Source: Anaeromyxobacteraceae bacterium
GTDB taxonomy: Bacteria; Myxococcota; Myxococcia; Myxococcales; Anaeromyxobacteraceae
Direction: 5' to 3'
NCBI GenBank assembly: GCA_035656915.1
Contig: DASRRJ010000018.1
Coordinates: 49,816 to 113,815 of the forward strand
Length of the DNA: 64,000 nucleotides
Positions 1 through 64,000 of this stretch are shown here, piece after piece. The notes beneath the pieces were generated by a model that was given only the letters and a program-made list of their open reading frames with translations, did no database searches and was not told where the DNA came from. The position numbers and the translations under genes were made by a program. The first letter of the stretch is position 1, and every line of letters starts with the position of its first letter.

Positions 1-438
1 CGCACCGGCGACATCGCCCGGCGCGACGCCGACGGCTATCTCACCTACGTGGGCCGGGCCGACGACGTCTTCAAGAGCTCCGACTACCGCATCAGCCCCT
101 TCGAGCTGGAGAGCGCGCTCATCGAGCACGAGGCGGTGGTGGAGGCGGCGGTGGTGCCGAGCCCGGACCCGATGCGCGGCGCGGTCCCCAAGGCCTTCGT
201 GATCCTGCGCGCCGACCGGCTGCCGGATCGCGCGCTGGCGCTCGACCTCTTCCGCTTCCTGCGGAAGCGGCTCGCTCCCTTCAAGCGGGTGCGGCGCCTG
301 GAGTTCAGCGACCTGCCCAAGACCATCTCCGGCAAGATCCGACGGGTGGAGCTGCGCGAGCTCGAGCAGGCCCGCCGCGCCGCGGGTGAGCGGGGCCCCC
401 AGGAGTACTGGCAGGAGGAGTTCCCCGAGCTCGTGTGA
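1..438 (+). CDS. AMP-dependent synthetase/ligase (acyl-CoA synthetase family), C-terminal fragment; 5' end lies outside the window
   Basis: The reading frame is open from nt 1. The C-terminal region (...RTGDIARRDADGYLTYVGRADDVFKSSDYRISPFELESALIEHEAVVEAAVV...LPKTISGKIRRVEL) matches the conserved C-terminal domain of adenylate-forming enzymes, including the GKI/V-R lysine motif. GC3 is high. Confidence 0.8.
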   Translation, partial: RTGDIARRDADGYLTYVGRADDVFKSSDYRISPFELESALIEHEAVVEAAVVPSPDPMRGAVPKAFVILRADRLPDRALALDLFRFLRKRLAPFKRVRRLEFSDLPKTISGKIRRVELRELEQARRAAGERGPQEYWQEEFPELV

Positions 439-442
439 GCCC

Positions 443-1798
443 TCACCGGGCCCGGGCGAGCGCGGCGTTCACCGTCACCACGTCGACCAGGCCGAGGGCG
501 CCGTAGAGCGCCGGGATCACCGCCTCGGGCGGGTGGCGGCGACGCAGCTCGGCCACCTTGTCGGTGCCGGCCCGGTAGGCGGGCAGGTACATGCGGCCGA
601 GGAGCGGGTGGGGCGCCCAGCCGCCGGCGAGCTTCCTGGCGCGCTCCTCCGAGCAGAGGTACTCGCGCCGCAGCGTGCGGGCCACCTCGGGCGCGGGCGC
701 CCCGTCGTTCCAGGTCAGCCACGCGGCCTGGTTCTTGGCGTCGTCCTGGAGCAGCGAGAGCAGCACCCCGAGCTGCAGGTCGGGGTCGGGGAGGTCGGCC
801 ACCTCGGTCACCCCGTGCGCCAGCAGCAGCGCGTTGTTTGCGATCCCCTCCGAGAGCGCCGCGCCGCGGGTGTTCATGGTGAGGACGGTGGCCTCGAAGC
901 CGAGCGCGCCGGAGAGGTGGCCTGCCTGGAGCAGCGCGAAGGTGCTGACGTGCCCCGGCACCACCTCGTGCGAGACGAGGCTCGCGAGCTCGGGCACCGA
1001 GATCTCGAGGGCGGCGTTGACCTCGTAGGTGGCGTCGTAGAGCGGCCGGCCCGCGGGCGTGCGGGCCCGGCCGAGGTAGTTCATCGACCCGGAGAACCAG
1101 GCGTCGGCGATGGTGAGGAAGCGGACGTTCGCGAGCGGCACGGCGCGCAGCGCGGGCGGGAGGTGCGGGGTGACGTGCCGCGCCGTGCCGGCCTCCAGCT
1201 CGGCGATGAAGGCCTGGGCCAGCATGGGGATCGACTTCGCCGGCACCTTCCGCTCCGCGCGCCAGGCGTCGACGGCGGCGAGGAGTTCCTCCGGCGCGCG
1301 CGACGGGTGCCCGGCGCAGGCGAGGAGCTCCTTCACCCGCTCCAGCTTCTCGGCCGGCCGGGAAGGCTCGGGCGGCTTGCCGGTGGAGGCCTCCACGCAG
1401 CGCGCGAAGGGGACCGGGGGACCGCGCCCGAGCCGCTCCTGCGAGAGCTCCCACATGACCTGCAGCGAGGTGACGAGCCCCTCGAGGTAGGCGCCGCGGA
1501 GGCCGCCCAGGGCGCGGGCCGCCCCGGACACCGCCGCCACCGCGCCCGGCACGTCCACCGCCGAGAGGTAGGCGTCCACCGCGGCCAGGTCGGGCGCGGC
1601 GGCGGAGACCCCGCCGCCCTGGCGAAGCGCTGCCGCGGCCGGGTGCGTGTAGGCGGCCGGGAGCGGCTCGTCGGAGAACCAGGAGTCGGCGATGAAGCGG
1701 CCGGCGCCGGAAGGGTTCATGACGTCGCCGCCCCAGAGCGTGTCGAGGCCGAGGACGGCGGTGGCGAGGGCAGGGGCGAGCCGGGAGTCGGTGCTCAT
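443..1798 (-). CDS. DUF885-like protein (putative metallopeptidase-like, HEVVPGH motif)
   Basis: 451-aa ORF with high GC3. An HE..PGH motif (SHEVVPGHVSTF) resembles the conserved motif of the DUF885 family. No signal peptide is obvious. The family assignment is from memory. Confidence 0.5.
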   Translation of the reverse strand: MSTDSRLAPALATAVLGLDTLWGGDVMNPSGAGRFIADSWFSDEPLPAAYTHPAAAALRQGGGVSAAAPDLAAVDAYLSAVDVPGAVAAVSGAARALGGLRGAYLEGLVTSLQVMWELSQERLGRGPPVPFARCVEASTGKPPEPSRPAEKLERVKELLACAGHPSRAPEELLAAVDAWRAERKVPAKSIPMLAQAFIAELEAGTARHVTPHLPPALRAVPLANVRFLTIADAWFSGSMNYLGRARTPAGRPLYDATYEVNAALEISVPELASLVSHEVVPGHVSTFALLQAGHLSGALGFEATVLTMNTRGAALSEGIANNALLLAHGVTEVADLPDPDLQLGVLLSLLQDDAKNQAAWLTWNDGAPAPEVARTLRREYLCSEERARKLAGGWAPHPLLGRMYLPAYRAGTDKVAELRRRHPPEAVIPALYGALGLVDVVTVNAALARAR

Positions 1799-1894
1799 GC
1801 GAGCGGTATAGCGCGGCGCGAACGTCGAGTCCTGCGAGCGTGGATCGCGGGATCCGAGGAGGCTGATCGCGGCGCGTCCAGGCGAGGCGGTGCT

Positions 1895-2494
1895 TCACCC
1901 CTGCCGCAGCGCCGGGCTGGGCCGCTCGCGCAGCGCGAGGCCGAGCGCCACGCCGGCGGCGAGCCCGCCCAGGTGGGCGGCGTTGTCGATGTAGCCCGAC
2001 ATGAACCCGAGCCCGACGTTGAGGGCCACCACCCAGCCGACGTCCTGGAGGATGAGCCGCCGCGCCTGCGGCGTGAGCCGGCGCCGCGCGCGCACCGCGA
2101 AGCCGAGCAGCGCGCCGAAGAGCGCGAAGATTCCGGCCGAGGCGCCCACCGAGGGGTTGGGCACGAAGGCCACGCTCGCCGCCATGCCCACCGCGCCGCC
2201 CCCGAGGAAGACCAGCAGGAACCTGGGCCGGCCGTAGAGCCGCTCGATCGACGGCCCCACCGAGGCGAGCGCCATGGAGTTGAAGGCGAGGTGCGCCAGG
2301 CCGCCGTGCAGGAAGCTGGCGGTGACGAGCCGCCAGACCTCGCCCGCCAGCACCCGCTCGTTCACCTTGGCGAAGAGCGCGAAGAGCCGCTGCTCCGGGT
2401 CCAGGCTGGTCGCCAGGAAGGCGACGATGAAGAGGCCGATGAGCGCGTAGCTCGCCGGGCCGTCCTCGATCCGCTGGCGGAGCGTGGGCGGCAA
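1895..2494 (-). CDS. Rhomboid family intramembrane serine protease
   Basis: 199 aa, polytopic. It has a GASAG (GxSG) catalytic serine motif, a downstream AHLGG catalytic histidine and an N-x-x-A/L motif in TM2. All are typical of rhomboid proteases. Confidence 0.85.
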   Translation of the reverse strand: MPPTLRQRIEDGPASYALIGLFIVAFLATSLDPEQRLFALFAKVNERVLAGEVWRLVTASFLHGGLAHLAFNSMALASVGPSIERLYGRPRFLLVFLGGGAVGMAASVAFVPNPSVGASAGIFALFGALLGFAVRARRRLTPQARRLILQDVGWVVALNVGLGFMSGYIDNAAHLGGLAAGVALGLALRERPSPALRQG

Positions 2495-2498
2495 GGCG

Positions 2499-3164
2499 CT
2501 ACTTCGTGCCGGGCGCGGCCGGCGGCGGGAACGGCGCCACCGGTCCCCGCGGCGCGCCGGCGGCGTCGAGCCGCTGCAGCGCCTGGCGCGCCTGGAGGGC
2601 GATGGGGCTCGCGGGCTCGGTCTCCAGGATCTTGTTCCAGGCCTTCTTCGCCTTCTCGGGCTGCTTCAGATCGTCGGCGTAGACGATGCCGAGGTTGAAG
2701 AGGCTCTGCATGTGGCGCGGGTCGATCTTGTTCGCCTTCTCGAAGTTGGCGGCCGCCTTGTCGAAGGCCCCGAGCTCCCGGTACATCACGCCCTGGTCGG
2801 TGAGGACGTTCGGGTCGTCGCCCTGCAGCGCGAGCGCCTTGGCGTAGGCATCGATCGACTTCTGCCGCTGGTGCGTGTCGAAGTAGGCGTTGCCGAGCTC
2901 GACCCAGCCCTGGCGGTTCTTGGGATCCTGTGCCACGAGCGCCTGGGAGGCGGCGATCTGCTGCTCCATCGCGGCGGCCGGCGGCTGGGGCGCGCCCTGG
3001 AGGCCCGTGGTGGGGGCGATGGGCGCGGACGAGGGCTCGTTGATCTTCGAGACCACGATGTAGCCGACGAGCAGGGCGACGACGACGCCGACAGCGAAGC
3101 CGAGCACGGTGTTCCGATCCAAGGTGCTACCTCCTCTGGCGGGATCCTCCCGCGAGGGGCGCAT
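2499..3164 (-). CDS. TPR-repeat protein with N-terminal membrane anchor
   Basis: The long ORF 2499-3785 was trimmed to Met208 (ATG at 3164), which precedes a hydrophobic anchor (VLGFAVGVVVALLVGYIVV). It is followed by TPR-like repeats (GWVELGNAYFDTHQRQKSIDAYAKALALQGDDPNVLTDQGVMYRELGAFDKAAANFEKANKIDP...). The upstream part of the ORF is low-complexity junk. Confidence 0.7.
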   Translation of the reverse strand: MRPSREDPARGGSTLDRNTVLGFAVGVVVALLVGYIVVSKINEPSSAPIAPTTGLQGAPQPPAAAMEQQIAASQALVAQDPKNRQGWVELGNAYFDTHQRQKSIDAYAKALALQGDDPNVLTDQGVMYRELGAFDKAAANFEKANKIDPRHMQSLFNLGIVYADDLKQPEKAKKAWNKILETEPASPIALQARQALQRLDAAGAPRGPVAPFPPPAAPGTK

Positions 3165-3208
3165 TGTCGCACGACTCCGGGCGGCCGCCCATCCGTGAAG
3201 TGGCGCCG

Positions 3209-4198
3209 TCAGCGCGGGCGGACCTTCATCCCCTTGCACGGGTCCTCGCGCTCGGCGCCCGGGGTGAAGACCACGTAGTCGAAGGGGAGGGCGGCGGCGG
3301 TGTAGTCCTTGGCGTAGGCCTCGGGGGTGCAGCCGTCCTTGAGGACCTCCACCAGGGCCACCGACACCAGCTTCCGCGCCCGGGCCGCCGGCGGCAGGTA
3401 CCACGGGACCCCGCGGTCGGTCCGGACGTGGCCGGTCCCGGCGATGAGGATCACCGGGCGGCTCGCGCCGGCGGTCGACAGGCTCTCGGCCAGCTGGGCG
3501 TCGCGGGCGCGCTGTCCCAGCACCATCGGGTCGAGGAGCGGCTCGGGGAGCTTGCCGCAGTGCGACTCGGCCATCTCCTCGCGCATCTCCCGGAGCGCCT
3601 CCGGCTCCATGGGCGCCTCGACGGCGCGGCGCAGGTCGGGCGAGAGCGCGGCGGGCCCCTTCGTCACCACCTCCTGCACCTCCTTGCGGACCAGGTTGGC
3701 GGCGATGAGCGGCAGGTCCTCCTCCACCGCGGCGGCGAAGATGGGCCGGTAGAGGGCGAAGGCGGGCCAGCCGCTCTTGTCCCACTGCACCGCGGCCCCG
3801 ACGGCGTCGGCGCTGGCCGGCTTCTTCCGGGCCGCGGCGTCGAGGGCCGCCTGCTTGCCGGTGTCGAGCATCTCGAAGGCGATCGCCGGGTGGCGGCCGG
3901 AGGCGGCGGCGGCGCGCACCAGCCTGGCCTGCAGCAGGTGGTGGTCCGGGTTGTCATGGGTCTCGCCGAGCAGCGCGAAGTCGGCGCCAGCCACGGCCGC
4001 GTCGAGAGCGGCCTGGTCGACGAAGCGCGCCTGCTTCACGTCCCAGATCCTGCCCACCAGCGGGTGGTCGCGGTGCCGCTCGCTCTTCCAGTCGAGCGCG
4101 AGCGCGGGGGCGCCGGGGAGCGGCTTGCAGTGCTGCTGCGAGGCGCAGCCGGCGACGAGCGCGGCCGCGAGGGAGAGCGCGAGCGGGAGGGTTCTCAT
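3209..4198 (-). CDS. ChaN-family (haem-binding uptake, Tiki-like) lipoprotein
   Basis: The signal peptide has a lipobox (LVAGC). Conserved LLGETHDNPDHH and GTGH motifs are typical of the ChaN/Cofac_haem_bdg family. 329 aa. Confidence 0.6.
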   Translation of the reverse strand: MRTLPLALSLAAALVAGCASQQHCKPLPGAPALALDWKSERHRDHPLVGRIWDVKQARFVDQAALDAAVAGADFALLGETHDNPDHHLLQARLVRAAAASGRHPAIAFEMLDTGKQAALDAAARKKPASADAVGAAVQWDKSGWPAFALYRPIFAAAVEEDLPLIAANLVRKEVQEVVTKGPAALSPDLRRAVEAPMEPEALREMREEMAESHCGKLPEPLLDPMVLGQRARDAQLAESLSTAGASRPVILIAGTGHVRTDRGVPWYLPPAARARKLVSVALVEVLKDGCTPEAYAKDYTAAALPFDYVVFTPGAEREDPCKGMKVRPR

Positions 4199-4230
4199 CG
4201 CGCAGTGACATAGCCGCTCCGGGGCGGCGG

Positions 4231-4380
4231 GTCACCCCCTCCCTGGCCCTCCCCCTTCCAGGGAGAGGGGGAAGAGGCGGGCCGCGCGGCACCACCTCGC
4301 GGAGGCGCAGCGCTGCTCTCCCTCCCCGCCGCGCCGACGGGCCGCGGCGCCGCTCTCCCTCCCCGCCGCGCGGGGAGGGG
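4231..4380. repeat. GC-rich intergenic region with imperfect inverted repeat (CCCCTCCCTGG...CCAGGGAGAGGGG), 20-bp direct repeat (GCTCTCCCTCCCCGCCGCGC x2) and hairpin CCCTCCCCGCcgcgcGGGGAGGG
   Basis: Read in the sequence. It lies between the ChaN-like gene start and the small RG-rich gene end. Confidence 0.6.
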
Positions 4381-4421
4381 CGGCCATGAGGACCGCGCCG
4401 CGCCCCGGCGAAGCCGCTGCG

Positions 4422-4724
4422 CTACTGCGGCCGCTTCGGCCAGGGGGAGGCTTCGCCGCGCTCGTCCACGCGGACCCGCTCGTGGCCAGGGCCGCGCCAG
4501 ACGCTGCCGGCGATGACCCGGCGCGGCAGCCAGGGCCAGCTGGCGCGGGCGGCGTCGGAGGTGAAGACGGCCGGGGAGGGAGGGATCTCGGGCGTGCCGG
4601 TGAGCGGCTCGGACACGGGCGCGGGCGCGCGCGGTCCGCGGTTACGCCGGCGGCCGCGGCGCGAGCCGCCACCGCCGCCGCCGCGCGAGCCGGAAGAAGG
4701 GGAGATGAAGTGCAGGTCGTCCAA
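4422..4724 (-). CDS. Small Arg/Gly-rich hypothetical protein (100 aa), TTG start
   Basis: GC3 is about 88% in this frame, against mixed GC3 in the overlapping + ORF. A perfect AAGGAG Shine-Dalgarno sits 7 nt upstream of the TTG start. The ORF starts 17 nt downstream of the tgt-mnmC-like stop on the same strand. Confidence 0.5.
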   Translation of the reverse strand: MDDLHFISPSSGSRGGGGGGSRRGRRRNRGPRAPAPVSEPLTGTPEIPPSPAVFTSDAARASWPWLPRRVIAGSVWRGPGHERVRVDERGEASPWPKRPQ

Positions 4725-4743
4725 GATGCGTCTCCTTGCGAGG

Positions 4744-6741
4744 CTACTCCGCGCCCGCGGCGAGGGCCGTGGGCGCGGTGAACTGCGGGTGCGCGCGGAT
4801 GAGCTCCAGCGCGTCGGCGGAGGCGTCCGCCGGGAACGGGGAGGAGGAGCGGGCGAGCCGGGCCAGCCAGCGCGCGTCGAGCGGCCGCACCAGATCGTCG
4901 CGCGACGTCGCCGCGGCGGTGGTCTCGGCCTTGGGCCCCGAGGCGTCGCCCGCGCCCACGAAGAACCCGGCCAGGAGGAGCGCGCTCCGCACCGCGGTGG
5001 CGGTGCTGTAGGTGAAGAGGGTCGCGCCGGGCGCGCAGCGCAGGCGGACCGCGCGGAACGCGGCGGCTGTCCAGAGCGCCGGGTTCTGCTTGGGAGAGAA
5101 GGGATCCCAGAAGACGAGATCGGCCCGCGCCGGCTCGCGCGCCAGCGCCTCGAGGGCGTCGCCCTCTACCAGCCTCCAGCCGGCGGCCGCCTCCTGGTGG
5201 CGTCCGGTGGCGAGGATCGCCCGGGCCGCGGCGAGGTCCTCGCCGGAGAGGCCGAGCCGGGCGGCGCCCTCGTCGGAGGTCGCGAGCGAGAGCGCGCCAA
5301 GGTCGCGCTCGAAGCTCACCAGCTCCAGCCGGCGCGCGCCGGGCGGCGCCGCGCGGGCGGCGCGCAAGGCGGCGAGGGCGTTCGAGGCGGCCCCGAGCCC
5401 CACGTCGAAGAGCACCAGGGGAGCGCCGCGCTCCGTGAGGCGGGCCGCGAGGCGCGACTGGGCCACGTAGAGCTGCTCCGACTCGGCGGTGGGGCCGATG
5501 ACCGGGTGCATCACCTCGCCCACCACCCGGTCGCGAACCGCGGCCGCGCCCTCGCTCGTCTGCACGATCTCGAAGCGGTCCGGCGGCGGCGGCACCGGGA
5601 CTCCCGGCTGGCGCCCCTCGGGGTCGTGCTCGTGCCGGTCGATGGCCGCGAGCGTCTCCCGGGCGAAGCGCTCGTAGCGCCCCTCCTCGATGGCGGCGCG
5701 GATGCCGCGCATCAGCTCGAGGTAGTGGTGCAGGTTGTGGACGGCGAGCAGCCGCGGCCCGAGCGGCTCCTTGCACTTCATGAGGTGGTGCAGGTAGCCG
5801 CGCGGGTGGGCGCGGCAGGTGGGACAGGCGCAGACGGGGTCGAGCGGCTCCTGCGAGAGCCGGTGATCGCCGCGGGTGAGCCGCACCCGGCCGGTGGAGG
5901 TGAAGGCGGTGCCCTGCCACGCCATGACGGTGGGGATGACGCAGTCGAACATGTCCACGCCGTGCGCGACCATCTCCAGGATGTCGGGCGGGGTGCCCAC
6001 GCCCATCAGGTAGCGCGGCCGGTCCTCCGGGAGCAGCTCCGCCGCGCGGGCCACCACCTCCGAACGTTGGGCGCGGGTGTCGCCGACGGCGAGCCCCCCG
6101 ATGGCGAAGCCATCGAAGGGGTGCTGGGTGAGGAAGCGCGCCGACTCGGTCCGGAGCTCGGGCGAGAGGCCGCCCTGGACGATGGCGAAGAGGGCCTGCT
6201 CCGGGTCCTGCCGCGCGGCGAGGCTGCGCAGCGCCCAGCGGTGGGTGCGCTCCATCGCCTCGCGGATGGCGCTCGGCTCGGCGGTGGAGGGGAGGCAGAT
6301 GTCGAGCACCATCATCACGTCGGAGCCGAGCGCGGTCTGCACCTCGATCGACCGCTCCGGGGAGAGGTGGTGGTAGCGGCAGTCGACGTAGCTCTTGAAG
6401 CGCGCCCCCTCCTCGGTGATGGTCCGGTCCTTCGCGAGCGAGAAGATCTGGAAGCCGCCCGAGTCGGTGAGGATGGGCCGGTCCCAGCCCATGAAGCGGT
6501 GCAGGCCACCGAAGTGGCGCATCGCCTCTGGACCGGGCCGCAGCAGCAGGTGGTAGGTGTTGCCGAGGACGATCTCGGCGCCGAGGCCGCGCAGGTCCTC
6601 GGGCGTGAGGCCGGTGACGGTGGCGCGGGTCCCGACCGGCATGAAGGCCGGGGTCTCCACCCGCCCGTGGGGGGTGGTGAAGGCGCCGCGCCGCGCGCGG
6701 GTCCCCACGTCGCGGGGGCCTGGGTGGAAGCGGAAAGGCAT
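4744..6741 (-). CDS. tgt: Queuine tRNA-ribosyltransferase (Tgt) fused in-frame to an MnmC-like (DUF752) SAM methyltransferase domain
   Basis: The ORF was trimmed to Met140 (ATG at 6741; MPFRFHPGPRDVGTRARRGAFTTPHGRVETPAFMPVGT...). It has the Tgt motifs LTDSGGFQIF, AIVQGGL and the C-terminal Zn site CxCxxC...H. There is no stop before a roughly 280-aa C-terminal extension with DLVFWDPFSPKQNPALWT, which is typical of the MnmC N-terminal methyltransferase domain. 665 aa in total. Confidence 0.75.
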   Translation of the reverse strand: MPFRFHPGPRDVGTRARRGAFTTPHGRVETPAFMPVGTRATVTGLTPEDLRGLGAEIVLGNTYHLLLRPGPEAMRHFGGLHRFMGWDRPILTDSGGFQIFSLAKDRTITEEGARFKSYVDCRYHHLSPERSIEVQTALGSDVMMVLDICLPSTAEPSAIREAMERTHRWALRSLAARQDPEQALFAIVQGGLSPELRTESARFLTQHPFDGFAIGGLAVGDTRAQRSEVVARAAELLPEDRPRYLMGVGTPPDILEMVAHGVDMFDCVIPTVMAWQGTAFTSTGRVRLTRGDHRLSQEPLDPVCACPTCRAHPRGYLHHLMKCKEPLGPRLLAVHNLHHYLELMRGIRAAIEEGRYERFARETLAAIDRHEHDPEGRQPGVPVPPPPDRFEIVQTSEGAAAVRDRVVGEVMHPVIGPTAESEQLYVAQSRLAARLTERGAPLVLFDVGLGAASNALAALRAARAAPPGARRLELVSFERDLGALSLATSDEGAARLGLSGEDLAAARAILATGRHQEAAAGWRLVEGDALEALAREPARADLVFWDPFSPKQNPALWTAAAFRAVRLRCAPGATLFTYSTATAVRSALLLAGFFVGAGDASGPKAETTAAATSRDDLVRPLDARWLARLARSSSPFPADASADALELIRAHPQFTAPTALAAGAE

Positions 6742-6849
6742 CTGGTTCAGGGGAGCGGCGCGCCGAATAGAGCACGGTTCGCGCGCGCCGTCACGCCGCT
6801 GGGGCGGAAACTTCGACGCCGGCGGCTGGTTCGTGCTTTGCTTCGGGAC

Positions 6850-7227
6850 GTGAAGACCACTCGATTCGGCAAGGCGCTCTGGTTCCTGGCTGTGCTGCTC
6901 GTCGTCGCCGTCGCCGGCCTGGCCCTGTACACCTGGGGCACGCTGAGCTTCAGCTACTCCAGCGGCGATCGGGTCGGCTACGTGCAGAAATTCTCGAAGA
7001 AGGGCTGGATCTGCAAGACCTGGGAGGGCGAGCTGGCCATGGTCACCCTGCCCGGTGCCATCCCGGAGAAGTTCTACTTCAGCGTCCGCAAGGATGCGAC
7101 CGCGAATGAGATCAACCGGCTGCTCGGGCGGCGGGTCAAGCTCCAGTACTCGCAGCACCGCGGCGTGCCGACCACCTGCTTCGCCGAGACCGAGTACTTC
7201 GTGGACGACGTGAAGCCGGTCGACTGA
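6850..7227 (+). CDS. Small membrane-anchored hypothetical protein (GTG start)
   Basis: This is the tail of a long shadow ORF. An in-frame GTG precedes a TM helix (ALWFLAVLLVVAVAGLALY) and then a compact hydrophilic domain (YVQKFSKKGWICKTWEGELAMVTLPGAIPEKFYFSVRKD...). GC3 is high. Confidence 0.5.
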   Translation: MKTTRFGKALWFLAVLLVVAVAGLALYTWGTLSFSYSSGDRVGYVQKFSKKGWICKTWEGELAMVTLPGAIPEKFYFSVRKDATANEINRLLGRRVKLQYSQHRGVPTTCFAETEYFVDDVKPVD

Positions 7228-7323
7228 GAGAGGGAGCGGCTCGCGAGATCAACCCGCCGCTCCGCGGGGTTGTTCCGCGCCGAGCCGGGAGCCGCTCGGC
7301 GCCTCGGGCGGAGCGGCGAACGG

Positions 7324-7560
7324 CTAGCGGATGAACCGCGCCGGCCGGTGCCCCGCCGGCCGCGCCTGGACCAGCTGGCCCGCGCAGTCGGCCGACGCGA
7401 ACTCGACCGGGCCGGCCTGGACCGGTGGTGGCCGCCGCGAGGTCTCCGCCACGAAGCCGGCGCCGAGGGCGGCGCAGAAGGCGAGGACGGCGAGGCCGCG
7501 CAGGCCGGCGAGGCGGGACGGAGTGGGGAAGTGCACCGCGGGGGCGGGGGTGGTGGTCAT
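7324..7560 (-). CDS. Small membrane protein downstream of an ECF sigma factor (possible anti-sigma/regulator)
   Basis: 78 aa with one TM segment (LAGLRGLAVLAFCAALGAGFVA) and high GC3. It lies immediately downstream of the ECF sigma gene on the same strand. The overlapping + ORF is Arg-rich and low-complexity. Confidence 0.4.
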   Translation of the reverse strand: MTTTPAPAVHFPTPSRLAGLRGLAVLAFCAALGAGFVAETSRRPPPVQAGPVEFASADCAGQLVQARPAGHRPARFIR

Positions 7561-7632
7561 GTCGGAGTTCCTCCTGACGTCTGGACAGGAGGGCGGCGCG
7601 GATCCGACGGATGGGATCCGGTCACGGTCGGG

Positions 7633-8229
7633 TCAGTCGAGCAGCCCCTGCTCCCTCGCCAGTCTTGCCAGCCGTTCCTTCAGCCGCTCGAAGCGCTTGG
7701 AGACCGCGTCGGGGGTCGGCGCGCTCCCCTCGGCGGCGACGACGCCGGCGATCTCGGCCCAGGAGAGCTGCTGGTCGAGCCGCAGCGTGAGGAGCGACTG
7801 GTCCTCGGCGGAGAGGCTGGCGCGCAGGCTGGCGAGGGCGTCGCGCTGCCGCTCCACGCGGATCGCCGTGCCGGTGCGGACCTCCTCGGCGAGGGCCGAG
7901 GCCTCGCCGGTGGCGAAGGGGCGCGCCCGTCGGCGCCAGGCCTCGTCGCGCAGGTTGAGCGCGGCGTCCCAGGCGATGCGGTAGGCCCAGGTGCGAAGCC
8001 CGGCCTCGCCGCGGAAGCGGGGCAGCCCCTTCCACAGGTTCTCGGCGAACTGCGAGAAGGCGTCGCGCGCGTCGGCCTCCTCGCGCAGCACCGCGCGCAG
8101 ATAGCGCAGGATCTGGGGACCGAGCGCGCGGATGGCCGCGGTGGCCGCGCCCTCCCCGTCCCCGGCGCCGAGGAGCGCTCGCACCCGCGCCTCCAGCGTC
8201 TCCAGCTCGCCCGGCCCGGCGTCGCTCAC
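7633..8229 (-). CDS. ECF-type RNA polymerase sigma-70 factor
   Basis: Sigma-70 region 2 (ILRYLRAVLREEADARDAFSQFAENLWKGLPRFRGEAGLRTWAYRIAWDAALNLRDE) and region 4 (LSAEDQSLLTLRLDQQLSWAEIAGVV) are present. The start was set at a GTG (VSDAGPGELE...) that overlaps the upstream kinase stop as GTGA. The longer ORF start would overlap the kinase extensively. Confidence 0.75.
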   Translation of the reverse strand: MSDAGPGELETLEARVRALLGAGDGEGAATAAIRALGPQILRYLRAVLREEADARDAFSQFAENLWKGLPRFRGEAGLRTWAYRIAWDAALNLRDEAWRRRARPFATGEASALAEEVRTGTAIRVERQRDALASLRASLSAEDQSLLTLRLDQQLSWAEIAGVVAAEGSAPTPDAVSKRFERLKERLARLAREQGLLD

Positions 8230-11171
8230 CGCGCCGGCTCCTGCGGACCGAGCCGCCGCCGCAGCGCCTTCACCTCGGCCAGGTAGGGGGCGTCGGCATC
8301 GGCGCGCGCCCAGAGGCGGAGGAGGTGGTCCGCCGCCTCCCGGGCCCCGTGGCGCTCTCCCAGGCGCTCCCGGGCCAGCGCCTCCAGGTAGAAGCTCCGG
8401 GGGTACATCCAGCTGCGCGCCACGCCGCCCGGCACCCGCCGGAACCGCTCGAGCGCGGCGGCCGCCTCCGCGTCCCGTCCGCTCGCGAGGGCCCACTCGC
8501 CCAGGAGCCAGAGCGCCGGCCCGCGCACGTCGAGGCTGGGGCGCTCCGCGAGGGCCCGCACCGAGCCCAGCGCCGCGGCCCGCTCGCCGCGCCGCCACGC
8601 CGCCGCCGCGTCGAAGAGCTGCCGGCCCTCGCCGGGCGGGAGCTCCGCCGCCGCGGCCTTCGCCTCCTCGGCGGCGCCGCTGAGCTCGAGCGCCAGCGGC
8701 AGGCCGCCCCAGTGCGGCTTCGGCGCCTTCCAGAGCCGGAGCGCCTCGGCGCGAGCCGCGTCCTGCGAGCGGTCGCCGAGCAGAAAGGCCAGGCGCTGCG
8801 CGGAATGCTCGGGGGTCATGGGCAGCTCCCGCGGCAGGCCGTCGAGGGCGCGCTGCGCCTCGCGCAGCCGCCCCTGGTAGGAGAGCTGGTTCGCGAGCAG
8901 ATAGAGCCCCTTGATCCGCTCCAGCCCCTGGCCGCGCTCCGCCGACGGGCGGACCAGGGCCTCGGCCTCGGGGTAGCGCTCGGCGAGGGCCAGCGCGTCC
9001 GCCAGCGCGGCGCGGGAGTGATGGCCGCCGTCGAGCTCCAGCGCGCGGCGGTCGTCGGCGACGGCGTCCTCCATCCGACCCGCGGCCTCGGCCCCCTGCG
9101 CGCGGGCGCGCCAGGCGGCGGCGCTCGCGGGCGCCTGCTCCACCCAGCGCCGGCTGCGCGCCTCCAGCTCGGCGCCGCGGCCCATCGAGAAGAGGCTGTC
9201 CATCAGGTGGAGCAGCGCCGGTTCCCAGGTGGGGTCGAGCGCCAGGGCCCGCTCGAAGAGCGGCAGCGCCTCCTCGGTCCGGCCCTCGTGGAAATAGAGG
9301 TCGGCCGCCATGTAGAGGGCGTCCTTGTCCTGCGGGTAGGCGGCGACGGCCTGTGCGTAGAGCCCGTGCGCCTCCTCGTTGCGCCCGTCCATGTGCGCCT
9401 TCCAGGCGCGGATGAGGAGCCGCTCCTTCTCCGGCGCCCGCTGCGCGTCACGCAGCGCCTCCTCGATCTCCGCCTTGCGGGTGGCGGCGTCGAGCCCGGT
9501 GAACTCCCCCAGGTAGGCGATCTGGTAATGGGCGAGGCTGAAGGAGGGGTCGGCCGCGATGGCGCGCCGGAACCCGGCGAGCGCCTCCTCGTACCGGGTG
9601 GCGTCCATGGCCTGCTCGCCGTGGAAGTAGGCAGAGTAGGCCTCGAAGCTGCCGGTGGTGGCGGCGGCCACCTGCACCCGCGAGGCCTTCACCTCGGCCG
9701 GCGTCTCGCGCAAGAGCGTGCGGGTCCGCTCCGAGAGCCGGTCGATCATGCCGGGGACGCTCGCCTTGCCGCGCCCCTCCTCCTTGAGCGTGAAGAGGTA
9801 CTCGCTCGTGTCGGGGTCGAGCGCCTTGAGCTCGATGGCGTAGAGCTGGTCGAAGCGGTGGATGGTGGCGAGCACCAGGGCCCGCGCCCCGGCGCTGCGG
9901 GCCACCTCCCGGCCGAGCGGCTCGTCCACCCCGCCCGCGCTCTCCTTCCCGAGCTGGCGGAGGAGGTCGAGCATGCGCACGCGGGTGAGCACCGCGAGGC
10001 GGCGCGACTGCTCGAGGGAGGTGATGAGCATGCCGGAGAGGCCCGACAGCTCCGGGTCGCCGGTCTGGTTCACGAAGTCGGCGACCGCCACGGTGATCCG
10101 CTCGGACGGCACCGCCGCCAGCTCCCGAGGGGGGGCGACGCCGCGGCGATAGGCCAGCCCCAGCGCGAGGCCGGCGACGAGCAGGAGCGCCAGGGCCACG
10201 GGCCACCACCGGGCGAGCCTCCGGTGGGCTCGCACCGGGCCGCCGGGGGCGGGCGGGGTGCGCTCGAGCTCGCCGCGGAAGGCGGCCAGCGCCGCCGCCA
10301 CGTCGCCGGCGTCGCGGGGGCGGTGCACCGGGTCCTTCGAGAGCATGCGGGCGATGAGGGTGCCCACCGCGGGGACGCCGGGCACCTCGAGCGCCGGCGG
10401 CGCCCGCACCCTGCTGGCCGCCTTGCCGCGATCGCCCTCGGGGAAGGGGAGCCGCCCCGAGAGCAGCCGGTAGAGCATGACCCCCAGCGCGAAGACGTCG
10501 GTGCGCTCGTCCTCCGGTGCCCCGCGCCACTGCTCCGGGGCCATGTAGGCCGGGGTGCCGCCGTCCACCCGTCGCCGGCCGAAGGCGTGGGCGAGGCCGA
10601 AGTCGAGCACCTTCACCTGCCCGTCGGGGCAGAGGAAGACGTTGCCCGGCGTGAGGTCGCGGTGGACCACGCCCTGCCGGTGGGCGCAGGCGAGCCCCTC
10701 CGCGACCGCGTGGGCGATCCGCAGCGCCTCGGCGATCCCGAGCTCCCCCTGCCCGAGGCGCGCGGAGAGCGTCTGACCGCGCAGGAGCTCGAGCACCAGG
10801 TAGGGCCCGGCCTCGCAGCGCCCGACGTCGTAGAGGGTGACGATGTTGGGGTGGGAGAGGCGCGCCGCCGCCTCGGCCTCGCGCAGGAGCTGCTCGTCGA
10901 CCGTGCCGCGGTCGGTGCTCGCGCGCACCGCCTTGAAGGCGACCCCGCGGCCGAGCTCGGTGTCGCGCGCCTCCCAGACCTGGCCGAAGCCGCCACGGCC
11001 GAGCTCCGAGAGGAGCTCGAACCGGCCGACGATCGCCCCGGGCCGGAGCACCTCGTCCCAGGCCGAGCCGCGCGCTCCCTCGGGGAGGCGCGCCAGCTCG
11101 TCCAGGATGGATGACAGCCCTTCGGGCACGCGGGCCTCCGTCGGAAGCACCGCGTAGCCTAACCGGGGCAC
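8226..11171 (-). CDS. Ser/Thr protein kinase with TM segment and C-terminal TPR repeats
   Basis: The Hanks kinase motifs are present: GRGGFGQVW, AFK, HRDLTPGNV, DFGLA and APE. A single TM follows (WWPVALALLLVAGLALGLAY), then roughly 600 aa of TPR-like repeats. The exact start is uncertain (GTG at 11171 is followed by a rare TTA codon). Confidence 0.85.
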   Translation of the reverse strand: MPRLGYAVLPTEARVPEGLSSILDELARLPEGARGSAWDEVLRPGAIVGRFELLSELGRGGFGQVWEARDTELGRGVAFKAVRASTDRGTVDEQLLREAEAAARLSHPNIVTLYDVGRCEAGPYLVLELLRGQTLSARLGQGELGIAEALRIAHAVAEGLACAHRQGVVHRDLTPGNVFLCPDGQVKVLDFGLAHAFGRRRVDGGTPAYMAPEQWRGAPEDERTDVFALGVMLYRLLSGRLPFPEGDRGKAASRVRAPPALEVPGVPAVGTLIARMLSKDPVHRPRDAGDVAAALAAFRGELERTPPAPGGPVRAHRRLARWWPVALALLLVAGLALGLAYRRGVAPPRELAAVPSERITVAVADFVNQTGDPELSGLSGMLITSLEQSRRLAVLTRVRMLDLLRQLGKESAGGVDEPLGREVARSAGARALVLATIHRFDQLYAIELKALDPDTSEYLFTLKEEGRGKASVPGMIDRLSERTRTLLRETPAEVKASRVQVAAATTGSFEAYSAYFHGEQAMDATRYEEALAGFRRAIAADPSFSLAHYQIAYLGEFTGLDAATRKAEIEEALRDAQRAPEKERLLIRAWKAHMDGRNEEAHGLYAQAVAAYPQDKDALYMAADLYFHEGRTEEALPLFERALALDPTWEPALLHLMDSLFSMGRGAELEARSRRWVEQAPASAAAWRARAQGAEAAGRMEDAVADDRRALELDGGHHSRAALADALALAERYPEAEALVRPSAERGQGLERIKGLYLLANQLSYQGRLREAQRALDGLPRELPMTPEHSAQRLAFLLGDRSQDAARAEALRLWKAPKPHWGGLPLALELSGAAEEAKAAAAELPPGEGRQLFDAAAAWRRGERAAALGSVRALAERPSLDVRGPALWLLGEWALASGRDAEAAAALERFRRVPGGVARSWMYPRSFYLEALARERLGERHGAREAADHLLRLWARADADAPYLAEVKALRRRLGPQEPAR

Positions 11172-11199
11172 CAGCGCCCCGGCAGGCCATGTGGGGGCT

Positions 11200-14100
11200 C
11201 TAGAGGAGGCCCGGCTTCCCCTGCTTCCAGCGCTCGAGCTCGGTGGTGAGCAGGGCGACGTGCTCCTGCTCCTCCGCTGCGAGCTCCTTGTAGAGCTCGC
11301 GGGCGGCCGAGCCGGCCGGAGCCTTCTCGACGTTCTCGGTGAAGAACTTCACCGCGCGCTGCTCGAAGAGGATGGCGATCTGGAACAGGCTCGCCGGGTC
11401 CTCCGGGCGGTGGTCGAGGCCGGCGAAGATGGCCGCGGTGCCGATGCGGAAGCCCGCCGAGGGGGGCGGGACCTCCACGTGGTAGCGCCGCTGCAGCGTC
11501 GCCATGTGCTCGGTCTCCATCCCCGCGAACTTGCCGAACAGCTCGCGCAGCACCGGGTCGGACGCCTCCTTGGCCGCCTTCGTGTAGAAGGCCATGCCGC
11601 CGAGCTCGATCTCGAAGGCCACCCGCACGGCGTCGAGGGCGGCGCCCTCGACCTTGCGGTCGTCGAGCGGCGCGAGCTTGCCCTCGCCGCAGATCGGGCA
11701 GAGGCCGTACGGGAAGGCGAAGCCCTCGCTCACCTTGGCGCACTTCTCACAGCGCCAGGACACCTGCGCGGTGGCGCAGCAGATGTACTCCTCGTCGCCC
11801 TCGAGGGGGCGGTGGCACTTCGGACAGGTGCGCACGGGCTCCTCCAGCGCTCCGGCGAGCGCGGTCGCGCCGGCCGGCGCGGGCTTCACCTGGACGGGCG
11901 GCTGGAAGGCCGCCGCCTCCTCGGCGGTGACCGGCCAGCTCTTCTTGCCCTCCTTGAGCCAGGCGGCGATGGAGCGCGCGGCGCGGCGGCCGGCGCCCAT
12001 GGCCAGGATCACGGTGGCGCCGCCGGTCACGATGTCGCCGCCGGCGAAGACGCCGGGCAGGCTGGTGGCCTGGGTGGACTGCGGCTTGCCGTCGTCGGCG
12101 GCGATGTTGCCCCACTTGTTGAGCGCGAGGCCGGGGGTGGACTCGGTGACGATGGGGTTCGCCTTGGTGCCGAGGGCCGAGATGACCGTGTCGCACTCGA
12201 GCGTGTGGAACTCGCCCGTGCCGACCGGCTTGCGGCGCCCCTTCTCGTCGGGCTCGCCGAGCACCATGCGCTCCACCTTCATGCCGGTGACGTTGCCGTC
12301 GTCGTCGGCCAGGATGGCGATGGGGCCGTGGAGGAAGAAGAACTCGATCCCCTCCTCCTTGGCGTGCCGGATCTCCTCGATGCGGGCCGGGGCCTCGGCC
12401 TCGGAGCGGCGGTAGACGCAGCGCACCGTCGGGGCGCCGAGCCGCTTCGCCACGCGCAGGCAGTCCATGGCGGTGTTGCCGGCGCCGATCACCACCACGC
12501 TCTTGCCGAGGCGGATGGGGGTGTCGAGGTAGGGGAACTTGTCCCCGCCCATGAGGTTCACGCGGGTGAGGAACTCGTTGGCGCTGTAGACCTGGCCCGC
12601 GTTCTCGCCGGGGATGCCGAGGAAGGCCGGGGCTCCGGCGCCGACGCCGAGGAACACCGCGTCGTAGCCCTTCTCCTCGAGGAGCTGCGGGACGGTGAAG
12701 GTCTTGCCGATGACCTTGTTGGTCTCGATCTTCACGCCCGAGTCGCGCAGCTGCTTCACCTCGCGGGCGATGATGTCGCGCGGGAGGCGGAAGGACGGGA
12801 TGCCGTACTGGAGCACGCCGCCCACCACGTGGAGCGCCTCGTAGACCGTGACGTCACAGCCGAACTTCACGAGATCGGCGGCGGCGGCCAGGCCGGCCGG
12901 GCCGGAGCCGCAGATGGCGACCCTGCCGAGCCGGTCCTGCGCCCGGAACACCGGCGGGGAAGCCTTGGGCATGGCGGCGTTGTCGCCCACGAACCGCTCC
13001 AGGCGGCCGATGCCCACCGACTCCATCTTCTTGTTGATGATGCACTGCGACTCGCACTGCGTCTCCTGCGGGCAGACGCGGCCGCAGACCGACGGGAAGG
13101 CGTTCGACTCGCGGATCACCGCGGCGGCGCCGTCGATGTCGCGCACCAGCAGGTGGCGGATGAAGCGCGGGATGTCGATCGACACCGGGCAGCCGGCCAC
13201 GCAGGTGGGCTTCGCGCACTGGATGCAGCGCTCCGCCTCGCCGAGGGCGTCCTGGAGCGAGTAGCCCAGGTTCACCTCCTTGAAGTTGCGGGCGCGCTCG
13301 TAGGCGTCGCGCTCCGGCATGTGCGCCTGCTTGGGCGCGAGCTCCTTCAGCTTCTTGTAGTTGCGCTTCTCGTCCTCGAAGAGCTGCTTCTCGAGGTTGC
13401 AGACGTGCGCGTAGTCCTGGTTGGCGGCCGCCTCCTGCTCCTTGAAGCGGCGCTGGCGGGCGATGAGCTCCTTGAAGTCCACCTTGTGGCCGTCGAAGTC
13501 AGGGCCCTCGACGCAGGCGAACTTGACCTTGCCGTCCACGGTGACGCGGCAGGAGCCGCACATGCCGGTGCCGTCCACCATGATGGCGTTGAGGCTCACC
13601 ATGGTCTTCACGCCGAAGGGGCGGGTGGTCTCGACGCAGGCGTTCATCATCGGCAGCGGGCCGATGGCGACGACCAGGTCGGGCTTGTCCTTCTCGCAGA
13701 TCTCCTTGAGCGCCTGGGTGACGAAGCCGGGCTTGCCGTAGCTGCCGTCGTCGGTGCAGACCACCAGGTCGTCGCAGTGCTTCTTGAACTTGTCCTCCCA
13801 GAACACCAGGTCCTTGTTGCGGAACCCGATGACGCCGGTGGTGCGGCAGCCGGCCTCCTTGAAGGCGCGCAGCTGCGGGTAGACCGGGGCGACGCCGAGG
13901 CCGCCGCCGACGAGCACCACGTGGCCGAGCTTGCCGACGTGCTGGGGCAGCCCGAGCGGACCCACGAAGTCGGCGAACTCGTCGCCTTCCGCGTAGTTGG
14001 TCATCATCTCGCGGGTCGTCTTGCCGAGCGCCTGGATCACCATGGTGATGGTGCCCTTCTCCCGGTCGAAGTCGGCGACGGTGAGCGGGATGCGCTCGGA

Positions 14101-14223
14101 GCCGTCGTGCAGACGCAGCATCACGAAGTGCCCGGGCTGGGCGGCGCGGGCGACGTCGGGGGCGTCGACTTCCCAGAGGAAGGTGGTGTCGGAGAAGGCT
14201 TGGCGGCGGACGATCCTGGTCAT
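11200..14223 (-). CDS. Multidomain oxidoreductase: NfnA/SudB-like FNR module + NfnB/GltD-like FAD/NAD(P) + 2x[4Fe-4S] module + Zn-ribbon + rubrerythrin/ferritin-like diiron domain
   Basis: The ORF was trimmed to Met30 (ATG at 14223, GAGGA about 10 nt upstream; MTRIVRRQAFSDTTFLWEVDAPDVA matches the sulfide dehydrogenase/NfnA N-terminus). The FAD/[2Fe-2S] part ends with CGSCRV...C. Ferredoxin-type CxxCxxC...CP motifs follow, then Rossmann GSGPAGLAAA and GAGNTAMD motifs typical of GltD. The C-terminus has CPKCH...CEKC and CPICGEG zinc ribbons. Paired E..EH motifs (FAGMETEHMA, ELAAEEQEHVALL) are diagnostic of a rubrerythrin-like four-helix diiron domain. Confidence 0.75.
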   Translation of the reverse strand: MTRIVRRQAFSDTTFLWEVDAPDVARAAQPGHFVMLRLHDGSERIPLTVADFDREKGTITMVIQALGKTTREMMTNYAEGDEFADFVGPLGLPQHVGKLGHVVLVGGGLGVAPVYPQLRAFKEAGCRTTGVIGFRNKDLVFWEDKFKKHCDDLVVCTDDGSYGKPGFVTQALKEICEKDKPDLVVAIGPLPMMNACVETTRPFGVKTMVSLNAIMVDGTGMCGSCRVTVDGKVKFACVEGPDFDGHKVDFKELIARQRRFKEQEAAANQDYAHVCNLEKQLFEDEKRNYKKLKELAPKQAHMPERDAYERARNFKEVNLGYSLQDALGEAERCIQCAKPTCVAGCPVSIDIPRFIRHLLVRDIDGAAAVIRESNAFPSVCGRVCPQETQCESQCIINKKMESVGIGRLERFVGDNAAMPKASPPVFRAQDRLGRVAICGSGPAGLAAAADLVKFGCDVTVYEALHVVGGVLQYGIPSFRLPRDIIAREVKQLRDSGVKIETNKVIGKTFTVPQLLEEKGYDAVFLGVGAGAPAFLGIPGENAGQVYSANEFLTRVNLMGGDKFPYLDTPIRLGKSVVVIGAGNTAMDCLRVAKRLGAPTVRCVYRRSEAEAPARIEEIRHAKEEGIEFFFLHGPIAILADDDGNVTGMKVERMVLGEPDEKGRRKPVGTGEFHTLECDTVISALGTKANPIVTESTPGLALNKWGNIAADDGKPQSTQATSLPGVFAGGDIVTGGATVILAMGAGRRAARSIAAWLKEGKKSWPVTAEEAAAFQPPVQVKPAPAGATALAGALEEPVRTCPKCHRPLEGDEEYICCATAQVSWRCEKCAKVSEGFAFPYGLCPICGEGKLAPLDDRKVEGAALDAVRVAFEIELGGMAFYTKAAKEASDPVLRELFGKFAGMETEHMATLQRRYHVEVPPPSAGFRIGTAAIFAGLDHRPEDPASLFQIAILFEQRAVKFFTENVEKAPAGSAARELYKELAAEEQEHVALLTTELERWKQGKPGLL

Positions 14224-14375
14224 TGTTCTAGGGTCCTCGCAGTAGCCCCGAAACGGTCCAATTCCCGCTCGGGGTGAACCTTCGTACGCGAACACGCCGG
14301 CTGTGGTCAAATGGGCGTAAACTGGACGGGAAAGGTCCGGTTAGAGACCCGCGATTTCACTCCGAGCGGGAGCGG

Positions 14376-15461
14376 TCACCAGCGCTCGTCAGCCCCTTTT
14401 GGGGCTAGCGGCCAGGGAGGCGCGGAACGGCCGTTTATCGTCGTCCCTCCGTGGAAGAAGGGGGCGCCGTTGGCGATGAAGTCGGCCGGGAAGTCGAGCC
14501 GGGGGGCGGTGAGGGCGTCGAGGCGGGCCACCTGTCCGGGGGTGAGCCGGACGTCGGCGGCGCCGAGGTTGTCGTCGAGCTGGGCCAGGGTGCGGGCGCC
14601 GATGATGGTGGAGGTGACCCCCGGGCGGCCCTGTACCCAGGCGATGGCCACGCGCGACACGGTGGTGCCGAGCTCGGCGGCGATCTCCCCGAGCGCGTCG
14701 AGCAGGTCGTAGGTCTTCTCGCCGAGGTTGCGGGTGGCCCAGTCGCCCCGGCCGGCCTGCTGCCGCCCGTGCTCCTCGCGCCGGTACTTGCCGGAGAGCG
14801 CGCCGCTCTTGAGCGGCGACCAGGGGGTGACCCCCATCCCGAGCTCGCGCGCCATCGGCACCAGCTCGCCCTCGACGGTGCGCTCCAGCAGCGAGTACTC
14901 GACCTGGATGGCGACCAGCGGGGACCAGCCGTGAAAGCGCGCCAGCAGCTGCGCCTCGGCGCACTTCCAGGCGGGCGTGTCGGAGAAGCCGACGTAGCGG
15001 ACCTTGCCCGCGCACACCAGGTCGTCGAGCGCGCGCATCGTCTCGTCGATGGGCGTGGTGGCGTCCCACGAGTGCATCCAGTAGAGGTCGACGTAGCCGG
15101 TCTGCAGCCGGCGCAGGGACTGCTCGCAGGCGGCGACGAGCGACTTCCGGCTGGCGCCGCCGCCGTTGGGATCGCCGGGGTAGAGGTTGGAGAAGAACTT
15201 GGTGGCGAGCACCACCCGGTCGCGCTTCTCGGGGTACCGCCCGAGGTGGTCGCCGATGATCTTCTCGGAGTGGCCCTTGGTGTAGGCGTTGGCGGTGTCG
15301 ATGAAGTTGCCGCCGCGCTCCAGGAAGCGGTCGAGGATGGCCTCGGAGTCGGCCACGCTCGAGCCCCAGCCCCAGTCCTCGCCGAAGGTCATGGCGCCGA
15401 GGCAGAGCGGGGAGACGCGCAGGCCGGAGCGGCCCAGGGTGACGTAGTGGTCGAGGGGCAT
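14376..15461 (-). CDS. Aldo/keto reductase family oxidoreductase
   Basis: 361 aa. The N-terminal LGRSGLRVSPLCLGAMTFG, IDTANAY...GHSE, GKVRYVGFS and the substrate loop are typical of AKR (Tas/YghZ-like). Confidence 0.9.
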   Translation of the reverse strand: MPLDHYVTLGRSGLRVSPLCLGAMTFGEDWGWGSSVADSEAILDRFLERGGNFIDTANAYTKGHSEKIIGDHLGRYPEKRDRVVLATKFFSNLYPGDPNGGGASRKSLVAACEQSLRRLQTGYVDLYWMHSWDATTPIDETMRALDDLVCAGKVRYVGFSDTPAWKCAEAQLLARFHGWSPLVAIQVEYSLLERTVEGELVPMARELGMGVTPWSPLKSGALSGKYRREEHGRQQAGRGDWATRNLGEKTYDLLDALGEIAAELGTTVSRVAIAWVQGRPGVTSTIIGARTLAQLDDNLGAADVRLTPGQVARLDALTAPRLDFPADFIANGAPFFHGGTTINGRSAPPWPLAPKGADERW

Positions 15462-15517
15462 CCGCGTTGCCTAACCGCGGCCGGCCGCGCGGCGCTTCCC
15501 TGTCGGGGGCGGCGCGC

Positions 15518-16135
15518 CTATCCCCGCATCCAGGCCTTGAGCGCGGGGACGGTCTTCTTCGCCCAGCCGCGTCCAGCGCGCACCTCGAGGAAGTCCCCCG
15601 CGAGCGCGTCCACGACGGCGGAGAGCTGCTCGACGAGGTGGAGCCGCTCCTGCAGGCGGTCGTCCTCCTCCTCGGTGAGGAGCTCGGGGAGCTTCGCGCT
15701 CCGCACGTCGAGGAACTCGGCGTCGAGCGTCGCCTCGTACGCCCGCTCGCCGTGCGAGAAGCGCAGCCGGGCCTGGTGCACCAGCAGCCCCTCGTCGAGC
15801 GCGTGCTTCACCTGGGCCGAGTAGGGGGCCTGCGCGCCGCGGGCGGCGACCTCGACCACGTCGCCCTGCACGCCGCGCAGGAGGAGCTTCGAGATGAAGA
15901 GCACCGTCACGCCGGTCCCCTCGAGCTCGACCAGCGGCTCGCCGGCCTCGGAGCGCCAGAGCAGCCAGGTGAGGAACTCGCGACCGAGCCAGGCGCGGTT
16001 GCGAATGAGCTGCTCGCGCGCCTTGCCGCGCTCCACCTCGGCCTCGTCCCGCTCCTCGCGGTCGGTGGCCTGGCCGTCCACGCCGACGTCGCCGCGCAGG
16101 AAGGCGGCCTCCTCCCTCGCCTCACGCCTCGCCAC
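15518..16135 (-). CDS. Hypothetical protein (possible C-terminal part of an RdgC-like protein; GTG start)
   Basis: 205 aa, acidic, with high GC3. It overlaps the upstream ORF by 14 nt in a different frame. The RdgC-like assignment is a weak similarity impression. Confidence 0.4.
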   Translation of the reverse strand: MARREAREEAAFLRGDVGVDGQATDREERDEAEVERGKAREQLIRNRAWLGREFLTWLLWRSEAGEPLVELEGTGVTVLFISKLLLRGVQGDVVEVAARGAQAPYSAQVKHALDEGLLVHQARLRFSHGERAYEATLDAEFLDVRSAKLPELLTEEEDDRLQERLHLVEQLSAVVDALAGDFLEVRAGRGWAKKTVPALKAWMRG

Positions 16136-16766
16136 GGTCCACCTCCGCTCCCGAGAGCTCCACGCCGAGCAGCGCGCCGGTGGGCGCGAGCGACTTCCCT
16201 TCGAGGCCGGCCGCGCCGGCGAGCCCGGCCAGGTTCCGCGGGGAGAGCGAGGCCTCGAAGGCCGACTCGATCGCCTCGGAGATCTCGTCCACCACGCCGC
16301 GCGAGGCGGCCCACACCTGCACCGCGCCGGTCTTCCAGCTCAGGCTCACGTCGTGCACCTTGCTCGTCGGCGGCGTGCGCTGGCGCAGCATGCCGCGGAT
16401 GGCGTCCTTGGCGTGGGCCTTCTCCCCCCGGGTCGCCTTGCGCCCGTGCTCCTGCTCGAACTTCGCGAGCCAGCGCCCGAGCTCCGCCTTGAGCTGGGGG
16501 GCGGGGATCTTGATCTGGTCCACGCGCCAGCCGAAGAGCGCGTACTCGCCCTCGAGGCCGGCGCCGGCGGCGAAGGTGGTCGAGTCGTGGTCCTCCAGCT
16601 CGACGAAGCCGGCGGAGCGGTCCTCGGCACCTGCGGCCGGATCGAGCGGCTGGAACGCGCCCTGCTTGAGGGCGCGGGAGAGCCAGCGGCGGGTGTCGGT
16701 GGAGGCCGTCTTGGGCAGCTCGGCCTGGAAGCGGGCGAAGGTGACGGTGCCTGCGAGGAGGGGCAT
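16122..16766 (-). CDS. Hypothetical protein (possible N-terminal part of an RdgC-like protein)
   Basis: The ORF was trimmed to Met100 (MPLLAGTVTFARFQAELPK...). The upstream 99 codons are Arg-rich junk. 214 aa. The gene ends by overlapping the next ORF. Confidence 0.4.
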   Translation of the reverse strand: MPLLAGTVTFARFQAELPKTASTDTRRWLSRALKQGAFQPLDPAAGAEDRSAGFVELEDHDSTTFAAGAGLEGEYALFGWRVDQIKIPAPQLKAELGRWLAKFEQEHGRKATRGEKAHAKDAIRGMLRQRTPPTSKVHDVSLSWKTGAVQVWAASRGVVDEISEAIESAFEASLSPRNLAGLAGAAGLEGKSLAPTGALLGVELSGAEVDRGEA

Positions 16767-17365
16767 GGGGGCGGGCAAGATGGGGGAGAGCGGGGCCCGC
16801 GTCAAGCGGGAGCGCGGCGAGGCTCGAGGGCGCCCGAGCGCGGGCCGGTGGGGTGGCCGTGGGGCCGTCCCGCCGATGCGATCGTCGCCGCGCGCCGGCG
16901 GGAGCCCACCGCTGCGGTGCTCGCTCCAGCGGCTCCGCCGGGCGCCGATCATCCGGCGGGTCCGGGGGCGCAGAGCGCTCGACCCCGCTGCGGAGCCGAT
17001 CCTGTGACGGTGCGCGGCTCTGATCCTGGCATGGATGGGCGGACCGGGTTGCCGTCGTGTCACGCGGTCCGATGCCGGACGGCGGCCCGCTTGCGCTGCG
17101 CTCCTCGGGAGGGCTCTCGCCGGCGATTGGGGAGCGGCGTGGAGCCGGCGCGCGCGGATCGGGGCCGCAAGCGTCGCAGCTGGAGCGCGCCGAGGGGCTT
17201 CGCGACGCGAGTCAGCAGCAGCGTCGGCTGTTCGTCGGCGCTCTCCGCGGCCAGCCGTTCACCCGCAGGGGCGCGTTTGCCCACGGGGAGGAATCGGCCG
17301 GAAGAGCGAGCACGGCGCCTTGGCGATCGGCGATTTCGGCTGCCGGAGCGACCCGTCGTCGCCTT

Positions 17366-18688
17366 CTAGTGGCGCCGGCGGCGGCGCCGTCGGTGCGACG
17401 GCGGAGCGCCCTCCGCCCCGGGCTCCTTCGGCTGAGCCGTGCTGGGTCGCCGCTCGCCGGGGGCGAGAGGGTGCGCGGACGCGGGCGCGGCCGGGAGGCG
17501 CGTGACGTAGGTGACGACCGGGCCGGTCGGCTCGCGGCGGGGGGGATGGCGCGGGGCGGTCGCGCCTCCCCGGCCGTTACCACGCGATGGGGCTGCTGGA
17601 GGTGGCGGGCGGCGCGAGGGCTGCGAAGCGGGCGCGCCGCCCCGGACCTGTTCGGGCGGCCGGGAGGGCGTGGCCGCTGGGGGCGGCGTGTGGTGCGGCG
17701 GCGGGTGCGGCTTGGTGGCCCCTCCCCGGCCCTCCCCACGCGGTGGGGAGGGAGTGACGGCGCGCTGCTGGCCACGCTGCCCGTGCTTTTCGCCGCGCGC
17801 GCGCTGCTCGCCCCTCGGCTCCTGGCGCTGACCGCGCTGTTCGCGCTGCTCGCCCCTCGGCTCCTGCCGCTGACCGCGTTGTTCGCGTTGCTCGCCCCTC
17901 GGCTCCTGCCGCTGACCGCGCCCGCCCCGATGCTGCGGCTCCGGCGCCGGCCTTCCGCTGGGCACGAAGTCGGGGGTGAGCTCGCGGCGCACGTAGGCGC
18001 GCCAGATCTCGCGGGCGTCGCCGTTGGCGGCCTGCACGGCCGGGTCGAGCGGCGCGAAGAAGCGGCGGAGGGTCTCGAGGTCGCGCTCGAAGAAGCGTTC
18101 GGCCTGGCTGTTGTGCGCCGCGCCCACCACCTGCGGGAAGTCGATGATGGTCGGGCCGTTCCAGGCCATCAGCACGTTGTAGGGCGAGAGGTCGCCGTGG
18201 ATGAGGTCGCAGGCGAGCATCCGCACCACCTGCTGGCGCAGGTCGGCGTAGTGCTCGGCGGCGCGCTCGCGCGGGAGGACGGCGTCCACGAGCCGGGGCG
18301 CGGCGTGCCCGTCGGCGTCCACCACCGCCTCCATGAGCAGCACCCCTTCGTAGAACATCACCGGCCGCGGCACGCGCACCCCGGCGGCGTGGAGTGAGTA
18401 GAGCGCCTCCGATTCCTTGGCCTTCCAGGCCTCCTCGGCGGCGCGCTGGCCGAAGCGGCTGCCGCGGACCATGGCCCGCTGGGTGCGGCTGTCGCGCACC
18501 TGCCGCCCCTCCTTGTAGGCCGCGTTGTTGTGGAAGCTTCGCGCGTGGAGGTCCTTGTAGACCTTGGCGGCCACCACCTCGCCGGCGTGCTGCACCAGCC
18601 AGATGTCGGCTTCCTTGCCGCTCTTGAGGCGCGCGACGACCGCTTCGATGACGCCGTCGGCGAGGAGTTGCTGGAGAGGATCGGACAT
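17366..18688 (-). CDS. RIO-type atypical Ser protein kinase with long low-complexity Arg/Pro/Gly/Gln C-terminal tail
   Basis: The ORF was trimmed to Met21 (ATG at 18688). It has a GKEADIWLV nucleotide-binding region, LIHGDLSPYNVLM (catalytic loop) and IIDFPQ (metal-binding DFxQ), which are hallmarks of RIO kinases. The C-terminal 190 aa contain (QEPRGEQREQRGQR)x3, encoded by a 42-bp tandem repeat. Confidence 0.75.
   Translation of the reverse strand: MSDPLQQLLADGVIEAVVARLKSGKEADIWLVQHAGEVVAAKVYKDLHARSFHNNAAYKEGRQVRDSRTQRAMVRGSRFGQRAAEEAWKAKESEALYSLHAAGVRVPRPVMFYEGVLLMEAVVDADGHAAPRLVDAVLPRERAAEHYADLRQQVVRMLACDLIHGDLSPYNVLMAWNGPTIIDFPQVVGAAHNSQAERFFERDLETLRRFFAPLDPAVQAANGDAREIWRAYVRRELTPDFVPSGRPAPEPQHRGGRGQRQEPRGEQREQRGQRQEPRGEQREQRGQRQEPRGEQRARGEKHGQRGQQRAVTPSPPRGEGRGGATKPHPPPHHTPPPAATPSRPPEQVRGGAPASQPSRRPPPPAAPSRGNGRGGATAPRHPPRREPTGPVVTYVTRLPAAPASAHPLAPGERRPSTAQPKEPGAEGAPPSHRRRRRRRH
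17803..17923. repeat. 42-bp tandem repeat, about 2.8 copies (gctgctcgcccctcggctcctg[g/c]cgctgaccgcg[c/t]tgttcgc), inside the RIO kinase 3' region
   Basis: Read directly in the sequence. Copy 2 differs from copy 1 at 2 positions and copy 3 is truncated. On the minus strand it encodes the 14-aa repeat QEPRGEQREQRGQR. Confidence 0.85.
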
Positions 18689-18841
18689 GGTCTTGGCCCG
18701 CGCGGGGGCGGGAGGCGAAGGACTAGAGGACCGCTCGGGCCGGGTCAAGGGCGCTGCGGCGCCCCTTCGCGAGCGCTCCCCGTCAGGCGGGTGGCCGATC
18801 GCGTGGCCGGGTGGGAGCTTTGGCTACAGGGAGGTGGAAAA

Positions 18842-19117
18842 ATGAAGCCGGCGGCCCTGGCCTCGCTGTTCGTCGCCTTCAACGCCGTCGACGCGGCCAC
18901 CACCGCCTGGCTGGTCGGCCACGGGGCCGTCGAGGCGAACCCGCTGATGGGCGCGGTCCTCTCGCTGGGGGTCGTCTCCTTCTTCTGCGTGAAGCTCGGA
19001 GTTGCCGTGCTGGTGGCGGCGCTCACCGCCCGCTTCGCGATCCGGGCGCTCCGCGCGCTCTGCGTGGCCTTCGCCGGGATCGTCGCCTGGCAGGCGGCGC
19101 TCTGCCTCACCCTCTAG
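18842..19117 (+). CDS. Small membrane protein, DUF5658-like
   Basis: The ATG at 18842 has a strong SD (GGGAGGTGG) 5 nt upstream. It is 91 aa with two to three TM helices. An NAVDAATTAWLVGHGAVEANPLM motif resembles the DUF5658 family signature. The upstream part of the enclosing ORF is junk. Confidence 0.65.
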   Translation: MKPAALASLFVAFNAVDAATTAWLVGHGAVEANPLMGAVLSLGVVSFFCVKLGVAVLVAALTARFAIRALRALCVAFAGIVAWQAALCLTL

Positions 19118-19127
19118 CCCCCGCCGG

Positions 19128-19790
19128 TCACGGGAGCAGCTCCAGCACCCAGGTGCGCAGCAGCGCGGTCGCCTCGATGTCGGTCGACGAGGGCACCTCG
19201 TACTCGGCGACGTCGCGGGTGCCTTCGCGCGGCGAGTAGGTCCGCCCCGGGTCGCCGGCCAGCACCGCGACGCCCTGCCGCACCAGCCCGCGGAACCAGG
19301 CCAGGCTGCGCTCGGCCAGGTCGCGTTCGTAGAACACGTCGCCGGCGACCACCAGGTCGAAGCCCTCGAGCGGAGCGCCGAGCAGGTCTTCGCCGCTGAC
19401 CTCCACCGCGAGCCCGTTCAGATCGGCGTTCAGCGGGATCACCGCCGCGCAGAACGGGTCTATGTCGACCGACACCACCCGCGCCGCGCCGGCCCGGGCG
19501 GCGGCGAAACCCACCAGGCCGCTGCCGGCCGCGAAGTCGAGGACGCGCCGCCCGCGCACCAGCTCCGGGCGATCGAGGATCCGGCGCGCCAGCGCCTGTC
19601 CACCCGCCCAGGGGAAGGCCCAGAAGGGCGTGTCGTCCCAGCCCTTCAGCTCGGCTGCGGTGGCGTGCCAGAGCGGCGTGATGTCGGAGGCGGTGTAGAG
19701 CGCCAGCTCGGGACAGAGCGGCACCTTGGTCGGCGCGGTCCGCGCGCGGACGAAGGCCTCGAGGTCGGCGCGGGAGGGGTGGGCGATCAC
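19128..19790 (-). CDS. Class I SAM-dependent methyltransferase (Methyltransf_16/protein-lysine MTase-like)
   Basis: 220 aa with a SAM-binding motif I (VLDFAAGSGLVGFAAARAGA), ARVVSVDIDP (motif II) and VVAGDVFYE (post II). Confidence 0.75.
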   Translation of the reverse strand: MIAHPSRADLEAFVRARTAPTKVPLCPELALYTASDITPLWHATAAELKGWDDTPFWAFPWAGGQALARRILDRPELVRGRRVLDFAAGSGLVGFAAARAGAARVVSVDIDPFCAAVIPLNADLNGLAVEVSGEDLLGAPLEGFDLVVAGDVFYERDLAERSLAWFRGLVRQGVAVLAGDPGRTYSPREGTRDVAEYEVPSSTDIEATALLRTWVLELLP

Positions 19791-19930
19791 GGCACATGAG
19801 GCGCCCGAAGCCGGGAAGTGTCAACCAGCCGCCGGGCCGCGGGGCGCACCTACATCGGGCGACCTCGCCTCCTCGCCCGGCGAGCCGCCGGGATGTGGAC
19901 AATCGATCTCTCCGCTGCGAGCATGCGACC

Positions 19931-20434
19931 GTGGGCTCGCTCTCTCCCAGCCACCAGTCCTTCGAGGACCGGAACCGGGCCGTGCTCGAGGACCCGCGCG
20001 CGCTGCGCGACGCCGACCTGCTCCTGTGGAAGGAGGGGCGAGACGCCCTGGCGCGCCGGGCCTTGCAGCGGCAGGGCGGCTCGACGCGCCGCCGCTCGCC
20101 CCGGGCCGAGGCGATCCTCCCCGGCTTCCTGGCCGGGCATGGCGGGGTGTTCACCGTCGACCTCGGCTTCGAGGGGATCTCCCTGCGTGTCTCCGGCGAG
20201 CACCGGCCGGGCCGCTCCGAGGTTGCCTCGGTGCGGCTCCGGGTCGGCGAGCACTCCGTCTACCTGAGCGGGCGGGTGGCCTGGCTGCAGGACGATCGGC
20301 TCGGCATCCACGTCGAGCAGGTCCACCCGGCGGACGAGCAGCTCCTGCACGCGGCGGTCTGCCGGCAGCTGCTCGAGATCCTGCGCGCCGAAGCTCCCAC
20401 CGGACCGCTGCTGGGGAGGCGAGCCGGCGACTAG
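19931..20434 (+). CDS. PilZ-domain (c-di-GMP-binding) protein, paralog 1 (GTG start)
   Basis: RRRSPR...(RxxxR) and DLGFEGISL (D/NxSxxG) PilZ motifs are present. It aligns along its whole length with the downstream paralog. The start was chosen by that alignment (VGSLSPSHQSFEDRNRAVLEDP vs MPLLPLRDQFEVKNRLLLDG). Confidence 0.7.
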   Translation: MGSLSPSHQSFEDRNRAVLEDPRALRDADLLLWKEGRDALARRALQRQGGSTRRRSPRAEAILPGFLAGHGGVFTVDLGFEGISLRVSGEHRPGRSEVASVRLRVGEHSVYLSGRVAWLQDDRLGIHVEQVHPADEQLLHAAVCRQLLEILRAEAPTGPLLGRRAGD

Positions 20435-20465
20435 ACAGCGCCGACACTTCGCCTCACAAAGAACC

Positions 20466-20942
20466 GTGCCGCTACTTCCGCTCCGCGATCAGTTCGAGGT
20501 CAAGAACCGCCTGCTCCTCGACGGCGTGCGCCAGCTCACCGCCGAGGAGCTCGCGATCTGGTCGCACGGCCGGGACTTCCTGGTGGGTCGCGTGCTGGCC
20601 CGCGAGGCCGCGGCCACGCCGGCAGCGGGCTCCACGCGCCGGCGCCACCCGCGGACCCACGTACGCGTCGCGGCGCACCTCGCCGGTCACGGCGGCGGCT
20701 TCACCGACGACCTCGGCTTCGGCGGCCTCGGGCTGCGCACCCACCGGGTCTCTCCGCTCCGCCGCGGGGACGAGGCCTCGGTGAAGCTCAAGTGGGCGGA
20801 GCGCTCCATCTTCCTGCAGGGGCAGGTGGCCTGGACCGAGGGCACGCGGCTTGGCCTCTCCATCACCCGCATCCACCCCCAGGACGAGCAGCTGCTGCAG
20901 GCCCTGGTGTGCGAGCGGCTCGGCGACGTCTGGGAAGGCTGA
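20466..20942 (+). CDS. PilZ-domain (c-di-GMP-binding) protein, paralog 2 (GTG start)
   Basis: RRRHPRTHVR (RxxxR) and DLGFGGLGLRT (DxSxGG-like) motifs are present. 158 aa. The shared C-terminal region (IHPxDEQLLxAxVCxxL) matches the upstream paralog. Confidence 0.7.
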   Translation: MPLLPLRDQFEVKNRLLLDGVRQLTAEELAIWSHGRDFLVGRVLAREAAATPAAGSTRRRHPRTHVRVAAHLAGHGGGFTDDLGFGGLGLRTHRVSPLRRGDEASVKLKWAERSIFLQGQVAWTEGTRLGLSITRIHPQDEQLLQALVCERLGDVWEG

Positions 20943-20946
20943 AGCC

Positions 20947-22005
20947 CTAGTCCGCCAGCCGGCGCCGCCGGACGGCGTCCGCGAGCAGGTCGAGCACCCG
21001 GACGCTGTCCTCCCAGCCCAGGCAACCGTCGGTGATGCTCTGGCCGTAGGTGAGCGGCTTCCCGGGCGAGAGGTCCTGCCGCCCGGCCACGAGGTGGCTC
21101 TCGATCATCACCCCGAAGATGCGCGCGTCGCCGCCGGCGATCTGCCGGGCCACGTCCTCGCAGACCGGCACCTGGTTCTCCGGCTTCTTCTGGCTGTTGG
21201 CATGGCTGGCGTCGATCATGAGCCGCTGCGCCAGCCCGGCCTTGGCGACCTCCTGGCAGGCCGCCTCGACGCTGGCGGCGTCGTAGTTGGGCAGCTTCCC
21301 GCCGCGGAGGATGACGTGGCAGTCCTCGTTGCCGCCGGTCGAGACGATGGCCGAGTGGCCGCCCTTGGTGACCGAGAGGAAGTGGTGCGGCTGCTGCGCC
21401 GCCCGGATGGCGTCGACCGCGTTGCGGACGTTGCCGTCGGTGCCGTTCTTGAACCCCACCGGGCAAGAGAGGCCGGAGGCGAGCTCGCGGTGCACCTGGC
21501 TCTCGGTGGTGCGCGCCCCGATGGCGCCCCACGACACCAGGTCGGCGATGTACTGCGGCGTGATCATGTCGAGGTACTCGCAGCCGGCCGGCACTCCCAG
21601 CTCGTCGATCTCGAGGATGAGCTGGCGGGCGATCCGCAGCCCCTCGTTGATGTCGAAGCTCCGGTCGAGCCGGGGGTCGTTGATGAGCCCCTTCCAGCCC
21701 ACGGTGGTCCGCGGCTTCTCGAAGTAGACCCGCATCACGATCTCGAGGTCCTCGGAGAGCCGCGCCCGCTCCGGCGCCAGCCTGGCCGCGTACTCCTTGG
21801 CGGCGGCGACGTCGTGGATGGAGCACGGGCCGATCACCACCACCAATCGGTCGTCCATCCCGTGCAGGACGCGGTGCACCGCCTCGCGGGCGGAGTGGAC
21901 CACGGCGCTCGCCCGCTCGGTGCAGGGGAGCTCGCGGATGAGGTGCGACGGCGGGGACAGCTCCCGGATGGCCTTGATTCGGAGGTCGTCGGTGCGGAAG
22001 GGCAT
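20947..22005 (-). CDS. aroG: 3-deoxy-7-phosphoheptulonate (DAHP) synthase, class I (AroG/AroF-type)
   Basis: The ORF was trimmed to Met81 (ATG at 22005; MPFRTDDLRIKAIRELSPP...). The KPRTTVGWKGLINDP, GARTTESQ and IDASHANS motifs are diagnostic. 352 aa. Confidence 0.9.
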   Translation of the reverse strand: MPFRTDDLRIKAIRELSPPSHLIRELPCTERASAVVHSAREAVHRVLHGMDDRLVVVIGPCSIHDVAAAKEYAARLAPERARLSEDLEIVMRVYFEKPRTTVGWKGLINDPRLDRSFDINEGLRIARQLILEIDELGVPAGCEYLDMITPQYIADLVSWGAIGARTTESQVHRELASGLSCPVGFKNGTDGNVRNAVDAIRAAQQPHHFLSVTKGGHSAIVSTGGNEDCHVILRGGKLPNYDAASVEAACQEVAKAGLAQRLMIDASHANSQKKPENQVPVCEDVARQIAGGDARIFGVMIESHLVAGRQDLSPGKPLTYGQSITDGCLGWEDSVRVLDLLADAVRRRRLAD

Positions 22006-22180
22006 GACGAGCGAGTGTACCAGACGGGCGGCGCCGGCCGGGGCGGTGCCTGCTGCGCGAGCACCTCGCTGCCCGGCTGCGGGCAGCGCGCCGCCGACGG
22101 GTGCGCGGGCGTGGAGTTCCGGGCGCGCGCGGCGATCGGCACGCCGGATGCTCTGGAGCTCTGGAGAACGGAGGCGCCCC

Positions 22181-22801
22181 TTGCTCGACACCACCCTCTG
22201 GAGGACCATCCCCGCCGCCAACCGGCCGAACCCGCCGCCGGCCACTGCGCAGCTCGCCCCAGGCGAGGGGAGCGCCCGGCTGCTGCGGCTCTCCGGCCAG
22301 CTGGCGCTCGGCTGGATGGGCCGCCTCGTGGCGGCGCTCGCGGCCCGTCGCGTGGGGGTGATCTCGGCGCACGCCCGGCAGGCCGCGCCGCGGCTGTGGG
22401 ACGCCGATTTCGAGCTCGAGCCGCTCGACCCCGCGGTCGACCTCGCCGCCCTCGACTACCTCGCCTTCGCCGCCCTGCAGCCGGCGCGGCCGCCCTGCGC
22501 CGTGCCGCGGCTCCGCTCCTATCGCCTCGAGCGAACCGACGAGGCGGTGCGGGTGGAGCTCACTGCCGCCGACCAGCTCGGCTTCCTCGATGGCATCCTG
22601 CGGGCCTTCGCCGCCTGCGGCCTCTTCCCGCGGGAGATGCTGGTCGAGACGCGCGGCGCAGAGGCGCTCGATTCGTTCGACCTCTGCGGCATCGGCGGGA
22701 GGGCGCCCCCCCAGGCGATCTGCGAGGCGCTCGACGCCCGGCTGGCGAGGCTGATCGGCTCTCCTGCCGCGCTCACCGCGCGCCCGAAGACCTCACGGTG
22801 A
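22181..22801 (+). CDS. Hypothetical protein (ACT-domain-like?); TTG start after GGAGAACGGAGG
   Basis: High GC3 begins at the TTG at 22181, which is preceded by an SD-like GGAGAACGGAGG. The protein has repeats of L..L.G.LA..GL-type motifs (RAFAACGLFPREM...) reminiscent of ACT/regulatory domains. It is divergent from aroG and converges with usp by 29 nt. Confidence 0.4.
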   Translation: MLDTTLWRTIPAANRPNPPPATAQLAPGEGSARLLRLSGQLALGWMGRLVAALAARRVGVISAHARQAAPRLWDADFELEPLDPAVDLAALDYLAFAALQPARPPCAVPRLRSYRLERTDEAVRVELTAADQLGFLDGILRAFAACGLFPREMLVETRGAEALDSFDLCGIGGRAPPQAICEALDARLARLIGSPAALTARPKTSR

Positions 22802-23228
22802 GCACCGGGCAGCCCGCCCGCCGGACCACCCGCTCCGCCGTGGAGCCGAGCAGCGCGTGCGCAAAGCCGGTGCGGCCGTGGGTCCCGACCACCACCAGGT
22901 CGCACCCGCGCTCGCGGGCCAGCTCGACGATCTCGAAGGCCGGCTCCCCGATGCCCTTCTCGATCGTGACCCGCGGGGCGCCCATGCCCTCCGCCAGGCG
23001 CTTCCACTCCTCGAGGTGGGTCTCGGCCTGATCCGCCAGGTCCTGCAGCATCCTGGGGCTCGCCACCACCGAGCCTTCGGGGAGCGTGTAGCCAGGCAGC
23101 TGGTAGGCGTGGAACAGCAGCAGCTCGCCGTCGAACTGCCTCGCGATCTCGGCCGCCGCCTTCATGGCGCCGCGCGCCGGGTCGGAGAAGTCGACGGGGC
23201 AGAGCACCTTCTTCCAGGGAAAGGTCAT
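22773..23228 (-). CDS. Universal stress protein (UspA family)
   Basis: 151 aa. It has MTFPWKKVLCPVDFSD..., LLLFHAY and the ATP-binding motif LVVVGTHGRTGFAHALLGSTAERVVRRAGCPVLTV. Confidence 0.9.
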   Translation of the reverse strand: MTFPWKKVLCPVDFSDPARGAMKAAAEIARQFDGELLLFHAYQLPGYTLPEGSVVASPRMLQDLADQAETHLEEWKRLAEGMGAPRVTIEKGIGEPAFEIVELARERGCDLVVVGTHGRTGFAHALLGSTAERVVRRAGCPVLTVRSSGAR

Positions 23229-23315
23229 GCGACCTCCTGTGAAAGAGCATAGCTCTTCGGGCAGGCGCGGGGGCTCCCAGGAGGGCCCGCTCGCGGGGAT
23301 CCCTCTCGCGCAGGC

Positions 23316-24944
23316 TCAGTGGCGGACGCCGGTCGCCTCCGGCGTCTCGCCGCCGCCGTCCGGGGTCGGCACCGGCCGGGGCTCGTCGAGCGGCAGCTCC
23401 ACCGAGAAGCTGGTGCCCTCGCCCGGGTGCACCTCGACGGCGAGCCTGCCCCCCAGCGCCTCGGCCACGTGACGCGCGATCCAGGGCCCGAGGCCGAGCC
23501 CGCCCCAGGTCCGCTCCGCCACCCCGCGGTCGAAGGGCTGATAGATGGCGGCCACCACCGCCGGCTCGAGCCCGCCGCCGCGGTCGCGGACCGCGAGCCG
23601 CACCGCCGGTCCGGCCCGCTCCACCGACACCGTGACCGGCCGCCCGCGCCCGGCGCGGAGCGCGTGCCGCACCAGGCTGGCGACGACCTGGTCGAGCCGC
23701 GATGGATCCCAGCGACCCACCAGCGAGGTCGCGGCTTCGAGGTGGAGGGAGCAGCCGGCCGCGGCCGCCTCCAGCCGGAGCCGCCGCACCACCTCCCTCG
23801 CCACCGCGCAGAGATCCACCTCGCGCGGCGAGAGCGACACCCGGCCGGTGGAGAGCCGCGCCGCCTCGAGGAGCTGGTCCACCAGCCCCTCCAGCCGGTC
23901 GAGCGCGCGCAGCGAGGCGTCGATGCGATCGCGGCGCGCCTCGCCGTCGCTCCCGCTCGGATCCCGCTCCATCATCTGCAGGCGCAGGTGAAGGGCGGCG
24001 AGCGGGGTCTTGAGCTCGTGCGACATCATGGAGAGGAAGCGGTCCTCCTTCCGCAGCGCCTCCTCGCCCAGCCGCGCCTCGGCGCGGGCCTCCCGCTCCC
24101 GTGCCAGCGTGAGGAAGCGCTCGCGCTCGGCGGCTCGCCGCCTCACCTCCGACGCCTCGACGGCTCTCATCGCGAGGAGCACCTGCACCGCCAGGAGCCC
24201 GGTGGAGAGCACCACCAGGAGCGCCGCCGACTCGACCGGCGAGATGAGGCGGTGATGCTCGAGCAGGGTGGCGAGGGCCCCGAGCCCGAGGGGCAGGAGC
24301 AGGGCGGGCAGGAGCAGCCGCCGGGTGAGGATCCCGAGCGGGCCCCGGTCGGTCAGCAGCCGGACCGCGCGGTGGTGCGGCGTCGCGAAGAGCACCCCGA
24401 GGGCGAGCGCAGCGAAGGAGAGCGCGGTCCAGGGCGACACGCCCCGCAGCACGGAGAGGCCGTAGAGCGGCCGGACCGCGTAGAGGAGCCCCACCAGCGC
24501 CACCAGCGCCAGCCCCAGCACCGTGTGGCCAAAGGCGACGGCGGCCCGCTGCGAGCGGGGCAGCGAGAGCAGCGCGCCGGCGAGGAGCGCCATGCTGGCG
24601 CCGGTCTGGGGAGCGGGCCGACCCAGCCCCGGACCGAAGCGGACGAGCCAGAAGCGCGGCACGAGGTGCTGGTCGAGCGCGGCGCCGGCTCCGAGGGCGT
24701 ACTCCCCGAGCACGAACGCCCCGCAGAGCAGGAGCAGGATCGCGCAGAGCCTCCCCGCGCGCCGGGCGCGGCGGGTGGCGGCGGAGAAGAGGCCGACGGC
24801 GCCGAGCGCGAGGCCGGCGCAGGTGAGCGGGACCATGGGCGGCAGCGACCCGCTCGAGTGCGCGAGCGCGGCGTTTCCGGTGAACCAGCCGGCGAGGGTG
24901 GTGAGCGAGAGCAGCAGCACCAGCCCCGCCGCCGCGAGCGGCAC
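23316..24944 (-). CDS. Sensor histidine kinase with polytopic N-terminal membrane domain
   Basis: The H-box MSHELKTPLAAL and the HATPase N, G1 and G2 boxes (GGLGLGPWIARHVAEALGG) are present. There are about eight TM helices. The ORF N-terminus (about 280 codons) is antisense to the ABC ATPase gene and was rejected. The start at the GTG at 24944 is approximate. Confidence 0.7.
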   Translation of the reverse strand: MPLAAAGLVLLLSLTTLAGWFTGNAALAHSSGSLPPMVPLTCAGLALGAVGLFSAATRRARRAGRLCAILLLLCGAFVLGEYALGAGAALDQHLVPRFWLVRFGPGLGRPAPQTGASMALLAGALLSLPRSQRAAVAFGHTVLGLALVALVGLLYAVRPLYGLSVLRGVSPWTALSFAALALGVLFATPHHRAVRLLTDRGPLGILTRRLLLPALLLPLGLGALATLLEHHRLISPVESAALLVVLSTGLLAVQVLLAMRAVEASEVRRRAAERERFLTLAREREARAEARLGEEALRKEDRFLSMMSHELKTPLAALHLRLQMMERDPSGSDGEARRDRIDASLRALDRLEGLVDQLLEAARLSTGRVSLSPREVDLCAVAREVVRRLRLEAAAAGCSLHLEAATSLVGRWDPSRLDQVVASLVRHALRAGRGRPVTVSVERAGPAVRLAVRDRGGGLEPAVVAAIYQPFDRGVAERTWGGLGLGPWIARHVAEALGGRLAVEVHPGEGTSFSVELPLDEPRPVPTPDGGGETPEATGVRH

Positions 24945-25140
24945 GTCAGCGGGCCAGTCCCTCCGCGGCTTTCGTCCCTCGGCCACGGGGCGAGAGAATG
25001 CCACCCTGCGCGGCCGGCGCGGCGTAGAAGGCGGCCCGCTCCCCAAGTGTCCGGCCACCCCGCCGGGGCCGCGCCTGCGCGCGGTCGCGCTCCCGCGGGG
25101 AGTTTGACAGCGCCCGGGGCCTGCCGGGAGAGTGGCGTCG

Positions 25141-25842
25141 ATGAGCCCGCCCGCACCGGTCGTCCTCCGCGCCGAGCACCTCGGCCGCGTCGCCGACGGC
25201 AGGGCGCTGGTGGACGACGTGTCGTTCGAGGTGCGCCAGGGGGATGTGCTGGCGGTGGTCGGCCCGAGCGGCGCCGGGAAGTCCTCCCTCCTGCGGCTGC
25301 TCAACCGCCTCGACGAGCCGACCGCCGGCGCCGTGTACCTCGACGGCCAGGACGCCCGCGCGCTTCCTCCTCGCGAGCTGCGGCGGCGGGTGGGCATGGT
25401 GATGCAGACCCCCGCGCTCTTCCCCGGCACGGTCGCGGAGAACCTGAGCTTCGGGCCGCGGCAGCGCGGGGCCGCGCTCGGAGACGGGGCGCTGGCGGCG
25501 CTCCTGCGCCAGGTGGGGCTCGGCGGCTTCGCCGAGCGCGGCGTGGACCGGCTCTCCGGAGGGGAGGCGCGGCGCGTCGCCATCGCCCGGGCGGTGGCCA
25601 ACGAGCCCTCCGTGCTCCTCATGGACGAGCCGACCTCGGCCCTCGACGACGTCTCCAAGCGCGAGATCGAGGCGCTGGTGGCCGAGGTGGTGCGGGCGCG
25701 TGGGCTCACCTGCGTGGTCATCACCCACGACCTCGCCCAGGCGGCGCGCGTCGCCGGGCGGGTGCTGGTGATGGAGGCGGGCCGGGTGCGCCGCATCGGG
25801 CCGGTGGAGGAGGTGCTGCGTGCTGAAGGAACTGGTTCCTGA
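25141..25842 (+). CDS. ABC transporter ATP-binding protein (FetA/YbbL-like)
   Basis: Walker A (GPSGAGKSSLL), ABC signature (LSGGEARRVAIARA), Walker B (LLMDEPTSALD) and H-loop motifs are present. The ATG at 25141 has GGAGAG 8 nt upstream. Confidence 0.9.
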   Translation: MSPPAPVVLRAEHLGRVADGRALVDDVSFEVRQGDVLAVVGPSGAGKSSLLRLLNRLDEPTAGAVYLDGQDARALPPRELRRRVGMVMQTPALFPGTVAENLSFGPRQRGAALGDGALAALLRQVGLGGFAERGVDRLSGGEARRVAIARAVANEPSVLLMDEPTSALDDVSKREIEALVAEVVRARGLTCVVITHDLAQAARVAGRVLVMEAGRVRRIGPVEEVLRAEGTGS

Positions 25843-26614
25843 CCCGCTGCTCCTGACGCTCGCCCAGGCGGCGGTGGCCGGAGCGGCGGCGCTGGCGGTG
25901 GCGCTGCTCGCCCGGGCGCGGCGCATCCACGTCGAGAAGGAGCTGGCGATCGCGCTGGTGCGCGGCCTGGCGCAGATCTCCGCCGTGGGATCGGTGCTGC
26001 TCCTCATGCTGAAGGGGCCGGGCTGGCTCGGGGCGCTGGCCCTCGCCGGGATGATGGTCGCCGCGGCGGCCACCTCGGCGCGGCGCGCGCGGCGGGTGCC
26101 CGGCGCCTTCAAGGTGTCGCTGCAGGCCATCGCCGCCGGCTCGGGCTCGGTGATCGCGCTCATGGCGCTCGCGGGGGTGATCGACACCGGCGTGGCGGTG
26201 CTGGTGCCGGTGGGGAGCATGCTCGTCGCCAACGCCATGAACGCCAACGGGCTCGCGCTCGATCGCTTCCGCTCCGACGTGGTGGCGCACCTGCGCGAGG
26301 TGGAGTCGGCGCTGGCGCTCGGCGCGTCGCCGGAGGTGAGCGTGGCTCCCTGGGCGCAGTCGTCCTTCCGCGCCAGCCTCATCCCGGCCATCGACAACCT
26401 GCGCTCGCTCGGGATCGTCTGGATCCCGGGGCTCATGACCGGGATGGTGCTCTCCGGCACGCCCCCGCTGCGCGCGGCGATCTACCAGTTCGTCACCATC
26501 GCCATGATCTTCGCGTCCTCGGGGGTGACCTGCCTCGTCGGCACCACCCTCATCCGCGCCCAGGCCTTCTCGCCGGCGGAGCAGCTGCTGCTCCGGCCGG
26601 GCGAGGGCCGCTGA
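25820..26614 (+). CDS. ABC transporter permease, FetB/YbbM (UPF0014) family (putative iron export)
   Basis: 264 aa with 7-8 TM helices. Its start overlaps the ATPase gene by 23 nt. The topology and length fit FetB-type permeases paired with FetA ATPases. Confidence 0.75.
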   Translation: MLKELVPDPLLLTLAQAAVAGAAALAVALLARARRIHVEKELAIALVRGLAQISAVGSVLLLMLKGPGWLGALALAGMMVAAAATSARRARRVPGAFKVSLQAIAAGSGSVIALMALAGVIDTGVAVLVPVGSMLVANAMNANGLALDRFRSDVVAHLREVESALALGASPEVSVAPWAQSSFRASLIPAIDNLRSLGIVWIPGLMTGMVLSGTPPLRAAIYQFVTIAMIFASSGVTCLVGTTLIRAQAFSPAEQLLLRPGEGR

Positions 26615-26617
26615 CGG

Positions 26618-27025
26618 TCAGCCGCGCCGCCCCCAGCGCCCGCGCAGCACCACCTGGTACTCGCGCACGTCCACGCCCTTCAGCGCCTCGACCTTGCGCA
26701 CGTCGAGCGCGTCCCAGGGCACGTCGTGGATGGCGCCGCTCGCCTCGTCCACGAAGTGGTGGTGCGGCCGCACGTTGGGATCGAAGACCACCTTGCCCTC
26801 GGCGATGACGAGCTGCTTCAGCAGCCCTCGCCGCACCAGCAGGTTGAGCGTGTTGTAGACCGTCGCGCGCGAGATGCGCGGGTTGCGCGCGGCGACCACC
26901 TCGAAGACCCGGTCGGCCGACGGGTGGGCGACGGTGTCGAGGACGTACTCCGCCACCGCCCGCCGCTGCGCCGACGGCTGGATGCCGTGGCGCGACAGGA
27001 GCTGGGCGGCGAGGGCGTGATCCAT
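26618..27025 (-). CDS. Fur-family transcriptional regulator (PerR/Fur-like)
   Basis: 135 aa. It has a winged-helix region (RATVYNTLNLLVRRGLLKQL) and a regulatory HHHF..E metal site. It is divergent from a rubrerythrin operon. Confidence 0.85.
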   Translation of the reverse strand: MDHALAAQLLSRHGIQPSAQRRAVAEYVLDTVAHPSADRVFEVVAARNPRISRATVYNTLNLLVRRGLLKQLVIAEGKVVFDPNVRPHHHFVDEASGAIHDVPWDALDVRKVEALKGVDVREYQVVLRGRWGRRG

Positions 27026-27131
27026 GGCTCTTCACCTAGGGACGATTCACGTCGATTTCAACGCGAGCGCCGGCCGGCGGCGATTCCGGCCTCCGACCCA
27101 AGCGGGCCTTTCGCGGGGTGGCGGAGACGAA

Positions 27132-27146
27132 TTAGACGCTGTCTAA
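27132..27146. promoter_or_regulatory. Perfect 6-3-6 palindrome TTAGACgctGTCTAA in the Fur-family/rubrerythrin divergent intergenic region; candidate operator
   Basis: Read directly in the sequence. It lies 36 nt upstream of the rubrerythrin ATG, in the only AT-richer stretch of the 156-bp intergenic region. Confidence 0.45.
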
Positions 27147-27181
27147 ACCGTAACATCCCCCACGAACCAAGGAGCGCGAAG

Positions 27182-27601
<420 letters not shown>

Positions 27602-27624
27602 CCGGGCCCCGGCGAGAGGTTCAC

Positions 27625-28992
27625 ATGAGCGGAGAGAGCGTGGAGCGGATCTCGTACCGGCCTACCGGGTGGCTCTCCTACGATCCGTCGGAGGAGAAGT
27701 ACTGGAGCGCCGAGGGGCTCCGGGCCGAGACGGTCCGGGCCTTCGAGATCTGTCACGGCTGCCGCATGTGCTTCAAGTACTGCGACAGCTTCCCCACGCT
27801 CTTCTCCCTCATCGACGAGCAGCACGGCGGAGACGTGCGCCGGCTCACCAACGGCGAGGTGGACCGGGTGATGGACGCCTGCTTCCAGTGCAAGCTCTGC
27901 GAGGTGCAGTGCCCGTACACCCCGCGGGACGGCCACGAGTTCCAGCTCGACTTCCCCAAGCTCGTGCACCGCCACGACGCGGTGAAGCTGCGGCGGCGCG
28001 GCCGGCCGACGCTGCGGGACCGCGTGCTGGGCGACCCGGACGGCGCCGGGCGGCTCGCGCGCGCCTCGCTCGGCCTCGCCAACGCGGCGAACCGCTCGCG
28101 GCCGCTGCGCGTGCTGATGGAGAAGACGGTCGGCATCCACCGCGACAAGCTCCTGCCCGACTTCGCCGCCCAGCCCTTCGACGACTGGGCCGAGGAGAAC
28201 GGGTGGGTGAAGGGCGAGCCCGGCGGCGAGGCGGTGCTCTTCCAGACCTGCTTCGTGCAGCACAACGAGCCGCAGCTCGGGAAGGACGCGCTGGAGGTGC
28301 TCGCCGCCTGCGGCGTCGACGCGCGGGTGGTGAAGGGGCTCGCCTGCTGCGGGATGCCGGCCTGGGAGCACGGCGACCTCGAGGCGCTCCGCCGCCAGGC
28401 GCGGCGGGACCTCGATCTCCTGCTCCCGTTCGTGAAGGCGGGGGCAAAGGTGCTGGTGGTGAACCCCACCTGCTCGATGATGATGCGCAAGGAGTGGCCG
28501 CACCTGCTCGAGGGCGCGGACCGGGCCCGGGCCGCCGAGCTCGCCGCGGCGGTGCGCGACCCCTCCGAGTTCCTCTGGACCTTGCGCGACGAGCCCCGCT
28601 TCGTGAAGAGCTTCCAGAGCGTGCCGCCGGGCGGCAAGGTGGCCTACCACGCCCCCTGCCACCTGCGCGCGCAGGGAGTCGGGTTCAAGGGGCGCGACCT
28701 GCTCCGGCGCATCCCCGGGGTCACCGTGGCCGCCACGGTGATGGAGTGCTGCGGCCACGACGGCACCTACGCCATGACCGTGGAGGGCTTCGGCCCGTCG
28801 CAGCGGGTGGGGAAGAAGGCCTTCGACGGCATGCGCGGAGCGGACGCCCGGGTCTGGGCCACCGACTGCCCGCTGGCGGCGCTCCAGTTCGCGCAGCACG
28901 CCGGCCGGCGGCCGCTGCACCCGCTCGCGATCCTGGCGCGCGCCACCCGCAAGAACGGCTTCGCCGACCTCGAGGAGGAGCGCCAGACATGA
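27625..28992 (+). CDS. (Fe-S)-binding oxidoreductase, GlpC/HdrD-like (2x[4Fe-4S] ferredoxin motif + two CCG cysteine-rich domains)
   Basis: It has [15 protein letters not shown] and [12 protein letters not shown] clusters. CCG-type motifs (CCGMP..., CCGHDG) typical of heterodisulfide-reductase-like proteins are also present. Confidence 0.8.
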
Positions 28993-29540
28993 AGATCGCG
29001 CGCGCCGAGATCCTGCGGCTGGAGGAGTACGACGCCCTGCGCCCGGTGGTGCGGGCCGCGGTGCTGGAGCTGAAGCGGCCGCGGCGCGTCCACGCCGGCC
29101 CGCTCACCTTCCTCTTCGAGAACGCCGACACGGTGCGCTACCAGGTGCAGGAGATGGTGCGGGCCGAGCGCCTCTACCGCGACGCCGAGATCCAGCACGA
29201 GGTGGACACCTACAACGAGCTGCTCGGCGGCCCCGGCGAGCTCGGCTGCACGCTGCTCATCGAGCTCACCGATCCGGGCGAGCGCGACCAGAAGCTGCGG
29301 GCCTGGCGCGGGCTGCCCGAGCACCTCTACGCGAGGCTCCCCGGCGGCCGCCGCGTGCGTCCCACCTTCGACCGCCGGCAGGTGGGGGACGACCGGCTCT
29401 CGTCGGTGCAGTACCTCCGCTTCGCGCTCGGCGCCGAGGCGCCGGTGGCGCTCGGGTGCGACCTGCCCGGCCTCCCGCTGGAGGTGGCGCTCACCGAGGC
29501 CCAGCGGACCGCGCTGCGGCAGGATCTGGCGGCCTCCTGA
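28989..29540 (+). CDS. DUF3501-family protein
   Basis: The ATG overlaps the upstream stop as ATGA. 183 aa. [20 protein letters not shown]... and the overall pattern resemble DUF3501, which commonly sits next to Hdr-like Fe-S proteins. The assignment is from memory. Confidence 0.55.
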
Positions 29541-29549
29541 GCGTCCGCC

Positions 29550-30770
29550 TCAGCGCCAGCGCACCGTCCACATGTAGCGCGCGTAGGTGCCAGGCGGCTC
29601 GAGCCGGCCGTCGAAGATGGGCGAGAACCAGAGGAAGAGGGCGGCGCAGCCGGCCGCGAGCGCCGCCGCCGCGGGCCGCGCGGCGCGCTCCGGCAGGAGG
29701 CGCAGGAGCGCCCAGACCACCGCCGGCCCGAGCCAGAGCGAGGCGGGGTAGAAGTAATAGAAGATCTGCGCCCGCGGCAGCGCCGCCCAGAAGAGGAGCG
29801 GCGCCCAGTAGAGGAGGGCGAGGTGCCGGTCGGCGCGGGCGGCGCGCCGCCGCAGCGCGGCGAGCCCGAGCCAGAGGGTGGCCGGCAGGGCGCAGGCGAA
29901 GAGCAGCGGATTCCCGCCGGCCCAGACGTAGCGCTCGCCCGCCGCGGAGCGCTCGAAGTGGTACCAGGCCGGGCGCAGCAGGGTGGGCCACTCCCAGAAG
30001 CGCGAGTGGTACGGGTGGGTGGCGAGGTCCACCCGGCCGAAGCCGGAGAGCATGCGGAGCTGGTAGGCCGGGATGCCGGCGAGCGGGGTGGCGTCCCTCG
30101 CGAGCAGCGACAGCGGCAGGAACGGGACGACGTAGGCCAGGACGGCGAGGGCCACGCCGGCGAGGCGACGCCGAGGCGGCGCGTCCGACCAGAGCACGGC
30201 CAGGACGCAGAACGGGGCCGCCGACCACTTGCAGGCCATGGCGAGGCCGAGCGCGGCCCAGCCGAGCCACGGCCCCCACCCGGCCCCACCGCGCCGCACC
30301 CGGCGCAGCCCCGCCAGCGCGAAGCCGGCCGAGAAGGGCTCGAGCATGGCGGTGCGGCTCTGCACGAACCAGAGGAAGTCGACCGCGGTGAGCCAGACCG
30401 CCGCCTCCGCGGCCCAGCCGGGGAAGCCGAGGTCCCGCAGGAGCGCCCCCACCGAGAGGAGCGCCCAGAGCCCGAAGGCGGCGGTCACCAGCCGGTAGGC
30501 GGCCGGCTCCGAGGCGAGGTGGAGCCCCTCGGAGAGGACGCGCCCGCCGAGCCCCAGCAGCCACTTCGCGAACGGCGGGTGCTCCCAGTTGAGGTCGCCC
30601 GCGAGGTGGGCCAGCGCCTTCGCCGCTGGGACGTAATGGTTCTCGTCGAAGACCAGTCCGGGCGGGTCGGCGGCGTGGGCGGCGAAGAGCGCGCCGAAGG
30701 CGCCGACTACCGCGAGGGGTCCGGCTGCGCGGGCGAGCGTCGCCGGGACGGGCAGCGGGGGGCCGGCCAT
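29550..30770 (-). CDS. Polytopic membrane glycosyltransferase, GT39/PMT (dolichyl-phosphate-mannose protein mannosyltransferase)-like or ArnT-like
   Basis: The ORF was trimmed to Met23 (ATG at 30770). It has about 11 TM helices. An N-terminal DE motif in loop 1 (VFDENHYV) is typical of GT-C PMT-type enzymes. Confidence 0.6.
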   Translation of the reverse strand: MAGPPLPVPATLARAAGPLAVVGAFGALFAAHAADPPGLVFDENHYVPAAKALAHLAGDLNWEHPPFAKWLLGLGGRVLSEGLHLASEPAAYRLVTAAFGLWALLSVGALLRDLGFPGWAAEAAVWLTAVDFLWFVQSRTAMLEPFSAGFALAGLRRVRRGGAGWGPWLGWAALGLAMACKWSAAPFCVLAVLWSDAPPRRRLAGVALAVLAYVVPFLPLSLLARDATPLAGIPAYQLRMLSGFGRVDLATHPYHSRFWEWPTLLRPAWYHFERSAAGERYVWAGGNPLLFACALPATLWLGLAALRRRAARADRHLALLYWAPLLFWAALPRAQIFYYFYPASLWLGPAVVWALLRLLPERAARPAAAALAAGCAALFLWFSPIFDGRLEPPGTYARYMWTVRWR

Positions 30771-30828
30771 GCCGGGGAGTGTAGGCCGGCGGCCGGAGCG
30801 GCGCCCGGCCGTTAGACTCGGAGGCACC

Positions 30829-31929
30829 ATGCCCACCTTCCGCTACGCGAACCCGGACGTGATCCACTGGGGGCCGGGCTGTGTCCGCGAGCAGCTGGGA
30901 GAGGAGCTCCGGCGCGTGGGGGCGAGCCGCGTCCTCCTCGTCACCACGCGGAGCGCGGTCGAGGACCCGCGCCTCGCGCCCGCGGTCGAGGCGGCGATCG
31001 GGGCGCGGCTGGCCGGACGAGCCGTGATCGGGCAGCACGCGCCGGCGCGGGCGGTGGTGGAGGCGGTGGAGGCGGCCCGCGCCGCCCGGGCCGACGCGCT
31101 CGTCTCGCTCGGCGGCGGCTCGCCCATCGACGCCGCCAAGGCGGTGGCCTTCTCGCTCGCGAGCGGGCTCGACCTGGGGGCGCCCGACGCGCCGGCCCGC
31201 GCGCGCGGCGCGGCGCTCTCCGGGGCGCTGCCGCACGTCGCCATCCCCACCACGCTCTCGGTGGCCGAGCTGAACGCCGGCGCGGGCTTCAGCGCCGTGG
31301 GGACGCGCGAGAAGGTGGGGGTCTCCGCACCGCAGCTGCTCCCGGTGGCGGTGCTCTACGACGCCGAGCTGGCGGTGCGCACGCCGCTCCCGCTCTGGCT
31401 CTCGACCGGCCTGCGCGCCGTGGACCACGCCGCCGAGACGCTTTTGTCCGAGGGCGAGCACCCGCTGCCCGACGCCGCCGCGCTCGAGGGGCTGCGACGC
31501 CTCGCGGCCGCGCTCCCGGCGGCGCGCGAGCGCCCCGGCGACGAGGCCGCCCGCACCGAGGGTCAGCTCGGCGCCTGGCTCACCTACCTCCTCCCGGGCC
31601 CGGCTGCGCGCGGCCTCTCCCACCTGCTCGGGAAGCGGCTCGGGTCGCGCCACGGGATCGCCCACGGGGTGACCTCCTGCCTGCTCCTGCCGCACGTGCT
31701 CCGCTACCTCGCCCCGCGCGCCCCCGAGGTGATGGACCAGATCGCGGCGGCGCTCGGCGCGCTCGACGCGCCCGGCGGCGTGGCCGCGCTCGTCGCCCGG
31801 CTCGACCTGCCGCAGCACCTGTCCGCCTGGAACCTGTCCGACGACGACCTGGTCGAGGCGGCGCGGCCGCTCGCGAGCCCGGAGCGCCCGCTGGAGGATC
31901 TGGTGGGGATCCTGCGGGCGGCGCGGTAG
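30829..31929 (+). CDS. Iron-containing alcohol dehydrogenase family protein (maleylacetate reductase-like)
   Basis: GGAGG sits 7 nt upstream of the ATG at 30829. GGGSPIDAAKAVA, and HGIAHG... in the metal site, are Fe-ADH family motifs. Confidence 0.8.
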   Translation: MPTFRYANPDVIHWGPGCVREQLGEELRRVGASRVLLVTTRSAVEDPRLAPAVEAAIGARLAGRAVIGQHAPARAVVEAVEAARAARADALVSLGGGSPIDAAKAVAFSLASGLDLGAPDAPARARGAALSGALPHVAIPTTLSVAELNAGAGFSAVGTREKVGVSAPQLLPVAVLYDAELAVRTPLPLWLSTGLRAVDHAAETLLSEGEHPLPDAAALEGLRRLAAALPAARERPGDEAARTEGQLGAWLTYLLPGPAARGLSHLLGKRLGSRHGIAHGVTSCLLLPHVLRYLAPRAPEVMDQIAAALGALDAPGGVAALVARLDLPQHLSAWNLSDDDLVEAARPLASPERPLEDLVGILRAAR

Positions 31930-31951
31930 CGGCCAAAAACGTACCGGCCGC

Positions 31952-32887
31952 TCAAGCCGCGGTCGTCGCCTCCGCGAGCGACCGCCGCTCGGCGCGGAGC
32001 GCCTCGAGCGCCTCCTCCTCGCCGCAGGCTGCGAAGCGCACCGCGTCGCCGATCCTCGCCTGGGCCAGCAGGCGGAGGTCGGGGCCGATCACGGTGGCGA
32101 TCTTGGCGTAGCCGCCGGTGGTCTGCGCGTCGGCCATCATCACGATGGGCCGCCCGCTCCCGGGCACCTGGACCGCGCCGGGGCAGAGCGCGTCGGAGAC
32201 GATGTCCGGACCGCGGAGGTGGCGGATGGGCGGCCCCTCCAGCTGGTAGCCCATGCGGTCGTTCCGGTTGCCGACCTCATAGGCGGCGCCGAAGAAGGTG
32301 GCGAGCCCCTCGGAATGGAAGAGGTCGTCCTGCGGGCCAGGCAGCACGCGCAGCGTCACCGCGCCGCCGCAGGGCAGGACGAGGCCCGGGGCGAGCGCGC
32401 GAGGGCGCCGCCGCGCCCAGGGGGTCGGGCCGACCGGCAGGAGGTCGCCCGCGCGGAGCGCGCGCCCGCCGAAGCCGCCGAGCGCGCCGCGGACGTAGGT
32501 GGAGCGGCTCCCGAGCAGCGGCGCGACGTCGATGCCGCCGGCCGGCGAGAGGTAGGTCCGGCAGCCGTCGCGGGCGGCGCCGAAGGCGAGCAGGTCGCCC
32601 GCGAGCACCGGGAAGCCGGAGGCGGGAGCGACCGGCGTGCCGTTGAGCCGGGGCTGCATGTCGGCGCCGCAGACGCCCACGTAGCCGGGCCGCTCGAAGC
32701 GGAAGGTGCCGCCGAGCAGCGTCATCTCCAGCGCCGCCGCGCCGGGCGGGTTGCCGGCGAGCGCGTTCGCGAGCGCGAAGGCGAGCCGGTCCATGGCGCC
32801 CGCCACCGGGAGGCCGGAGGCGCGGTGACCCGGGCGCCCGGCGTCCTGGACCGTGGTGAGCAGGCCCGGCTTCAGCACGGCGATCAC
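31952..32887 (-). CDS. pxpC: 5-oxoprolinase subunit C (PxpC; allophanate hydrolase subunit 2 family)
   Basis: The ORF was trimmed to a GTG start that overlaps the pxpB stop (GTGA). It has the cyclophilin-like AHS2 domain (KPGLLTTVQDAGRPGHRASGLPVAGAMD). Confidence 0.8.
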   Translation of the reverse strand: MIAVLKPGLLTTVQDAGRPGHRASGLPVAGAMDRLAFALANALAGNPPGAAALEMTLLGGTFRFERPGYVGVCGADMQPRLNGTPVAPASGFPVLAGDLLAFGAARDGCRTYLSPAGGIDVAPLLGSRSTYVRGALGGFGGRALRAGDLLPVGPTPWARRRPRALAPGLVLPCGGAVTLRVLPGPQDDLFHSEGLATFFGAAYEVGNRNDRMGYQLEGPPIRHLRGPDIVSDALCPGAVQVPGSGRPIVMMADAQTTGGYAKIATVIGPDLRLLAQARIGDAVRFAACGEEEALEALRAERRSLAEATTAA

Positions 32888-33639
32888 GGCGGCGCCCCCA
32901 CGGCGTCCGGCTCGAGCTCCAGCGCCTGGTCGCCGGCCTCCGCCCGGGCCGCGAGCTTCCGGTACTCGCGCTCGGAGCACGGGCGGAAGCGCACTCGATC
33001 TCCGGCTGCCAGGAGGAACGGCGAGGGGGCGGCCGGGTCGAAGAGGCGCAGCGGCGTCCGGCCGATGAGCCGCCATCCGCCCGGGCTCTCGACGGAGTAG
33101 ATGCCGGTCTGGGCGCCGGCGATCCCGACCGAGCCGGCCGGAATCCGCGCGCGCGGCGAGTCGAGGCGCGGCGCGGCGATCCGCTCCGACATGCCGCCGA
33201 GGTAGGGAAAGCCGGGCGTGAACCCCAGCATGAACACCCGGTAGAGCGCGCCGGCGTGGAGCGCGATCACCTCCTCCTCGGAGATCCCGGCGTGCCGGGC
33301 GACGAACGCGAGGTCGGGACCGAGCTCGCCGCCGTAGGCCACCGGGACGCGGACCACCCGCCCGCCTCCAGGCGCCGCGCCGGCCCGCTCGAGCCCGGCG
33401 AGGAGCGCCTCGACGCTCGCCACCAGCCGCGCCCGCGGGAGCCGCAGCGGATCGAAGAGCAGGAGCAGGGAGCGGTAGGTCGGGACCAGCTCCTCGACGA
33501 GGTCCCCGAGCTCGCGGCGGACCGCGGCGGCGAGCAGGTGGACGCGCGCGTTCACCTGCTCGTCGATGCCGCTCCCGAGCTCCACCGCCAGCCCGCCCTC
33601 GCCGACGGTGAGGAACCTCGCCGGCGCCGGGCTCACCCG
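32884..33639 (-). CDS. pxpB: 5-oxoprolinase subunit B (PxpB; allophanate hydrolase subunit 1 family)
   Basis: The ORF was trimmed to a GTG start (VSPAPARFLTVGEGGLAVELG...). The AHS1 domain motifs RVVRVPVAYGGELGPDL and GFTPGFPYLGG are present. Confidence 0.8.
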   Translation of the reverse strand, partial: RVSPAPARFLTVGEGGLAVELGSGIDEQVNARVHLLAAAVRRELGDLVEELVPTYRSLLLLFDPLRLPRARLVASVEALLAGLERAGAAPGGGRVVRVPVAYGGELGPDLAFVARHAGISEEEVIALHAGALYRVFMLGFTPGFPYLGGMSERIAAPRLDSPRARIPAGSVGIAGAQTGIYSVESPGGWRLIGRTPLRLFDPAAPSPFLLAAGDRVRFRPCSEREYRKLAARAEAGDQALELEPDAVGAPP

Positions 33640-34412
33640 GCCGCTCCGGCCGCGGGGAAGGGCCGGACCGCGATGCCCTCGGCCGCGAGCCGCGCCCGGA
33701 TGGCGCGGATCGCCTCGACGGCGCCGGGCGTGTCGCCGTGCACGCAGACGGTGCCGGGCGACAGGGCCACCTCGCCGCCGTCGAGGGCGGCCACCGTCCC
33801 TTGCCGCACCATGCGCACCACCCGCTCCGCCATCTCCGACGGGTCCTCGAGCACCGCGCCCGGCTGCCCCCGCGGCACCAGGGTGCCGGCGCGGGTGTAG
33901 GCGCGGTCGGCGAAGGCCTCCTCCACGAACGGCTGGCCGGCGCGCCGGGCCGCCTCCACCTGCTCGGAGCGGCTGAGGCAGACGAGCACCAGCCCGGGGT
34001 CGACCGCCCGCACCGCCGCGGCGACGGCGTCGGCGACGCGCGCATCCACCGCCGCCAGGTTGTAGAGCGCGCCGTGCGGCTTCACGTGGCGCAGCGGCAC
34101 GCCCTCGGCGCGACAGAAGGCCCAGAGCGCGCCCACCTGGTAGGTGACGTCGTCGCGGATCTCCTCGGCGGACGCCGACAGCGCGCGCCGCCCGAAGCCC
34201 ACCAGGTCCGGGAAGGAGGGGTGCGCGCCCACGGCGACCCCGTGCCGCTTCGCCAGCCGGACCGTGCGCCGCATGGTGCCGGGGTCGGAGGCGTGGAAGC
34301 CGCACGCCACGTTGGCCGAGGTCACGAGGGGCATGGCCGCCTCGTCGCACCCGAGCGTCCAGGCGCCGAAGCTCTCCCCCATGTCGCAGTTCAGGTCGAC
34401 TTCCATCGGCAT
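33633..34412 (-). CDS. pxpA: 5-oxoprolinase subunit A (PxpA; LamB/YcsF family)
   Basis: MEVDLNCDMGESFG..., VACGFHASDP and HVKPHGALYN are diagnostic LamB/YcsF motifs. 259 aa. Confidence 0.9.
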   Translation of the reverse strand: MPMEVDLNCDMGESFGAWTLGCDEAAMPLVTSANVACGFHASDPGTMRRTVRLAKRHGVAVGAHPSFPDLVGFGRRALSASAEEIRDDVTYQVGALWAFCRAEGVPLRHVKPHGALYNLAAVDARVADAVAAAVRAVDPGLVLVCLSRSEQVEAARRAGQPFVEEAFADRAYTRAGTLVPRGQPGAVLEDPSEMAERVVRMVRQGTVAALDGGEVALSPGTVCVHGDTPGAVEAIRAIRARLAAEGIAVRPFPAAGAAG

Positions 34413-34416
34413 GAGA

Positions 34417-35682
34417 TCAGGCGAGCTCCCGCCCGCGCGTCTCCGGCAGCAGGTAGATCGAGGCGGCGCCGCCGGCGAAGGCCACCGCCAGGAAGGTGAG
34501 CGCGCCGCCGAGCCCGTAGGTCGTCGAGAGCGCGCCGACCACCGTGGGCGCGAGCGCGCTCAGCATGCGGCCGGCGTTGTAGCAGAAGCCCACCGCCGAG
34601 CCGCGCGCCTGGGTGGGGAAGAGCTCGGAGATGAACGCGCCGAAGGCGCTGAAGTAGCCGGAGCCGAAGAAGCCGACCAGCGGGCCGAGCAGCATGAGCG
34701 TGGTGACGTCGCGCGTGCTGCCGAAGAGCCAGACCAGCCCGGCCGAGGCGAGGAGGAAGACGGCGAAGGTGGGGCGGCGGCCGAAGCGGTCGGCGATGAA
34801 GCCGAAGCTCACGTAGCCGAGGAAGGCCCCGATCATCATGGGGATGATCCAGATGGGCGCCTTGGCGATGCCGAGCCCCGCGCCGCCCTTGGCGACCGGC
34901 ATGGCGAGGAACCCCGGCATCCAGGTGAAGAGCCCCCAGTAGGCGAACATCACGAACGCGCTGGTGAGGGTGCTGAGGAGGGTGAAGCGCAGGAGCGGCG
35001 GCCTGAAGATCTGGAAGAAGCCGAAGTCGGCCTTCTGCTCCGACGCCGCGGGCGCGCGCTTCGCGGCGAGCCAGATGGCCGGCTCCTCCACGCGGGTTCG
35101 GATCCAGAGCGTGAAGAGCGCGGGCAGGATGCCGACGAAGAACATGGCCCGCCAGCCGAACGCCGGGAGGATCGTCGCTCCGGCCGCCGCCGCCAGGATG
35201 TAGCCGATGGCCCAGCCGCTCTGCATGATGCCCACCGCCTTGCCGCGGTGCTGCGGCGGCCAGGTCTCGGACACCAGCAGAGCGCCGGAGGCCCACTCGC
35301 CGCCCATGCCCAGGCCGAGCACGGTGCGGGCCAGGGCGAGCTGGGTCAGGTTCTGCGCCAGTCCGGCGAGTCCCGAGCAGACGGAGAAGAGGAGCACCGT
35401 GATCATGAGCGCCTTCTTGCGCCCGATCCGGTCGGCCACCGCGCCGAAGAGGATCCCGCCGAACGAGGAGGCGAAGAGCGTCACCGAGACCATGAAGCCG
35501 GCCGTGGCGGGGGAGTTGCCCCACTCCTTCATGATGGTGGTGAGGCAGAACGAGTAGAGCATCACGTCGAAGGCATCGAGCGCCCAGCCCATCTGGCCAG
35601 CGACGAGGGCGTACCACTGCTTGCGGCTGATCTCCCTGTACCAGGGCGTGCCCGCGGGCGGGGCCAGCACCACTTCGCTCAT
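34417..35682 (-). CDS. MFS transporter (co-operonic with pxpABC)
   Basis: The ORF was trimmed to Met37 (ATG at 35682, CAGGAGA upstream). It has 12 TM helices. An MFS motif A (GAVADRIGRKKAL) is present. It stops 4 nt before the pxpA start. Confidence 0.8.
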   Translation of the reverse strand: MSEVVLAPPAGTPWYREISRKQWYALVAGQMGWALDAFDVMLYSFCLTTIMKEWGNSPATAGFMVSVTLFASSFGGILFGAVADRIGRKKALMITVLLFSVCSGLAGLAQNLTQLALARTVLGLGMGGEWASGALLVSETWPPQHRGKAVGIMQSGWAIGYILAAAAGATILPAFGWRAMFFVGILPALFTLWIRTRVEEPAIWLAAKRAPAASEQKADFGFFQIFRPPLLRFTLLSTLTSAFVMFAYWGLFTWMPGFLAMPVAKGGAGLGIAKAPIWIIPMMIGAFLGYVSFGFIADRFGRRPTFAVFLLASAGLVWLFGSTRDVTTLMLLGPLVGFFGSGYFSAFGAFISELFPTQARGSAVGFCYNAGRMLSALAPTVVGALSTTYGLGGALTFLAVAFAGGAASIYLLPETRGRELA

Positions 35683-35837
35683 CGGCGGTCTCCTGAGGCG
35701 GCGGTCGGGATCGAGTGCGGGGGCTGCGCGGCGTCTTCGCGGGGCGCTCGGGTGGGGTGGCCCCGAATCGGGCGCTACACCATCCGTCACCTTTGCAGGT
35801 TAGATGGAACCTTCCAAGCCCCCCTCTTTGGAGCCCT

Positions 35838-36887
35838 ATGCTCGAGCGCAGCGACGACGGAAGGCCTTTCCGGATCCCACGCTGGAAGCTCACGCCGTGC
35901 TGCGCCCTGGGCGCTCACGCCGCCGCGGGCCCTCGCGCCGCCGTCGCACCGGCGAGCGGCAGCCCGGCCGCCGATCCGCCCGCGGCTCCCGCTGGCAGGC
36001 AGTACCCGCCGCCGCCGCCGGCGGTGAGCCCGGTCGAGGGGCTCATCGACCTGCACGTCCACAGCGCCCCCGACGTCTTCGGCCGGGCCCTCGACGACGA
36101 GGACGCCGCCCGCACCTTCCGCGACCGCGGGCTGGAGGCCTTCGCCATCAAGGGCCACACCACGGTCACCGCCGACCGCGCCTGGCTGGCGCGCCGCCAC
36201 GTGCAGGGGATCGGGGTCTACGGCGGCGTGGTCCTGAACGGCGCCGCGGGCGGCCTCAACCCCGAGGCGGTGGAGTGGATGGCCCGAGTCCAGGGCTCGT
36301 ACGGGCGGCTGGTCTGGTTCCCGACCTTCGACGCCGACCACCACGTGCGGCACTTCCGCAACGGGCCGTCGGGCATTGGCGTCCTCGACGCGGAGGGGCG
36401 GGTGCTCCCGGCGGCGCGGCGCGTGCTCGAGGCCTGCGCCCGCCAGACGCTGGTGGTCTGCACCGGGCACCTGTCGGCGGCCGAGTCGCTCGCCGTGGTG
36501 CGTGCGGCGCGGGAGGTGGGCTGCGAGCGCATCAGCGTCACCCACGCGATGATGGAGGTGCCCGGCTTCACCCTGGAGCAGCTGCGAGAGGCGGCGGGGC
36601 TCGGCGCGAAGCTGGAGCTGGCCGCGCTCGGCCTACTCATGGGCCCCGACGCCCACCTCGCCTGGATGCGCGAGTGGCGGCGCGTCACCCACGCCGACAT
36701 GGCGGCGGCGATCCGCGCCATCGGCGCGCGGCACTTCCACCTCTCCACCGACCTCGGGCAGACGGGCAACCCCGTCCCCGCCGACGGCTACGCGCTGCTC
36801 GTCGAGGGGCTCCTGGCCGAGGGGATCACGCGCGACGAGATCCGGGTGATGGGGCGCGAGGTGCCGGGGGCGCTCCTGCTCGGCTGA
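35838..36887 (+). CDS. Metal-dependent TIM-barrel hydrolase-like protein (amidohydrolase-related), N-terminal signal-like region
   Basis: The ORF was trimmed to Met42. It has IDLHVHSAPD (HxH), ...CTGHLS, ISVTHAMME and HLSTDLGQ histidine motifs that suggest an amidohydrolase-like metal site. The family is not pinned down. Confidence 0.5.
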   Translation: MLERSDDGRPFRIPRWKLTPCCALGAHAAAGPRAAVAPASGSPAADPPAAPAGRQYPPPPPAVSPVEGLIDLHVHSAPDVFGRALDDEDAARTFRDRGLEAFAIKGHTTVTADRAWLARRHVQGIGVYGGVVLNGAAGGLNPEAVEWMARVQGSYGRLVWFPTFDADHHVRHFRNGPSGIGVLDAEGRVLPAARRVLEACARQTLVVCTGHLSAAESLAVVRAAREVGCERISVTHAMMEVPGFTLEQLREAAGLGAKLELAALGLLMGPDAHLAWMREWRRVTHADMAAAIRAIGARHFHLSTDLGQTGNPVPADGYALLVEGLLAEGITRDEIRVMGREVPGALLLG

Positions 36888-37079
36888 CGGGCTGATCGCC
36901 GGCTGGCCGCCGTGGCTGGCCCGCCTTCGCCGGCCGCCCGCGTGGCCGCTTGCGCGCTGGTGATCGAGGGGACGCTCCGCCTCCCCGGCTCCCCGCTGGG
37001 TTGCGGCGCTCCGGTGGGGTTTCCATCCTCCTTGCAAGCGGGCCGTGGGGAAACCGGTCCGGGCGGGGGACGGGGGCCG

Positions 37080-37406
37080 ATGCTCGAAGCGAGGTTCGAG
37101 GAGAGGAGGGGTGCACTTCTGGTGACCCCGCTGGCGGCGTTGGACGCCGAGGCCGCGCCGGAGCTGCGGCGGGTCGTCGGGGAACGCGCCAGCGGGAGGT
37201 CGCTGGTCGTCGTCTCCCTGGCACAGGTCCGGGAGGTGGACTCCTCCGGGCTGGCGGGGCTCCTGGCGGTGCTGAAGCGGATGGCGCCCGGCGGCGAGCT
37301 GCGGCTCGCGGCCGTCCCACCTCGCACGCGCGACATCCTGATGGCGACCCATCTCGACGAGGTGTTTCCGCAATTCGAGGATGCGGCCGCCGCCCTGCGG
37401 CGATGA
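37080..37406 (+). CDS. STAS-domain anti-sigma-factor antagonist (SpoIIAA/RsbV-like)
   Basis: 108 aa. VVVSLAQVREVDSSGLAGLLAVLKR carries the conserved phosphorylatable Ser in a DSSG context. Its stop overlaps the GT2 start as ATGA. Confidence 0.8.
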   Translation: MLEARFEERRGALLVTPLAALDAEAAPELRRVVGERASGRSLVVVSLAQVREVDSSGLAGLLAVLKRMAPGGELRLAAVPPRTRDILMATHLDEVFPQFEDAAAALRR

Positions 37407-39250
37407 TCCCGACCGCTCCAGAGACCCGCGAGCGGTGGTACTTCTCGCGCTACGAGGACCGGCTCCCCGCGGAGCCGCTCCGGGTCAGCCCGGCGCGCGA
37501 CTTCGCTTTCCAGGCCCTGGCGGTGCTCGCGACGGCCCTCGGGGTGCACTACCTCGTCTGGCGCTGGGGGTGGTCGCTGAACCCGGACGCCCTGGCCTTC
37601 TCCGTGGCGGTCGCCGTCGCCGAGACGCTGGCCTTCCTGGGCGCGACCCTGTTCTTCCTGTCGGTGTGGAGGATCCAGGATCCGGTGGTCCGGCCGCCGC
37701 CCCGCACGGCGAACGAGATCCGCGAGACGCCGCTCCCGATCGACCGACCCATCCGCGTGGACGTGCTCATCGCCACCTTCAACGAGCCGGTGGAGCTGGT
37801 GCGACTGTCGGTGCAGGACGCCAAGCGGCTCGGCTACCCCCACCCGCTCACGCTCCGGATCCACGTCCTCGACGACGGGCGGCGCCCGGCGATGGCCCGC
37901 ATGGCGCGGGAGGAGGGGGTCGGCTACCTGACGCGCTCCGGAAACCAGGGGTTCAAGGCGGGGAACCTGCGGAACGGCCTCGAGCAGACCGACGGTGACC
38001 TGGTCGTGATCTGCGACGCGGACACCCGCCCGCTGCCCGGCCTGCTCGCCGACACGCTCGGCCACTTCCGCGACCCGAGCGTCGCCTGGGTGCAGACGCC
38101 GCAGTGGTTCTACGACGTCGATCCGGGCACCCCGCTGCCGGAGTGGCTGGCGCGCGCGGCGCGGCTGGGGCGGCCGGGGAGGCTGATCGGGCGGATGCTC
38201 GAGGCGGTGATCGGGCCGGTGGCGGTGGGCGCCGATCCGCTCGCCGCCGATCCGGCCGCCTTCTACGAGATCGTCCAGCGGGGCCGGAACTGGTGCAACG
38301 CCTCCTTCTGCTGCGGTGCCGGGAGCATCCACCGGCGCGAGGCGGTGATGGAGGCCGCGCTCAAGGACTTCGGGCGCCGGGTCACCGAGTCGGTGCGCCC
38401 CTGGACGGCGAAGGTGCGCGACCCGGAGCTCCGCGAGGCGCTGAGGACGGCCTTGGTCGCCCAGGCAGCGCGCCACGCGGAGCTCACCCCCTACCGCTTC
38501 CACGTCTCCGAGGACATCTACACGAGCATCGCGCTCCACGCCGATCCCGAGCGCCGCTGGCGCTCCGTCTACCACCCGCGGGCGCTCACCCGCATGCTCT
38601 CGCCCCAGGATCTCCCTGCCTGGACGGTGCAGCGCTTCAAGTACGCCGCCGGGACGCTCGACATCGGCTGGCGCGACAACCCGCTGCGGCTCCCGGGGCT
38701 GACTCCCTGGCAGAAGCTCATGTACGGGGCCACCATCTACGCCTACCTGGCGCCGCTCTGGACCATCCCGCTGCTGTTCTCGCCGCTCGCCTACTTCTTC
38801 ATCGGGGTGACGCCGGTGCGCGCCTTCGACGCCGCCTTCTTCGGAAACCTCATCCCCTTCCTGCTGGCGAGCCGGCTCGCGTTCGCCGTCCGCGCCTGGG
38901 GCGTGCCCACCTGGCGCGCCGAGCAGTTCCACCTCGCCTCGTGCTGGCTGAACCTGCGGGCGCTGGGGCACGTGCTGGCCGGCCGCCCGCTGCGCTTCGA
39001 GGTCACGCCCAAATCGGGCGCGCGCCGGCGCTCGCTCTCGCTCGTGGCGCCGCACCTGGCGTTCATGGCCGCGGCGGTGGTCGGGATCGCCTACCGCGGC
39101 GCGCGGCTGGCCGCGGACTCGGGCCCGCCCCACGCGACCGCCTTCGCCTCCAACGTCTTCTGGGCCGCGCACACCAGCCTGTGCTTCCTGCCCTTCATCC
39201 TCGCCGCGCTGGCGGTCTCGCTCCGGCGCGAGGGGGGAGGAGCGCGATGA
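37403..39250 (+). CDS. Family-2 processive glycosyltransferase, cellulose-synthase (BcsA/CrdS)-like, membrane-embedded
   Basis: 615 aa. Two N-terminal TM helices are followed by GT-A motifs (DVLIATFNEP, HVLDDG, ICDADT = D, D, D) and a Q(R)xRW-like QRFKYAAG. There are 6 C-terminal TM helices. No PilZ domain is present. Confidence 0.8.
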   Translation: MIPTAPETRERWYFSRYEDRLPAEPLRVSPARDFAFQALAVLATALGVHYLVWRWGWSLNPDALAFSVAVAVAETLAFLGATLFFLSVWRIQDPVVRPPPRTANEIRETPLPIDRPIRVDVLIATFNEPVELVRLSVQDAKRLGYPHPLTLRIHVLDDGRRPAMARMAREEGVGYLTRSGNQGFKAGNLRNGLEQTDGDLVVICDADTRPLPGLLADTLGHFRDPSVAWVQTPQWFYDVDPGTPLPEWLARAARLGRPGRLIGRMLEAVIGPVAVGADPLAADPAAFYEIVQRGRNWCNASFCCGAGSIHRREAVMEAALKDFGRRVTESVRPWTAKVRDPELREALRTALVAQAARHAELTPYRFHVSEDIYTSIALHADPERRWRSVYHPRALTRMLSPQDLPAWTVQRFKYAAGTLDIGWRDNPLRLPGLTPWQKLMYGATIYAYLAPLWTIPLLFSPLAYFFIGVTPVRAFDAAFFGNLIPFLLASRLAFAVRAWGVPTWRAEQFHLASCWLNLRALGHVLAGRPLRFEVTPKSGARRRSLSLVAPHLAFMAAAVVGIAYRGARLAADSGPPHATAFASNVFWAAHTSLCFLPFILAALAVSLRREGGGAR

Positions 39251-40590
39251 GCTTCCTGCGCGGGCTGCTGACGGCGCGCTCCCACCTCGCCTTCCTGGTG
39301 GGGCTGACCGCCGCCGTGGCGGTGGTCCGGATCACCTCGCGGCTGGGCCGCGCCGGGGAGGCGACGACGCTCCGCGAGCTGGTGGCGCCGCTCCCGCGGT
39401 CGCTGCCGCTGCGGGCTCCGGGGCGCGTCGGCGCCCGCGAGCGATCGCTGGCGCGGGCCGCCTTCGCCTACCTGGAGCGCAACACCGATGAGGCCACCGG
39501 GCTGGCGCGCTCGGTGGCCGGGTATCCCTCCACCACCATGTGGGAGGTGGGCTCGCAGCTCATGGCACTGCTCGCCGCGGAGGATCTCGACCTGGTCTCG
39601 CGCGACGGGGCGCGGCGCCGCGCCGCCCGGGTGGTCTCCGCGCTCGCCTCGCTGCCGCTCTGCGACGGGAGGCTGCCGAACAAGGCCTACGACACGCGGA
39701 CCCTCGCGATGGTGGATTACGGCAACCGGCCCGCCCCCGAGGGGATCGGCTGGTCCGCGCTCGATCTGGGCCGCGTCCTCTCCGCGCTCGGCCTGGTGAT
39801 GCGCCGCTACCCTGAGCTCGCGCCTCAGATCGAGCGGGCGACCGCGAGCTGGGACCTGCAGGCGCTGAGCGACGGTGACGTGCTCCGGGGCGCCACGCGC
39901 CGGCCCACCGGCGAGCTGGAGCGCCATCAGGAGGGGCGGCTGGGGTACGAGCAGTACGCCGCGCGGGCGCTCCTGCCCTGGGGGGTCGCCGCCTCGAGCG
40001 CGCTCGACTACCGCTCCCACCTCGCCGCGGCCGAGATCTACCGAATGGCCGTGCCGGTGGACGACCGCCGGCCGGAGGATCACGGCGGGACGCACGCCGC
40101 GGTCCTCTCCGAGCCGTGGATCCTCGCCGGGATCGAGCAGGGGTTCGACGCGGTCAGCGAGGCGCTGGCGCGGCGGGTGCTCGAGGTGCAGGCGCGCCGG
40201 GCCGACGGGACCGGGCGGATCACCGCCTTCTCGGAGGACGCCATCGACCGGCCGCCCGGCTTCGCCTACTCGGCGATCCTGAACGGCGGTCGCTCCTGGA
40301 CCGCCTTCGCGGCCGACGGCTCCCCCGCGCCCGCCACCTTTTCGACCAAGGCCGCGCTCGGCTGGGCCGCGCTCTTCGGCGGCCCCTACTCCGACCGGCT
40401 GCGGGAGGCCGCGCTGGCGCTGGTGGCGCCGGGCGCCGGCGCCTGGGCCGGGCGCTACGACGCCGGCGGCGAGGTGAACCGGGTGCTCTCGCTCAACACC
40501 AACGCGGTGATCCTGGAGGCGCTCTCGTACCAGCTGCGAGGTCCGTTCTCGCGTCGCCCGGTCCGGCTGCCGCGGCAGGTGGCGCGATGA
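39247..40590 (+). CDS. Conserved large-domain protein (DUF3131-like by recollection), paralog A, N-terminal TM anchor
   Basis: Its start overlaps the GT2 stop as ATGA. 447 aa. It shares the motifs GYPSTT/SVW(E/D)(V/L)GS, LPNKAYDT, G(I/W)SALDLGR, EGRLGYEQYAA and NTNAVILE with the downstream paralog. The DUF3131 label is from memory. Confidence 0.6.
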   Translation: MSFLRGLLTARSHLAFLVGLTAAVAVVRITSRLGRAGEATTLRELVAPLPRSLPLRAPGRVGARERSLARAAFAYLERNTDEATGLARSVAGYPSTTMWEVGSQLMALLAAEDLDLVSRDGARRRAARVVSALASLPLCDGRLPNKAYDTRTLAMVDYGNRPAPEGIGWSALDLGRVLSALGLVMRRYPELAPQIERATASWDLQALSDGDVLRGATRRPTGELERHQEGRLGYEQYAARALLPWGVAASSALDYRSHLAAAEIYRMAVPVDDRRPEDHGGTHAAVLSEPWILAGIEQGFDAVSEALARRVLEVQARRADGTGRITAFSEDAIDRPPGFAYSAILNGGRSWTAFAADGSPAPATFSTKAALGWAALFGGPYSDRLREAALALVAPGAGAWAGRYDAGGEVNRVLSLNTNAVILEALSYQLRGPFSRRPVRLPRQVAR

Positions 40591-42569
40591 GGGCGCTGGG
40601 CCTGTCCGCGCTCCTCCTGGCCGCGCGGGTGGCCGGCGCCCAGCAGCAGTGCCCCGCGCCGGCCCCCCCGCCCTCGCCCGAGGCGGCCTCCGTCGCGCGG
40701 GTGGCCTGGACCTACTTCGAGCGCAACTATCGCCCGGAGACCGGCATGGTGGACTCGGTCGAGGGCTACCCGAGCACCTCGGTGTGGGACCTCGGCTCCT
40801 CGATCCTGGCAACGGTCGCGGCGCGCCGGCTCGGCGTGCTCTCCGAGCCGGACTTCGACCGGCGCGTGCGAGCGCTGCTGGGGACGCTCTCGCGGCTGCC
40901 GCTCTTCGAGGGCGAGCTCCCGAACAAGGCCTACGACACCACCACCGGAGGGATGACCGACTACGCGAACAGGCCCTCGCCCGGCGGGATCGGCGTGTCG
41001 GCGCTCGACCTCGGGCGGCTCGCGGCCGCGCTGCGCGCGCTCGCCTGCGCGGAGCCGGCGCTCCGGCCGGAGGTGGAGCGGGTGCTGGCGCGCTGGCGCT
41101 GGTGCCGGCTGCTCGGCGACGGAGAGCTGCACGGGATGCTGCGGGGCGGCGCGGGCGCCGTGCAGGTGGTGCAGGAGGGACGGCTCGGCTACGAGCAGTA
41201 CGCGGCCGAGGGGCTGGCCGGGCTCGGGCTCGACGTCGCTCGCGCGCGCCGCTACGACCGCCACTCCGCCGAGGAGGTGATCCTGGGCGTGCCGGTGCGG
41301 CGCGACGCGCGCGACGCCCGCCGCTTCGGTGCGGTGGACGCGCTCGTGACCGACCCCTGGGTCCTCTCCGCGCTCGAGTACGGCCCCGACGCGGCCCGCG
41401 CGCCGCTGCTGCGGCGGCTCTTCGAGGTCCAGAAGCGGCGCTGGCAGCGCACCGGCGTGGTCACCGCCGCGAGCGAGGACCACGTCGACCGGGCGCCCTG
41501 GTTCGTCTACGACGCCGTCTGGGCGGACGGCGGCGCCTGGAAGGCGGTGACGCCGGAGGGGCGCGAGGTCCCCGAGCTGCGCGGGCTCTCGGTGAAGGCC
41601 GCCTTCGCCCTGGCGGCGCTCTTCCCGATCGACCCCTATGCGCAGGTCCTGCTGCAGGCGGCCGGCCGCGCCTACGATCCGGGGCGGGGGTTCTTCGCGG
41701 GGGTCTACGAGCGCGGCGGCCTGAACCGCTCGGTGAACGCCAACACCAACGCGGTCATCCTGGAGGTGCTGCTCTTCCAGCGCTCCGGCCCCTTGCTGGG
41801 CTGTGGGAGCTGCGCGCAGGAGCCGGCCGGGGCGGCGCTGCGCCTTCCGGCGGGCGCGCGGAGCTGCCCAGCGGTCGCCCGGACGAGCGCGCCGGGCGGC
41901 GGCGCCGGGCTAGAGAGCGCAGCCGGGCTCGGGCCCAAGCCGCCGCTCCTCGCGCCGGTGAGCACCGGCACCCGCTTCCTGCGCCTCGACGGCACCTTCT
42001 TCCTGGGCTACCGCGGCCTCGACGGTCCGACCGCCGGCGGGGTCGCGACCGCCTGGCTCGGCCGCGCCATCTTCCTGCGGCTCGGAGGCGAGGGCACCCC
42101 CAACTCCACCTACGGCCACTCCCGGTTCCTGTGGGGCTTCGGCTACGACGACTGGCGGGACAACACCTTCTTCCTCCACGTGGACAACTGGGGGCCCATC
42201 CGGCTCGAGGACAGCCTCTCGCGCTCGGCCGAGGTGAACGCGGGCTACCGCCTCCCGACCCTCTGCGCGAAGAGCTGGCTCTGCGCCTCCCCGGTCGCGC
42301 AGGTCACCACGCCGTTCGTGGGCGGGCCGTACCTGAGCGCTCGCGTGAACGTCACCTTCTGGAAGGACTGGTTCCTGATGGGCGGGCTCGGCTGGACCGT
42401 GCCCGGCGTGCTGCCCGGTCCGCTCGGCACGCCGAGCTGGCGGGTCATGTACGGGCTCGGCCGCTGGAGCTGGAAGCCCGGGAGCGTCTACGTCACCTAT
42501 TACGACTGGGGGCCCGATTCGCACAGCGGCAACGGGATCCTCGCCATCGGCATCAACTGGGCGTTCTAG
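40587..42569 (+). CDS. Conserved large-domain protein (DUF3131-like), paralog B, fused to a C-terminal putative outer-membrane beta-barrel domain
   Basis: ATGA overlap again. A signal peptide is present (MRALGLSALLLAARVAGAQQ). The region 30-430 is paralogous to the preceding gene. The C-terminal roughly 200 aa are rich in alternating aromatic/Gly beta-strand patterns and end in ...GINWAF, a terminal Phe typical of OM beta-barrels. Confidence 0.6.
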   Translation: MRALGLSALLLAARVAGAQQQCPAPAPPPSPEAASVARVAWTYFERNYRPETGMVDSVEGYPSTSVWDLGSSILATVAARRLGVLSEPDFDRRVRALLGTLSRLPLFEGELPNKAYDTTTGGMTDYANRPSPGGIGVSALDLGRLAAALRALACAEPALRPEVERVLARWRWCRLLGDGELHGMLRGGAGAVQVVQEGRLGYEQYAAEGLAGLGLDVARARRYDRHSAEEVILGVPVRRDARDARRFGAVDALVTDPWVLSALEYGPDAARAPLLRRLFEVQKRRWQRTGVVTAASEDHVDRAPWFVYDAVWADGGAWKAVTPEGREVPELRGLSVKAAFALAALFPIDPYAQVLLQAAGRAYDPGRGFFAGVYERGGLNRSVNANTNAVILEVLLFQRSGPLLGCGSCAQEPAGAALRLPAGARSCPAVARTSAPGGGAGLESAAGLGPKPPLLAPVSTGTRFLRLDGTFFLGYRGLDGPTAGGVATAWLGRAIFLRLGGEGTPNSTYGHSRFLWGFGYDDWRDNTFFLHVDNWGPIRLEDSLSRSAEVNAGYRLPTLCAKSWLCASPVAQVTTPFVGGPYLSARVNVTFWKDWFLMGGLGWTVPGVLPGPLGTPSWRVMYGLGRWSWKPGSVYVTYYDWGPDSHSGNGILAIGINWAF

Positions 42570-42594
42570 AGGTCGAGAGGGGAGGGGCGCGAGA

Positions 42595-43497
42595 ATGAGA
42601 GGGCGTGGCGGGTTCCTGCTGGCGGCGTCGGCGGCGCTGGCGATGGGCTGCGGCCTCATGCCGCCGGAGAAGCCCGGGACGACCCAGCAGTCGACGCCGA
42701 CGCCTCCGCCGGTGCCCGGGCCCACCCAGACGCCGTCGCCCGCTCCGTCCTCGGGGCTGCCGTCCCCGCTGCCCGGCTACCACCTGCTCTGGCACGACGA
42801 GTTCGACGGCGCGGGCCTCGACCCGACGAAGTGGACCGCCTCGACCGGCCCTCGACGCGACGCGACGCTCACCACCGACGCGATCTCGGTCCACGACGGG
42901 CTGCTCACCGTCACCACCTACACCGACGGCGGGAAGCACTACACCGGCTTCCTCACCACCGGCAGCGCCTTCCAGCCGACCTTCGGGTACTTCGAGGCGC
43001 GGATCCGCTTCAACGACGCGCCCGGGGAGTGGTGCGCCTTCTGGCTCCTCTCGCCGACGAACGGGGTCCCGCTCGGAGATCCGGCCACGGCGGGCGCCGA
43101 GGTGGACATCGTCGAGCACCGTGTCACCGACCCGAAGGGCTGGGACGCGCTGCGCGACCTCGTCAAGGAGGAGGTGCACTGGGACGGGTACGGCGCCGAC
43201 CGGAAGGACTCGCCGGAGCACACCGTCCCGCTCGCCGGCGGCGGTCCCGTGCAAGGCGCCTGGCACACCTACTCGGTGCTCTGGACGGACGCGGGCTACT
43301 GGTTCTACGCGGACGGATCGCTGCTCTGGAACTACGACCAGGGGCTCTCGAAGCGGGGCGAGCAGGTGCTGCTCACCTGCGAGGTCGAGGACGGCACCTG
43401 GGCGGGCTACGTCCCGGCCGGCGGCTACGGCTCGCTGGCCAGCAGCGCCACCCACATGGACGTGGACTGGGTGCGGGTCTGGGCGCCGGGGCCGTAG
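42595..43497 (+). CDS. Glycoside hydrolase family 16 lipoprotein (endo-beta-1,3/1,3-1,4-glucanase-like)
   Basis: GGGGAGGGG SD. The signal peptide has a lipobox (LAMGCG) and a Pro/Thr-rich linker. The catalytic GH16 motif EVDIVEH (ExDxxE) and a jelly-roll-type sequence are present. Confidence 0.8.
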   Translation: MRGRGGFLLAASAALAMGCGLMPPEKPGTTQQSTPTPPPVPGPTQTPSPAPSSGLPSPLPGYHLLWHDEFDGAGLDPTKWTASTGPRRDATLTTDAISVHDGLLTVTTYTDGGKHYTGFLTTGSAFQPTFGYFEARIRFNDAPGEWCAFWLLSPTNGVPLGDPATAGAEVDIVEHRVTDPKGWDALRDLVKEEVHWDGYGADRKDSPEHTVPLAGGGPVQGAWHTYSVLWTDAGYWFYADGSLLWNYDQGLSKRGEQVLLTCEVEDGTWAGYVPAGGYGSLASSATHMDVDWVRVWAPGP

Positions 43498-46360
43498 TCC
43501 TCGGAGCCGGCCGCCTACTCCTCCGGCGCGCCAGCGCCGCGGCCGCGAGGAGCCCTGCCAGCGAGAGCGCGTCCCCTCCACCGCTCGAGGCGCAGCCCCC
43601 CCGACCGCCGGCAGCGGCGGAGGCCGGCGTGGGCGATCCTCCAGCCGTCGAGGGCGCGGTGGCCCCCCGGATGACGCCCGAGAGCATGAAGTCGCGCGAC
43701 GAGCTCCCCACGAACACCGGGGTCTCGCACGCCGGCGATGTCCAGGCGTGCGCCGCCGGGTCCCAGCGCTCGAACGCCTCCGGCGCCAGCGCGACGGTCA
43801 CGCGCCGGCTGGCGCCCGGATCGAGCGCCACCTTGGAGAACCCCGCCAGCCGGTGCGGCACCGGGTCGGCCTCCCCGGGGCAGGGTCCCACGTAGACCTG
43901 CGCCACCTCGGCGCCAGCGCGGCCGCCGGTGTTGGCGAGCGTGAACGAGACCTGGGCCGTGCGGCGGCCGGCGGCGTCCACCGTCGCCGGCGCGACCTCG
44001 AGGCCGGAGTAGCCGAAGGTGGTGTAGGAGAGGCCGTAGCCGAAGGGGAAGAGCGGCGCGATCCCCTTCGCGTCGTACCAGCGGTATCCCATGAGCAGCC
44101 CCTCCGACCAGGCGATCACCGGGCCGATCTGGTCCTGGGTGGGCGCGGGCTGCGCGCCGACCGGCGTCTGGTCGAGCGAGCGCGGGAAGGTGAGCGGGAG
44201 CTTGCCCGAGGGGTTCACGTCGCCGAAGAGCACCCGGGCGACGACGTCCCCCTGCCGCTGCCCCGGGTACCAGGCCTGCACCACCGCCGAGACGGCGGGG
44301 AGCCAGGGCATGCTGGTGCCCTGACCGGTGGTGAGCACCACGACCGTGCGCGGGTTGGCCGCCGCCACCGCGGCGATGAGCGCGTCCTGCTCGGACGGGA
44401 GCGAGAGGTCCAGCCGGTCGCGCTCCTCGGTCCCGTAATCCCGCGCGACCACCACCGCCACGTCAGAGGCGGCCGCCAGCGCCACCGCCTCGCGCGTGGT
44501 GGAGAGCACCGTGCCGGCCGGCATCTGCCACCCCAGCTTCAGATCCCCGCCGCGATCGGTCGCCACCCCGATGCTGGGGGCGTCGGCGACGTAGTCCACC
44601 CGAAGGTCGTGCTTCGTGCCGGCGGCGAGCTGCACGGTGGCGGACCTGGAGTCGAGCTCGTGCGAGCCGGAGTGGTCGATGACGAGCGCGCCGTCGAGCC
44701 ACACCCAGCCCTGGCCGCGGTCGGTGAGCGTGAAGGTGTAGGTGCCGGTCGCCGGCGCGGTGAGGGTGCCGTTCCAGCGGGCCGAGATCTTCTGCAGGGC
44801 GAAGCTCTCCGGGAGCTGCGGCTCGGAGGAGGCGTCGACGCTCGGGTAGTCGAAGAAGCCGAGCGAGACCGCCGCCTCGTGGTCCACCCGGATCACCTCC
44901 GCCGGGCCGGCGAAGCTCGGGTTGAGCCAGTACTGCGCCCGCAGGCCGCGGGTCCCGTCGTCGAACCCCTCCGGCGTGAGCACCGAGGAGGGGATGGCCG
45001 GCGGTCCCGGCAGGAGGTGCGCCGGCGAGACCGGGTCGCCACCGGGCGCGAACCTCACGTCCACCCCGGGTCCGGCGCGCTGGCGCAGGCCGTCGAGCGG
45101 AGTCACCGAGGAGGTCGGCTCCACCCGCGCCGCGCCGCCGCCCTGGGCCGCGGCGGTGTCGGCGTCGGCGCCGATGACCGCGATCGAGCGCAGCGCGCCG
45201 GCGGAGAGCGGGAGGAGCCCGTCGCGGTTCTGGAGCAGCACCACCCCCTGCTCGGCGATTTGCTCCGAGCGGTCGGAGTCGTCCGCCTCGGCGAGCGGCC
45301 CCGGTTGCACCGGCTGGTCCATGAGGCCGAGGCGGAACATGGAGCGCAGGATCCGGCGCGCCTTGTCGTCCACCACGTCGCGCGCCACCTCCCCGCGCTG
45401 GACCGCGCCGAGGAGCGAGTGGCCGAAATACTTCTCGAAGGCCAGCTCCTGGTCGAGGCCGGCCGTGGCCGCCAGCACCGTGCCGTGGATCGAGGCCCAG
45501 TCGCTGAGGACGTAGCCCTGGAAGCCCAGCTCGCCCTTGAGGACGTCGGTGAGGAGGTGGCGGTCCTCGCAGGCGAACGCGCCGTTCACGCGGTTGAAGC
45601 CGCACATCACGCTCCCCACCTGGGCGTCGGCGACCGCCGCCTGGTAGGGCCGGAGGTAGAGCTCTCGCAGGGCGCGCTCGTCCAGCTCGGCGTCCACCGT
45701 GAAGCGGTCGGTCTCCTGGCCGTAGGCGACGTAGTGCTTGGCGTCGGCGATCACCGGGTGCTTCTGGATGGCCTGGATGAACGGGGCGGCGAGGCGCGCC
45801 GCCAGGAGCGGGTCCTCGCCGAAGCCCTCGAAGGTGCGGCCGGCGAGCGGGTCGCGCGCGAGGTCCAGGGTGGGCCCGAGCAGCACGTTGTGCCCGGTGA
45901 GGAAGGCCTCGGCACCGAGCACGTCCCCCTGCTCGGAGGCCGCGGTGGGGTCGAAGCTCGCGGCGAGCGCGATGGGCGCGGGGAGCTGGGTGGCCCGACC
46001 GCCGTTCACCCGCTGGTAGGGGATGCGGATGCCCGCCGGGCCGTCGGTCATGGTCAGGGCCGGGATGCCGAGCCGGGCGATGGGGGCGTTGTAGTAGCCG
46101 TAGAGCAGGCAGCGCTCGCCCGTCGCGAGATCGATCTCCTCCTCGAGCGCCATGGCCCCGAGCAGCGCCTCGGCGCGCGCATCCGGCGGCTGGCTGGAGT
46201 CGGTCCAGGGCCGGCTCGCGGGCGGCCCCTGCTCCGAGCCGAGCGTCGGGCCAGGGCAGTACGGCGGTGGCGCGGCGCCGGCGTGGAGCGCGACCGAGGC
46301 GATCACTGCCGCGAGCAGCGCGAGCGCCCCTCGGTCTGCCTGAAACCCGGCGTGGAGCAT
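43373..46360 (-). CDS. Glycoside hydrolase family 3 beta-glucosidase with inserted PA14 domain and MYXO-CTERM-like C-terminal sorting region
   Basis: The ORF was trimmed to Met91 (signal peptide MLHAGFQADRGALALLAAVIASVALHA). The GH3 nucleophile motif GFQGYVLSDWASIHG is present. The PA14 region reads YWLNPSFAGPAEV...TGTYTFTLTDRGQGWVWLDGALVIDHSG. The C-terminal ...GGCASSGGGDALSLAGLLAAAALARRRSRRP resembles MYXO-CTERM. The ORF runs roughly 43 aa beyond it and overlaps the GH16 3' end by 125 nt. Confidence 0.8.
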   Translation of the reverse strand: MLHAGFQADRGALALLAAVIASVALHAGAAPPPYCPGPTLGSEQGPPASRPWTDSSQPPDARAEALLGAMALEEEIDLATGERCLLYGYYNAPIARLGIPALTMTDGPAGIRIPYQRVNGGRATQLPAPIALAASFDPTAASEQGDVLGAEAFLTGHNVLLGPTLDLARDPLAGRTFEGFGEDPLLAARLAAPFIQAIQKHPVIADAKHYVAYGQETDRFTVDAELDERALRELYLRPYQAAVADAQVGSVMCGFNRVNGAFACEDRHLLTDVLKGELGFQGYVLSDWASIHGTVLAATAGLDQELAFEKYFGHSLLGAVQRGEVARDVVDDKARRILRSMFRLGLMDQPVQPGPLAEADDSDRSEQIAEQGVVLLQNRDGLLPLSAGALRSIAVIGADADTAAAQGGGAARVEPTSSVTPLDGLRQRAGPGVDVRFAPGGDPVSPAHLLPGPPAIPSSVLTPEGFDDGTRGLRAQYWLNPSFAGPAEVIRVDHEAAVSLGFFDYPSVDASSEPQLPESFALQKISARWNGTLTAPATGTYTFTLTDRGQGWVWLDGALVIDHSGSHELDSRSATVQLAAGTKHDLRVDYVADAPSIGVATDRGGDLKLGWQMPAGTVLSTTREAVALAAASDVAVVVARDYGTEERDRLDLSLPSEQDALIAAVAAANPRTVVVLTTGQGTSMPWLPAVSAVVQAWYPGQRQGDVVARVLFGDVNPSGKLPLTFPRSLDQTPVGAQPAPTQDQIGPVIAWSEGLLMGYRWYDAKGIAPLFPFGYGLSYTTFGYSGLEVAPATVDAAGRRTAQVSFTLANTGGRAGAEVAQVYVGPCPGEADPVPHRLAGFSKVALDPGASRRVTVALAPEAFERWDPAAHAWTSPACETPVFVGSSSRDFMLSGVIRGATAPSTAGGSPTPASAAAGGRGGCASSGGGDALSLAGLLAAAALARRRSRRPAPRTTAPAPRPAPSPRPCGWRCWPASRSRRPGRSPPRCRPRPRR

Positions 46361-46584
46361 CCGATGGCCGTGCGCCGTGCGGCGACCCCCCTGCGAGCAA
46401 GGGTAGGGCGAGAGGGACGGCAGGCAACGAGCGGGCGGCCGCCGCTCGAGCCCGCGCCCGATGGCCGCGCCGCGACCACGCGCAGGCTCGCGCGCACGAG
46501 AGAGCCCGTCCGGGCGTGGTGCTCGCTCGGCCCGGTGGCTTAAATGGCGGAGATCTTGGAGCGCGGCTGGATCTGGAGGCAAGC

Positions 46585-47604
46585 ATGGCCGACACCATGA
46601 AGGCGTACGAGGTTCCGAAGCCCGGCTCACCCTTCACCCTGGTCGAGCGGCCGGTGCCTCGACCGGCCCCGGCCCAGGTGCGCATCGCCGTCGAGGCCTG
46701 CGGCATCTGCCACTCGGACGCGTACGTGAAGGGTGGGCAGTTCCCCGGGCTGACCCTCCCGCGCGTGCCGGGGCACGAGGTGGTCGGCCGCGTCGACGCG
46801 GTGGGGGACGGCGTGACCACCTGGCGGGTCGGGCAGCGCGTCGGGGTGGGCTGGCACGGCGGCCACTGCTTCGTCTGCGAGGCTTGTCGCGCCGGCGACT
46901 TCATCGAGTGCGCGCGCGGCCTCATCTGCGGCTTCAGCTACGACGGCGGCTACGCCGAGTACCTGATCGCTCCCCAGGAGGCGCTCGCCGCGGTCCCCGA
47001 CGCGCTCGACGCGGTGGCCGCCGCGCCGCTGCTCTGTGCCGGGGTCACCACCTTCAACGCGCTGCGCAACAGCGGCGCGCGCGGCGGCGAGCTGGTGGCG
47101 GTCCAGGGCATCGGAGGGCTCGGGCACCTCGGCATCCAGTACGCCCGCAAGCTCGGCTTCCACACCGTGGCGATCTCGCGCGGCGCCGACAAGCGCGCCC
47201 TGGCCCTCGAGCTCGGCGCGCACGAGTACGTCGACCAGGAGGCCGGCGACGCAGCGGCGGCGCTGCAGAAGCTCGGCGGAGCCCGCGCGATCCTCGCCAC
47301 CGCGCCCAACTCGCAGCTGATGTCGAAGCTGGTGGACGGGCTCGGCCGCAACGGCACGCTGCTCGTTGTGGGGGCGTCGCCGGATCCGATCCAGGTCTCG
47401 CCCTTCCAGCTCATCGGCCCGCGCCGGCGGCTGCAGGGGTGGCCGAGCGGCACGGCCAAGGACTCCGAGGAGGCGCTCGCCTTCAGCGCGCTCAACGGGG
47501 TGGCGTCGCGGAACGAGGTCTTCCCCCTGGAGCGCTGCAACGAGGCCTTCGAGCGGATGACGAGCAACAAGGCGCGCTTCCGGGTGGTGCTGAAGGTGCG
47601 CTGA
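46585..47604 (+). CDS. Zinc-dependent alcohol dehydrogenase (MDR superfamily)
   Basis: GGAGG SD. It has the catalytic Zn (GICHSD...GHE) and structural Zn (C..C..C...C: CFVCEACRAGDFIEC) motifs and a Rossmann GIGGLGH motif. Confidence 0.9.
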   Translation: MADTMKAYEVPKPGSPFTLVERPVPRPAPAQVRIAVEACGICHSDAYVKGGQFPGLTLPRVPGHEVVGRVDAVGDGVTTWRVGQRVGVGWHGGHCFVCEACRAGDFIECARGLICGFSYDGGYAEYLIAPQEALAAVPDALDAVAAAPLLCAGVTTFNALRNSGARGGELVAVQGIGGLGHLGIQYARKLGFHTVAISRGADKRALALELGAHEYVDQEAGDAAAALQKLGGARAILATAPNSQLMSKLVDGLGRNGTLLVVGASPDPIQVSPFQLIGPRRRLQGWPSGTAKDSEEALAFSALNGVASRNEVFPLERCNEAFERMTSNKARFRVVLKVR

Positions 47605-47616
47605 ACGGCGGGTGGC

Positions 47617-47874
47617 TCAGCCGCCGCTCAGCGCCTGCACGAGCTGCACCTCGTCGCCGAAGCGCAGCGGCCGGGAGAGGTCGAAGACCTGCTCGCCGTT
47701 GACGAAGCAGCGGATGTGCGGCCGCAGCCGCTCCTGCTCGTCGATCACGCGGAAGCGGAAGCCGGGGTAATGACGCTCGAGGTCGAGGAACGCCGCGGCC
47801 AGCGTCTCGCCGCGGGCCTCCACCTCCCGCGCCCCGGTGTAGGAGCGCAGCGGGCTCGGGATCAGCACCTTCAT
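47617..47874 (-). CDS. MoaD/ThiS-family ubiquitin-like sulfur-carrier protein (C-terminal GG)
   Basis: 85 aa ending ...LVQALSGG. It has a beta-grasp-like pattern. Its start overlaps the upstream stop as ATGA. Confidence 0.7.
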   Translation of the reverse strand: MKVLIPSPLRSYTGAREVEARGETLAAAFLDLERHYPGFRFRVIDEQERLRPHIRCFVNGEQVFDLSRPLRFGDEVQLVQALSGG

Positions 47875-49082
47875 GCGATACCGTCCAGCTCGGCCGCCTC
47901 CACGGCGTAGATCTCGGGGAGGTGGCGCGCCAGACAGGTCCAGCGCGCGCCCTCGTCGCGGCTCCCCCAGAGCTCTCCGCTCGTCGTCCCGAGGTAGAGG
48001 CCGACCGGGTCGCGCAGATCGCCCGCCATCGCCTGGCGCTTCACCGTCCACCACGCCTGCTCCTGCGGCAGCCCGGCGTCGAGCCGCCGCCAGGTCCTGC
48101 CGCCGTTCCGGGTGACGTAGGCGGCGGCCTTGCCCCCGGGGCTGGTGCGCGGCCAGACGCTGGTGCCGTCCATCGGGAACACCCAGGCGGTGTCGGGATC
48201 GCGCGGGTGGACCACCAGGGGGAAGCCGATGTCGCCGACCCTCTTCGGCAGGCTCCTGCCCACCCGGATCCACTCGCTCGACGGGCGGTCGAGGCGGTAG
48301 GTGCCGCAGTGGTTCTGCTGATAGAGCCGGTCGGGGTTGGCGGGGCAGAGGCGGATGCAGTGCGGGTCGTGGAACGCCGGGTTGGAGACGTCGAACCCCT
48401 CCACCACCTCCAGCCCCGCGAGGAGCGGCGCCCAGGTCTCGCCGCGATCGAGCGACTCGTGCACGCCGCCGCTCGACATGCCGACGTAGAGGTGGGCCGG
48501 GTCGCGCGGGTCGACCAGGATCGAGTGCAGCTTCGGGCCGTCGGGCGTCCCGTCCTGCGGGCCTCCCATCCAGGCCCGGTAGCGGGGGTGGTCGTTCAGC
48601 CCGGAGACCGGCTCCCAGCTGGCGCCGCCGTCGCTCGAGCGGAAGAGCCCGTGCGGCGAGGTGCCGGCGTACCAGACCCGTGGCTCGGTCGCGTGGCCGG
48701 GCGTGAGCCAGAAGGTGTGGTCGACGACGCGGCCCTTCTCGCCCTCAGGCGCCCTGGGGAAGGCGGGAGGCCGCAGGGCCTCCTTCCAGGTCCGCCCGAG
48801 GTCGGTGGAGCGGAAGATCGTGGGGCCGAGGTGCCCGGTCTTCGCCGACGCCAGCAAGGTCCGCCCGTCGCGCGGGTCGAGGACCAGGTGGTTGATGACC
48901 TGGCCCAGGAAGTGGGGCCCGTCGACCTGCCAGCGGCGCCGGGCCGCGTCGCCGCGGTAGACCCAGGCGCCCTTGCGCGTGGCGACGAGCAGGAGCAGAG
49001 GCGGCGTGGGCCGCCGCCGCCTCGAGCGCGGGGGCGTGGCGGGTCGCGGCCTCCGTGCCGTCGTCTTTCGGGTGGTCGCCAT
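47871..49082 (-). CDS. BNR/Asp-box repeat (sialidase-like beta-propeller) protein
   Basis: Five SxDxGxTW BNR repeats are present: STDLGRTW, SDGGASW, SLDRGETW, TRNGGRTW and SRDEGARW. The N-terminus is Arg-rich (possible Tat-like) and the exact start is uncertain. Confidence 0.75.
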   Translation of the reverse strand: MATTRKTTARRPRPATPPRSRRRRPTPPLLLLVATRKGAWVYRGDAARRRWQVDGPHFLGQVINHLVLDPRDGRTLLASAKTGHLGPTIFRSTDLGRTWKEALRPPAFPRAPEGEKGRVVDHTFWLTPGHATEPRVWYAGTSPHGLFRSSDGGASWEPVSGLNDHPRYRAWMGGPQDGTPDGPKLHSILVDPRDPAHLYVGMSSGGVHESLDRGETWAPLLAGLEVVEGFDVSNPAFHDPHCIRLCPANPDRLYQQNHCGTYRLDRPSSEWIRVGRSLPKRVGDIGFPLVVHPRDPDTAWVFPMDGTSVWPRTSPGGKAAAYVTRNGGRTWRRLDAGLPQEQAWWTVKRQAMAGDLRDPVGLYLGTTSGELWGSRDEGARWTCLARHLPEIYAVEAAELDGIA

Positions 49083-49198
49083 GGGCGCTCCTCCCAGTCC
49101 GGGCCTGCTCCGGATGCGTAGGCCGGATCTCTTAAGCCGCCCGGCGCGGCGAGCAACGTGGACGCGCGTGCGCAGGCCGGGCGCGGTAGAACGCTCGG

Positions 49199-49858
49199 AT
49201 GCTCCTCGAACACCGGATGCTCCCGCCCCGGACGCCGTCGGACCGGCCGCCGCTGCTGGTGCTCCTGCACGGGATCGGGGCCGACGAGGGCGATCTGCTC
49301 CCGCTGGCGCTGTCGCTCGACCCGCGCTTCCTGGTGATCTCCGCGCGCGCGCCCCACGAGGCCGAGCCGATGGGCTACCGCTGGTACGCCATCGACTGGA
49401 CGGCCACGCCGCCGCGCGGCGATCCAGGCGAGCTCGCCGCCAGCCGCGAGCTCCTGGCCAGGTTCATCGCCGAGGCGCCGGCGGCCTACGGCACCGACCC
49501 GTCCCGCACCTTCCTCCTCGGCTTCAGCCAGGGGGCCATCATGGCGCTGGCGCTGCTCCTCGCCATGCCGGACCTGGTGCGCGGCGTGGTGGCGCACTCC
49601 GGGCGGCTGGCGCGGCTGCCCGGGCCCGACCCCACGCCCGAGGCGCTCTCCGGCGCGGAGGTGCTCCTCCTCCACGGCGCCGAGGACGAGGTGGTCCCCG
49701 CGGCGATGGGGCGCAAGGCGTTCGAGGTGCTGCGGAGCCTCCTCGGCACGCGGGTGGCGTACCGCGAGCTCGAGGGGCTCGCCCACGGGATCTCGGAGGA
49801 GAGCCTCGGCGAGGCGGCGCGCTGGCTCGCTGCCCGGCTCGACGGCGTCGATCGGTGA
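49199..49858 (+). CDS. Alpha/beta hydrolase, phospholipase/carboxylesterase family
   Basis: LVLLHGIGADEGDL, the nucleophile elbow GFSQGA and an AHG catalytic His are present. 219 aa. Confidence 0.8.
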   Translation: MLLEHRMLPPRTPSDRPPLLVLLHGIGADEGDLLPLALSLDPRFLVISARAPHEAEPMGYRWYAIDWTATPPRGDPGELAASRELLARFIAEAPAAYGTDPSRTFLLGFSQGAIMALALLLAMPDLVRGVVAHSGRLARLPGPDPTPEALSGAEVLLLHGAEDEVVPAAMGRKAFEVLRSLLGTRVAYRELEGLAHGISEESLGEAARWLAARLDGVDR

Positions 49859-49927
49859 GTAGGCGGCCCCGCCGCATCGAGGCCGCCGCCGCTGGCCTTC
49901 CGCGCCCGACTGCGATTAGCTGCCGGG

Positions 49928-50395
49928 ATGGCGCGCGTCGAGATCGAGCTCCCCGACCAGTTCCAGTTCCGCACCGAGATCCCGATCCGGATCGGCGACA
50001 TCAACTACGGCGGGCACCTCGGGAACGACGCGGTCCTCTCCATCGCCCAGGAGGCGCGGGTGCGCTTCCTGCGCTCCCACGGCTGGACGGAGCTCGACGT
50101 CCAGGGCGTCGGCCTGGCCATGGTGGACGCCGCGGTGGTCTACCGCGCCGAGGGGCTGTACGGCATGGTGCTCGGCGTCGAGCTCGCTCCGGCCGACGTC
50201 CGCACCCGCGGCTTCGACCTGCTCTACCGGCTCTCCGACCTCGCCGGCGGCGGGGAGATCGCGCGCGTGAAGACCGGGCTGGTCTTCTTCGACTACGCGG
50301 CGCGGCGGATCGTGAGGATGCCCGAGGCCTTCCGGCAGGTGGTCGCGCCGGCGTCGGGATCAGACGGCGCCCCTGGCGCACCGCGCGGGCTATGA
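49928..50395 (+). CDS. Acyl-CoA thioesterase, hotdog fold (YbgC/4HBT-like)
   Basis: 155 aa. The pattern around NYGGHLGNDAVLSIAQEARVRFL is typical of 4HBT hotdog thioesterases. Confidence 0.7.
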   Translation: MARVEIELPDQFQFRTEIPIRIGDINYGGHLGNDAVLSIAQEARVRFLRSHGWTELDVQGVGLAMVDAAVVYRAEGLYGMVLGVELAPADVRTRGFDLLYRLSDLAGGGEIARVKTGLVFFDYAARRIVRMPEAFRQVVAPASGSDGAPGAPRGL

Positions 50396-50448
50396 TGGCT
50401 CCCCTCGTGCGCCGCCCTATCTGAGCGGCGCGCCCCTCTGGAGGCCGC

Positions 50449-51312
50449 ATGCGACGTGTCGCCGGGCTCTTCGCCTTCTTCCTCGCCGGCTCGCTCGCCG
50501 GGTGCTCGAACCCCGGCACCCCCGCCGGTTACGTGGGATATCTGACCCGGGGGGCCGTCGTCGGGAAGACCAGCTACGTCGGCCTGCAGACCGGCCCCAC
50601 CAGCTTCGGCCTCGGTTGGATGATGAACGTGATGAACGTCTCGGTGACCCCCTTCAGCTACGCGGAGGACTTCACCGGGGACAACGCCGTGCTGGCGCAG
50701 GACAAGCTCATGATCGGGTTCCGCGCCCACACCATCTTCCGGGTGCGCTCCGACAAGGTGAAGGAGTTCGTGGAGCAGTACACCACCATCGAGCAGGGCA
50801 GGGATCAGGTGCAGGTGGCCTTCGGGAACTTCCTCAGGGAGCCGCTCCGGACCGAGATCCGGGCGGCGGTGGCCCACTACGACGCCTTCTCGCTCAACGC
50901 CAGCATCGGCAAGATCAACCAGGAGCTGACGGCCTGGGCCCAGGAGAAGACCAGGGGCACGCCCTTCGAGGTGCTGAACGTGGTGGTGGGCAACATCCAG
51001 TTCCCCGCCGCGGTGTCGCAGGCGGTGGGGGCCAAGCTGGCGGCCTCACAGGACCTCGAGACCCGCGCCACGCAGGTGGAGATCGCGAAGAAGGACGCCG
51101 AGAAGCGCATAGTGGAGGCCGAGGGCATCGCCAAGGCCACGCAGATCATCCAGCAGCGCCTCACGCCGCTCTACGTCCAGCACGAGGCCATCGAGGCGCA
51201 GAAGGCGATGGTCGGGAGCCAGAACCACACCACCATCTACATCCCGGTGGGGCCGATGGGGGTGCCCATCGTCAGCACGCGGCAGCACGGGGACGCCGAG
51301 GGCGTGAAGTAG
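50449..51312 (+). CDS. SPFH/band-7 (prohibitin/HflK-like) domain lipoprotein
   Basis: The signal peptide has a lipobox (LAGCS). The band-7 core and a coiled-coil Ala/Gln/Glu-rich C-terminus (AQEKTRG...QVEIAKKDAEKRIVEAEG) are present. Confidence 0.75.
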   Translation: MRRVAGLFAFFLAGSLAGCSNPGTPAGYVGYLTRGAVVGKTSYVGLQTGPTSFGLGWMMNVMNVSVTPFSYAEDFTGDNAVLAQDKLMIGFRAHTIFRVRSDKVKEFVEQYTTIEQGRDQVQVAFGNFLREPLRTEIRAAVAHYDAFSLNASIGKINQELTAWAQEKTRGTPFEVLNVVVGNIQFPAAVSQAVGAKLAASQDLETRATQVEIAKKDAEKRIVEAEGIAKATQIIQQRLTPLYVQHEAIEAQKAMVGSQNHTTIYIPVGPMGVPIVSTRQHGDAEGVK

Positions 51313-51357
51313 CGCGCCGGCGCCTGCGAGCCGCCTCTCGCGCGAACACTGCCCCCG

Positions 51358-51966
51358 ATGCCGTCCTCCGAACGACACCTCTTCCTCGTCCGCCACGGCG
51401 AGACGGACTGGAACGCCGCTGGCCGCTGGCAGGGCCACACGGACGTGCCGCTCAACGCGACCGGCCGGGCGCAGGCCCAGGCCGTCGCGGCGCGGCTGCG
51501 CGGCGAGGGTGTCCGCGCGATCGCGACGAGCGATCTCTGCCGGGCGCGCGGCACGGCGGAGATCGTGGGCGAGGCGCTCGGGCTGGAGGTGGCGGTGGTG
51601 GATGAGGGCTTGCGCGAGCGCGCCTACGGCGAGTGGGAGGGCCTCACCCGCTGCGAGTGCGAGGTGCGGTATCCGGGGCAGTGGGCGCTCCACCTCTCCG
51701 ATCCGCGGGTGGCGCCGCCCGGCGGCGAGTCCATGGACGCGCTGCTCGCGCGAGTCGTCCCGGCGATCCACCGGGCCGCCGAGCGCCTCGAGGCGCCGGC
51801 GTTGCTCGTGACGCACGGCGGCGTGATGCGGGCGTTCCTCGCCGCCACGCTCGACGCGGCGCCCCTCTCGCCGCCGCGCGTCGTCCCGAATTGCGGCGTG
51901 TGGCGGGTGCGCCTGGTGGCCGGCCGCGTGGCCGGGGCGGCGGCGTTGGACGGCCACGGGCGCTGA
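51358..51966 (+). CDS. Histidine phosphatase family protein (phosphoglycerate mutase-like)
   Basis: LVRHGETDWN (RHG catalytic His), a second His in LLVTHGGVMRA and the overall length of 202 aa fit this family. Confidence 0.85.
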   Translation: MPSSERHLFLVRHGETDWNAAGRWQGHTDVPLNATGRAQAQAVAARLRGEGVRAIATSDLCRARGTAEIVGEALGLEVAVVDEGLRERAYGEWEGLTRCECEVRYPGQWALHLSDPRVAPPGGESMDALLARVVPAIHRAAERLEAPALLVTHGGVMRAFLAATLDAAPLSPPRVVPNCGVWRVRLVAGRVAGAAALDGHGR

Positions 51967-52078
51967 TTCGCTCGCGAAAACGCCGTGATCGACGGTCGTC
52001 GTTCCGTTGGTGGGCGGTTGTCCCACCCCCGGATACAGGGTACAGCGTCACCCACTCCGAACGTGCTACCGCTGTTCG

Positions 52079-52432
52079 ATGCCCCTCAAGATCGCCCTGC
52101 TGATCGCGCTCGCCCTCTCGGCCTGTAACCCCAACAACTGCGATCCGGGCTGCACCGGAAGCAACGGGAGCTGCGAGAGCTGCCCTTCTCCCTACTCCTG
52201 CAACAGCGGCGGGATCTGCAGCAGCGTCGTCAACGGCGTCGCCTGCTGCACCGGAGGCAGCGGCGGCGGCGGTGGTGGTGGCGGCGGGAGCTGCAACGCC
52301 GGGTACTGCGTCTCGAACGGCGCCTGCTGCCCGGCGGGCTCGCCGTACTACTGCCGAGGCTCCTGCTACGTCACGTACAACGACCTGCTCCATGCCGGCT
52401 GCACCACCGCGGTGCAGGGGACCTGTTACTGA
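52079..52432 (+). CDS. Small secreted Cys-rich lipoprotein (22 Cys in 117 aa) with poly-Gly linker
   Basis: The ORF was trimmed to Met25 (MPLKIALLIALALSAC, lipobox LSAC). GC3 is very high. Cys spacing is repeated (C..C...C, CC, C....CC). The central linker is G12S. No SD is obvious. Confidence 0.55.
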   Translation: MPLKIALLIALALSACNPNNCDPGCTGSNGSCESCPSPYSCNSGGICSSVVNGVACCTGGSGGGGGGGGGSCNAGYCVSNGACCPAGSPYYCRGSCYVTYNDLLHAGCTTAVQGTCY

Positions 52433-52553
52433 GCGCGCCGTAGCAGATGGCGGGGGCGCAGGTGACGCCCGCTCGCGCGGTCGCCCGCGGGGCAGGGGGG
52501 CGAAGGTGCGATTCGGGCCCGCACCCCCGGGCCGCGGAGAAGGTGAGTAACGT

Positions 52554-54263
52554 GTGAGCGTGCGCTACCACGCGCTCGCCACGGACTACGACGGCACGCT
52601 GGCGACTGCCGCGCGGGTCGGCGCGGAGACCGTCGCAGCCCTGACCCGGCTGCGCGCCTCCGGTCGCCGCCTCGTGCTCGTGACCGGCCGCATCTTCTCC
52701 GACCTGGCGCAGGTCTTTCCCGAGCACGCGCTGTTCGACGTCGTCGTCGCCGAGAACGGCGGGGTCTCCTGCCGGCCTGGCGCGGCCGAGCGCCTCCTGG
52801 CCGAGGCGCCTTCGCCTGCGCTGGCGAAGGCCCTGCGGGCGCGCGGCGTCCCGTTCGATCAGGGGCGGGTCGTCATCGCCACCCGCGAGCCGCACGACGT
52901 GACGGTGCTGGAGGTCATCCGGGAGCTCGGCCTCGAGCTCGACGTGATCTTCAACAAGGGCGCGGTGATGGTGCTGCCCTCCGGCGTGAACAAGCGCACC
53001 GGGCTCGAGGCCGCCCTGGCGGAGCTTGGGCTCACGGCGCACGAGGTGGTGGCCCTCGGGGACGCCGAGAACGACCACACACTCCTGGCGGGCGCGGAGC
53101 TGGGCGTGGCGGTGGAGAACGCGCTGCCCGCGCTGAAGGAGCGCGCCGACCTGGTCACCCGCGGCGCCAGCGGCGCGGGCGTCGAGGAGGTGATCGCAGG
53201 GTTGTTGGCCGACGACCTCGCCGGCCTGGATCCGCCCCGCCACCGCGTGGCCCTGGGCGAAGGCGCCGCGGGCGCGCTCTCCGTCTCGCCCGCCGGCACG
53301 AGGCTGCTGGTCGCCGGCACCTCCGGCAGCGGCAAGAGCACGTTCGCGAGCGGCGTGCTGGAGAAGCTCGTGGAGAAGGGGTACCAGGTCTGCCTGGTGG
53401 ACCCGGAGGGCGACTTCGAGGGCTTCCAGGGCCTGACGCCGCTCGGCTCCGCGGAGCGGACCCCCTCGGTCGAGGAGGTGGTGGCGCTGCTCGCGGAGCC
53501 GGGCATCAGCCCGGCGGTGAGCCTGCTGGGGCTGCCGCTGCGCGACCGCCCGCGCTTCCTGACCGAGCTCTGGCCCAAGCTGCAGCAGCTCCGCGCCAGG
53601 TCCGGGCGCCCGCACTGGCTGGTGGTGGACGAGGCGCACCACATGTTCCCGCGCGCGTTCGACTCGAGCGCCGCGCTGCCCCGCGACCCGGGCGGCCTGC
53701 TGCTCGTCACAGTCCACCCCGACCGGCTCGAGCCCGAGGTGCTGCGGACGGTGAACGCCGCGGTGGCGGTGGGGGAGGGCGCGGCGGCGACGCTCTCCGC
53801 CTTCTTTCGCTCTGCCGGGCTGCCCGGAGGCGGCCCCGCGGAGACGCAAGCGCCCGAGCAGGCGCTCCTGTGGACCGCCCGTTCCGGCGAGACCGTCGCC
53901 TTCCGCCCTGCCCAGCCTCGCGCGGCGCACCAGCGCCACCGGCGGAAGTACGCCTCCGGCGACGTGCACGAGAAGGCGTTCCGGTTCCGGGGGCCAGACG
54001 GCCGCCTCGACCTGCGGGCGCAGAACCTCGAGCTCTTTCTCCAGCTCGCAGACGGGGTGGACGACGAGACCTGGCGCTTCCACCTCGAGAACGGGGACTA
54101 CTCGCGCTGGTTCCGTGAGGCCATCAAGGACGAGGAGCTGGCGCGCGACGCCGCGGAGGTGGAGCGCTCGGCCGGCGGCGACCCACGGGACACCCGCAAG
54201 CGCCTGCGCGAGGCGGTGGAGCGGCGCTACGTCGTGGAGGACGCGGGGGCGGTCGCGCGCTGA
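52554..54263 (+). CDS. Fusion protein: HAD-IIB (Cof/SPP-like) phosphatase domain + HerA/DUF87-like P-loop ATPase domain
   Basis: The GTG start has GGAGAAGGTGAG upstream. The HAD motifs are I LATDYDGTLA, II LVLVTGR and IV GDAENDHTLL. After about 270 aa come Walker A (VAGTSGSGKST), a VDPEGDFEGF box and Walker B (HWLVVDEAHHMF), reminiscent of HerA/FtsK/DUF87 ATPases. Confidence 0.7.
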   Translation: MSVRYHALATDYDGTLATAARVGAETVAALTRLRASGRRLVLVTGRIFSDLAQVFPEHALFDVVVAENGGVSCRPGAAERLLAEAPSPALAKALRARGVPFDQGRVVIATREPHDVTVLEVIRELGLELDVIFNKGAVMVLPSGVNKRTGLEAALAELGLTAHEVVALGDAENDHTLLAGAELGVAVENALPALKERADLVTRGASGAGVEEVIAGLLADDLAGLDPPRHRVALGEGAAGALSVSPAGTRLLVAGTSGSGKSTFASGVLEKLVEKGYQVCLVDPEGDFEGFQGLTPLGSAERTPSVEEVVALLAEPGISPAVSLLGLPLRDRPRFLTELWPKLQQLRARSGRPHWLVVDEAHHMFPRAFDSSAALPRDPGGLLLVTVHPDRLEPEVLRTVNAAVAVGEGAAATLSAFFRSAGLPGGGPAETQAPEQALLWTARSGETVAFRPAQPRAAHQRHRRKYASGDVHEKAFRFRGPDGRLDLRAQNLELFLQLADGVDDETWRFHLENGDYSRWFREAIKDEELARDAAEVERSAGGDPRDTRKRLREAVERRYVVEDAGAVAR

Positions 54264-54332
54264 AGGCCGCCGAGCGCCGCTGCCCTCGAGCCGGGCGGGA
54301 GCCGGGGGAAGATCTCCCGGCTCCCGACTTCC

Positions 54333-54614
54333 TCAGCTGGCGTGCGGCTGCCGGGTCTCGCGGGACGAGACCTCCCGCAGCGTCCTCCCCGCCGCCGCCT
54401 CCTCCTCCAGATCGGCGACGTCGGAGAGGCTGATCACGCCGGCCAGCTTGCCGTCCTGGTCGCAGACCATGATGCGGGACTTGCGGTGGTCCCGCATCAA
54501 CCGCTCCGCGTCCTCGATCGAGTCGCCGGCGCCAGCACGCGGATCGCCAGGTCGCGATCGTTCAAGGTGCCCACCGGCTTGCCGGGGGAGGACATGGAGC
54601 ACGCGTTCACTCAC
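54333..54614 (-). pseudogene. CBS-domain protein remnant (single C-terminal CBS motif; likely truncated)
   Basis: Only one CBS motif is present (MRDHRKSRIMVCDQDGKLAGVISLSDV), preceded by a non-protein-like N-terminus. It is squeezed between the anti-sigma gene end and the HAD-ATPase gene. Confidence 0.35.
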
Positions 54615-54656
54615 GCGATGGAGATGCAGGGAACGAGGGGCGCGAGGGACGCGGGT

Positions 54657-55757
54657 TCAGGGGGACGACGCCCGGCAGGTCACCGCGGGAGCGCCGCTCT
54701 CGACGCCCGACACGCTGCAGGCGAGTGAGCCCACGGCTCGCTGGAACGTGAAGCGCAGCACGCCGTCGCTCCACCGGAGGTCGCGGAGGTCATCGCCCGC
54801 GGAGGCCTCGACGAGCGCGTCGCCGCCCCGCAGCTCGTCGGCGCGCCAGGACGCGACCACTCCCGGATCGTCGCCCGCGCGCAGCTTCTCGATGACCAGG
54901 ACGAGGCCCGAGTCGGCTCGTTCCTTTCGCGCCCGGTAGAGGAACCCGGCGGCGGTGAAGGAGGCGGTCTCCGGGAGGTTCGCGCCCGCGCGGGGGCCGC
55001 TGCGCGAGGTCGTGTCCTCGGCGCTCGCCCTCGCCTTGGCGGCGCCACGCACGCGGGTCGGGGCGGCATTGCTGCGCTGAGCGTCAACCAGCGGCATCGC
55101 TGGGAGGGCCGCGGCGGCGGAGGGTCCGGCGGATGCTTCGCGCCTGGCCTCCGGGGCTGCGGCCGACGAGGAGGGCGCCGCCATCGCCGTGGGAGGTTCG
55201 GCGGCCGCGGTCGCGCGCGGAGGCTCGACCGCGGGCGCGAGCGGGCGTGGCGGTCTTGCTCGCGGGGCCGGCGCTGCGGGCGCGGTCTGGAGGGCCGGCG
55301 GCGCCTCCGGCAGGTCCGGAGACGACGCTGGAGCGGGCGCCGCCGACTCAGAGCGCGGCTCCAGGGCGGGCGCGGCCGCGCGCGAAACCGCTGCGCTCTC
55401 CTCATCGCTGGCGCGGTGAGCCCCCGGTCGCGTGAGCTGGAGCGTCACGCCGAAGGCGACCAGGGCCACGGCCGCCGCGGCTCCAAACGAGAGCGTCGCC
55501 GGGCGTGCAAACCAGCGCCGCTCCGGGCGCGCCCGCACCGCGCGACGCGCCGCTTCCACGAGCTGGTCGCGGTTGCTCCGGGGCGGAGCGCTCTCGCGGA
55601 GCGCGGAGGCGAGCGCGCGGGTGGAGGTGAGGCGCTGCAGCTGCGGGCCGCAGGTGGCGCACTCCCCGGCGTGGCGCGCGACCTCGGCCGCGGTCGCCGG
55701 CTCGAGCTCGCGGTAGGCCAGGTCCAGCAGCAGTTCTTGCGCCTGCTCGTGCGTCAT
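54657..55757 (-). CDS. Zinc-finger (ZAS, HxxxCxxC) anti-sigma factor with TM helix, Pro/Ala-rich linker and C-terminal periplasmic domain
   Basis: The ORF was trimmed to an ATG (MTHEQAQELLLDLAYRELEPATAAEVARHAGECATCGP) that overlaps the sigma stop as ATGA. It has one TM segment (LSFGAAAAVALVAFGVTLQL). The enclosing 1182-aa ORF N-terminus is antisense junk. Confidence 0.75.
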   Translation of the reverse strand: MTHEQAQELLLDLAYRELEPATAAEVARHAGECATCGPQLQRLTSTRALASALRESAPPRSNRDQLVEAARRAVRARPERRWFARPATLSFGAAAAVALVAFGVTLQLTRPGAHRASDEESAAVSRAAAPALEPRSESAAPAPASSPDLPEAPPALQTAPAAPAPRARPPRPLAPAVEPPRATAAAEPPTAMAAPSSSAAAPEARREASAGPSAAAALPAMPLVDAQRSNAAPTRVRGAAKARASAEDTTSRSGPRAGANLPETASFTAAGFLYRARKERADSGLVLVIEKLRAGDDPGVVASWRADELRGGDALVEASAGDDLRDLRWSDGVLRFTFQRAVGSLACSVSGVESGAPAVTCRASSP

Positions 55758-56350
55758 GGCCTCGCGCTCCTGTCGGTCGCCCGGTGGGCGCCGGCCTCCG
55801 GAACCTCTCCCGCGGCGTCGAGCGCCCTGCGCAGGGCCTCGAGCGCGTACCGCATCCGGCTCTTCACCGTCGGCAGGAGCGCGGCGGTGACCTCCGCCAC
55901 CTCCGCGAACGATAGCCCCTCGTACTCGCGCAGGAGGAATACCTCCCGCTGATCCTCGGGCAGCGCCGCGATGGCGCGCTCGAGCGCCGCGCGAAGGAGG
56001 ACGTCGCCCTCCGGTGCGCCCGCGGCCGGCTCCTTGCCGTCCCGACCCGCCGTGCGCTCCAGCGGCTCGTGATCCCGGTGCGCCGTGCGCCGGGCCGCGT
56101 CGGTCGCCAGGTTGCGGGCCACCGCGTACAGCCAGGTCTTGAAGCTCCCGCTCGCCTTCCAGCGCGGAGCCGCGCCGATGAAGCGCATCCAGCAGTCCTG
56201 CGCGAGGTCGTCGGCCCGGGCGGCGTCGCCGACGAACCGGCGGAGGAACCGGAAGACGCCCTGGCGGTGGCGGTCGAGGAGCGCCTCGAACGCCGCCACG
56301 TCGCCTCGCTGGTAGCGAGTCACGAGCGCCTCGTCGGTGTCGTCGACCAC
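55754..56350 (-). CDS. ECF-type RNA polymerase sigma factor (start uncertain)
   Basis: Region 2 (LVTRYQRGDVAAFEALLDRHRQGVFRFLRRFVGD...DLAQDCWMRF) and region 4 (LPEDQREVFLLREYEGLSFAEVAEVT) are present. I placed the start at an internal GTG; the longer ORF start at 56554 would overlap the divergent gene. Confidence 0.7.
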   Translation of the reverse strand: MVDDTDEALVTRYQRGDVAAFEALLDRHRQGVFRFLRRFVGDAARADDLAQDCWMRFIGAAPRWKASGSFKTWLYAVARNLATDAARRTAHRDHEPLERTAGRDGKEPAAGAPEGDVLLRAALERAIAALPEDQREVFLLREYEGLSFAEVAEVTAALLPTVKSRMRYALEALRRALDAAGEVPEAGAHRATDRSARP

Positions 56351-56507
56351 GCCTCTCCCCGGCTCTCCGCGCCGTTCCTTCCAGGGTGAACGCAACGAGC
56401 TCGGAAATGGATCTGGCACATCCGAGCCGGGGCCGCCAGGACGGCCTGCGCCAGGCGCGTAGATCCTTCTCAGGCCTGGTGCGTTCCACCGGGCAGGAGG
56501 ATTCACC

Positions 56508-57323
56508 ATGCGCCTCACGGCCGTCGCCGCCTGCCTCGCCGTCTTCGTCGCCACTGCGCCGCTTCACGCTTTCGCGAGGGACCTCGCTCCCGGTCGCTGG
56601 GGGAGCTACTCCGTCGAGCTGCTGGACGAGGCGGGGCGGGTGCTGCCCACCTACGACCACGGGGGGCGCACCTACGTCCTCGGCGCGCTCGGCGGGCGCT
56701 ACATGATCCGGGTGGCGAACGGCTCGCCGCGGCGGCTGGAGGTGGTGGTCTCGGTGGACGGCCGCGACGTCCTCGACGGCCGCCCGGCGGAGTGGGGCAA
56801 GCGCGGCTACCTGGTCGAGCCGCACGGCGCCGTCACCATCGACGGCTACCGCCTGACGCAGGAGGCGGTGGCCGCCTTCCGGTTCTCGAGCGTGCCGCGG
56901 TCGTACGCCGCGCTCGAGGGGAACGCGCGCGACGTCGGCGTCATCGGCGTGGCGGTCTTCCCCGAGCGGGAGGTGGCGCTCGCGCCGCGGCCGGACGCGC
57001 GCGCGCTCCGCTCCGAGGCGGCGCCCGCCGCGCCGGGGATGGCCGGCGCCAAGGCGATGCGCCGCAATGGGCTCGGCACCGAGTTCGGGGAGGAGCGCGC
57101 CTCGCACGTGGAGCAGGTCCCCTTCGAGCGCGCCCGCGCGCGGCCCGACGTGGTCCTCTCGCTGCGCTACGACGACCGGGAAGGGCTGCTGGCGGCCGGC
57201 GTCCCCCTCGAGCCGCGCCGCTGCGGAGAGCAGGCGCTGCGCCACGACGCCGACCCGTTCCGCCGCGATGTCGGCTACGCCGCGCCGCCGCCCGGCTGGC
57301 GCGGGGCGAGCGCGCGGGATTGA
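56508..57323 (+). CDS. Secreted hypothetical protein (signal peptide), divergent from the ECF sigma/anti-sigma pair
   Basis: AGGAGG sits 6 nt upstream. The signal peptide is MRLTAVAACLAVFVATAPLHAFA. GC3 is high. 271 aa. Confidence 0.6.
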   Translation: MRLTAVAACLAVFVATAPLHAFARDLAPGRWGSYSVELLDEAGRVLPTYDHGGRTYVLGALGGRYMIRVANGSPRRLEVVVSVDGRDVLDGRPAEWGKRGYLVEPHGAVTIDGYRLTQEAVAAFRFSSVPRSYAALEGNARDVGVIGVAVFPEREVALAPRPDARALRSEAAPAAPGMAGAKAMRRNGLGTEFGEERASHVEQVPFERARARPDVVLSLRYDDREGLLAAGVPLEPRRCGEQALRHDADPFRRDVGYAAPPPGWRGASARD

Positions 57324-57377
57324 GCGCTGCGGCCCCGGTGCGCCTCCTCTGGTAGCCTGCCATCGGGAGGTCGGGCG

Positions 57378-58061
57378 ATGGACGAAAGGACGCGGCAGCT
57401 CCTCGAGCGCATCCGGAGCTTCGCGATGCCGCAGGGGCCGGTGGAGTGCCGAGGGACCTGGCTTCGACAGGTGGGCGAGATGCGGTTCGCGCCCGACCGC
57501 TCCTGGTTTCCGTTCGAGGCGGAGCAGTGGTTCGAGGGAGACGGCATCGACTTCCGCTGGAAGGCCCGCGCGCGGCTGGCGGCGCTCGTGCGCGCCAGCG
57601 TGGTCGACGCGTTCGAGGCCGGCCGCGGCGCGCTCACCGCACGGCTGTTCGGTGTCATCCCGGTCGCCAGGGCCCGGGGTCCCGCGACGGACCAGGGTGA
57701 GGCGCTCCGCGGCCTCGCGGAGCTTCCCTGGCGGCCATTCGCGTTTCGCGAAGGGCCGGGCATCGCCTTTGAGGCGACCGGCTCGGACAGGCTGCGCGCC
57801 ACCTTCGACGACGGCAGGACCCGCGCGACCGTCGAGTACGAGGTCGACGCCGAGGGCCGGGTGCTCGGGGCCGCGGCCTCGAGCCGGCCGCGCGTCGTCG
57901 GCAAGTCGACCGTGGAGACGCCCTGGGCGGGAGTCTTCCGGGAGTACCGTACGTTCGATCGCCTCCGGGTGCCGACCGAGGCGGAGGTGTCCTGGCAGCT
58001 GCCCGAGGGTGCCTTCACGTACTGGCGAGGGCGGGTCGTGGAGTTGAGGATCTTGCCGTAG
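57378..58061 (+). CDS. Hypothetical protein
   Basis: GGGAGG SD. 227 aa with high GC3. No family is recognised. Confidence 0.55.
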   Translation: MDERTRQLLERIRSFAMPQGPVECRGTWLRQVGEMRFAPDRSWFPFEAEQWFEGDGIDFRWKARARLAALVRASVVDAFEAGRGALTARLFGVIPVARARGPATDQGEALRGLAELPWRPFAFREGPGIAFEATGSDRLRATFDDGRTRATVEYEVDAEGRVLGAAASSRPRVVGKSTVETPWAGVFREYRTFDRLRVPTEAEVSWQLPEGAFTYWRGRVVELRILP

Positions 58062-58169
58062 CGAAACGCCGGCGCGCCCTTGCACGGCGGAGACGTTCGC
58101 GCGAAGTAGGAGAGCGCGGCGCGCCGTGCCGTGCCGTGTCGACGAAGGGTCCGCCCAGGAGCAACGAGG

Positions 58170-59195
58170 ATGAGAGTCGTCCATTCCGCACTGCACGCTC
58201 GCCACGACGGGGGCAAGGAACTCTACCGCGGTGAGCTGGTGCCGTGCTTCGAGTCGCCGGCGCGGGCCGACCTCATCCTCCGGGCGGTGCAGCGCGCCGG
58301 CTTCGAGGTGAGCGAGCCTCGCGCCCTCTCCGCGGAGGCGCTCCTAGGGGTCCACGACGCGGGGTTCGTCGAGTTCCTGCGGACCGCTCACCGCGAGTGG
58401 CGGGCCACCGGCAGGGGCGGGTTCATGCTGCCGAGCGCGTTCCCCGCGCGCGGCCTGCGCCGCGATCACGCCCCCTCGGGCATCCACGGGCGGATGGGCT
58501 ACTACTGCTTCGACCCCGGGACGCCGATCGTGGAGGGCACCTGGGACGCCGCGCTCGCGTCGGCCGGGTGCGCGCTCACCGCCGCCGCGCTGGTCGCCGA
58601 GGGCGCCACCAGCGCCTACGCCCTGTGCCGGCCCCCCGGGCACCACGCCGGCCGCGCCGTCTACGGCGGCTACTGCTTCCTCAACAACGCCGCGCTGGCG
58701 GCGCAGCGCCTCCGCGACCTGGGCCTCGGCCGGGTGGCGGTGCTCGACGTGGACGCGCACCACGGCAACGGGACCCAGCAGATCTTCTGGGAGCGCGCCG
58801 ACGTGCTCTACGTCTCGATCCACGGCACCCCCGAGACCGAGTACCCGTACTTCCTCGGCTACGCCGACGAGCGCGGGGCCGGGGCAGGGGAGGGCTTCAC
58901 CCGCAACTTCCCCCTGCCGCGGGAGGCGGCCTGGGCGGAGTACGGCCCCACGCTCGACGCGGCGCTCGACGTCGTGGCCCGGTTCACGCCGGCCGCCCTG
59001 GTGGTCTCGCTCGGCGTGGACACCTTCGCCGGTGATCCGATCAGCCCCATCGCGCTCGAGCGCGAGCACTTTCCGCTCATCGGCCAGCGGCTCGCCACGC
59101 TCCGCGTGCCGACGGTGATCGTCCAGGAGGGCGGTTACGCCCTGGAGGACATCGGGGCGAACGTCGTGGGGGTGCTGAGCGGCTTCGAGGGGTGA
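58170..59195 (+). CDS. Histone deacetylase-family protein (acetoin utilization AcuC / acetylpolyamine amidohydrolase-like)
   Basis: The ORF was trimmed to Met14 (GAGG SD). HDAC motifs are present: PPGHHA, DVDAHHGNGTQ and a Gly-rich loop. Confidence 0.85.
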   Translation: MRVVHSALHARHDGGKELYRGELVPCFESPARADLILRAVQRAGFEVSEPRALSAEALLGVHDAGFVEFLRTAHREWRATGRGGFMLPSAFPARGLRRDHAPSGIHGRMGYYCFDPGTPIVEGTWDAALASAGCALTAAALVAEGATSAYALCRPPGHHAGRAVYGGYCFLNNAALAAQRLRDLGLGRVAVLDVDAHHGNGTQQIFWERADVLYVSIHGTPETEYPYFLGYADERGAGAGEGFTRNFPLPREAAWAEYGPTLDAALDVVARFTPAALVVSLGVDTFAGDPISPIALEREHFPLIGQRLATLRVPTVIVQEGGYALEDIGANVVGVLSGFEG

Positions 59196-59251
59196 GGTGA
59201 CGGGGCTCCCCACGAAGGCCCGGTCCTGACGGGCGCGCGCGGCGCTGCTGT

Positions 59252-59989
59252 CTAGCGAGGCGCGCCGCTGCCGCTCATGGCCATGCCGATGACCAGCTGG
59301 ACGAGCACGGGCCTCCCGGGACCGACGTCTGGCGAGACGCGCAGCACGTAGCCCGGGAGCGCGACCCCGCTCCCGCGCAGCGGCGTGTAGACCGCGATCT
59401 CCGGGAAGACTCGCAAGCTTGGCGTGACCTCCATCGAGACCCCGAGCGTGCCGCCAGCGAAGAGCGCGTCGGGGGCATACCCCGAGTTCTTGCCCATCCC
59501 GCTGCCCCACTCTCTCGCGAGCGTGGGGCCGATGACCACCGCATGCTGACCAAAAGCGCCAAAGCGGGCGTCGCCGAGCAGGGTGAGCTTCGCAAGCGCC
59601 ATCTCCCACGCTTCATCATCGCCATTCGAGCCGACGGCGCCCTGGAGGGCTGGAGCGAGCGCGACGTCGAAGCGGTTGCCGCGAAAGACTTGAACGGTCC
59701 CATTGACCTCGATACTCGAGAGCGTGGTCTTCACGCCGAGGTCCAACCATTCGGTGAGCCCATAGCGCACTTGCGCCTCGAGCCCAGGGGAGAGGCGCGC
59801 CTGCTCGGTGGTGTCGGTCGGCGAGGGGCGCGCTCCGTTCAGGAACGCCGTGGCTCCCGAGACCGGTCGAGCCGTGATCCCGGCCGCCGCGACATCCACG
59901 CGGAAGACGCCGGGGTCGACCGTCCGCGCCTCCTTCAAGCTCGAATACGAAGCACACCCGGAAACGAGGGCGATGAAGACGGTTGGCAT
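59252..59989 (-). CDS. Lipoprotein, hypothetical
   Basis: The ORF was trimmed to Met66 (MPTVFIALVSGCAS, lipobox VSGC). It is 245 aa with a beta-rich pattern. The upstream 65 codons are junk. Confidence 0.55.
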   Translation of the reverse strand: MPTVFIALVSGCASYSSLKEARTVDPGVFRVDVAAAGITARPVSGATAFLNGARPSPTDTTEQARLSPGLEAQVRYGLTEWLDLGVKTTLSSIEVNGTVQVFRGNRFDVALAPALQGAVGSNGDDEAWEMALAKLTLLGDARFGAFGQHAVVIGPTLAREWGSGMGKNSGYAPDALFAGGTLGVSMEVTPSLRVFPEIAVYTPLRGSGVALPGYVLRVSPDVGPGRPVLVQLVIGMAMSGSGAPR

Positions 59990-60306
59990 GAGCCGGCGCG
60001 ACGTCGCCTGGAGCACGTGGGTCCACCTCCGTGCACCCAGAGTGTCACGCCGAGACCACGCTGACAAAGCGAACTCGTCATTGCCTGCTGCGCCGAGTCC
60101 AGGCACTCGACGAACGGCGCCAACTACCCGAACGATTCGGTGTTCGAGTTGCTGATTCCCGGCGAGCGGGTCGCGATCCGCCACGTCTCCGGTCCGCGCC
60201 TCACGCTCACCGTCACGCTCGCGGCGGAGGGCGCGGCGACCGTGCGGCGCTTCGCCGTCCCCCGCGAACGAGGAGAACCTCGACCGGCTCGAGGTGGAGC
60301 TGGACG

Positions 60307-61317
60307 TCAGGGTAGCGCGACGGCGCCCTTCGTCCGTTCGTGGGCGAGCCGTTCACCCCGCGCTGCCGCCACGCCCAGGCCCCACGTCACCGCGAGCGTG
60401 AGGAGGCACGCGATCCCGAGCGCGACGTAGCGGTGCACCATCGCGTGCATGGCCCAGCCGTAGACCTGGGTCAGCTTCGACGGATCGGAGAGCCCGACGC
60501 CCTCGATCTCTCCGAACGGGACCGCGTCGAGGTCCGTGAGGGCCGCCCACCAGGTGGCGAAGGTGTCCACGAAGGCGGACGCGCCGATGACCAGGAACCC
60601 CCAGCGCAGCTGTCCCCGGTAGACCTGCGTGTCGCGCCCGCAGAAGAAGGAACTCATGAGGAGGGTGCCGAGCACGAGGGCTCCCCCGTCGCCTCCGAAG
60701 ACGATCAGCGCCTGCGCGGTCCGCGGGCTCGCGAGGAGGGTGCCCGCGAGCTGGAGCGACAGCACGACGGCGCCTGCCCAGGTCCAGGCCGCCCGGCGGG
60801 CGCGCCGCCCCGCCACGATGAGCCACGCGCCGGCGGCGGCCACGAGCAGCACGATCGGCCACCCGCGCGCCTCGGCCGTGTACGTGACCCAGAGTCCCGG
60901 GAAGGCGGCGAAGCCGCAGAGCCAGGAGGTCACGGCGTGCCCGGACTCGTGCACCATCATCGACAGGAACGTCCGCTGCAAGAAGTGCCCGAGCGGCCAG
61001 TGGTGGAAGAGCGCGGCGAGCGCCAGCGCCGCGGGGACGGCGCCGAGCCGGAGTCGCCACTCGAGCCGGAGCTCGTCGGCGCGCCCGTCGAACGCGGGGC
61101 CAGCCTCGGGGGGCTCCCAGCCTGCCGGCGCGGCGAGGTCGTCCCCAGGCGTTGTGGCCAGGGGTGGCGCGGCGACGTCGTCCATCGGGGCGGCTGGCGG
61201 CCCTGGCGCGACCGCCCCTGCCCGGAGCGCCTCCGCCTTGGCGTAGACGGCGCCACAGGAGGCGCACTTCGGCCCTGGGCCGCGGGGGGCATCGCACCAG
61301 GCGCAGGTCGCGAGCAT
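60307..61317 (-). CDS. Membrane zinc-metalloprotease-like protein (HExxH) with N-terminal zinc-ribbon
   Basis: An N-terminal CxxC...CxxC (CAWCDA...CASCG) is followed by a Pro-rich linker. A polytopic membrane domain carries MVHESGHAV (HExxH) at a TM boundary, suggesting an M50/M48-like peptidase. Confidence 0.55.
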   Translation of the reverse strand: MLATCAWCDAPRGPGPKCASCGAVYAKAEALRAGAVAPGPPAAPMDDVAAPPLATTPGDDLAAPAGWEPPEAGPAFDGRADELRLEWRLRLGAVPAALALAALFHHWPLGHFLQRTFLSMMVHESGHAVTSWLCGFAAFPGLWVTYTAEARGWPIVLLVAAAGAWLIVAGRRARRAAWTWAGAVVLSLQLAGTLLASPRTAQALIVFGGDGGALVLGTLLMSSFFCGRDTQVYRGQLRWGFLVIGASAFVDTFATWWAALTDLDAVPFGEIEGVGLSDPSKLTQVYGWAMHAMVHRYVALGIACLLTLAVTWGLGVAAARGERLAHERTKGAVALP

Positions 61318-61470
61318 CGGGGTCAGTATCTCACGCCATCGTCCGCGCGCGGCCGCCGTAGGTCGCGACGGCGAAGGAGGTCTGCGTGCAGCACCCCAGG
61401 ATCCTCGGCCTGGCCGTGACCTGACTTACGTTACGAGCCGTTTAGCGTCGGGAGGGCAGGTCAAGAAGGC

Positions 61471-61773
61471 TCACCGGGCGCGCCGCACGCGTTGCAGCCC
61501 CACCGTGAGCGCGGCCGCGATGCCGATGGCCGCGGCGAGATGGAGGAGGAGCGACGGGTCACGTCCGAGGACGGCCCGCAGCACGTCGCGGGACGCGAAC
61601 AGCCACGCGAGCGGGACCGCGGCCAGCGCGTCGTCCTGCCATGGCGCGGTCTCGGGCGACCGCAGGGCGCGATCGCGCCGATGCAGGGCCCTCAGGGTGA
61701 AGAACCCGACCGCCCAGAAGAGCAGGGGCACCCCGATGGCCCAAACGGCACGCCACGCGAGCGATTCACTCAT
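61471..61773 (-). CDS. Small membrane protein, hypothetical
   Basis: 100 aa with 3 TM segments and high GC3 from codon 5 onward. Confidence 0.45.
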   Translation of the reverse strand: MSESLAWRAVWAIGVPLLFWAVGFFTLRALHRRDRALRSPETAPWQDDALAAVPLAWLFASRDVLRAVLGRDPSLLLHLAAAIGIAAALTVGLQRVRRAR

Positions 61774-61961
61774 CGGCAGTGCCCTCCGTCGAGGCCGCCC
61801 CGGCCTCCTGCATTCCGGCCGAGCATGCTCCGACGTATAGCACGGCGTAGCGGACCCTCGGCCGCCGGCGCGGCGCGGTCGGTCCGCTTTGGAGTAGAGC
61901 AGCCCAGCGGAGTTGTGCCGCCACCTCTTCGAAGGAATACATCCTTCGCCGGAGGGCAGTC

Positions 61962-62429
61962 ATGAACGAGGCGAACACGATTGCTGCTGGTACCGCTGTT
62001 CACATCCACCAGGACGAGGGCGAGGCATTCCGGCTGGGACCCCTGGAAATCCTCGTGAAGGAGAACGGCGCGGGGACGCGGATGAATCTGGCGGTGGCCG
62101 AATTTCGCGGGAGCTCGTTCCGAATCCCGCCGCACGTCCACACCGAGCACGACGAAACGATCTACGTCCTGGAGGGTGGGATGGGGGTGAATCTCGGAGA
62201 CCAGACGTTCACTGCCACCGCGGGCAGCTCGTTCACGATCCCCGTCAATGTTCCGCATGCGATCTGGAACGAGAGTGGAGCCCGGGCGCGCTTCCTCAAC
62301 ATCATCGTCGCCGCGCGCTACCTCGACTACTTCCGTGAGATGGCTGCGGCAGCGACTACGGGTCTGCCGCCGCCGGGCGTGATCGCGCGGGTCATGGGGC
62401 ACTACGGGCTCCGGCCTGTGACGCAGTAG
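61962..62429 (+). CDS. Cupin-domain protein
   Basis: GGAGGG SD. Cupin motifs are G(X)5HxH(X)3,4E(X)6G (PPHVHTEHDETIYVLEGGMG) and a second His at P..VPHAI. Confidence 0.8.
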   Translation: MNEANTIAAGTAVHIHQDEGEAFRLGPLEILVKENGAGTRMNLAVAEFRGSSFRIPPHVHTEHDETIYVLEGGMGVNLGDQTFTATAGSSFTIPVNVPHAIWNESGARARFLNIIVAARYLDYFREMAAAATTGLPPPGVIARVMGHYGLRPVTQ

Positions 62430-62820
62430 CCGATTTCCGATCCCCTGCGCACGCGGCATGGCGACGGCGGACGCCAGCAGGCCCGCTCGCGCAGACCCGC
62501 GGAGCCGCCATACTTCGCGAGCTGCTCCTCGTGAATGAGGAGCACCTCTTCGACGTCGAGAAAGGCGGGTCGGTCACTTCGCGAGCTTCCGGAGGGTGGC
62601 GTCGTGCGTCGCCATCGCGCGCTGCACGGCGGCCTTCACCCTGGCTCGCTTGGCGCCGCGGATGGGCTCGATGATGAGCCGGGACCCATCCGTGCGCATC
62701 TCGAGCTCGGTCTCGCGGTCGATGGTCCAGGAGCTCGAGGATGGGCTTCTCTCGGGACGCTGCCGTCAGCGGCCTGGCGGGGGTGCGCTGTCCCGCACGT
62801 GCCTGGGCTCTCCGGTCGGG

Positions 62821-62849
62821 TTGACGCATCGCTATGACATAGCTATGCT
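62821..62849 (+). promoter_or_regulatory. Sigma70-like promoter (TTGACG-17 nt-TATGCT) overlapping a perfect palindrome GCTATGaCATAGC upstream of brnT
   Basis: Read in the sequence. The -35 box is at 62821-62826, the palindrome at 62831-62843 and the -10 box at 62844-62849. It lies in a locally lower-GC region, 62 nt upstream of the brnT ATG. Confidence 0.45.
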
Positions 62850-62910
62850 CTGGTCAGTGAAGCTGGTCACCGAACCAGACGTCGCCCCTTGGCTGGGCAA
62901 GCATCCCGCC

Positions 62911-63180
62911 ATGGATTGGGACGCCGGGAACAGCACGAAGAGCCAGGCGAAGCATGGGTTCAGCACTGGCGACGTGGAGTCCCTGCTCGATGCGCCGGTG
63001 CTCTTCGCCGGTCGCATCGTCGAGCCGGCGCATGAGGAGGCACGTTACCTGCTCCTCGGCGTGACCGCCAGCGGTCGCCGTGCGGCCCTGATCTTCGCGC
63101 GCCGCGGCGACACGCTTCGGCCGATCAGCTGCCGCGCGATGCGGAAGAAGGAGAAGGAGGCGTACGATGCAGCGACGTAA
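62911..63180 (+). CDS. brnT: BrnT-family toxin (DUF497 ribonuclease toxin)
   Basis: MDWDAGNSTKSQAKHGFSTGDVESLL...ARYLLLGVTASGRRAALIFARRGDTLRPISCRAMRKKEKEAY matches the BrnT pattern (WD..K...N..KHG.SF.E...; RIISAR...E...Y). An in-frame alternative ATG at 62845 lies inside the promoter, so it is less likely. Confidence 0.7.
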   Translation: MDWDAGNSTKSQAKHGFSTGDVESLLDAPVLFAGRIVEPAHEEARYLLLGVTASGRRAALIFARRGDTLRPISCRAMRKKEKEAYDAAT

Positions 63181-63436
63181 GACCACGGGCGCGCGGAAGA
63201 TGAAGAACGCGGCCACTCACCGCGACGCCACACTGCGCGAGTTCGAGAAGCAGGACCTCGGCGATGACATCGCGGCGGCGGGGACGGCCGTCGTGGTCCG
63301 TCCGCAGCGACCGACGTCCATCCTGCTCAGCGACGAGCTCAAGGCTGCGCTTCGGAAGCGCGGTCAGGAACTCGGTGTCGGGTACCAGACCGCCGCCAAG
63401 ATGATCCTCGCCAAGTACGTCAACGCGAAATTGTAG
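63167..63436 (+). CDS. brnA: BrnA-family antitoxin (CopG/RHH-like)
   Basis: GGAGAAGGAGG SD. Its start overlaps the brnT 3' end by 14 nt. The C-terminal RHH-like region is SILLSDELKAALRKRGQELGVGYQTAAKMILAKYV. The toxin-first order is typical of BrnTA. Confidence 0.7.
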   Translation: MQRRKTTGARKMKNAATHRDATLREFEKQDLGDDIAAAGTAVVVRPQRPTSILLSDELKAALRKRGQELGVGYQTAAKMILAKYVNAKL

Positions 63437-63619
63437 CAGGCTAGAGTCACTTGGAGGCGAGCGCGGCGCCGAGCGTCGGGGTTCGCTCGCCACGGCAGCA
63501 GCGGTCGAGGCTGGCCTTGGTGACGCCGAGGGCCTTAGCAACCTGCGTCGAGAGCCTTCATCGCCGGGGATCGTCCGAAAGGCGGGACCGTTCACAAGCT
63601 GAACGAGACTGCCGGTGCT

Positions 63620-63655
63620 CAGGGACCTCGTCAGGGACCTGCTCCGGTCCCTGAC
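63620..63655. repeat. Direct repeat CAGGGACCT x2 and a perfect 10-bp inverted repeat GTCAGGGACC-tgctcc-GGTCCCTGAC (hairpin)
   Basis: Read in the sequence, in the 500-bp non-coding stretch downstream of brnA. No T-tract follows, so it is not a canonical intrinsic terminator. Confidence 0.6.
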
Positions 63656-63945
63656 GAAATCCCGAGTCGAATCATCACGGTAAATGGTGGAGGCGCCGGG
63701 AATCGAAATTTACTGTACGTGAACGGCTAACCTCGCGATGGTGCACGCCTTTCGTCGGGAAAGCCTTCTCGCTCAGTGAGTATCGGTTGTCGGCGTCGTC
63801 CACGGCAGGCAACGCCAGTCGACGTGGATCGGCCTCGGTCTTGGAGACATTCTGGAGACCATGCGTGATCGGTTAGCACGCCCATCCGCGCTTCAAGGTC
63901 GCTCTGCCGACGTTGGGATCCAGCGCTTCTCGTGAGAGGAGACGA

Positions 63946-64000
63946 TGCCATTTCCGGAGCTGCGCCGCATCGGGGACCTCGCCCAGGAGCGCGGCGACAA
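63946..64000 (+). CDS. Start of an unknown protein-coding gene (MPFPELRRIGDLAQERGD...), truncated by the window end
   Basis: The ATG is preceded by GAGAGGAGA. Only 18 codons are visible. Confidence 0.3.

Follow-up and report, generated by a model that had tools for sequence, protein, structure and literature searches.

Why should a gene for an Asp-box beta-propeller be tied to a gene for a small ThiS/MoaD-family protein ending in Gly-Gly, and what might the two products do together? We examined this question for a gene pair within a 64-kb stretch of DNA (the window), starting from an initial annotation that had described a beta-propeller/ThiS-like pair coupled by ATGA. The ORFs and their translations place both genes on the minus strand, as are all features given below. 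The first (47871..49082) encodes a 403-aa cytoplasmic Asp-box (BNR) beta-propeller orthologous to PDB entry 3B7F, and the second (47617..47874) encodes an 85-aa beta-grasp protein of the ThiS/MoaD family, closest to the CysO-type carriers. At 47871..47874 the sequence reads ATGA, in which the start codon of the ThiS-like gene overlaps the stop codon of the propeller gene; this confirms the described arrangement for translational coupling. The genes flanking the pair encode a Zn-alcohol dehydrogenase (convergent) and a carboxylesterase (divergent), and, as remarked earlier, the pairing matches no textbook Moa, Thi or Cys operon. The accompanying statement that no E1 or JAMM gene is adjacent holds for the entire window, in which we found no E1, rhodanese, JAMM motif or second ThiS-like gene. 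A MoaE-like neighbour was found neither in the window nor among the recurrent neighbours of related loci, there are no Moco genes nearby, and genes of the CysM or Mec+ type do not recur in approximately 170 related loci. No riboswitch, promoter or terminator was found near the pair in the window.

According to its structural model, the small protein adopts a beta-grasp fold. It matches Pfam ThiS (PF02597) over residues 3-85 with 35.4 bits (cutoff 22.5), and its sequence matches in the PDB are to CysO (3DWG_C, E-value 1.7e-8; 4N6E_B, 5.7e-8). Prediction from the single sequence was poor (pLDDT 60); with a 50-sequence alignment, AlphaFold2 returned a model with a pLDDT of 91.9. A Foldseek search with this model recovered CysO (3DWG_C, TM-score 0.90) and the carrier that partners BexX, at TM-scores of 0.90-0.91 and 34-36% identity, followed by SAMP1, MoaD and Urm1. 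Among NCBIfam models the best is SAMP1 (NF041918), at 45.4 bits and under its 60-bit cutoff, and the archaeal MoaD model (TIGR01687, moaD_arch) likewise stays under its cutoff (36.8 versus 49.5 bits). The initial annotation had let its proposal stand or fall with the beta-grasp fold and with conservation of the gene order; the fold is borne out by structure prediction and Foldseek, and the order is addressed below. The protein ends in QALSGG directly before the stop codon, with the Gly-Gly codons at 47620..47625. The same LSGG end closes 80 of the 83 complete orthologous ORFs of the window clade, and the three exceptions comprise two evident frameshifts and one mis-placed start. Carriers of a clade that is about 40% identical end in (T/P)A(I/V/M)SGG, archaeal carriers end in VAGG or TAGG, and the Gly-Gly end recurs in Pseudomonas aeruginosa, Ralstonia and Cupriavidus. 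Overall, more than 95% of the carrier genes across clades at 30-40% identity encode a terminal Gly-Gly; one archaeal carrier (L090) extends 16 aa beyond it.

The partner belongs to a family with thousands of close sequence relatives. In a phmmer search of the PDB, residues 13-397 matched 3B7F with an E-value of 2.4e-169, and this full-length orthology, together with the family's GT+KG, H186, H241, QNH and H292, places the protein among the 3B7F-type cytoplasmic propellers. A survey of Asp-box proteins tabulates 3B7F with 7 blades, 5 Asp-boxes and the function 'Not known' (Quistgaard and Thirup 2009, PMC2716378). As an ortholog of this structure, the window propeller should have seven blades rather than the five it had been assigned, although a regular-expression search of the translation does find five clear Asp-boxes: STDLGRTW (aa 92-99; 48786..48809), SSDGGASW (aa 149-156; 48615..48638), SLDRGETW (aa 210-217; 48432..48455), TRNGGRTW (aa 324-331; 48090..48113) and SRDEGARW (aa 374-381; 47940..47963). 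A sixth, degenerate box lies at aa 264-271. The Pfam BNR match scores 39.5 bits, and the only other Pfam matches are Sortilin-Vps10 and BNR_6. We scored residue conservation over 83 diverse family members (33-80% identity). The VATRKG motif (48969..48986) takes the family-wide form GT+KG; 95% or more of these members keep T35 and G38, and 80% or more keep K37. The conservation table further revealed a polar stretch outside the Asp-boxes (W171, H186, H241, Q256-N257-H258 and H292; 48207..48572) that we regard as a candidate active or ligand site, and downstream of it R312, R349 and D355 are also conserved family-wide. Canonical blade topology would place these polar residues on the top face near the axis. 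Approximately 12 polar residues are kept across clades at 33-40% identity, which exceeds the needs of a pure scaffold. No Cys is conserved among the 83 members, making a persulfide relay on the partner unlikely, and few acidic positions beyond the Asp-boxes are conserved; the propeller showed no cofactor-binding signature.

The Arg-rich N-terminus noted initially is real: the first 28 aa (48999..49082), preceding the first conserved strand LLLLVATRKGAW, hold 10 Lys or Arg and no Asp or Glu. A tail of similar composition, MAR(T/S)xKK...RR, is found in most orthologs of the window clade; distant clades lack it, and the N-terminus of 3B7F is not basic. We rejected Tat or Sec export via this tail, as the propeller has no hydrophobic segment (maximum KD19 0.76) and LLLLVATRKGAW forms the first strand of the propeller, which relatives lacking the tail conserve as well. 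Source annotations use the names 'exo-alpha-sialidase' or 'glycosyl hydrolase, BNR repeat', and the initial annotation had likewise called the protein sialidase-like. That label holds for the Asp-box repeats only: a GH33 exo-alpha-sialidase has six blades instead of seven, and neither the RIP/FRIP motif ([FYW]R[IVL]P) nor a match to the BNR_2 sialidase domain model is present. GH74 xyloglucanases consist of two tandem seven-bladed propellers (~740 aa) that form a cleft, and they are usually secreted; here there is a single 403-aa propeller with no signal peptide, and the similarity to 2CN3 (E-value 2e-6) is confined to Asp-box segments. Two further families were rejected on score, namely the PSII assembly factor Ycf48/HCF136 (PRK13684, 12.2 versus a cutoff of 326 bits) and the F510_1955 glycosylhydrolase (NF045728, 63.6 versus 175 bits).

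We found that the pairing of the two genes is not due to chance. The ThiS-like gene lies directly downstream of the propeller gene in 81 out of 81 related loci and, in the clade that is only about 40% identical, in 64 of the 72 loci with room for it, which settles the question of gene order in favour of the earlier proposal. The reverse order, with the carrier directly upstream, is seen in all four Thermoplasmatota loci examined and in four loci from P. aeruginosa, Ralstonia, Cupriavidus and Burkholderia. Spacing is tight: the gap is at most 30 nt in 66 of 84 related loci (median 11 nt), and 22 of the 84 share the 4-nt overlap of the window. The two genes also diverge together (mirror-tree correlation r = 0.95, whereas permutations reached 0.08 at most), and natural fusions join ThiS, Gly-Gly, linker and propeller in one polypeptide with the Gly-Gly retained (P0295, P0391-P0393 and P0384). 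The pair forms an ancient and very widespread module whose two genes co-evolve and are sometimes fused. Hundreds of bacteria and archaea keep it together, P. aeruginosa apparently among them, where we infer the homologs to be PA1355/PA1356; apparent homologs also occur in Ralstonia solanacearum and Cupriavidus metallidurans. Some propeller homologs, in Streptomyces and Rhodobacter, have no adjacent ThiS-like gene, and one propeller relative (P0298) is fused to a Ser/Thr kinase, a kind of fusion seen more typically with sensor or interaction domains than with enzymes. An anti-phage role or phage origin was considered and rejected: neither protein matched the PADLOC anti-phage models at E-values up to 0.01, and no relatives of the pair were found on viral contigs.

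Does the wider gene context name a function? All-against-all clustering of flanking ORFs from 81 + 80 loci yielded no third gene conserved in more than about 20% of them, and no recurrent biosynthetic genes that would name a substrate were found around the pair in related loci. E1 genes, whose matches we confirmed by Pfam, are adjacent in only 4 of approximately 170 loci. In two gammaproteobacterial MAGs (L043 and L069), a rhodanese-ThiF gene with an intact CxxGxR loop belongs to the pair's own operon, starting at most 10 nt past the ThiS-like stop codon; this architecture is typical of thiocarboxylate-forming E1s. A ThiF gene also lies near the pair in L088/L089, and at one archaeal locus both a ThiF gene and a gene with a ThiI domain lie no more than 3 kb away. 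The rarity of linked E1s, like the propeller homologs that stand apart from any ThiS-like gene, speaks against a sulfur-carrier function, and so do the kinase fusion, the lack of recurrent biosynthetic genes and, in the propeller, that of a conserved Cys and of a cofactor-binding signature. No E2, E3 or JAMM-type deconjugating gene was linked to the pair in the window or the related loci examined. Two apparent themes did not hold: a CysA (sulfate ABC) cluster showed only generic ABC ATPase similarity on re-testing, and the CysRS-like, YbaK and egtBD neighbours that hint at cysteine or thiol metabolism each occur in at most three loci and form no pattern. A recurrent context consists of ECF42 sigma factor, YciI and VOC genes, found within a few kb of the pair in 17 of the 52 window-clade loci for which 10 kb of sequence or more is available, frequently in the same orientation and no more than 400 nt away, and also near the pair in P. 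aeruginosa. In about 6% of the related loci, a TGTCGR-N16-17-CGTC motif resembling RpoE10-dependent promoters lies upstream. Neither the ECF42, YciI and VOC genes nor an ECF42-type motif are present at the window's own locus.

We tentatively propose, at a little short of even chances, that the small protein is a dedicated sulfur carrier that is thiocarboxylated by an unlinked E1 and serves the propeller as its cognate enzyme. One coupled transcript would yield carrier and enzyme in roughly equal amounts. A MoeB/MoeZ-type rhodanese E1 encoded elsewhere in the genome would adenylate the Gly-Gly end and convert it into a thiocarboxylate; the flexible ...QALSGG-COSH tail would then dock in the pocket of the seven-bladed propeller, presumably lined by H186, H241, Q256-N257-H258, H292, R312 and R349, where the sulfur might be handed to a substrate or a metal site. 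By both sequence and fold, the nearest solved relatives of the carrier are sulfide donors, namely the CysO of Mycobacterium tuberculosis and the CysO that serves BexX. The missing linked E1 is less puzzling given that a single E1-rhodanese, MoeZR, serves both MoaD and CysO (PMC3227635), and given the in-operon rhodanese-ThiF of two relatives. Because many of the relatives' modules sit inside ECF42/YciI/VOC clusters, the physiological role is probably a stress or detoxification response rather than core cofactor synthesis. We know of no propeller-fold enzyme that uses a protein thiocarboxylate. A fuller version, in which this is the first such enzyme and belongs to a new pathway of soil bacteria, P. 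aeruginosa and Thermoplasmatota, often switched by ECF42, that makes or repairs a sulfur metabolite or metal-sulfide site under stress, we consider doubtful as a whole.

The same carrier could instead act as a SAMP/TtuB/Urm1-type modifier that is attached to lysines after E1 activation, with the propeller as its main target, for example at the GT+KG lysine, or as a platform that recruits substrates. SAMP1 as the best NCBIfam model, SAMP1 and Urm1 among the structural neighbours, and a Lys37 kept in at least 80% of diverse propellers are all consistent with this, as are the common use of propellers for protein-protein contacts and the kinase-propeller fusion; the stress-cluster context also recalls Urm1, whose conjugation reportedly occurs under oxidative stress. 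We nevertheless regard it as unlikely, in that the SAMP1 score misses its cutoff, no E2, E3 or deconjugating enzyme is linked, the in-operon E1 includes rhodanese, a sulfur-transfer domain, and one-to-one coupled synthesis with a single partner better fits a stoichiometric complex. Such a complex might involve no chemistry at all: pairing, coupling and co-divergence require only that the two proteins bind, linked E1s are rare, and the fusions and the 16-aa extension of the archaeal carrier show that some genes encode no free Gly-Gly end. The beta-grasp protein would then be a structural, chaperone-like or regulatory subunit, non-covalently bound like TmoB in toluene monooxygenase and using its tail for binding only. 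However, loss of the Gly-Gly end is generally reported for ThiS/MoaD relatives with a purely structural role, whereas here Gly-Gly is terminal in nearly all genes and survives even in the fusions, and a same-operon rhodanese-E1 would have no role; an accessory subunit therefore seems rather unlikely.

Fused (P0295 and P0384) and extended carriers also raise the possibility that the propeller is a metal- or His-dependent hydrolase that cleaves C-terminal extensions, fusions or adducts from the carrier, replacing the JAMM proteases (Mec+, QbsD and DRJAMM) of other sulfur-carrier systems. The conserved His cluster would suit such an activity, Asp-box propellers are mostly hydrolases (PMC2716378), and no JAMM gene was found in three archaeal contexts, that of the extended carrier included, with the contigs of the fused forms being too short to tell. 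Yet by far most carriers terminate in Gly-Gly as encoded, leaving nothing to remove, one-to-one synthesis with the substrate is not something that a processing enzyme calls for, and no final sulfur acceptor is named, such that we hold this to be improbable. Finally, a secreted or periplasmic sialidase or xyloglucanase-like enzyme with a ThiS-like neighbour by accident has in its favour the database names, the weak GH74 matches through the Asp-boxes and a GH3 gene 1.3 kb away in the window, but it is contradicted by the lack of a signal peptide or membrane segment, the blade count and absent RIP/FRIP motif, the failure to reach any curated family cutoff, the scarcity of conserved acidic residues beyond the Asp-boxes and an adjacency that holds in bacteria as well as archaea, along with the co-divergence and the fusions, when the GH3 neighbour is not kept in related loci, and it is very improbable.

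ThiS/MoaD-class sulfur carriers are the prokaryotic roots of ubiquitin, and every known carrier has opened up a chemistry of its own: thiamin, molybdopterin, cysteine, thio-sugars and tRNA thiolation. Here, the carrier is joined to a partner fold never linked to sulfur-carrier chemistry, whose crystal structure has been available since about 2008 without an assigned function, and the persistent pairing points to an undescribed partnership for this class. We found no published description of the pair in the literature, and no functional study of the pair, 3B7F or PA1355/PA1356; the text of three comparative surveys of these systems (PMC1779556, PMC1949818 and PMC2948915) does not mention it. 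Since apparent homologs exist in the tractable P. aeruginosa, R. solanacearum and C. metallidurans, the function is directly testable, and once worked out it could illuminate the role of the widespread ECF42/YciI/VOC clusters. Such clusters include Sinorhizobium meliloti RpoE10 and probably P. aeruginosa PA1351-PA1354, and the pair is not listed among ECF42 targets in the literature examined.

How does the dedicated sulfur carrier that we favour compare with known systems? 3B7F itself, a structural-genomics entry described as 'glycosyl hydrolase, BNR repeat' from Ralstonia eutropha JMP134 (YP_299179.1), is an ortholog of the window propeller that differs in its non-basic N-terminus, and the papers we found that mention it do not note the ThiS-like gene. 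SAMP1/UbaA of Haloferax and Urm1/Uba4 share the fold, the Gly-Gly end, archaeal members and a possible stress link, but a dedicated propeller partner is not among their features. Closer are CysO-CysM of M. tuberculosis (3DWG) and CysO-BexX of Amycolatopsis orientalis (4N6E), which are alike in carrier sequence, fold and Gly-Gly end, and in which the carrier likewise is encoded beside one acceptor enzyme or forms a 1:1 complex with it, and the E1 can be unlinked and shared. They differ in that the partner is a PLP-dependent sulfhydrylase or a ThiG-like enzyme instead of a seven-bladed Asp-box propeller; CysO-CysM moreover has the JAMM protease Mec+, whereas the window pair has no JAMM gene, and with neither CysM nor Mec+ beside the carrier the pair falls outside the CysO systems proper. 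MoaD-MoaE similarly combines a Gly-Gly beta-grasp carrier with an adjacent, often overlapping gene, but the fold of its partner is unrelated to the propeller and no MoaE-like protein is encoded near the pair. Its fused form, MoaX, resembles the natural fusions described above, with the carrier N-terminal and the Gly-Gly kept at the junction, and is active only after cleavage at the Gly-Gly (PMC4326299). In MoaD-MoaE, ThiS-ThiG and CysO-CysM alike, the carrier gene is tied to one partner gene, as it is here.

The two genes are arranged in tandem on the minus strand, a 403-aa propeller ORF (47871-49082) preceding an 85-aa ThiS-like ORF (47617-47874; MKVLIPSPLRSYTG...VQLVQALSGG), and the ATGA at 47871-47874, in which the initial annotation saw translational coupling, reads as both the stop of the first gene and the start of the second. 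A Zn-alcohol dehydrogenase gene (46582-47604) is convergent to the pair and a carboxylesterase gene (49199-49858) divergent from it, while a thioesterase, an SPFH protein, a histidine phosphatase and a GH3 enzyme are encoded farther away. The GH3 enzyme, a large glycosidase that contains a PA14 insert and an Fn3-like domain (43373-46267, minus strand), lies 1.3 kb from the pair, and this proximity is not conserved in other loci. The initial annotation also found no E1 (MoeB/ThiF-type activating enzyme) or JAMM gene adjacent to the pair, which holds for the entire 64-kb window; rhodanese genes, JAMM motifs and a second ThiS-like gene are likewise missing from it. Two other plus-strand ORFs in the window drew our attention: a 141-aa Cys- and Gly-rich ORF with a lipoprotein-like N-terminus (52007-52432; ..LIALALSACNPNNC..) and no Pfam match, and an unusual fusion of a HAD-type phosphatase domain to a HerA/DUF87-like P-loop NTPase domain (52554-54263).

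The small protein, of which an identical copy is recorded from an Anaeromyxobacteraceae MAG, belongs to the ThiS/MoaD family. Its Pfam ThiS score exceeds the threshold (35.4 versus 22.5 bits), and the beta-grasp fold and Gly-Gly end first proposed for it are upheld by a confident model (pLDDT 91.9, 50-sequence alignment) and by its terminal QALSGG. The closest structural matches of the model are Mycobacterium tuberculosis CysO (TM 0.90) and BexX-bound CysO (TM 0.91), followed by SAMP1, MoaD and Urm1, a ranking that the sequence search repeats. We rejected identification as CysO, MoaD or SAMP1 itself, as the defining contexts are missing or the curated cutoffs are not reached; the protein scores under those of NCBIfam for SAMP1 and archaeal MoaD.

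In Pfam, the large protein hits Asp-box (BNR) repeat models alone. It has five clear Asp-boxes and one degenerate box, and is an ortholog of PDB 3B7F (E 2.4e-169 over aa 13-397), a Ralstonia eutropha JMP134 protein whose structure came from structural genomics and was deposited as 'glycosyl hydrolase, BNR repeat'. A published table gives 3B7F a single propeller of seven blades, five Asp-boxes and the function 'Not known' (PMC2716378), so the 'five-bladed' protein described initially owes its number to Asp-boxes rather than blades. Of the label BNR/sialidase-like, the repeats stand and the sialidase does not: the propeller lacks both a hydrophobic segment and a RIP/FRIP motif, and is therefore cytoplasmic and not a credible sialidase. 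Tests for the sialidase, GH74, Ycf48 and F510_1955 families all failed, and the protein is a member of the uncharacterized 3B7F family. Across clades at 33-40% identity, its conserved polar residues include T35, K37, W171, H186, H241, Q256, N257, H258, H292, R312, R349 and D355. Canonical blade topology would place most of them at the start of the innermost strands or in the B-C and D-A loops, and thus on the face and axis at which propeller enzymes bind their substrates or metals. The Arg-rich N-terminus noted initially is a basic, acid-free tail (48999-49082, minus strand) with 10 Arg/Lys and no acidic residue among residues 1-28. Its composition is kept across the window clade (consensus MAR(T/S)xKK...RR ahead of VLVATRKGAW), and it is absent from 3B7F, the divergent bacterial clade (~40% identical to the window protein) and archaea. 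We rejected the tail as a Sec or Tat signal; polyanion binding would be a guess. One 704-aa relative (P0298) joins a Ser/Thr protein kinase domain to a propeller of the family with no membrane segment between, which suggests that the propeller can serve in the cytoplasm for sensing or interaction.

Close relatives of the propeller, at 70-87% identity, number more than 8000, and the family is broad (569 clusters at 50% identity, E <=1e-30). Taking one genome per species, we found 589 propeller loci, and the best 80 of these 589 came from Myxococcota, Alpha-, Beta- and Gammaproteobacteria, Nitrospirota, Nitrospinota, Gemmatimonadota and Binatia. The adjacency proved conserved: in all 81 loci examined, the gene next downstream on the same strand is ThiS-like, with an identical 4-nt overlap in 22 of 84 loci and a gap of at most 30 nt in 66 of 84. 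The small ORF ends in LSGG-stop in 80 of 83 complete ORFs (exactly 85 aa in 77), the exceptions being two evident frameshifts and one mis-placed start. In the divergent clade, the gene is directly downstream in 64 of 80 metagenomic loci, or 64 of the 72 with room for a downstream gene, and the small proteins end (T/P)A(I/V/M)SGG-stop. The order is reversed in Thermoplasmatota archaea, where a ThiS-like ORF ending VAGG or TAGG lies 1-11 nt ahead of the propeller start, and in Ralstonia solanacearum, Cupriavidus metallidurans CH34, a Burkholderia and P. aeruginosa, whose small proteins end QALSGG. Five protein clusters are fusions in which the ThiS domain comes first, Gly-Gly kept, followed by a 10-15 aa linker and the propeller. 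A few propeller homologs lack an adjacent ThiS-like gene (Streptomyces, Rhodobacter). Pairwise distances of both proteins across 139 loci correlate at r = 0.95 (permutation maximum 0.08), and this correlation, the adjacency and the fusions together indicate shared inheritance and joint divergence since before the clades split.

No universal third gene was found in the flanking genes of the loci compared. The commonest neighbours, relatives of the genes beside the pair in P. aeruginosa, encode YciI (DGPF), a PhnB-like VOC protein and a sigma factor with a long C-terminal extension, a set that has been reported for ECF42 sigma factors. The P. aeruginosa pair is probably PA1355 and PA1356, as counted back from pmpM (PA1361), with PA1351 an ECF sigma factor in the PAO1 annotation. 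PA1353, also used in this numbering, is a VOC protein (PMC3175449). At least one gene of the set occurs within ~6 kb of the pair in 29 loci, and in 17 of 52 window-clade loci having at least 10 kb of sequence, counts that, like those of the promoter motif, overstate independence because the loci are phylogenetically related. These genes are often on the same strand as the pair and less than 400 nt away; genes of these types recur right beside it in L172 (P. aeruginosa NZ_CP133752.1), L058, L066, L073, L077, L035 and L106. The association recurs in three clades with differing gene orders. In S. meliloti, SRPBCC- and glyoxalase-like genes are expressed under the ECF42 factor RpoE10 from TGTCGG-N17-CGTC promoters (PMC6180224), and TGTCGA-N16-17-TCGTC occurs upstream of the pair in some loci carrying ECF42-type neighbours. 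TGTCGR-N14-19-CGTC precedes the pair in 5 of 86 and 5 of 80 loci, versus 0.4-0.8 in shuffles and 1 on the opposite strand. At the window's own locus, both the genes and the motif are missing. The genomic context hints at a role in stress or detoxification.

An E1 is adjacent in 4 of ~170 loci; in two gammaproteobacterial MAGs (L043:4842-5975, L069:7383-8531) it joins an N-terminal rhodanese with an intact CxxGxR loop to ThiF and begins at most 10 nt past the ThiS-like stop, in an operon with the pair. An archaeal contig found in two samples has ThiF and ThiI-domain genes within 3 kb on the opposite strand, and 13 divergent-clade loci have a divergently transcribed MarR regulator upstream. CysRS-like, YbaK/EbsC and egtB-egtD genes also occur (L086:9197-10420, L176:2752-4146, L172:6146-6622, L175:2565-4746), each in at most three loci, too few for a cysteine/thiol pattern. 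One archaeal carrier extends 16 aa past Gly-Gly (L090:7669-7989), and the fusions P0295 and P0384 have an internal Gly-Gly. We found no JAMM protease gene in three archaeal contexts, including L090; the contigs of the fusion proteins are too short to tell.

The established ThiS/MoaD scheme starts with adenylation of the Gly-Gly end by an E1. A persulfide, frequently rhodanese-borne, turns that end into a thiocarboxylate, and this tail enters the active site of a cognate enzyme, usually neighbour-encoded (MoaE, ThiG, CysM). By analogy, the small protein would be thiocarboxylated at its C-terminus, its tail would dock in the propeller, and sulfur would be transferred there. A dedicated sulfur carrier with a new kind of acceptor enzyme is our best explanation, held at slightly below even confidence, and we prefer it because all sequence-visible parts of the scheme are present: the CysO-like fold, the invariant terminal Gly-Gly, obligatory single-partner adjacency with coupled translation, the occasional in-operon rhodanese-E1 and fusions with Gly-Gly at the junction. 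That the small protein is instead a SAMP/Urm1-like modifier, with the propeller as target or platform, is rather unlikely; the kinase-propeller fusion and an invariant Lys in the propeller would suit it, whereas no E2, E3 or JAMM gene is found and the linked E1 bears a rhodanese. The invariant terminal Gly-Gly speaks against a purely non-covalent subunit, which we think unlikely. We consider it improbable that the propeller is a hydrolase trimming carrier extensions or adducts; such an enzyme would account for JAMM-free fusions, but for most carriers trimming is unnecessary. A secreted glycosidase with the ThiS-like gene as accidental neighbour is contradicted at each tested point and can be set aside as highly improbable.

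Three comparative surveys of prokaryotic ubiquitin-like proteins name no propeller or BNR partner in their text (PMC1779556, PMC1949818, PMC2948915), and a literature search on the pair, 3B7F and the P. aeruginosa locus tags, which took in a minority of subscription-journal papers, returned no functional work. The pair may be a sulfur-carrier/Ubl system with an unprecedented partner, and it is widespread and open to experiment. MoeZ, MOCS3 and Uba4 carry their rhodanese domain at the C-terminus, whereas it is N-terminal in the E1 linked to the pair. An unlinked E1 is no obstacle to the sulfur-carrier explanation, because MoeZR acts for both MoaD and CysO (PMC3227635). The carrier-propeller fusions, finally, are like MoaX, a fusion that needs cleavage at its junction Gly-Gly (PMC4326299), in that they retain Gly-Gly at the junction.

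Follow-up and report, generated by a model that had tools for sequence, protein, structure and literature searches.

The 117-residue cysteine-rich protein analysed here is very probably an exported lipoprotein made of two disulfide-rich modules. Its C-terminal module (C-module) recurs at the end of unrelated exported proteins of varied architecture, and in one subfamily of relatives the gene is fused to, or adjoins, genes of the disulfide-forming MauE-thioredoxin type. The protein belongs to a known kind, the disulfide-rich extracytoplasmic mini-domain proteins; it is of note mainly for its mobile C-module, which has not been described before, and for the connection with oxidative folding of the MauE type. 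A preliminary description of the same DNA had picked out a real and unusual gene, with several of its features miscounted and with family resemblances that do not hold.

A gene for a predicted cysteine-rich lipoprotein in high-GC DNA

The gene lies in a window (the whole stretch of DNA analysed, 64,000 nucleotides) with a GC content of 74%. It is overlapped by an open reading frame (ORF) on the other strand:

52079..52432, + strand: coding sequence of the Cys-rich lipoprotein, complete from ATG to TGA (354 nt, 117 codons, 117 amino acids)
51644..52393, - strand: antisense ORF of 249 amino acids that overlaps the Cys-rich gene, with a GC3 of 0.505 over the overlap

Translation of 52079..52432 (+) gives MPLKIALLIALALSAC-NPNNCDPGCTGSNGSCESCPSPYSCNSGGICSSVVNGVACC-TGGSGGGGGGGGGS-CNAGYCVSNGACCPAGSPYYCRGSCYVTYNDLLHAGCTTAVQGTCY, which is 100% identical to the deposited 'hypothetical protein VFE30_11540' from an Anaeromyxobacteraceae MAG. 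The GC3 of this frame is 0.89 (0.95-0.97 in the adjoining genes), compared to 0.505 for the overlapping portion of the antisense ORF. Against the closest homologue (locus L028, 80% identity) dN/dS is 0.27, and it is 0.08-0.18 in several other close homologue pairs. In high-GC homologues the antisense frame is likewise open, as expected of shadow ORFs. In the homologue from a host of 36% GC (L027), all three antisense frames are interrupted, by 8-10 stops each, and the sense protein is conserved.

Based on the GC3 contrast, the homologues, dN/dS and the closed antisense frames in L027, we conclude that the gene is genuine and under purifying selection, in agreement with the earlier view that it is very GC3-rich and genuinely coding. 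The grounds for refutation named in the preliminary description, a lack of homologues or a reading-frame artefact, do not apply. The minus-strand ORF is a non-coding 'shadow' of the kind common in high-GC DNA. That the gene is itself a chance ORF or a shadow of 51644..52393 (-) is exceedingly improbable: long ORFs do arise in many frames at 74% GC, a scan for promoters and terminators found no candidate site, and a clear Shine-Dalgarno sequence is not visible, but the reading is effectively refuted by GC3, dN/dS and the antisense stops in L027, and it has to contend with a cysteine pattern kept in homologues down to 36% GC and with profile matches to 53 representatives.

The protein can be divided into the following parts:

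52079..52126, + strand: lipoprotein signal peptide MPLKIALLIALALSAC, read from the sequence as MPLK-IALLIALA-LSAC
52115..52126, + strand: lipobox L-S-A-C, with Cys16 as the predicted lipidation site
52127..52249, + strand: N-terminal module (N-module), residues 17-57, with eight cysteines (C21, C25, C32, C35, C41, C47, C56 and C57)
52250..52291, + strand: flexible linker T-G-G-S-G9-S, residues 58-71, encoded by a (GGN)n tract
52292..52429, + strand: C-module, residues 72-117, with eight cysteines in the spacing C-x4-C-x5-CCP-x7-C-x3-CY-x10-C-x7-C

For the export signal we used a lipoprotein rule that combines a positive n-region, an uncharged h-region and the box [LVI][ASTVI][GAS]C with its cysteine at about position 15-35. 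With K4 in the n-region, an uncharged h-region and Cys16 in L-S-A-C, the window protein is classed as a putative signal peptidase II substrate, and the LSAC signal peptide noted earlier is borne out. The lipobox cysteine is invariant in all 32 aligned homologues; [LAGS][AGS]C boxes occur across the family and most members have a recognisable lipobox. The residue at +2 after Cys16 is Asn.

We counted 17 cysteines, at residues 16, 21, 25, 32, 35, 41, 47, 56, 57, 72, 77, 83, 84, 92, 96, 108 and 116. They are laid out as the lipobox Cys16 followed by eight in the N-module and eight in the C-module. The mature part has 102 residues when counted from Cys16 (the preliminary description had 100), of which 17 are Cys; it has 7 Tyr, one His, 2 Asp, 1 Glu, 1 Arg and no Lys, with a single CxxC and no CxC cluster. 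The earlier figure of 22 cysteines is accordingly wrong, as is that of up to 11 disulfides: because 16 cysteines remain past the predicted lipidated Cys16, at most eight disulfides are possible. Likewise, the linker described as G12S contains 11 Gly. All six cysteine motifs quoted at the time are present (CNPNNCDPGC, CESCPSPYSC, CCTGG, CNAGYC, CCPAG and CRGSC).

Across 16-32 homologues the cysteine columns show little or no variation. Together with the purifying selection, this conservation indicates a cysteine pattern beyond what chance would give. The linker, by comparison, varies between 7 and 21 residues and is rich in G, S and T. Two homologues that are otherwise identical (L001 and L015, dN=0) have G8 and G6, respectively, in this linker; the (GGN)n tract is therefore slippage-prone and polymorphic.

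An AlphaFold2 model of the whole chain is poor (pLDDT 64.5): values stay under 50 in the signal peptide and the linker, and the N-module has a low-confidence 60-70. Modelled alone from an alignment of 29 sequences, the C-module reaches a pLDDT of 83 and is predicted to form two beta-hairpins, a short helix and a terminal strand. We also considered whether the two modules are duplicates of one domain, and rejected this on an hhalign probability of 3.5%.

A rare family with a mobile C-terminal module

A search with the single sequence found 16 homologues (the identical deposited protein and 15 more), a full-length profile found 28 clusters among 5.8 billion proteins, and an exhaustive profile search found 53 proteins at E<=1e-3 among 1.84 billion representatives. 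In 185,579 species-representative genomes, matches were limited to three Myxococcota MAGs, and 14 metagenomic loci have a family member. A homologue search with the short C-module profile gave a single match, since a profile of 48 positions can hardly satisfy the E-value limit. Using tblastn, we found no match among INPHARED phages or PLSDB plasmids. A search for paralogues, proposed in the preliminary description, was carried out on six-frame translations of the window and returned only the gene itself. The family is very rare. The C-module is not limited to Myxococcota, and its hosts range from 34% to 74% GC.

Two low-GC variants with a six-cysteine N-module (L033 5001..5360 and L030 4872..5255) lie amid many small ORFs. 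Their neighbours match PHROGs (collagen-like tail fibre, phrog_1221, phrog_421) or DUF932 and DUF2786, which points to carriage on a phage or another mobile element.

In an alignment of 29 C-modules, the eight cysteines and the Pro of CCP are invariant; conservation is 90% or higher at a G, an S, a further G and the Tyr of 'CY', and the consensus also includes S-N-G and Y-Y. These positions other than cysteine (G, S-N-G, P, Y-Y, G and Y) are kept across hosts of 36%-74% GC. Many of the 53 matched proteins have the C-module only, always at their extreme C-terminus. We found three architectures: an N-terminal zinc ribbon (confirmed by Pfam Zn_Ribbon_1) followed by one transmembrane helix, a Gly/Ser/Thr linker and the C-module; a signal or anchor with a short linker and the C-module; and an Ig-like or another extracellular domain followed by the C-module. 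For example, P0014, a protein of 160 amino acids from outside the window, has a C-module 76% identical to that of the window protein behind a different N-terminal domain that looks Ig-like. We describe the C-module as mobile on the basis of this distribution over unrelated proteins; it is an autonomous C-terminal extracytoplasmic domain. At locus L001, a Big_2-like lipoprotein gene lies 22 nt downstream of the family member.

We compared the protein with known families. For the window protein, Pfam and NCBIfam gave nothing at E<=10, enzyme families included, and PHROGs gave no match. A PDB sequence search gave no match for the N-module profile and a best E of 0.085, which is spurious, for the C-module profile. 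A PDB fold search found no match. Nothing specific was found in the literature on Cys-rich lipoproteins, knottins or PF18973. A Pfam scan of all 53 domain sequences returned marginal single matches, apart from five sub-threshold matches to PF18973 ('CBL, putative chitin binding like') among 24 N-module sequences. The four that were scored individually reach 13.5-18 bits against a gathering cutoff of 25, and all are distant variants with a six-cysteine N-module; the window protein has no CBL match.

The HMM and structure searches suggested in the preliminary description thus returned no family and no PDB fold, and the likenesses that can be drawn are of general layout. The modules share with hevein and CBL domains a size of about 40-45 residues, four disulfides (here predicted), a C...C...CC...C...C order, richness in Gly, Ser and aromatic residues, flexible linkers and a place in extracellular proteins, but the window protein matches neither family and no PDB fold. 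Hevein (Chitin_bind_1, PF00187) was rejected for lack of a Pfam match and on hhalign probabilities of 0.9% and 0.5%, obtained with a hevein profile of four sequences; the hevein motif CCS-x-[FWY]-G-[FWY]-CG is absent, with P-A-G-S-P-Y-Y-C after the CC doublet. High Cys density, CC doublets and predicted stacked beta-hairpins recall granulin, EGF-like and inhibitor-cystine-knot domains, as had been proposed for granulin (PF00396) and EGF-like knottins. However, the cysteine spacing differs, no HMM, PDB-sequence or structural match was obtained, and the window protein is bacterial and, by prediction, lipid-anchored.

Cell-surface proteins of Myxococcota, for example TraA with its Cys-rich region, reportedly carry extracellular Cys-rich modules. 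The window protein resembles these Myxococcus repeats (NCBIfam Myxo_disulf_rpt) in being such a module on a putative Myxococcota surface protein; it differs in repeat unit and architecture and has no match to them in NCBIfam at E<=10. Given the lack of database and profile matches, nothing supports placing the protein among the granulin, EGF, knottin, hevein, metallothionein, MauA or Myxococcus Cys-repeat families. If the two modules are what they appear to be, they represent two new small disulfide-rich domain families without an entry in Pfam, NCBIfam, PHROGs or PDB.

Probable disulfides and the MauE-thioredoxin link in relatives

The preliminary description had left the choice between disulfides and metal binding. 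The number of mature cysteines in homologues is almost always even (16, 18, 14, 12, or 8 in the proteins that have only the C-module), as it is within each module of the window protein (eight and eight). Cysteines are also lost jointly: C21 and C32 are absent from exactly the same four of 32 sequences, and C25 and C41 are absent together from four others. Based on this co-variation, the N-module would have disulfides C21-C32 and C25-C41, with C35 and C47 paired with C56 and C57.

A further line of evidence comes from the gene context of relatives. An HMM scan of 34 loci and the window found MauE or thioredoxin-fold genes in L013, L027, L031 and L034 only, with none in the 64-kb window. In L013, a single protein (P0025) joins in one reading frame MauE (E=1.6e-25), an AhpC/TSA-type thioredoxin fold, what remains of a signal peptide, and both modules; with its signal kept inside, it may be a recent gene fusion or an artefact of assembly or gene calling. 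In L027, a MauE-thioredoxin gene stops 25 nt ahead of the family member, and two extra thioredoxin genes follow downstream. In L034, such a gene is directly upstream and overlaps the family member by 4 nt, and in L031 the family member begins inside a thioredoxin-fold ORF that contains CPAC. The motif C-x-C-F-G is found in the MauE parts. The thioredoxin part in L034 comes closest to MauD and ResA, with scores well short of the threshold.

In E. coli, MauE can take the place of DsbB; this requires its active-site CXC motif, which is followed by a conserved F-G, and among MauE entries 8.2% have a fused thioredoxin-fold domain (bioRxiv 10.64898/2026.03.05.709764). As MauE is argued to be a general DsbB-like oxidase (bioRxiv 10.64898/2026.03.05.709764), the link does not imply methylamine metabolism. 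The four MauE-linked genes form one subfamily with the C-module variant 'CCPNxAPYYYPG.HG', and the window gene is found in a different one; since the window has neither MauE nor thioredoxin and its neighbours are unrelated, the MauE link rests on this other subfamily. Taken together, the even cysteine counts, the paired losses and the MauE-thioredoxin linkage in four related loci favour disulfides over metal binding. If correct, this makes the family a natural substrate family for MauE-type disulfide formation, so far shown only by complementation of E. coli dsbB.

In three of the four MauE-linked members, the export signal is Tat-like rather than plain Sec or lipobox (L013, P0025 residues ~313-335; L034 5001..5486; L031 361..837), with the twin-arginine-like motifs TRRDAI, SRRDAV and SRREAA in L013, L034 and L031, respectively. 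In addition, genes for an ECF sigma factor and an anti-sigma factor with H-x3-C-x2-C are divergent from the pair of MauE-thioredoxin and Cys-rich genes in L013 (3..958, -) and L034 (1294..2618, -), two independent contigs, a layout that suggests control by envelope stress.

At the system level, the closest analogy is MauA with MauE and MauD. MauA carries a twin-arginine signal, and one subfamily here has a twin-arginine-like one. Both are small (about 100-130 amino acids), exported and disulfide-dense, with a gene coupled to MauE and a MauD-type thioredoxin-fold protein. Unlike in the MauA system, the window has no MauE or MauD, and no large-subunit or other mau genes were found in the contexts examined. 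There is also no sequence similarity to MauA and no Pfam or NCBIfam match. [quoted passage not shown]

We also asked which genes accompany the family in general. An all-against-all comparison of neighbours, at 5 and then 18 loci, omitted the low-GC locus L027 because of a GC3 filter, and we inspected this locus by hand. A conserved operon was rejected, as loci that are not close relatives have only the Cys-rich gene in common. In about 17 distinct contexts there is a single exception, an unannotated lipoprotein of 193/210 amino acids, just upstream of the Cys-rich gene or its MauE-thioredoxin partner (L027 3376..3957; L004 4306..4938). Its two copies are 44% identical between hosts of 36% and 74% GC, and it has no match in Pfam, NCBIfam or PDB sequences. 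It may be a functional partner, or both genes may have been transferred together.

Possible roles and genomic setting

We propose the following mechanism. Signal peptidase II would cut before Cys16, which would then be lipidated, and Asn at +2 would probably direct the protein to the outer membrane. The 102 mature residues would fold into two independent mini-domains of about 40-45 residues, each held by four disulfides in place of a hydrophobic core and connected by a floppy Gly/Ser tether of variable length. Folding would rely on periplasmic oxidative folding, for which one subfamily of relatives would have a dedicated pair of proteins, a DsbB-like MauE with a CXC active site and a thioredoxin/MauD-like protein, fused or co-transcribed. 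The product, which has no catalytic signature, would be a lipid-anchored, non-enzymatic binding protein of an adaptor or lectin-like type.

In this proposal the C-module would be the portable binding unit, because it forms the whole ectodomain of many of the zinc-ribbon/transmembrane proteins. A binding role is supported by its recurrence alone on varied proteins, by the conserved positions other than cysteine, by the confident C-module model (all beta apart from one short helix) and by the lack of any match to an enzyme family; the conserved Tyr may also simply pack against the disulfides. We regard a non-enzymatic binding module as close to evenly balanced, with doubt slightly the heavier. 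The most likely ligand would be a conserved envelope or extracellular polymer, for example a glycan; this part is speculative and, in our judgement, unlikely to hold as stated. The hint at a glycan comes from the sub-threshold CBL matches of distant six-cysteine N-module variants, and the hhalign comparison with hevein is negative. The complete account, from lipid anchor and oxidative folding to ligand, is tentative, and we lean somewhat against all of it being right.

A broader version of this account seems rather unlikely to us, though less so than the glycan ligand. It would make the two modules founding members of two undescribed extracytoplasmic domain families and the family a natural, dedicated client of the recently recognised MauE-thioredoxin pathway of oxidative folding. 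In some lineages a cassette controlled by an ECF sigma factor (sigma/anti-sigma, MauE-thioredoxin oxidase and Cys-rich lipoprotein) would build a disulfide-stapled surface binding module, and in the C-module one would have a new ligand-binding domain, widely mobile and shared by bacteria, mobile elements and possibly archaea. In practical terms, hyper-stable modules of about 45 residues with four disulfides would be useful scaffolds for protein engineering, and a portable C-terminal module on otherwise minimal membrane proteins would offer a good handle on a conserved envelope ligand.

Of the alternatives, an envelope redox or stress component fares best, though we consider it improbable. Here the protein would be a client or partner of MauE-thioredoxin under an ECF sigma factor and act as a thiol/disulfide buffer or as a sensor of oxidants or electrophiles. 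This would fit the sigma/anti-sigma genes divergent from the pair in L013 and L034 and the two additional thioredoxin genes of L027. However, neither the window nor the majority of family contexts contain the cassette, many proteins have the C-module without redox neighbours, and a mere thiol buffer would not need strong conservation at C-module positions other than cysteine.

Less probable still is a knottin-like effector (protease inhibitor, antimicrobial or toxin), released for example on outer-membrane vesicles against competitors or prey. Myxococcota are predators, low-GC variants occur in phage-like or mobile contexts, and the small size and C-C-CC-C-C framework recall inhibitor-cystine-knot peptides. 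Single C-module sequences also match Defensin_2 (E=0.015) and a spider toxin family (E=0.018), but only one of 29 sequences does so in each case, far below threshold, and no PDB fold match to a knottin, defensin or inhibitor was found. Moreover, the predicted lipid anchor and the C-terminal place of the module on membrane-anchored proteins argue for a cell-bound module, and no immunity or export gene is found near the window gene. Unlike cationic antimicrobial peptides, the mature protein is nearly free of charged residues (2 Asp, 1 Glu, 1 Arg and no Lys).

The least probable of these three readings is a metallothionein-like protein or periplasmic metal or metalloid sponge, in which 16 reduced thiolates would chelate Cu, Zn, Cd and the like within the envelope of an anaerobe that respires metals. 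The cysteine content (17 of 102 mature residues) is as high as this would ask, and the host family Anaeromyxobacteraceae is known for metal reduction. Furthermore, Tat export is typical of proteins folded or loaded with cofactor before export, and the MauE-linked subfamily has Tat-like signals. Against this, the even counts and joint loss of specific pairs are a disulfide signature, relatives are fused to or adjoin the disulfide-forming MauE-thioredoxin, and a defined beta-hairpin fold is predicted without metal. Classical metallothioneins are not known to contain aromatic residues, whereas the window protein has 7 Tyr, one His, one CxxC and no CxC cluster, as well as an export signal; no metallothionein family was matched in Pfam or NCBIfam, and the earlier comparison with metallothionein-like modules is not supported. 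Bacterial copper-storage proteins (Csp) share with this family a very high Cys content and, in some relatives, a Tat-type signal, which Csp1 has. They differ in that the cysteines here are paired and linked to an oxidase, the sequence is rich in aromatic residues and matches no such family, and the fold is predicted as beta-hairpins instead of a four-helix bundle.

The window gene itself is one isolated hypothetical gene with uninformative neighbours. These are unrelated genes of a housekeeping type that encode a 4HBT thioesterase, a Band-7 lipoprotein, a histidine phosphatase and a HAD-phosphatase/P-loop fusion, with no evident functional link. The SPFH/Band-7 protein, two genes upstream (50449..51312, +), has its own lipoprotein signal (...LAGSLAGC), and two lipoproteins are thus encoded in this neighbourhood. 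Directly downstream (52554..54263, +), a protein of 569 amino acids joins a HAD-IIB-type phosphatase (Hydrolase_3 / S6PP) to a HerA/DUF87-like P-loop ATPase, an unusual combination. Further upstream, 47871..49082 (-) encodes a BNR/Asp-box repeat protein of the sortilin/Vps10-like type.

Follow-up and report, generated by a model that had tools for sequence, protein, structure and literature searches.

A HAD-IIB phosphatase covalently joined to a HerA/FtsK-type ATPase and an OrfY/DUF5752-like repeat in a widespread, uncharacterised protein family

A gene of an Anaeromyxobacteraceae bacterium raises the question of what a phosphatase of the sugar-phosphatase type and an ATPase related to DNA translocases do together in one polypeptide. 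The gene lies at positions 52554..54263 (+) of the 64,000-nucleotide stretch of DNA analysed here (the window), starts with GTG according to the ORF call, and encodes 569 residues in which a HAD-IIB phosphatase, a HerA/FtsK-type P-loop ATPase and a single C-terminal OrfY/DUF5752-type repeat follow one another, covalently joined in one protein. The codon-position GC of this ORF is 0.79/0.50/0.95 (GC3 0.95), the pattern of a real gene in a genome of 74% GC, and the antisense ORFs that overlap the same positions do not have it. Also, an annotated protein of an Anaeromyxobacteraceae MAG is 100% identical to the product. No frameshift separates the phosphatase and ATPase halves, because the homologues align in one frame over 98-99% of the length, and this full-length alignment together with the single ORF rules out a frameshift or other artefact. 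The AlphaFold2 monomer model of the protein has a mean pLDDT of 88 and a pTM of 0.77. An Rfam search of positions 40000-64000 matched no riboswitch or other RNA element upstream of the gene, and neither a sigma-70-like promoter nor an intrinsic terminator was found at the gene, an absence that says little at 74% GC. In Anaeromyxobacter, a gene for an ECF sigma factor is adjacent.

The phosphatase domain, of the Cof/SPP type with a C2 cap, spans residues 1-220 (52554..53213, +). Motif I is DYDGT (residues 11-15; 52584..52598, +), with Asp11 as the nucleophile and Asp13 as the general acid/base; motif II is VTGR (residues 43-46); motif III, SGVNKRTG (residues 143-150; 52980..53003, +), carries Lys147, and motif IV, GDAENDH (residues 169-175; 53058..53078, +), contains the Mg2+-binding acidic residues. 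The motif residues that mark HAD subfamily IIB are present (D11, D13 and T15; T44; K147; D170, N173 and D174), as is a C2-type cap between motifs II and III, and none of D11, D13, T15, T44, K147 and the residues from G169 to H175 varies among 24 homologues. This bears out the preliminary description, which had recognised all four motifs, but shortens the domain from the roughly 270 residues proposed there to about 220. Judged from these residues, the HAD-IIB phosphatase is apparently catalytically competent.

Characterised members of the Cof/SPP subgroup act on sugar phosphates and small phospho-acids. The domain scores above the gathering threshold of Pfam S6PP and above the cutoff of the HAD-IIB family model TIGR01484. 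The SPP-subfamily model TIGR01482 is matched below its cutoff (77.8 vs 107.15 bits), as are the phosphoglycolate-phosphatase equivalogs TIGR01487 (94.6 vs 122.75 bits) and PRK01158 (89 vs 198); TIGR01485 scores 22 against a cutoff of 184, the MPGP models fall far under theirs, and Pfam Trehalose_PPase does not match the window protein. The equivalog cutoffs for trehalose-, sucrose- and mannosylphosphoglycerate-phosphatase and for phosphoglycolate phosphatase are all failed, which counts against assigning a substrate and means that no characterised phosphatase is an orthologue of the domain. Its nearest solved relative is PH1421, labelled phosphoglycolate phosphatase, and this counts against a sugar phosphate as substrate. 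The closest known phosphatases are those of the SPP/Cof subgroup (PH1421/TA0175, sucrose-phosphate phosphatase, Cof-type sugar phosphatases and trehalose-6-phosphate phosphatase); the solved relatives found are chains of about 160-290 residues that, unlike the fusion protein, have neither a fused ATPase nor a third domain.

Residues 226-455 (53229..53918, +) form a minimal HerA/FtsK-clade ASCE P-loop ATPase core. In Walker A, AGTSGSGKST (residues 254-263; 53313..53342, +), G255, S257, G258, G260 and K261 are invariant in 24 homologues. A VDPEGDF box (residues 282-288; 53397..53417, +), a HerA/VirB4-type trait, follows strand 2 and is invariant from D283 to D287, and Walker B, WLVVDEAHH (residues 355-363; 53616..53642, +), has invariant Asp359, catalytic Glu360 and H363. 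R332 and R352 are invariant too and are candidate arginine fingers. The RecA-like core, Walker A, a Walker B of the form hhhhDE and the clade-typical fold place the domain in the HerA/FtsK superfamily, and PDB fold searches give HerA, FtsK, B204 and TrwB as its top structural relatives. Sequence and fold thus agree with the HerA/FtsK/VirB4-like elements described earlier, and the fold is not that of a KaiC/RecA-type kinase. The earlier assignment of the C-terminal 300 residues or so to the ATPase stands for the core, whereas the last 105 or so belong to a separate domain that had gone unnoticed. The ATPase, minimal as it is, is apparently competent, as far as its motifs allow one to judge, and the catalytic motifs of both domains do not vary between phyla.

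HerA/FtsK-clade ATPases are DNA or protein translocases and, as recently recognised, also scaffolds that activate defence effectors. The HerA fold is common to the domain studied here, the SIR2-HerA and DUF4297-HerA defence complexes, DptH and VirB4. However, in contrast to HerA-NurA, SIR2-HerA/Nezha, DUF4297-HerA and B204, the fusion protein has no HAS-barrel (no Pfam match, and its N-terminus is the HAD domain), no assigned helical-bundle insert and no nuclease or SIR2 partner gene. Moreover, the effector is a separate protein in the defence complexes, whereas here it is covalently joined and of a small-molecule phosphatase type.

The third domain, residues 456-560 (53919..54233, +), corresponds to one OrfY/DUF5752-like repeat, with RAQNL and GDYSRWFREAIKD among its motifs. 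An hhalign comparison with five DUF5752 proteins gives a probability of 91.8% and an E-value of 7.4e-7 over 90 columns, and the domain profile matches OrfY of Thermoproteus tenax (PDB 4cso, chain 4cso_A) at E 7e-4. Against Pfam DUF5752 (PF19027) the isolated domain reaches 18.6 bits (E 0.0013), under the cutoff of 23; a relative of 4cso that shares 75% identity with it has a PF19027 match. Besides a beta-hairpin and a helical bundle, the domain has the basic motif RHRRKYA, and 29 of its columns are invariant among 18 sequences. The RAQNL, (N/G)D(F/Y)xxW and xD..LA motifs are common to OrfY and the fusion, but OrfY has two tandem repeats where the fusion has one, and the basic RHxRKYA motif is an addition of the fusion. 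The genes also differ in their surroundings. OrfY is a small protein encoded directly upstream of the trehalose synthase TreT, whereas no TreT was found near the fusion gene in 86 loci or in the 64-kb window. DUF5752 genes immediately upstream of TreT, a GT4 enzyme, were seen in L086 and L095 (with a 4-bp overlap) and also in L097, and L095 has a GT20 gene as well. OrfY is deposited in the PDB as a 'transcription factor', a label that would point to DNA and not to a glycosyltransferase. In some family members, a hemerythrin domain is fused at the C-terminus.

The preliminary description had called the architecture unusual, and in the sense of rarity this does not hold. The fusion occurs in at least 579 species genomes from more than ten phyla at 45-66% identity, clustering at 90% identity divides the family into more than 7,000 groups of proteins, and about 50% identity is kept from cyanobacteria to planctomycetes, acidobacteria, myxobacteria and rhizobia. 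What is unusual is that this widespread and strongly conserved family is uncharacterised: all homologues carry generic or wrong annotations ('HAD-IIB hydrolase' or 'phosphoglycolate phosphatase'), and literature searches on the HAD-IIB/HerA fusion, HAD/DUF87, DUF5752, OrfY and 4CSO found nothing on the fusion family. Its presence in the genetically tractable Sinorhizobium meliloti and Agrobacterium tumefaciens, and in Nostoc-type cyanobacteria, makes the function directly testable. Short database matches are mostly N-terminally truncated fragments that start inside the HAD domain; a few look like genuine versions with only the ATPase and the C-terminal domain, for example P0200, and P0184, whose Walker motifs are degenerate.

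The reading that we prefer, with a probability of roughly 0.4, is that of a sugar-phosphate phosphatase, gated by ATP or scaffolded by a ring, that serves compatible-solute or glucan metabolism. The gene neighbourhood, surveyed by BLAST clustering of all ORFs of 86 loci and a Pfam scan of 77 upstream and 76 downstream neighbours, bears on it from both sides. The gene usually stands alone and most loci have no conserved neighbour at all, which counts against this reading. The most frequent neighbour family occurs in at most 3 of the 77 upstream and 4 of the 76 downstream positions, and neighbour strands are divided about 50/50; a conserved operon is ruled out, no family being common to more than four loci per side. 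An apparent cluster of 25 loci proved to be the generic two-component/sigma-54 activator superfamily, at variable distance.

On the other hand, carbohydrate genes recur in distant lineages. In Caballeronia, two GT4 genes and the fusion gene form an operon with gaps of 16-19 bp, and an Acidobacteriota locus has the order GT4, (alpha/alpha)6 glycoside hydrolase, fusion gene. Genes for a GT20 trehalose-6-phosphate synthase, a glycoside hydrolase and a GT4 enzyme are divergent from the fusion gene in Aminobacter, and directly upstream of it in three Gemmatales loci lies a glycogen debranching-type gene, or GlgC with a debranching gene just beyond. Alpha-amylase-family genes are found within 7 kb in 8 loci of 5 phyla. 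In 4 of about 95 loci (L015, L028, L084 and L103), the gene adjacent to the fusion gene encodes a debranching-type or (alpha/alpha)6 hydrolase, where by our own rough estimate about 0.1 would be expected by chance; in L005 such a gene is one gene away. Stress-type genes are also seen: Dps in three planctomycete loci and PCC 7502, hemerythrin in five loci, CBS-domain proteins in the 64-kb window, Caballeronia, Agrobacterium and Acidobacteriota, and further USP, Mn catalase, BON, TspO and cold-shock genes. Two contexts count against the preferred reading. A Nostoc cluster places the fusion gene between genes for a 2-hydroxyacid dehydrogenase and GAPDH, followed by His_Phos_1 (PGAM-like) and pyruvate kinase, without glycosyltransferases; and no TreT, GT20 or glycogen gene was found anywhere in the 64-kb window, nor any other glycosyltransferase or trehalose gene near the ORF, whose ten neighbours there belong to metabolic or regulatory Pfam families.

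As a sugar-phosphate phosphatase, the protein would use its HAD domain to remove the phosphate from a phosphorylated GT4 or GT20 product, most likely trehalose-6-phosphate, a sucrose-6-phosphate-like compound or another disaccharide phosphate, and this step could complete a two-step compatible-solute pathway or act at a glucan-mobilisation node. By analogy with its structural relatives, the HerA-like domain may assemble into a ring, which would be an ATP-dependent scaffold or switch and not a DNA motor. HerA rings of defence systems assemble and activate SIR2 or DUF4297 effectors, and the ring proposed here would be similar, but with the effector fused. The OrfY-like domain may be a contact or sensor module towards the glycosyltransferase; DUF5752 genes that stand on their own overlap the beginning of the gene for TreT, a GT4 enzyme. 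The whole protein would then belong to stress or dormancy physiology (osmotic, oxidative or desiccation). Like OtsA/OtsB, SPS/SPP, the T. tenax TPSP-GT4 system and yeast TPS, several lineages encode a HAD-IIB phosphatase with GT4 and/or GT20, although, unlike OtsA/OtsB and SPS/SPP-type systems, the fusion gene is unclustered with any synthase in most genomes. None of the characterised two-step synthase/phosphatase systems that we know of or found has a P-loop ATPase; moreover, we know of no HerA/FtsK-clade ATPase that regulates a small-molecule metabolic enzyme, which counts against the sugar-phosphate phosphatase. A precedent for regulation by complex formation is documented in T. tenax, where a GT4 protein complexes with a GT20/HAD-IIB fusion and activates it (PMC3634074).

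Other functions have to be weighed against a sugar-phosphate phosphatase. The best NCBIfam and PDB matches of the HAD domain are archaeal 'phosphoglycolate phosphatase' models and structures, and could indicate a central-carbon phospho-acid phosphatase acting on phosphoglycolate, a phosphoglycerate/PEP-type compound or glycosyl-3-phosphoglycerate, with the P-loop domain as an adenylate (energy-charge) sensor and the whole as a repair or overflow valve of lower glycolysis. The Nostoc lower-glycolysis cluster, His_Phos_1 genes nearby in the window and in a Bryobacteraceae locus, and PEPCK (2), acetate kinase (2-3) and phosphoketolase genes among the neighbours agree with this. However, the equivalog scores given above stay under their cutoffs, each such gene context is met once or twice, and the OrfY/DUF5752-like domain and the GT4 operons would be left unexplained, so we consider it an unlikely function. 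The invariance of both active sites and the stand-alone gene, as expected of a self-contained regulator, would also suit a bifunctional kinase/phosphatase, analogous to PFK-2/FBPase-2, whose P-loop domain phosphorylates what the HAD domain dephosphorylates and which sets the level of a signalling metabolite. In this case, the weak matches to APS kinase and thymidylate kinase models are limited to the P-loop, about 35 residues, and the fold is clearly of the HerA/FtsK clade, with the Walker B DE pair and the DPEGDF/DPEGDY box, and not a nucleotide-kinase fold. We know of no small-molecule kinase in that clade and regard such an activity as very improbable.

The top structural relatives of the ATPase, being DNA translocases and packaging motors, bring up nucleic acids: a HerA-type translocase could act together with a HAD domain that cleans up ends bearing 3'-phosphate or 3'-phosphoglycolate, in the manner of polynucleotide kinase-phosphatase, with the basic OrfY-like domain binding DNA, in repair during stress or dormancy. 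The name of the nearest HAD structure, the invariant basic RHxRKYA motif, the label under which OrfY was deposited and occasional neighbours (a 3'-5' exonuclease domain in 3 of 77, LigD Prim-Pol, DEAD helicase, Dps) are in line with it. Nonetheless, the HAS-barrel and the nuclease partner are both absent, DNA-repair neighbours are rare and not above chance, and carbohydrate enzymes are the only statistically striking neighbours. To our knowledge, capped C2-type HAD-IIB enzymes have small-molecule substrates, and DNA-end phosphatases fall in capless or differently capped HAD groups; a role at DNA ends therefore appears improbable.

The preliminary description had looked towards phage defence and conjugation. 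In such a role, the fused phosphatase would be an effector that is switched on when a HerA-like ring detects invading DNA, and that depletes, for example, a nucleotide or metabolite. The shared fold of the defence HerA proteins speaks for this, and the top sequence match of the ATPase core is PADLOC mad8 (E 4e-10), but that match is confined to the region from Walker A to Walker B. PADLOC detected no full system: mad8 is partial, and among the ten window neighbours, whose families are metabolic or regulatory as noted, the sole match is NsnC, partial and low-scoring, to the His_Phos_1 protein. No NurA, SIR2 or DUF4297 partner occurs among the 153 immediate neighbours (within the best 25 Pfam families per side) or in the loci annotated in full, and across about 95 loci the gene has no conserved partner. 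Residues 226-569 have no phage matches and match only 12 of 72,556 plasmid records, each of them a mega-replicon that is not mobilisable. Identities of 45-66% across more than ten phyla fit vertical, housekeeping-like conservation, which is not how defence genes behave and separates the fusion from the HerA defence complexes. Neighbours, PADLOC and the phage and plasmid searches rule out a defence island, the context largely refutes a defence function, and we give it hardly any credence.

Returning to the sugar-phosphate phosphatase, a more elaborate version, which we hold to be unlikely, would make the protein the hub of a hitherto unrecognised complex for compatible-solute synthesis in bacteria. 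Six HAD-IIB domains would be arrayed on a HerA-type ring, the OrfY-like domains would dock GT4/GT20 sugar-phosphate synthases, and ATP binding or hydrolysis, reporting the energy state, would turn on synthesis and channelling under stress; hemerythrin-fused variants might add an O2 or redox input. If true, the hub would be, in function, a prokaryotic equivalent of yeast's trehalose synthase complex, and a HerA/FtsK-clade ATPase would for the first time have a metabolic role that does not involve nucleic acids. A bolder variant, with phosphorylated alpha-glucan chains being threaded by the ring so that they run past the phosphatase, is at best highly improbable.

Finally, the orphan DUF5752/OrfY fold gains a second context, which should aid in working out its role beside TreT. 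The fusion of a small-molecule phosphatase to a HerA/FtsK-clade ATPase suggests a widespread and unrecognised regulatory principle in stress or carbon-storage metabolism.

The HAD-ATPase gene (window positions 52554–54263, forward strand) is a single open reading frame that starts with GTG and has 569 codons. Its GC content by codon position (0.79/0.50/0.95) is characteristic of genuine genes in a sequence of 74% GC, and the long antisense ORFs that overlap it lack this pattern. An identical (100%) protein is found in an Anaeromyxobacteraceae MAG, annotated as "HAD hydrolase family protein," and homologues align over 98–99% of the length, so neither a frameshift nor an assembly artefact accounts for the union of the HAD and ATPase halves, and the one-protein fusion proposed in the preliminary description holds. 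Every motif named there was also found, being DYDGT (aa 11–15), VTGR (aa 43–46), the motif III lysine within SGVNKRTG (aa 143–150), and GDAENDH (aa 169–175) in the HAD domain, and Walker A AGTSGSGKST (aa 254–263), the VDPEGDF box (aa 282–288), and Walker B WLVVDEAHH (aa 355–363) in the ATPase. No catalytic residue of either enzyme varies. However, the two-domain description, right for these parts, overlooked a third module in the same chain, seen in an alignment of 24 homologues, in which conservation is highest over the last ~105 residues. Invariant here are, among others, R461, H462, R464, Y466, F476, F478, G480, N491, L492, Q497, D503, T506, W507, H510, D515, W519, K525, D526, R548, and Y559.

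Pfam places Hydrolase_3 (E = 1e-25) and S6PP (40 bits) on the first ~220 residues and only a short DUF87/HerA match in the middle (aa 250–292, E = 3.9e-6). By NCBIfam, the N terminus falls in HAD-IIB (TIGR01484, 75 bits versus a cutoff of 41.8) and is below cutoff for every equivalog model, those of phosphoglycolate phosphatase, SPP, and MPGP included; HAD-ATPase is not orthologous to any named phosphatase. An AlphaFold2 model built from 24 homologues reached a pTM of 0.77 and a mean pLDDT of 88. For comparison with known structures, aa 226–569 were modeled separately, scoring 20.4 with HerA, 19.3 with DptH, 17.8 with the HerA-DUF assembly, 17.6 with VirB4, 17.3 with B204, and 15.7 with FtsK, versus just 10–13 with RecA, RAD51, KaiC, and DnaB, and Foldseek agrees. 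Therefore, the ATPase is a minimal HerA/FtsK-clade ASCE domain, in line with the HerA-like assignment made initially, and a KaiC/RecA-type kinase identity was rejected. By the tested criteria, the protein belongs to the HAD-IIB subfamily and to the HerA/FtsK superfamily. Nonetheless, it cannot be counted as a HerA orthologue: the HAS-barrel and a partner gene are both lacking, and the HAD domain takes the N-terminal position instead of the barrel.

The isolated C-terminal domain (aa 456–560) gives a weak match to Pfam DUF5752 (E = 0.0013; 18.6 bits against a cutoff of 23), and its profile retrieves one PDB sequence, 4cso_A, "OrfY protein, transcription factor" (E = 7e-4). OrfY is tied to DUF5752 because a 75%-identical relative of the 4cso sequence carries PF19027. 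For comparison, DUF5752 genes were gathered from metagenomes; their proteins are built of two repeats. Profile–profile alignment with five of them gave a probability of 91.8% (E = 7.4e-7, 90 columns), with the motifs RAQNL, (N/G)D(F/Y)xxW, and xD..LA in common, and thus the C-terminal domain corresponds to one OrfY/DUF5752-like repeat, and HAD-ATPase, with its single repeat, is only a remote relative of DUF5752. On these alignments, the domain shares ancestry with a TreT-associated protein. In loci L086 (4911–6763) and L095 (651–2620), the DUF5752 gene overlaps by 4 bp a downstream TreT-type trehalose synthase (Pfam TreT_GT1 and Glycos_transf_1, GT4), with a GT20 gene 0.7 kb beyond the pair in L095; a Pfam-confirmed pair with a TreT-type GT4 synthase also occurs in L097 (4857–6826). 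In L096 (4854–6847), the DUF5752 gene overlaps a downstream ORF by 4 bp, and this locus has a GalT/ADP-glucose-phosphorylase-like gene. In work by Kouril et al. from 2008, OrfY is reportedly part of the T. tenax treT operon, and the pairs in L086, L095, and L097 show the same linkage.

In a large protein database, HAD-ATPase has 7461 matching clusters with E-values no higher than 1e-3. The top 120 are 51–66% identical to it, and 119 of these have lengths of 550–613 aa and at least 94% query coverage. A scan with one genome per species confirmed at least 579 loci in Cyanobacteria, Planctomycetota, Acidobacteriota, Chloroflexota, Nitrospirota, Myxococcota, several proteobacterial classes, Actinomycetota, Firmicutes, Elusimicrobia, Fibrobacteres, and Melainabacteria, and when the C-terminal half was searched exhaustively with HMMER, 364 representatives (50% identity clusters) had E-values of 1e-30 or better. 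Most "short" matches are fragments beginning inside the HAD domain. Two representatives, P0123 (855 aa) and P0124 (578 aa), end in an additional hemerythrin (HHE) domain that follows the OrfY-like one, and P0184 (349 aa) comprises the ATPase and C-terminal domain without the HAD domain. A few variants have degenerate Walker motifs, and because this affects both in P0184 (VGSSESAKRS and VIDRAHH), it may be an inactivated paralogue. Since the family is already in source databases, under names that are all generic, the present gene is an ordinary member of it; literature searching found no paper on the family, and its architecture matches no characterized system found.

In the window, HAD-ATPase lies downstream of genes for a carboxylesterase, a thioesterase, an SPFH protein, and a His_Phos_1 phosphatase. 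The apparent 588-bp gap after the latter is occupied by an ORF for a small Cys-/Gly-rich putative lipoprotein (117 aa, 52079–52432, forward strand) with a signal peptide (lipobox LSAC), numerous CxxC-like spacings, and nine consecutive Gly. Three reverse-strand genes (54333–56554) converge on the HAD-ATPase 3' end, being a short CBS-domain ORF (54333–54614), a zf-HC2-type anti-sigma factor starting at ~55760 inside a spurious 1182-aa ORF (54657–58205), and an ECF sigma factor (55754–56554). Also nearby lie genes for a 1085-aa GH3 glycosidase that has a PA14 insertion and an Fn3-like tail (43373–46630, reverse), a BNR/sortilin-type repeat protein (47871–49082, reverse), and a histone-deacetylase-family protein (58131–59195, forward).

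Tentatively, with a probability of about 0.4, HAD-ATPase would be a sugar-phosphate phosphatase joined to an ATP-dependent HerA-like ring and a glycosyltransferase-contacting OrfY-like domain. The HAD domain would dephosphorylate a sugar phosphate made by a GT4/GT20 synthase or released in glucan turnover, and the OrfY-like domain would mediate contact with, or regulation by, a glycosyltransferase. Synthase/phosphatase assemblies of this kind exist in prokaryotes, as in the T. tenax TPSP-GT4 complex (PMC3634074). The ring would serve the fused enzyme as a scaffold or switch, by analogy with HerA rings assembling SIR2 or DUF4297 effectors, and SIR2/DUF4297-HerA structures are among the matches of the ATPase part.

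Contextual support for the sugar-phosphate reading is absent in most genomes. All-against-all clustering of 86 loci gave no conserved partner gene, immediate neighbors there split equally between strands, and counting Pfam families among 77 upstream and 76 downstream neighbors gave at most 3–4 members per family. Where local linkage exists, two themes recur, carbohydrate enzymes and stress genes. For the first, the gene order is alpha-amylase family, GDE, GlgC, and HAD-ATPase in Gemmataceae; GT4, GDE_N_bis/MGH1-like hydrolase, and HAD-ATPase in an Acidobacteriota locus; and GT4, GT4, and HAD-ATPase in Caballeronia (gaps of 16–19 bp). Two further Gemmatales loci have a debranching-type gene 0–16 bp upstream, and Aminobacter has genes for a GT20 trehalose-6-phosphate synthase, a hydrolase, and a GT4 enzyme that are transcribed away from HAD-ATPase in the divergent direction. 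A debranching-type or (alpha/alpha)6 hydrolase is the immediate neighbor in 4 of ~95 loci (chance expectation ~0.1, by our own rough estimate), and eight loci from five phyla have alpha-amylase-family genes no more than 7 kb away. The Aminobacter GT20 protein is long (605 aa), and there (L103, pAA02, 972–6119) as in L084 (3588–6886) a small GT4 (~350–370 aa) is paired with the GDE_N_bis/MGH1-like (alpha/alpha)6 glycoside hydrolase, which looks like an uncharacterized compatible-solute gene cluster.

For the stress theme, three planctomycete loci have a Dps gene immediately upstream of HAD-ATPase; Pseudanabaena and PCC 7502 have Mn catalase, BON, and TspO genes; Paraburkholderia has cytochrome bd, hmpA, and Mn catalase; S. 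meliloti has cold-shock genes and rpsU; and Agrobacterium has USP and CBS genes. CBS-domain genes flank HAD-ATPase in Caballeronia, Agrobacterium, the Acidobacteriota locus, and this window. Hemerythrin genes lie near it in three scanned loci, Paraburkholderia, and PCC 7502, which together with the hemerythrin-fused variants suggests an O2, iron, or redox input. Of the rival readings, a phospho-acid phosphatase linked to lower glycolysis is unlikely, and a stress protein that processes nucleic-acid ends or binds DNA is slightly less likely still. In Nostoc, the neighbors encode GAPDH, a PGAM-like protein, and pyruvate kinase. A kinase/phosphatase pair is very improbable.

The defense angle first hinted at is wrong, and a defense module is the least credible reading. 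PADLOC found nothing convincing among ten neighbors in the window (its sole match, NsnC on the His_Phos_1 protein, is partial and low-scoring) and no match for the lipoprotein ORF. Searching 50,697 phage records with the C-terminal half gave no match, and of 72,556 "plasmid" records only 12 matched, all of them non-mobilizable replicons between 63 kb and 11.9 Mb in size; these results, the missing partner, and the high identity across phyla argue against a defense or conjugation role. Two PLSDB "plasmids," CP090106.1 (3.72 Mb, "pSymB," with rpsU, ftsZ, and cold-shock genes) and NZ_LT559118.1 (11.85 Mb), are chromosome-sized and probably mislabeled chromosomes, so the apparent plasmid occurrence of the family is inflated.

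Finally, HAD-ATPase, whose mechanism as proposed here is inferential, is widespread, conserved, and experimentally tractable, and it represents an unexpected use of a HerA-type ATPase.
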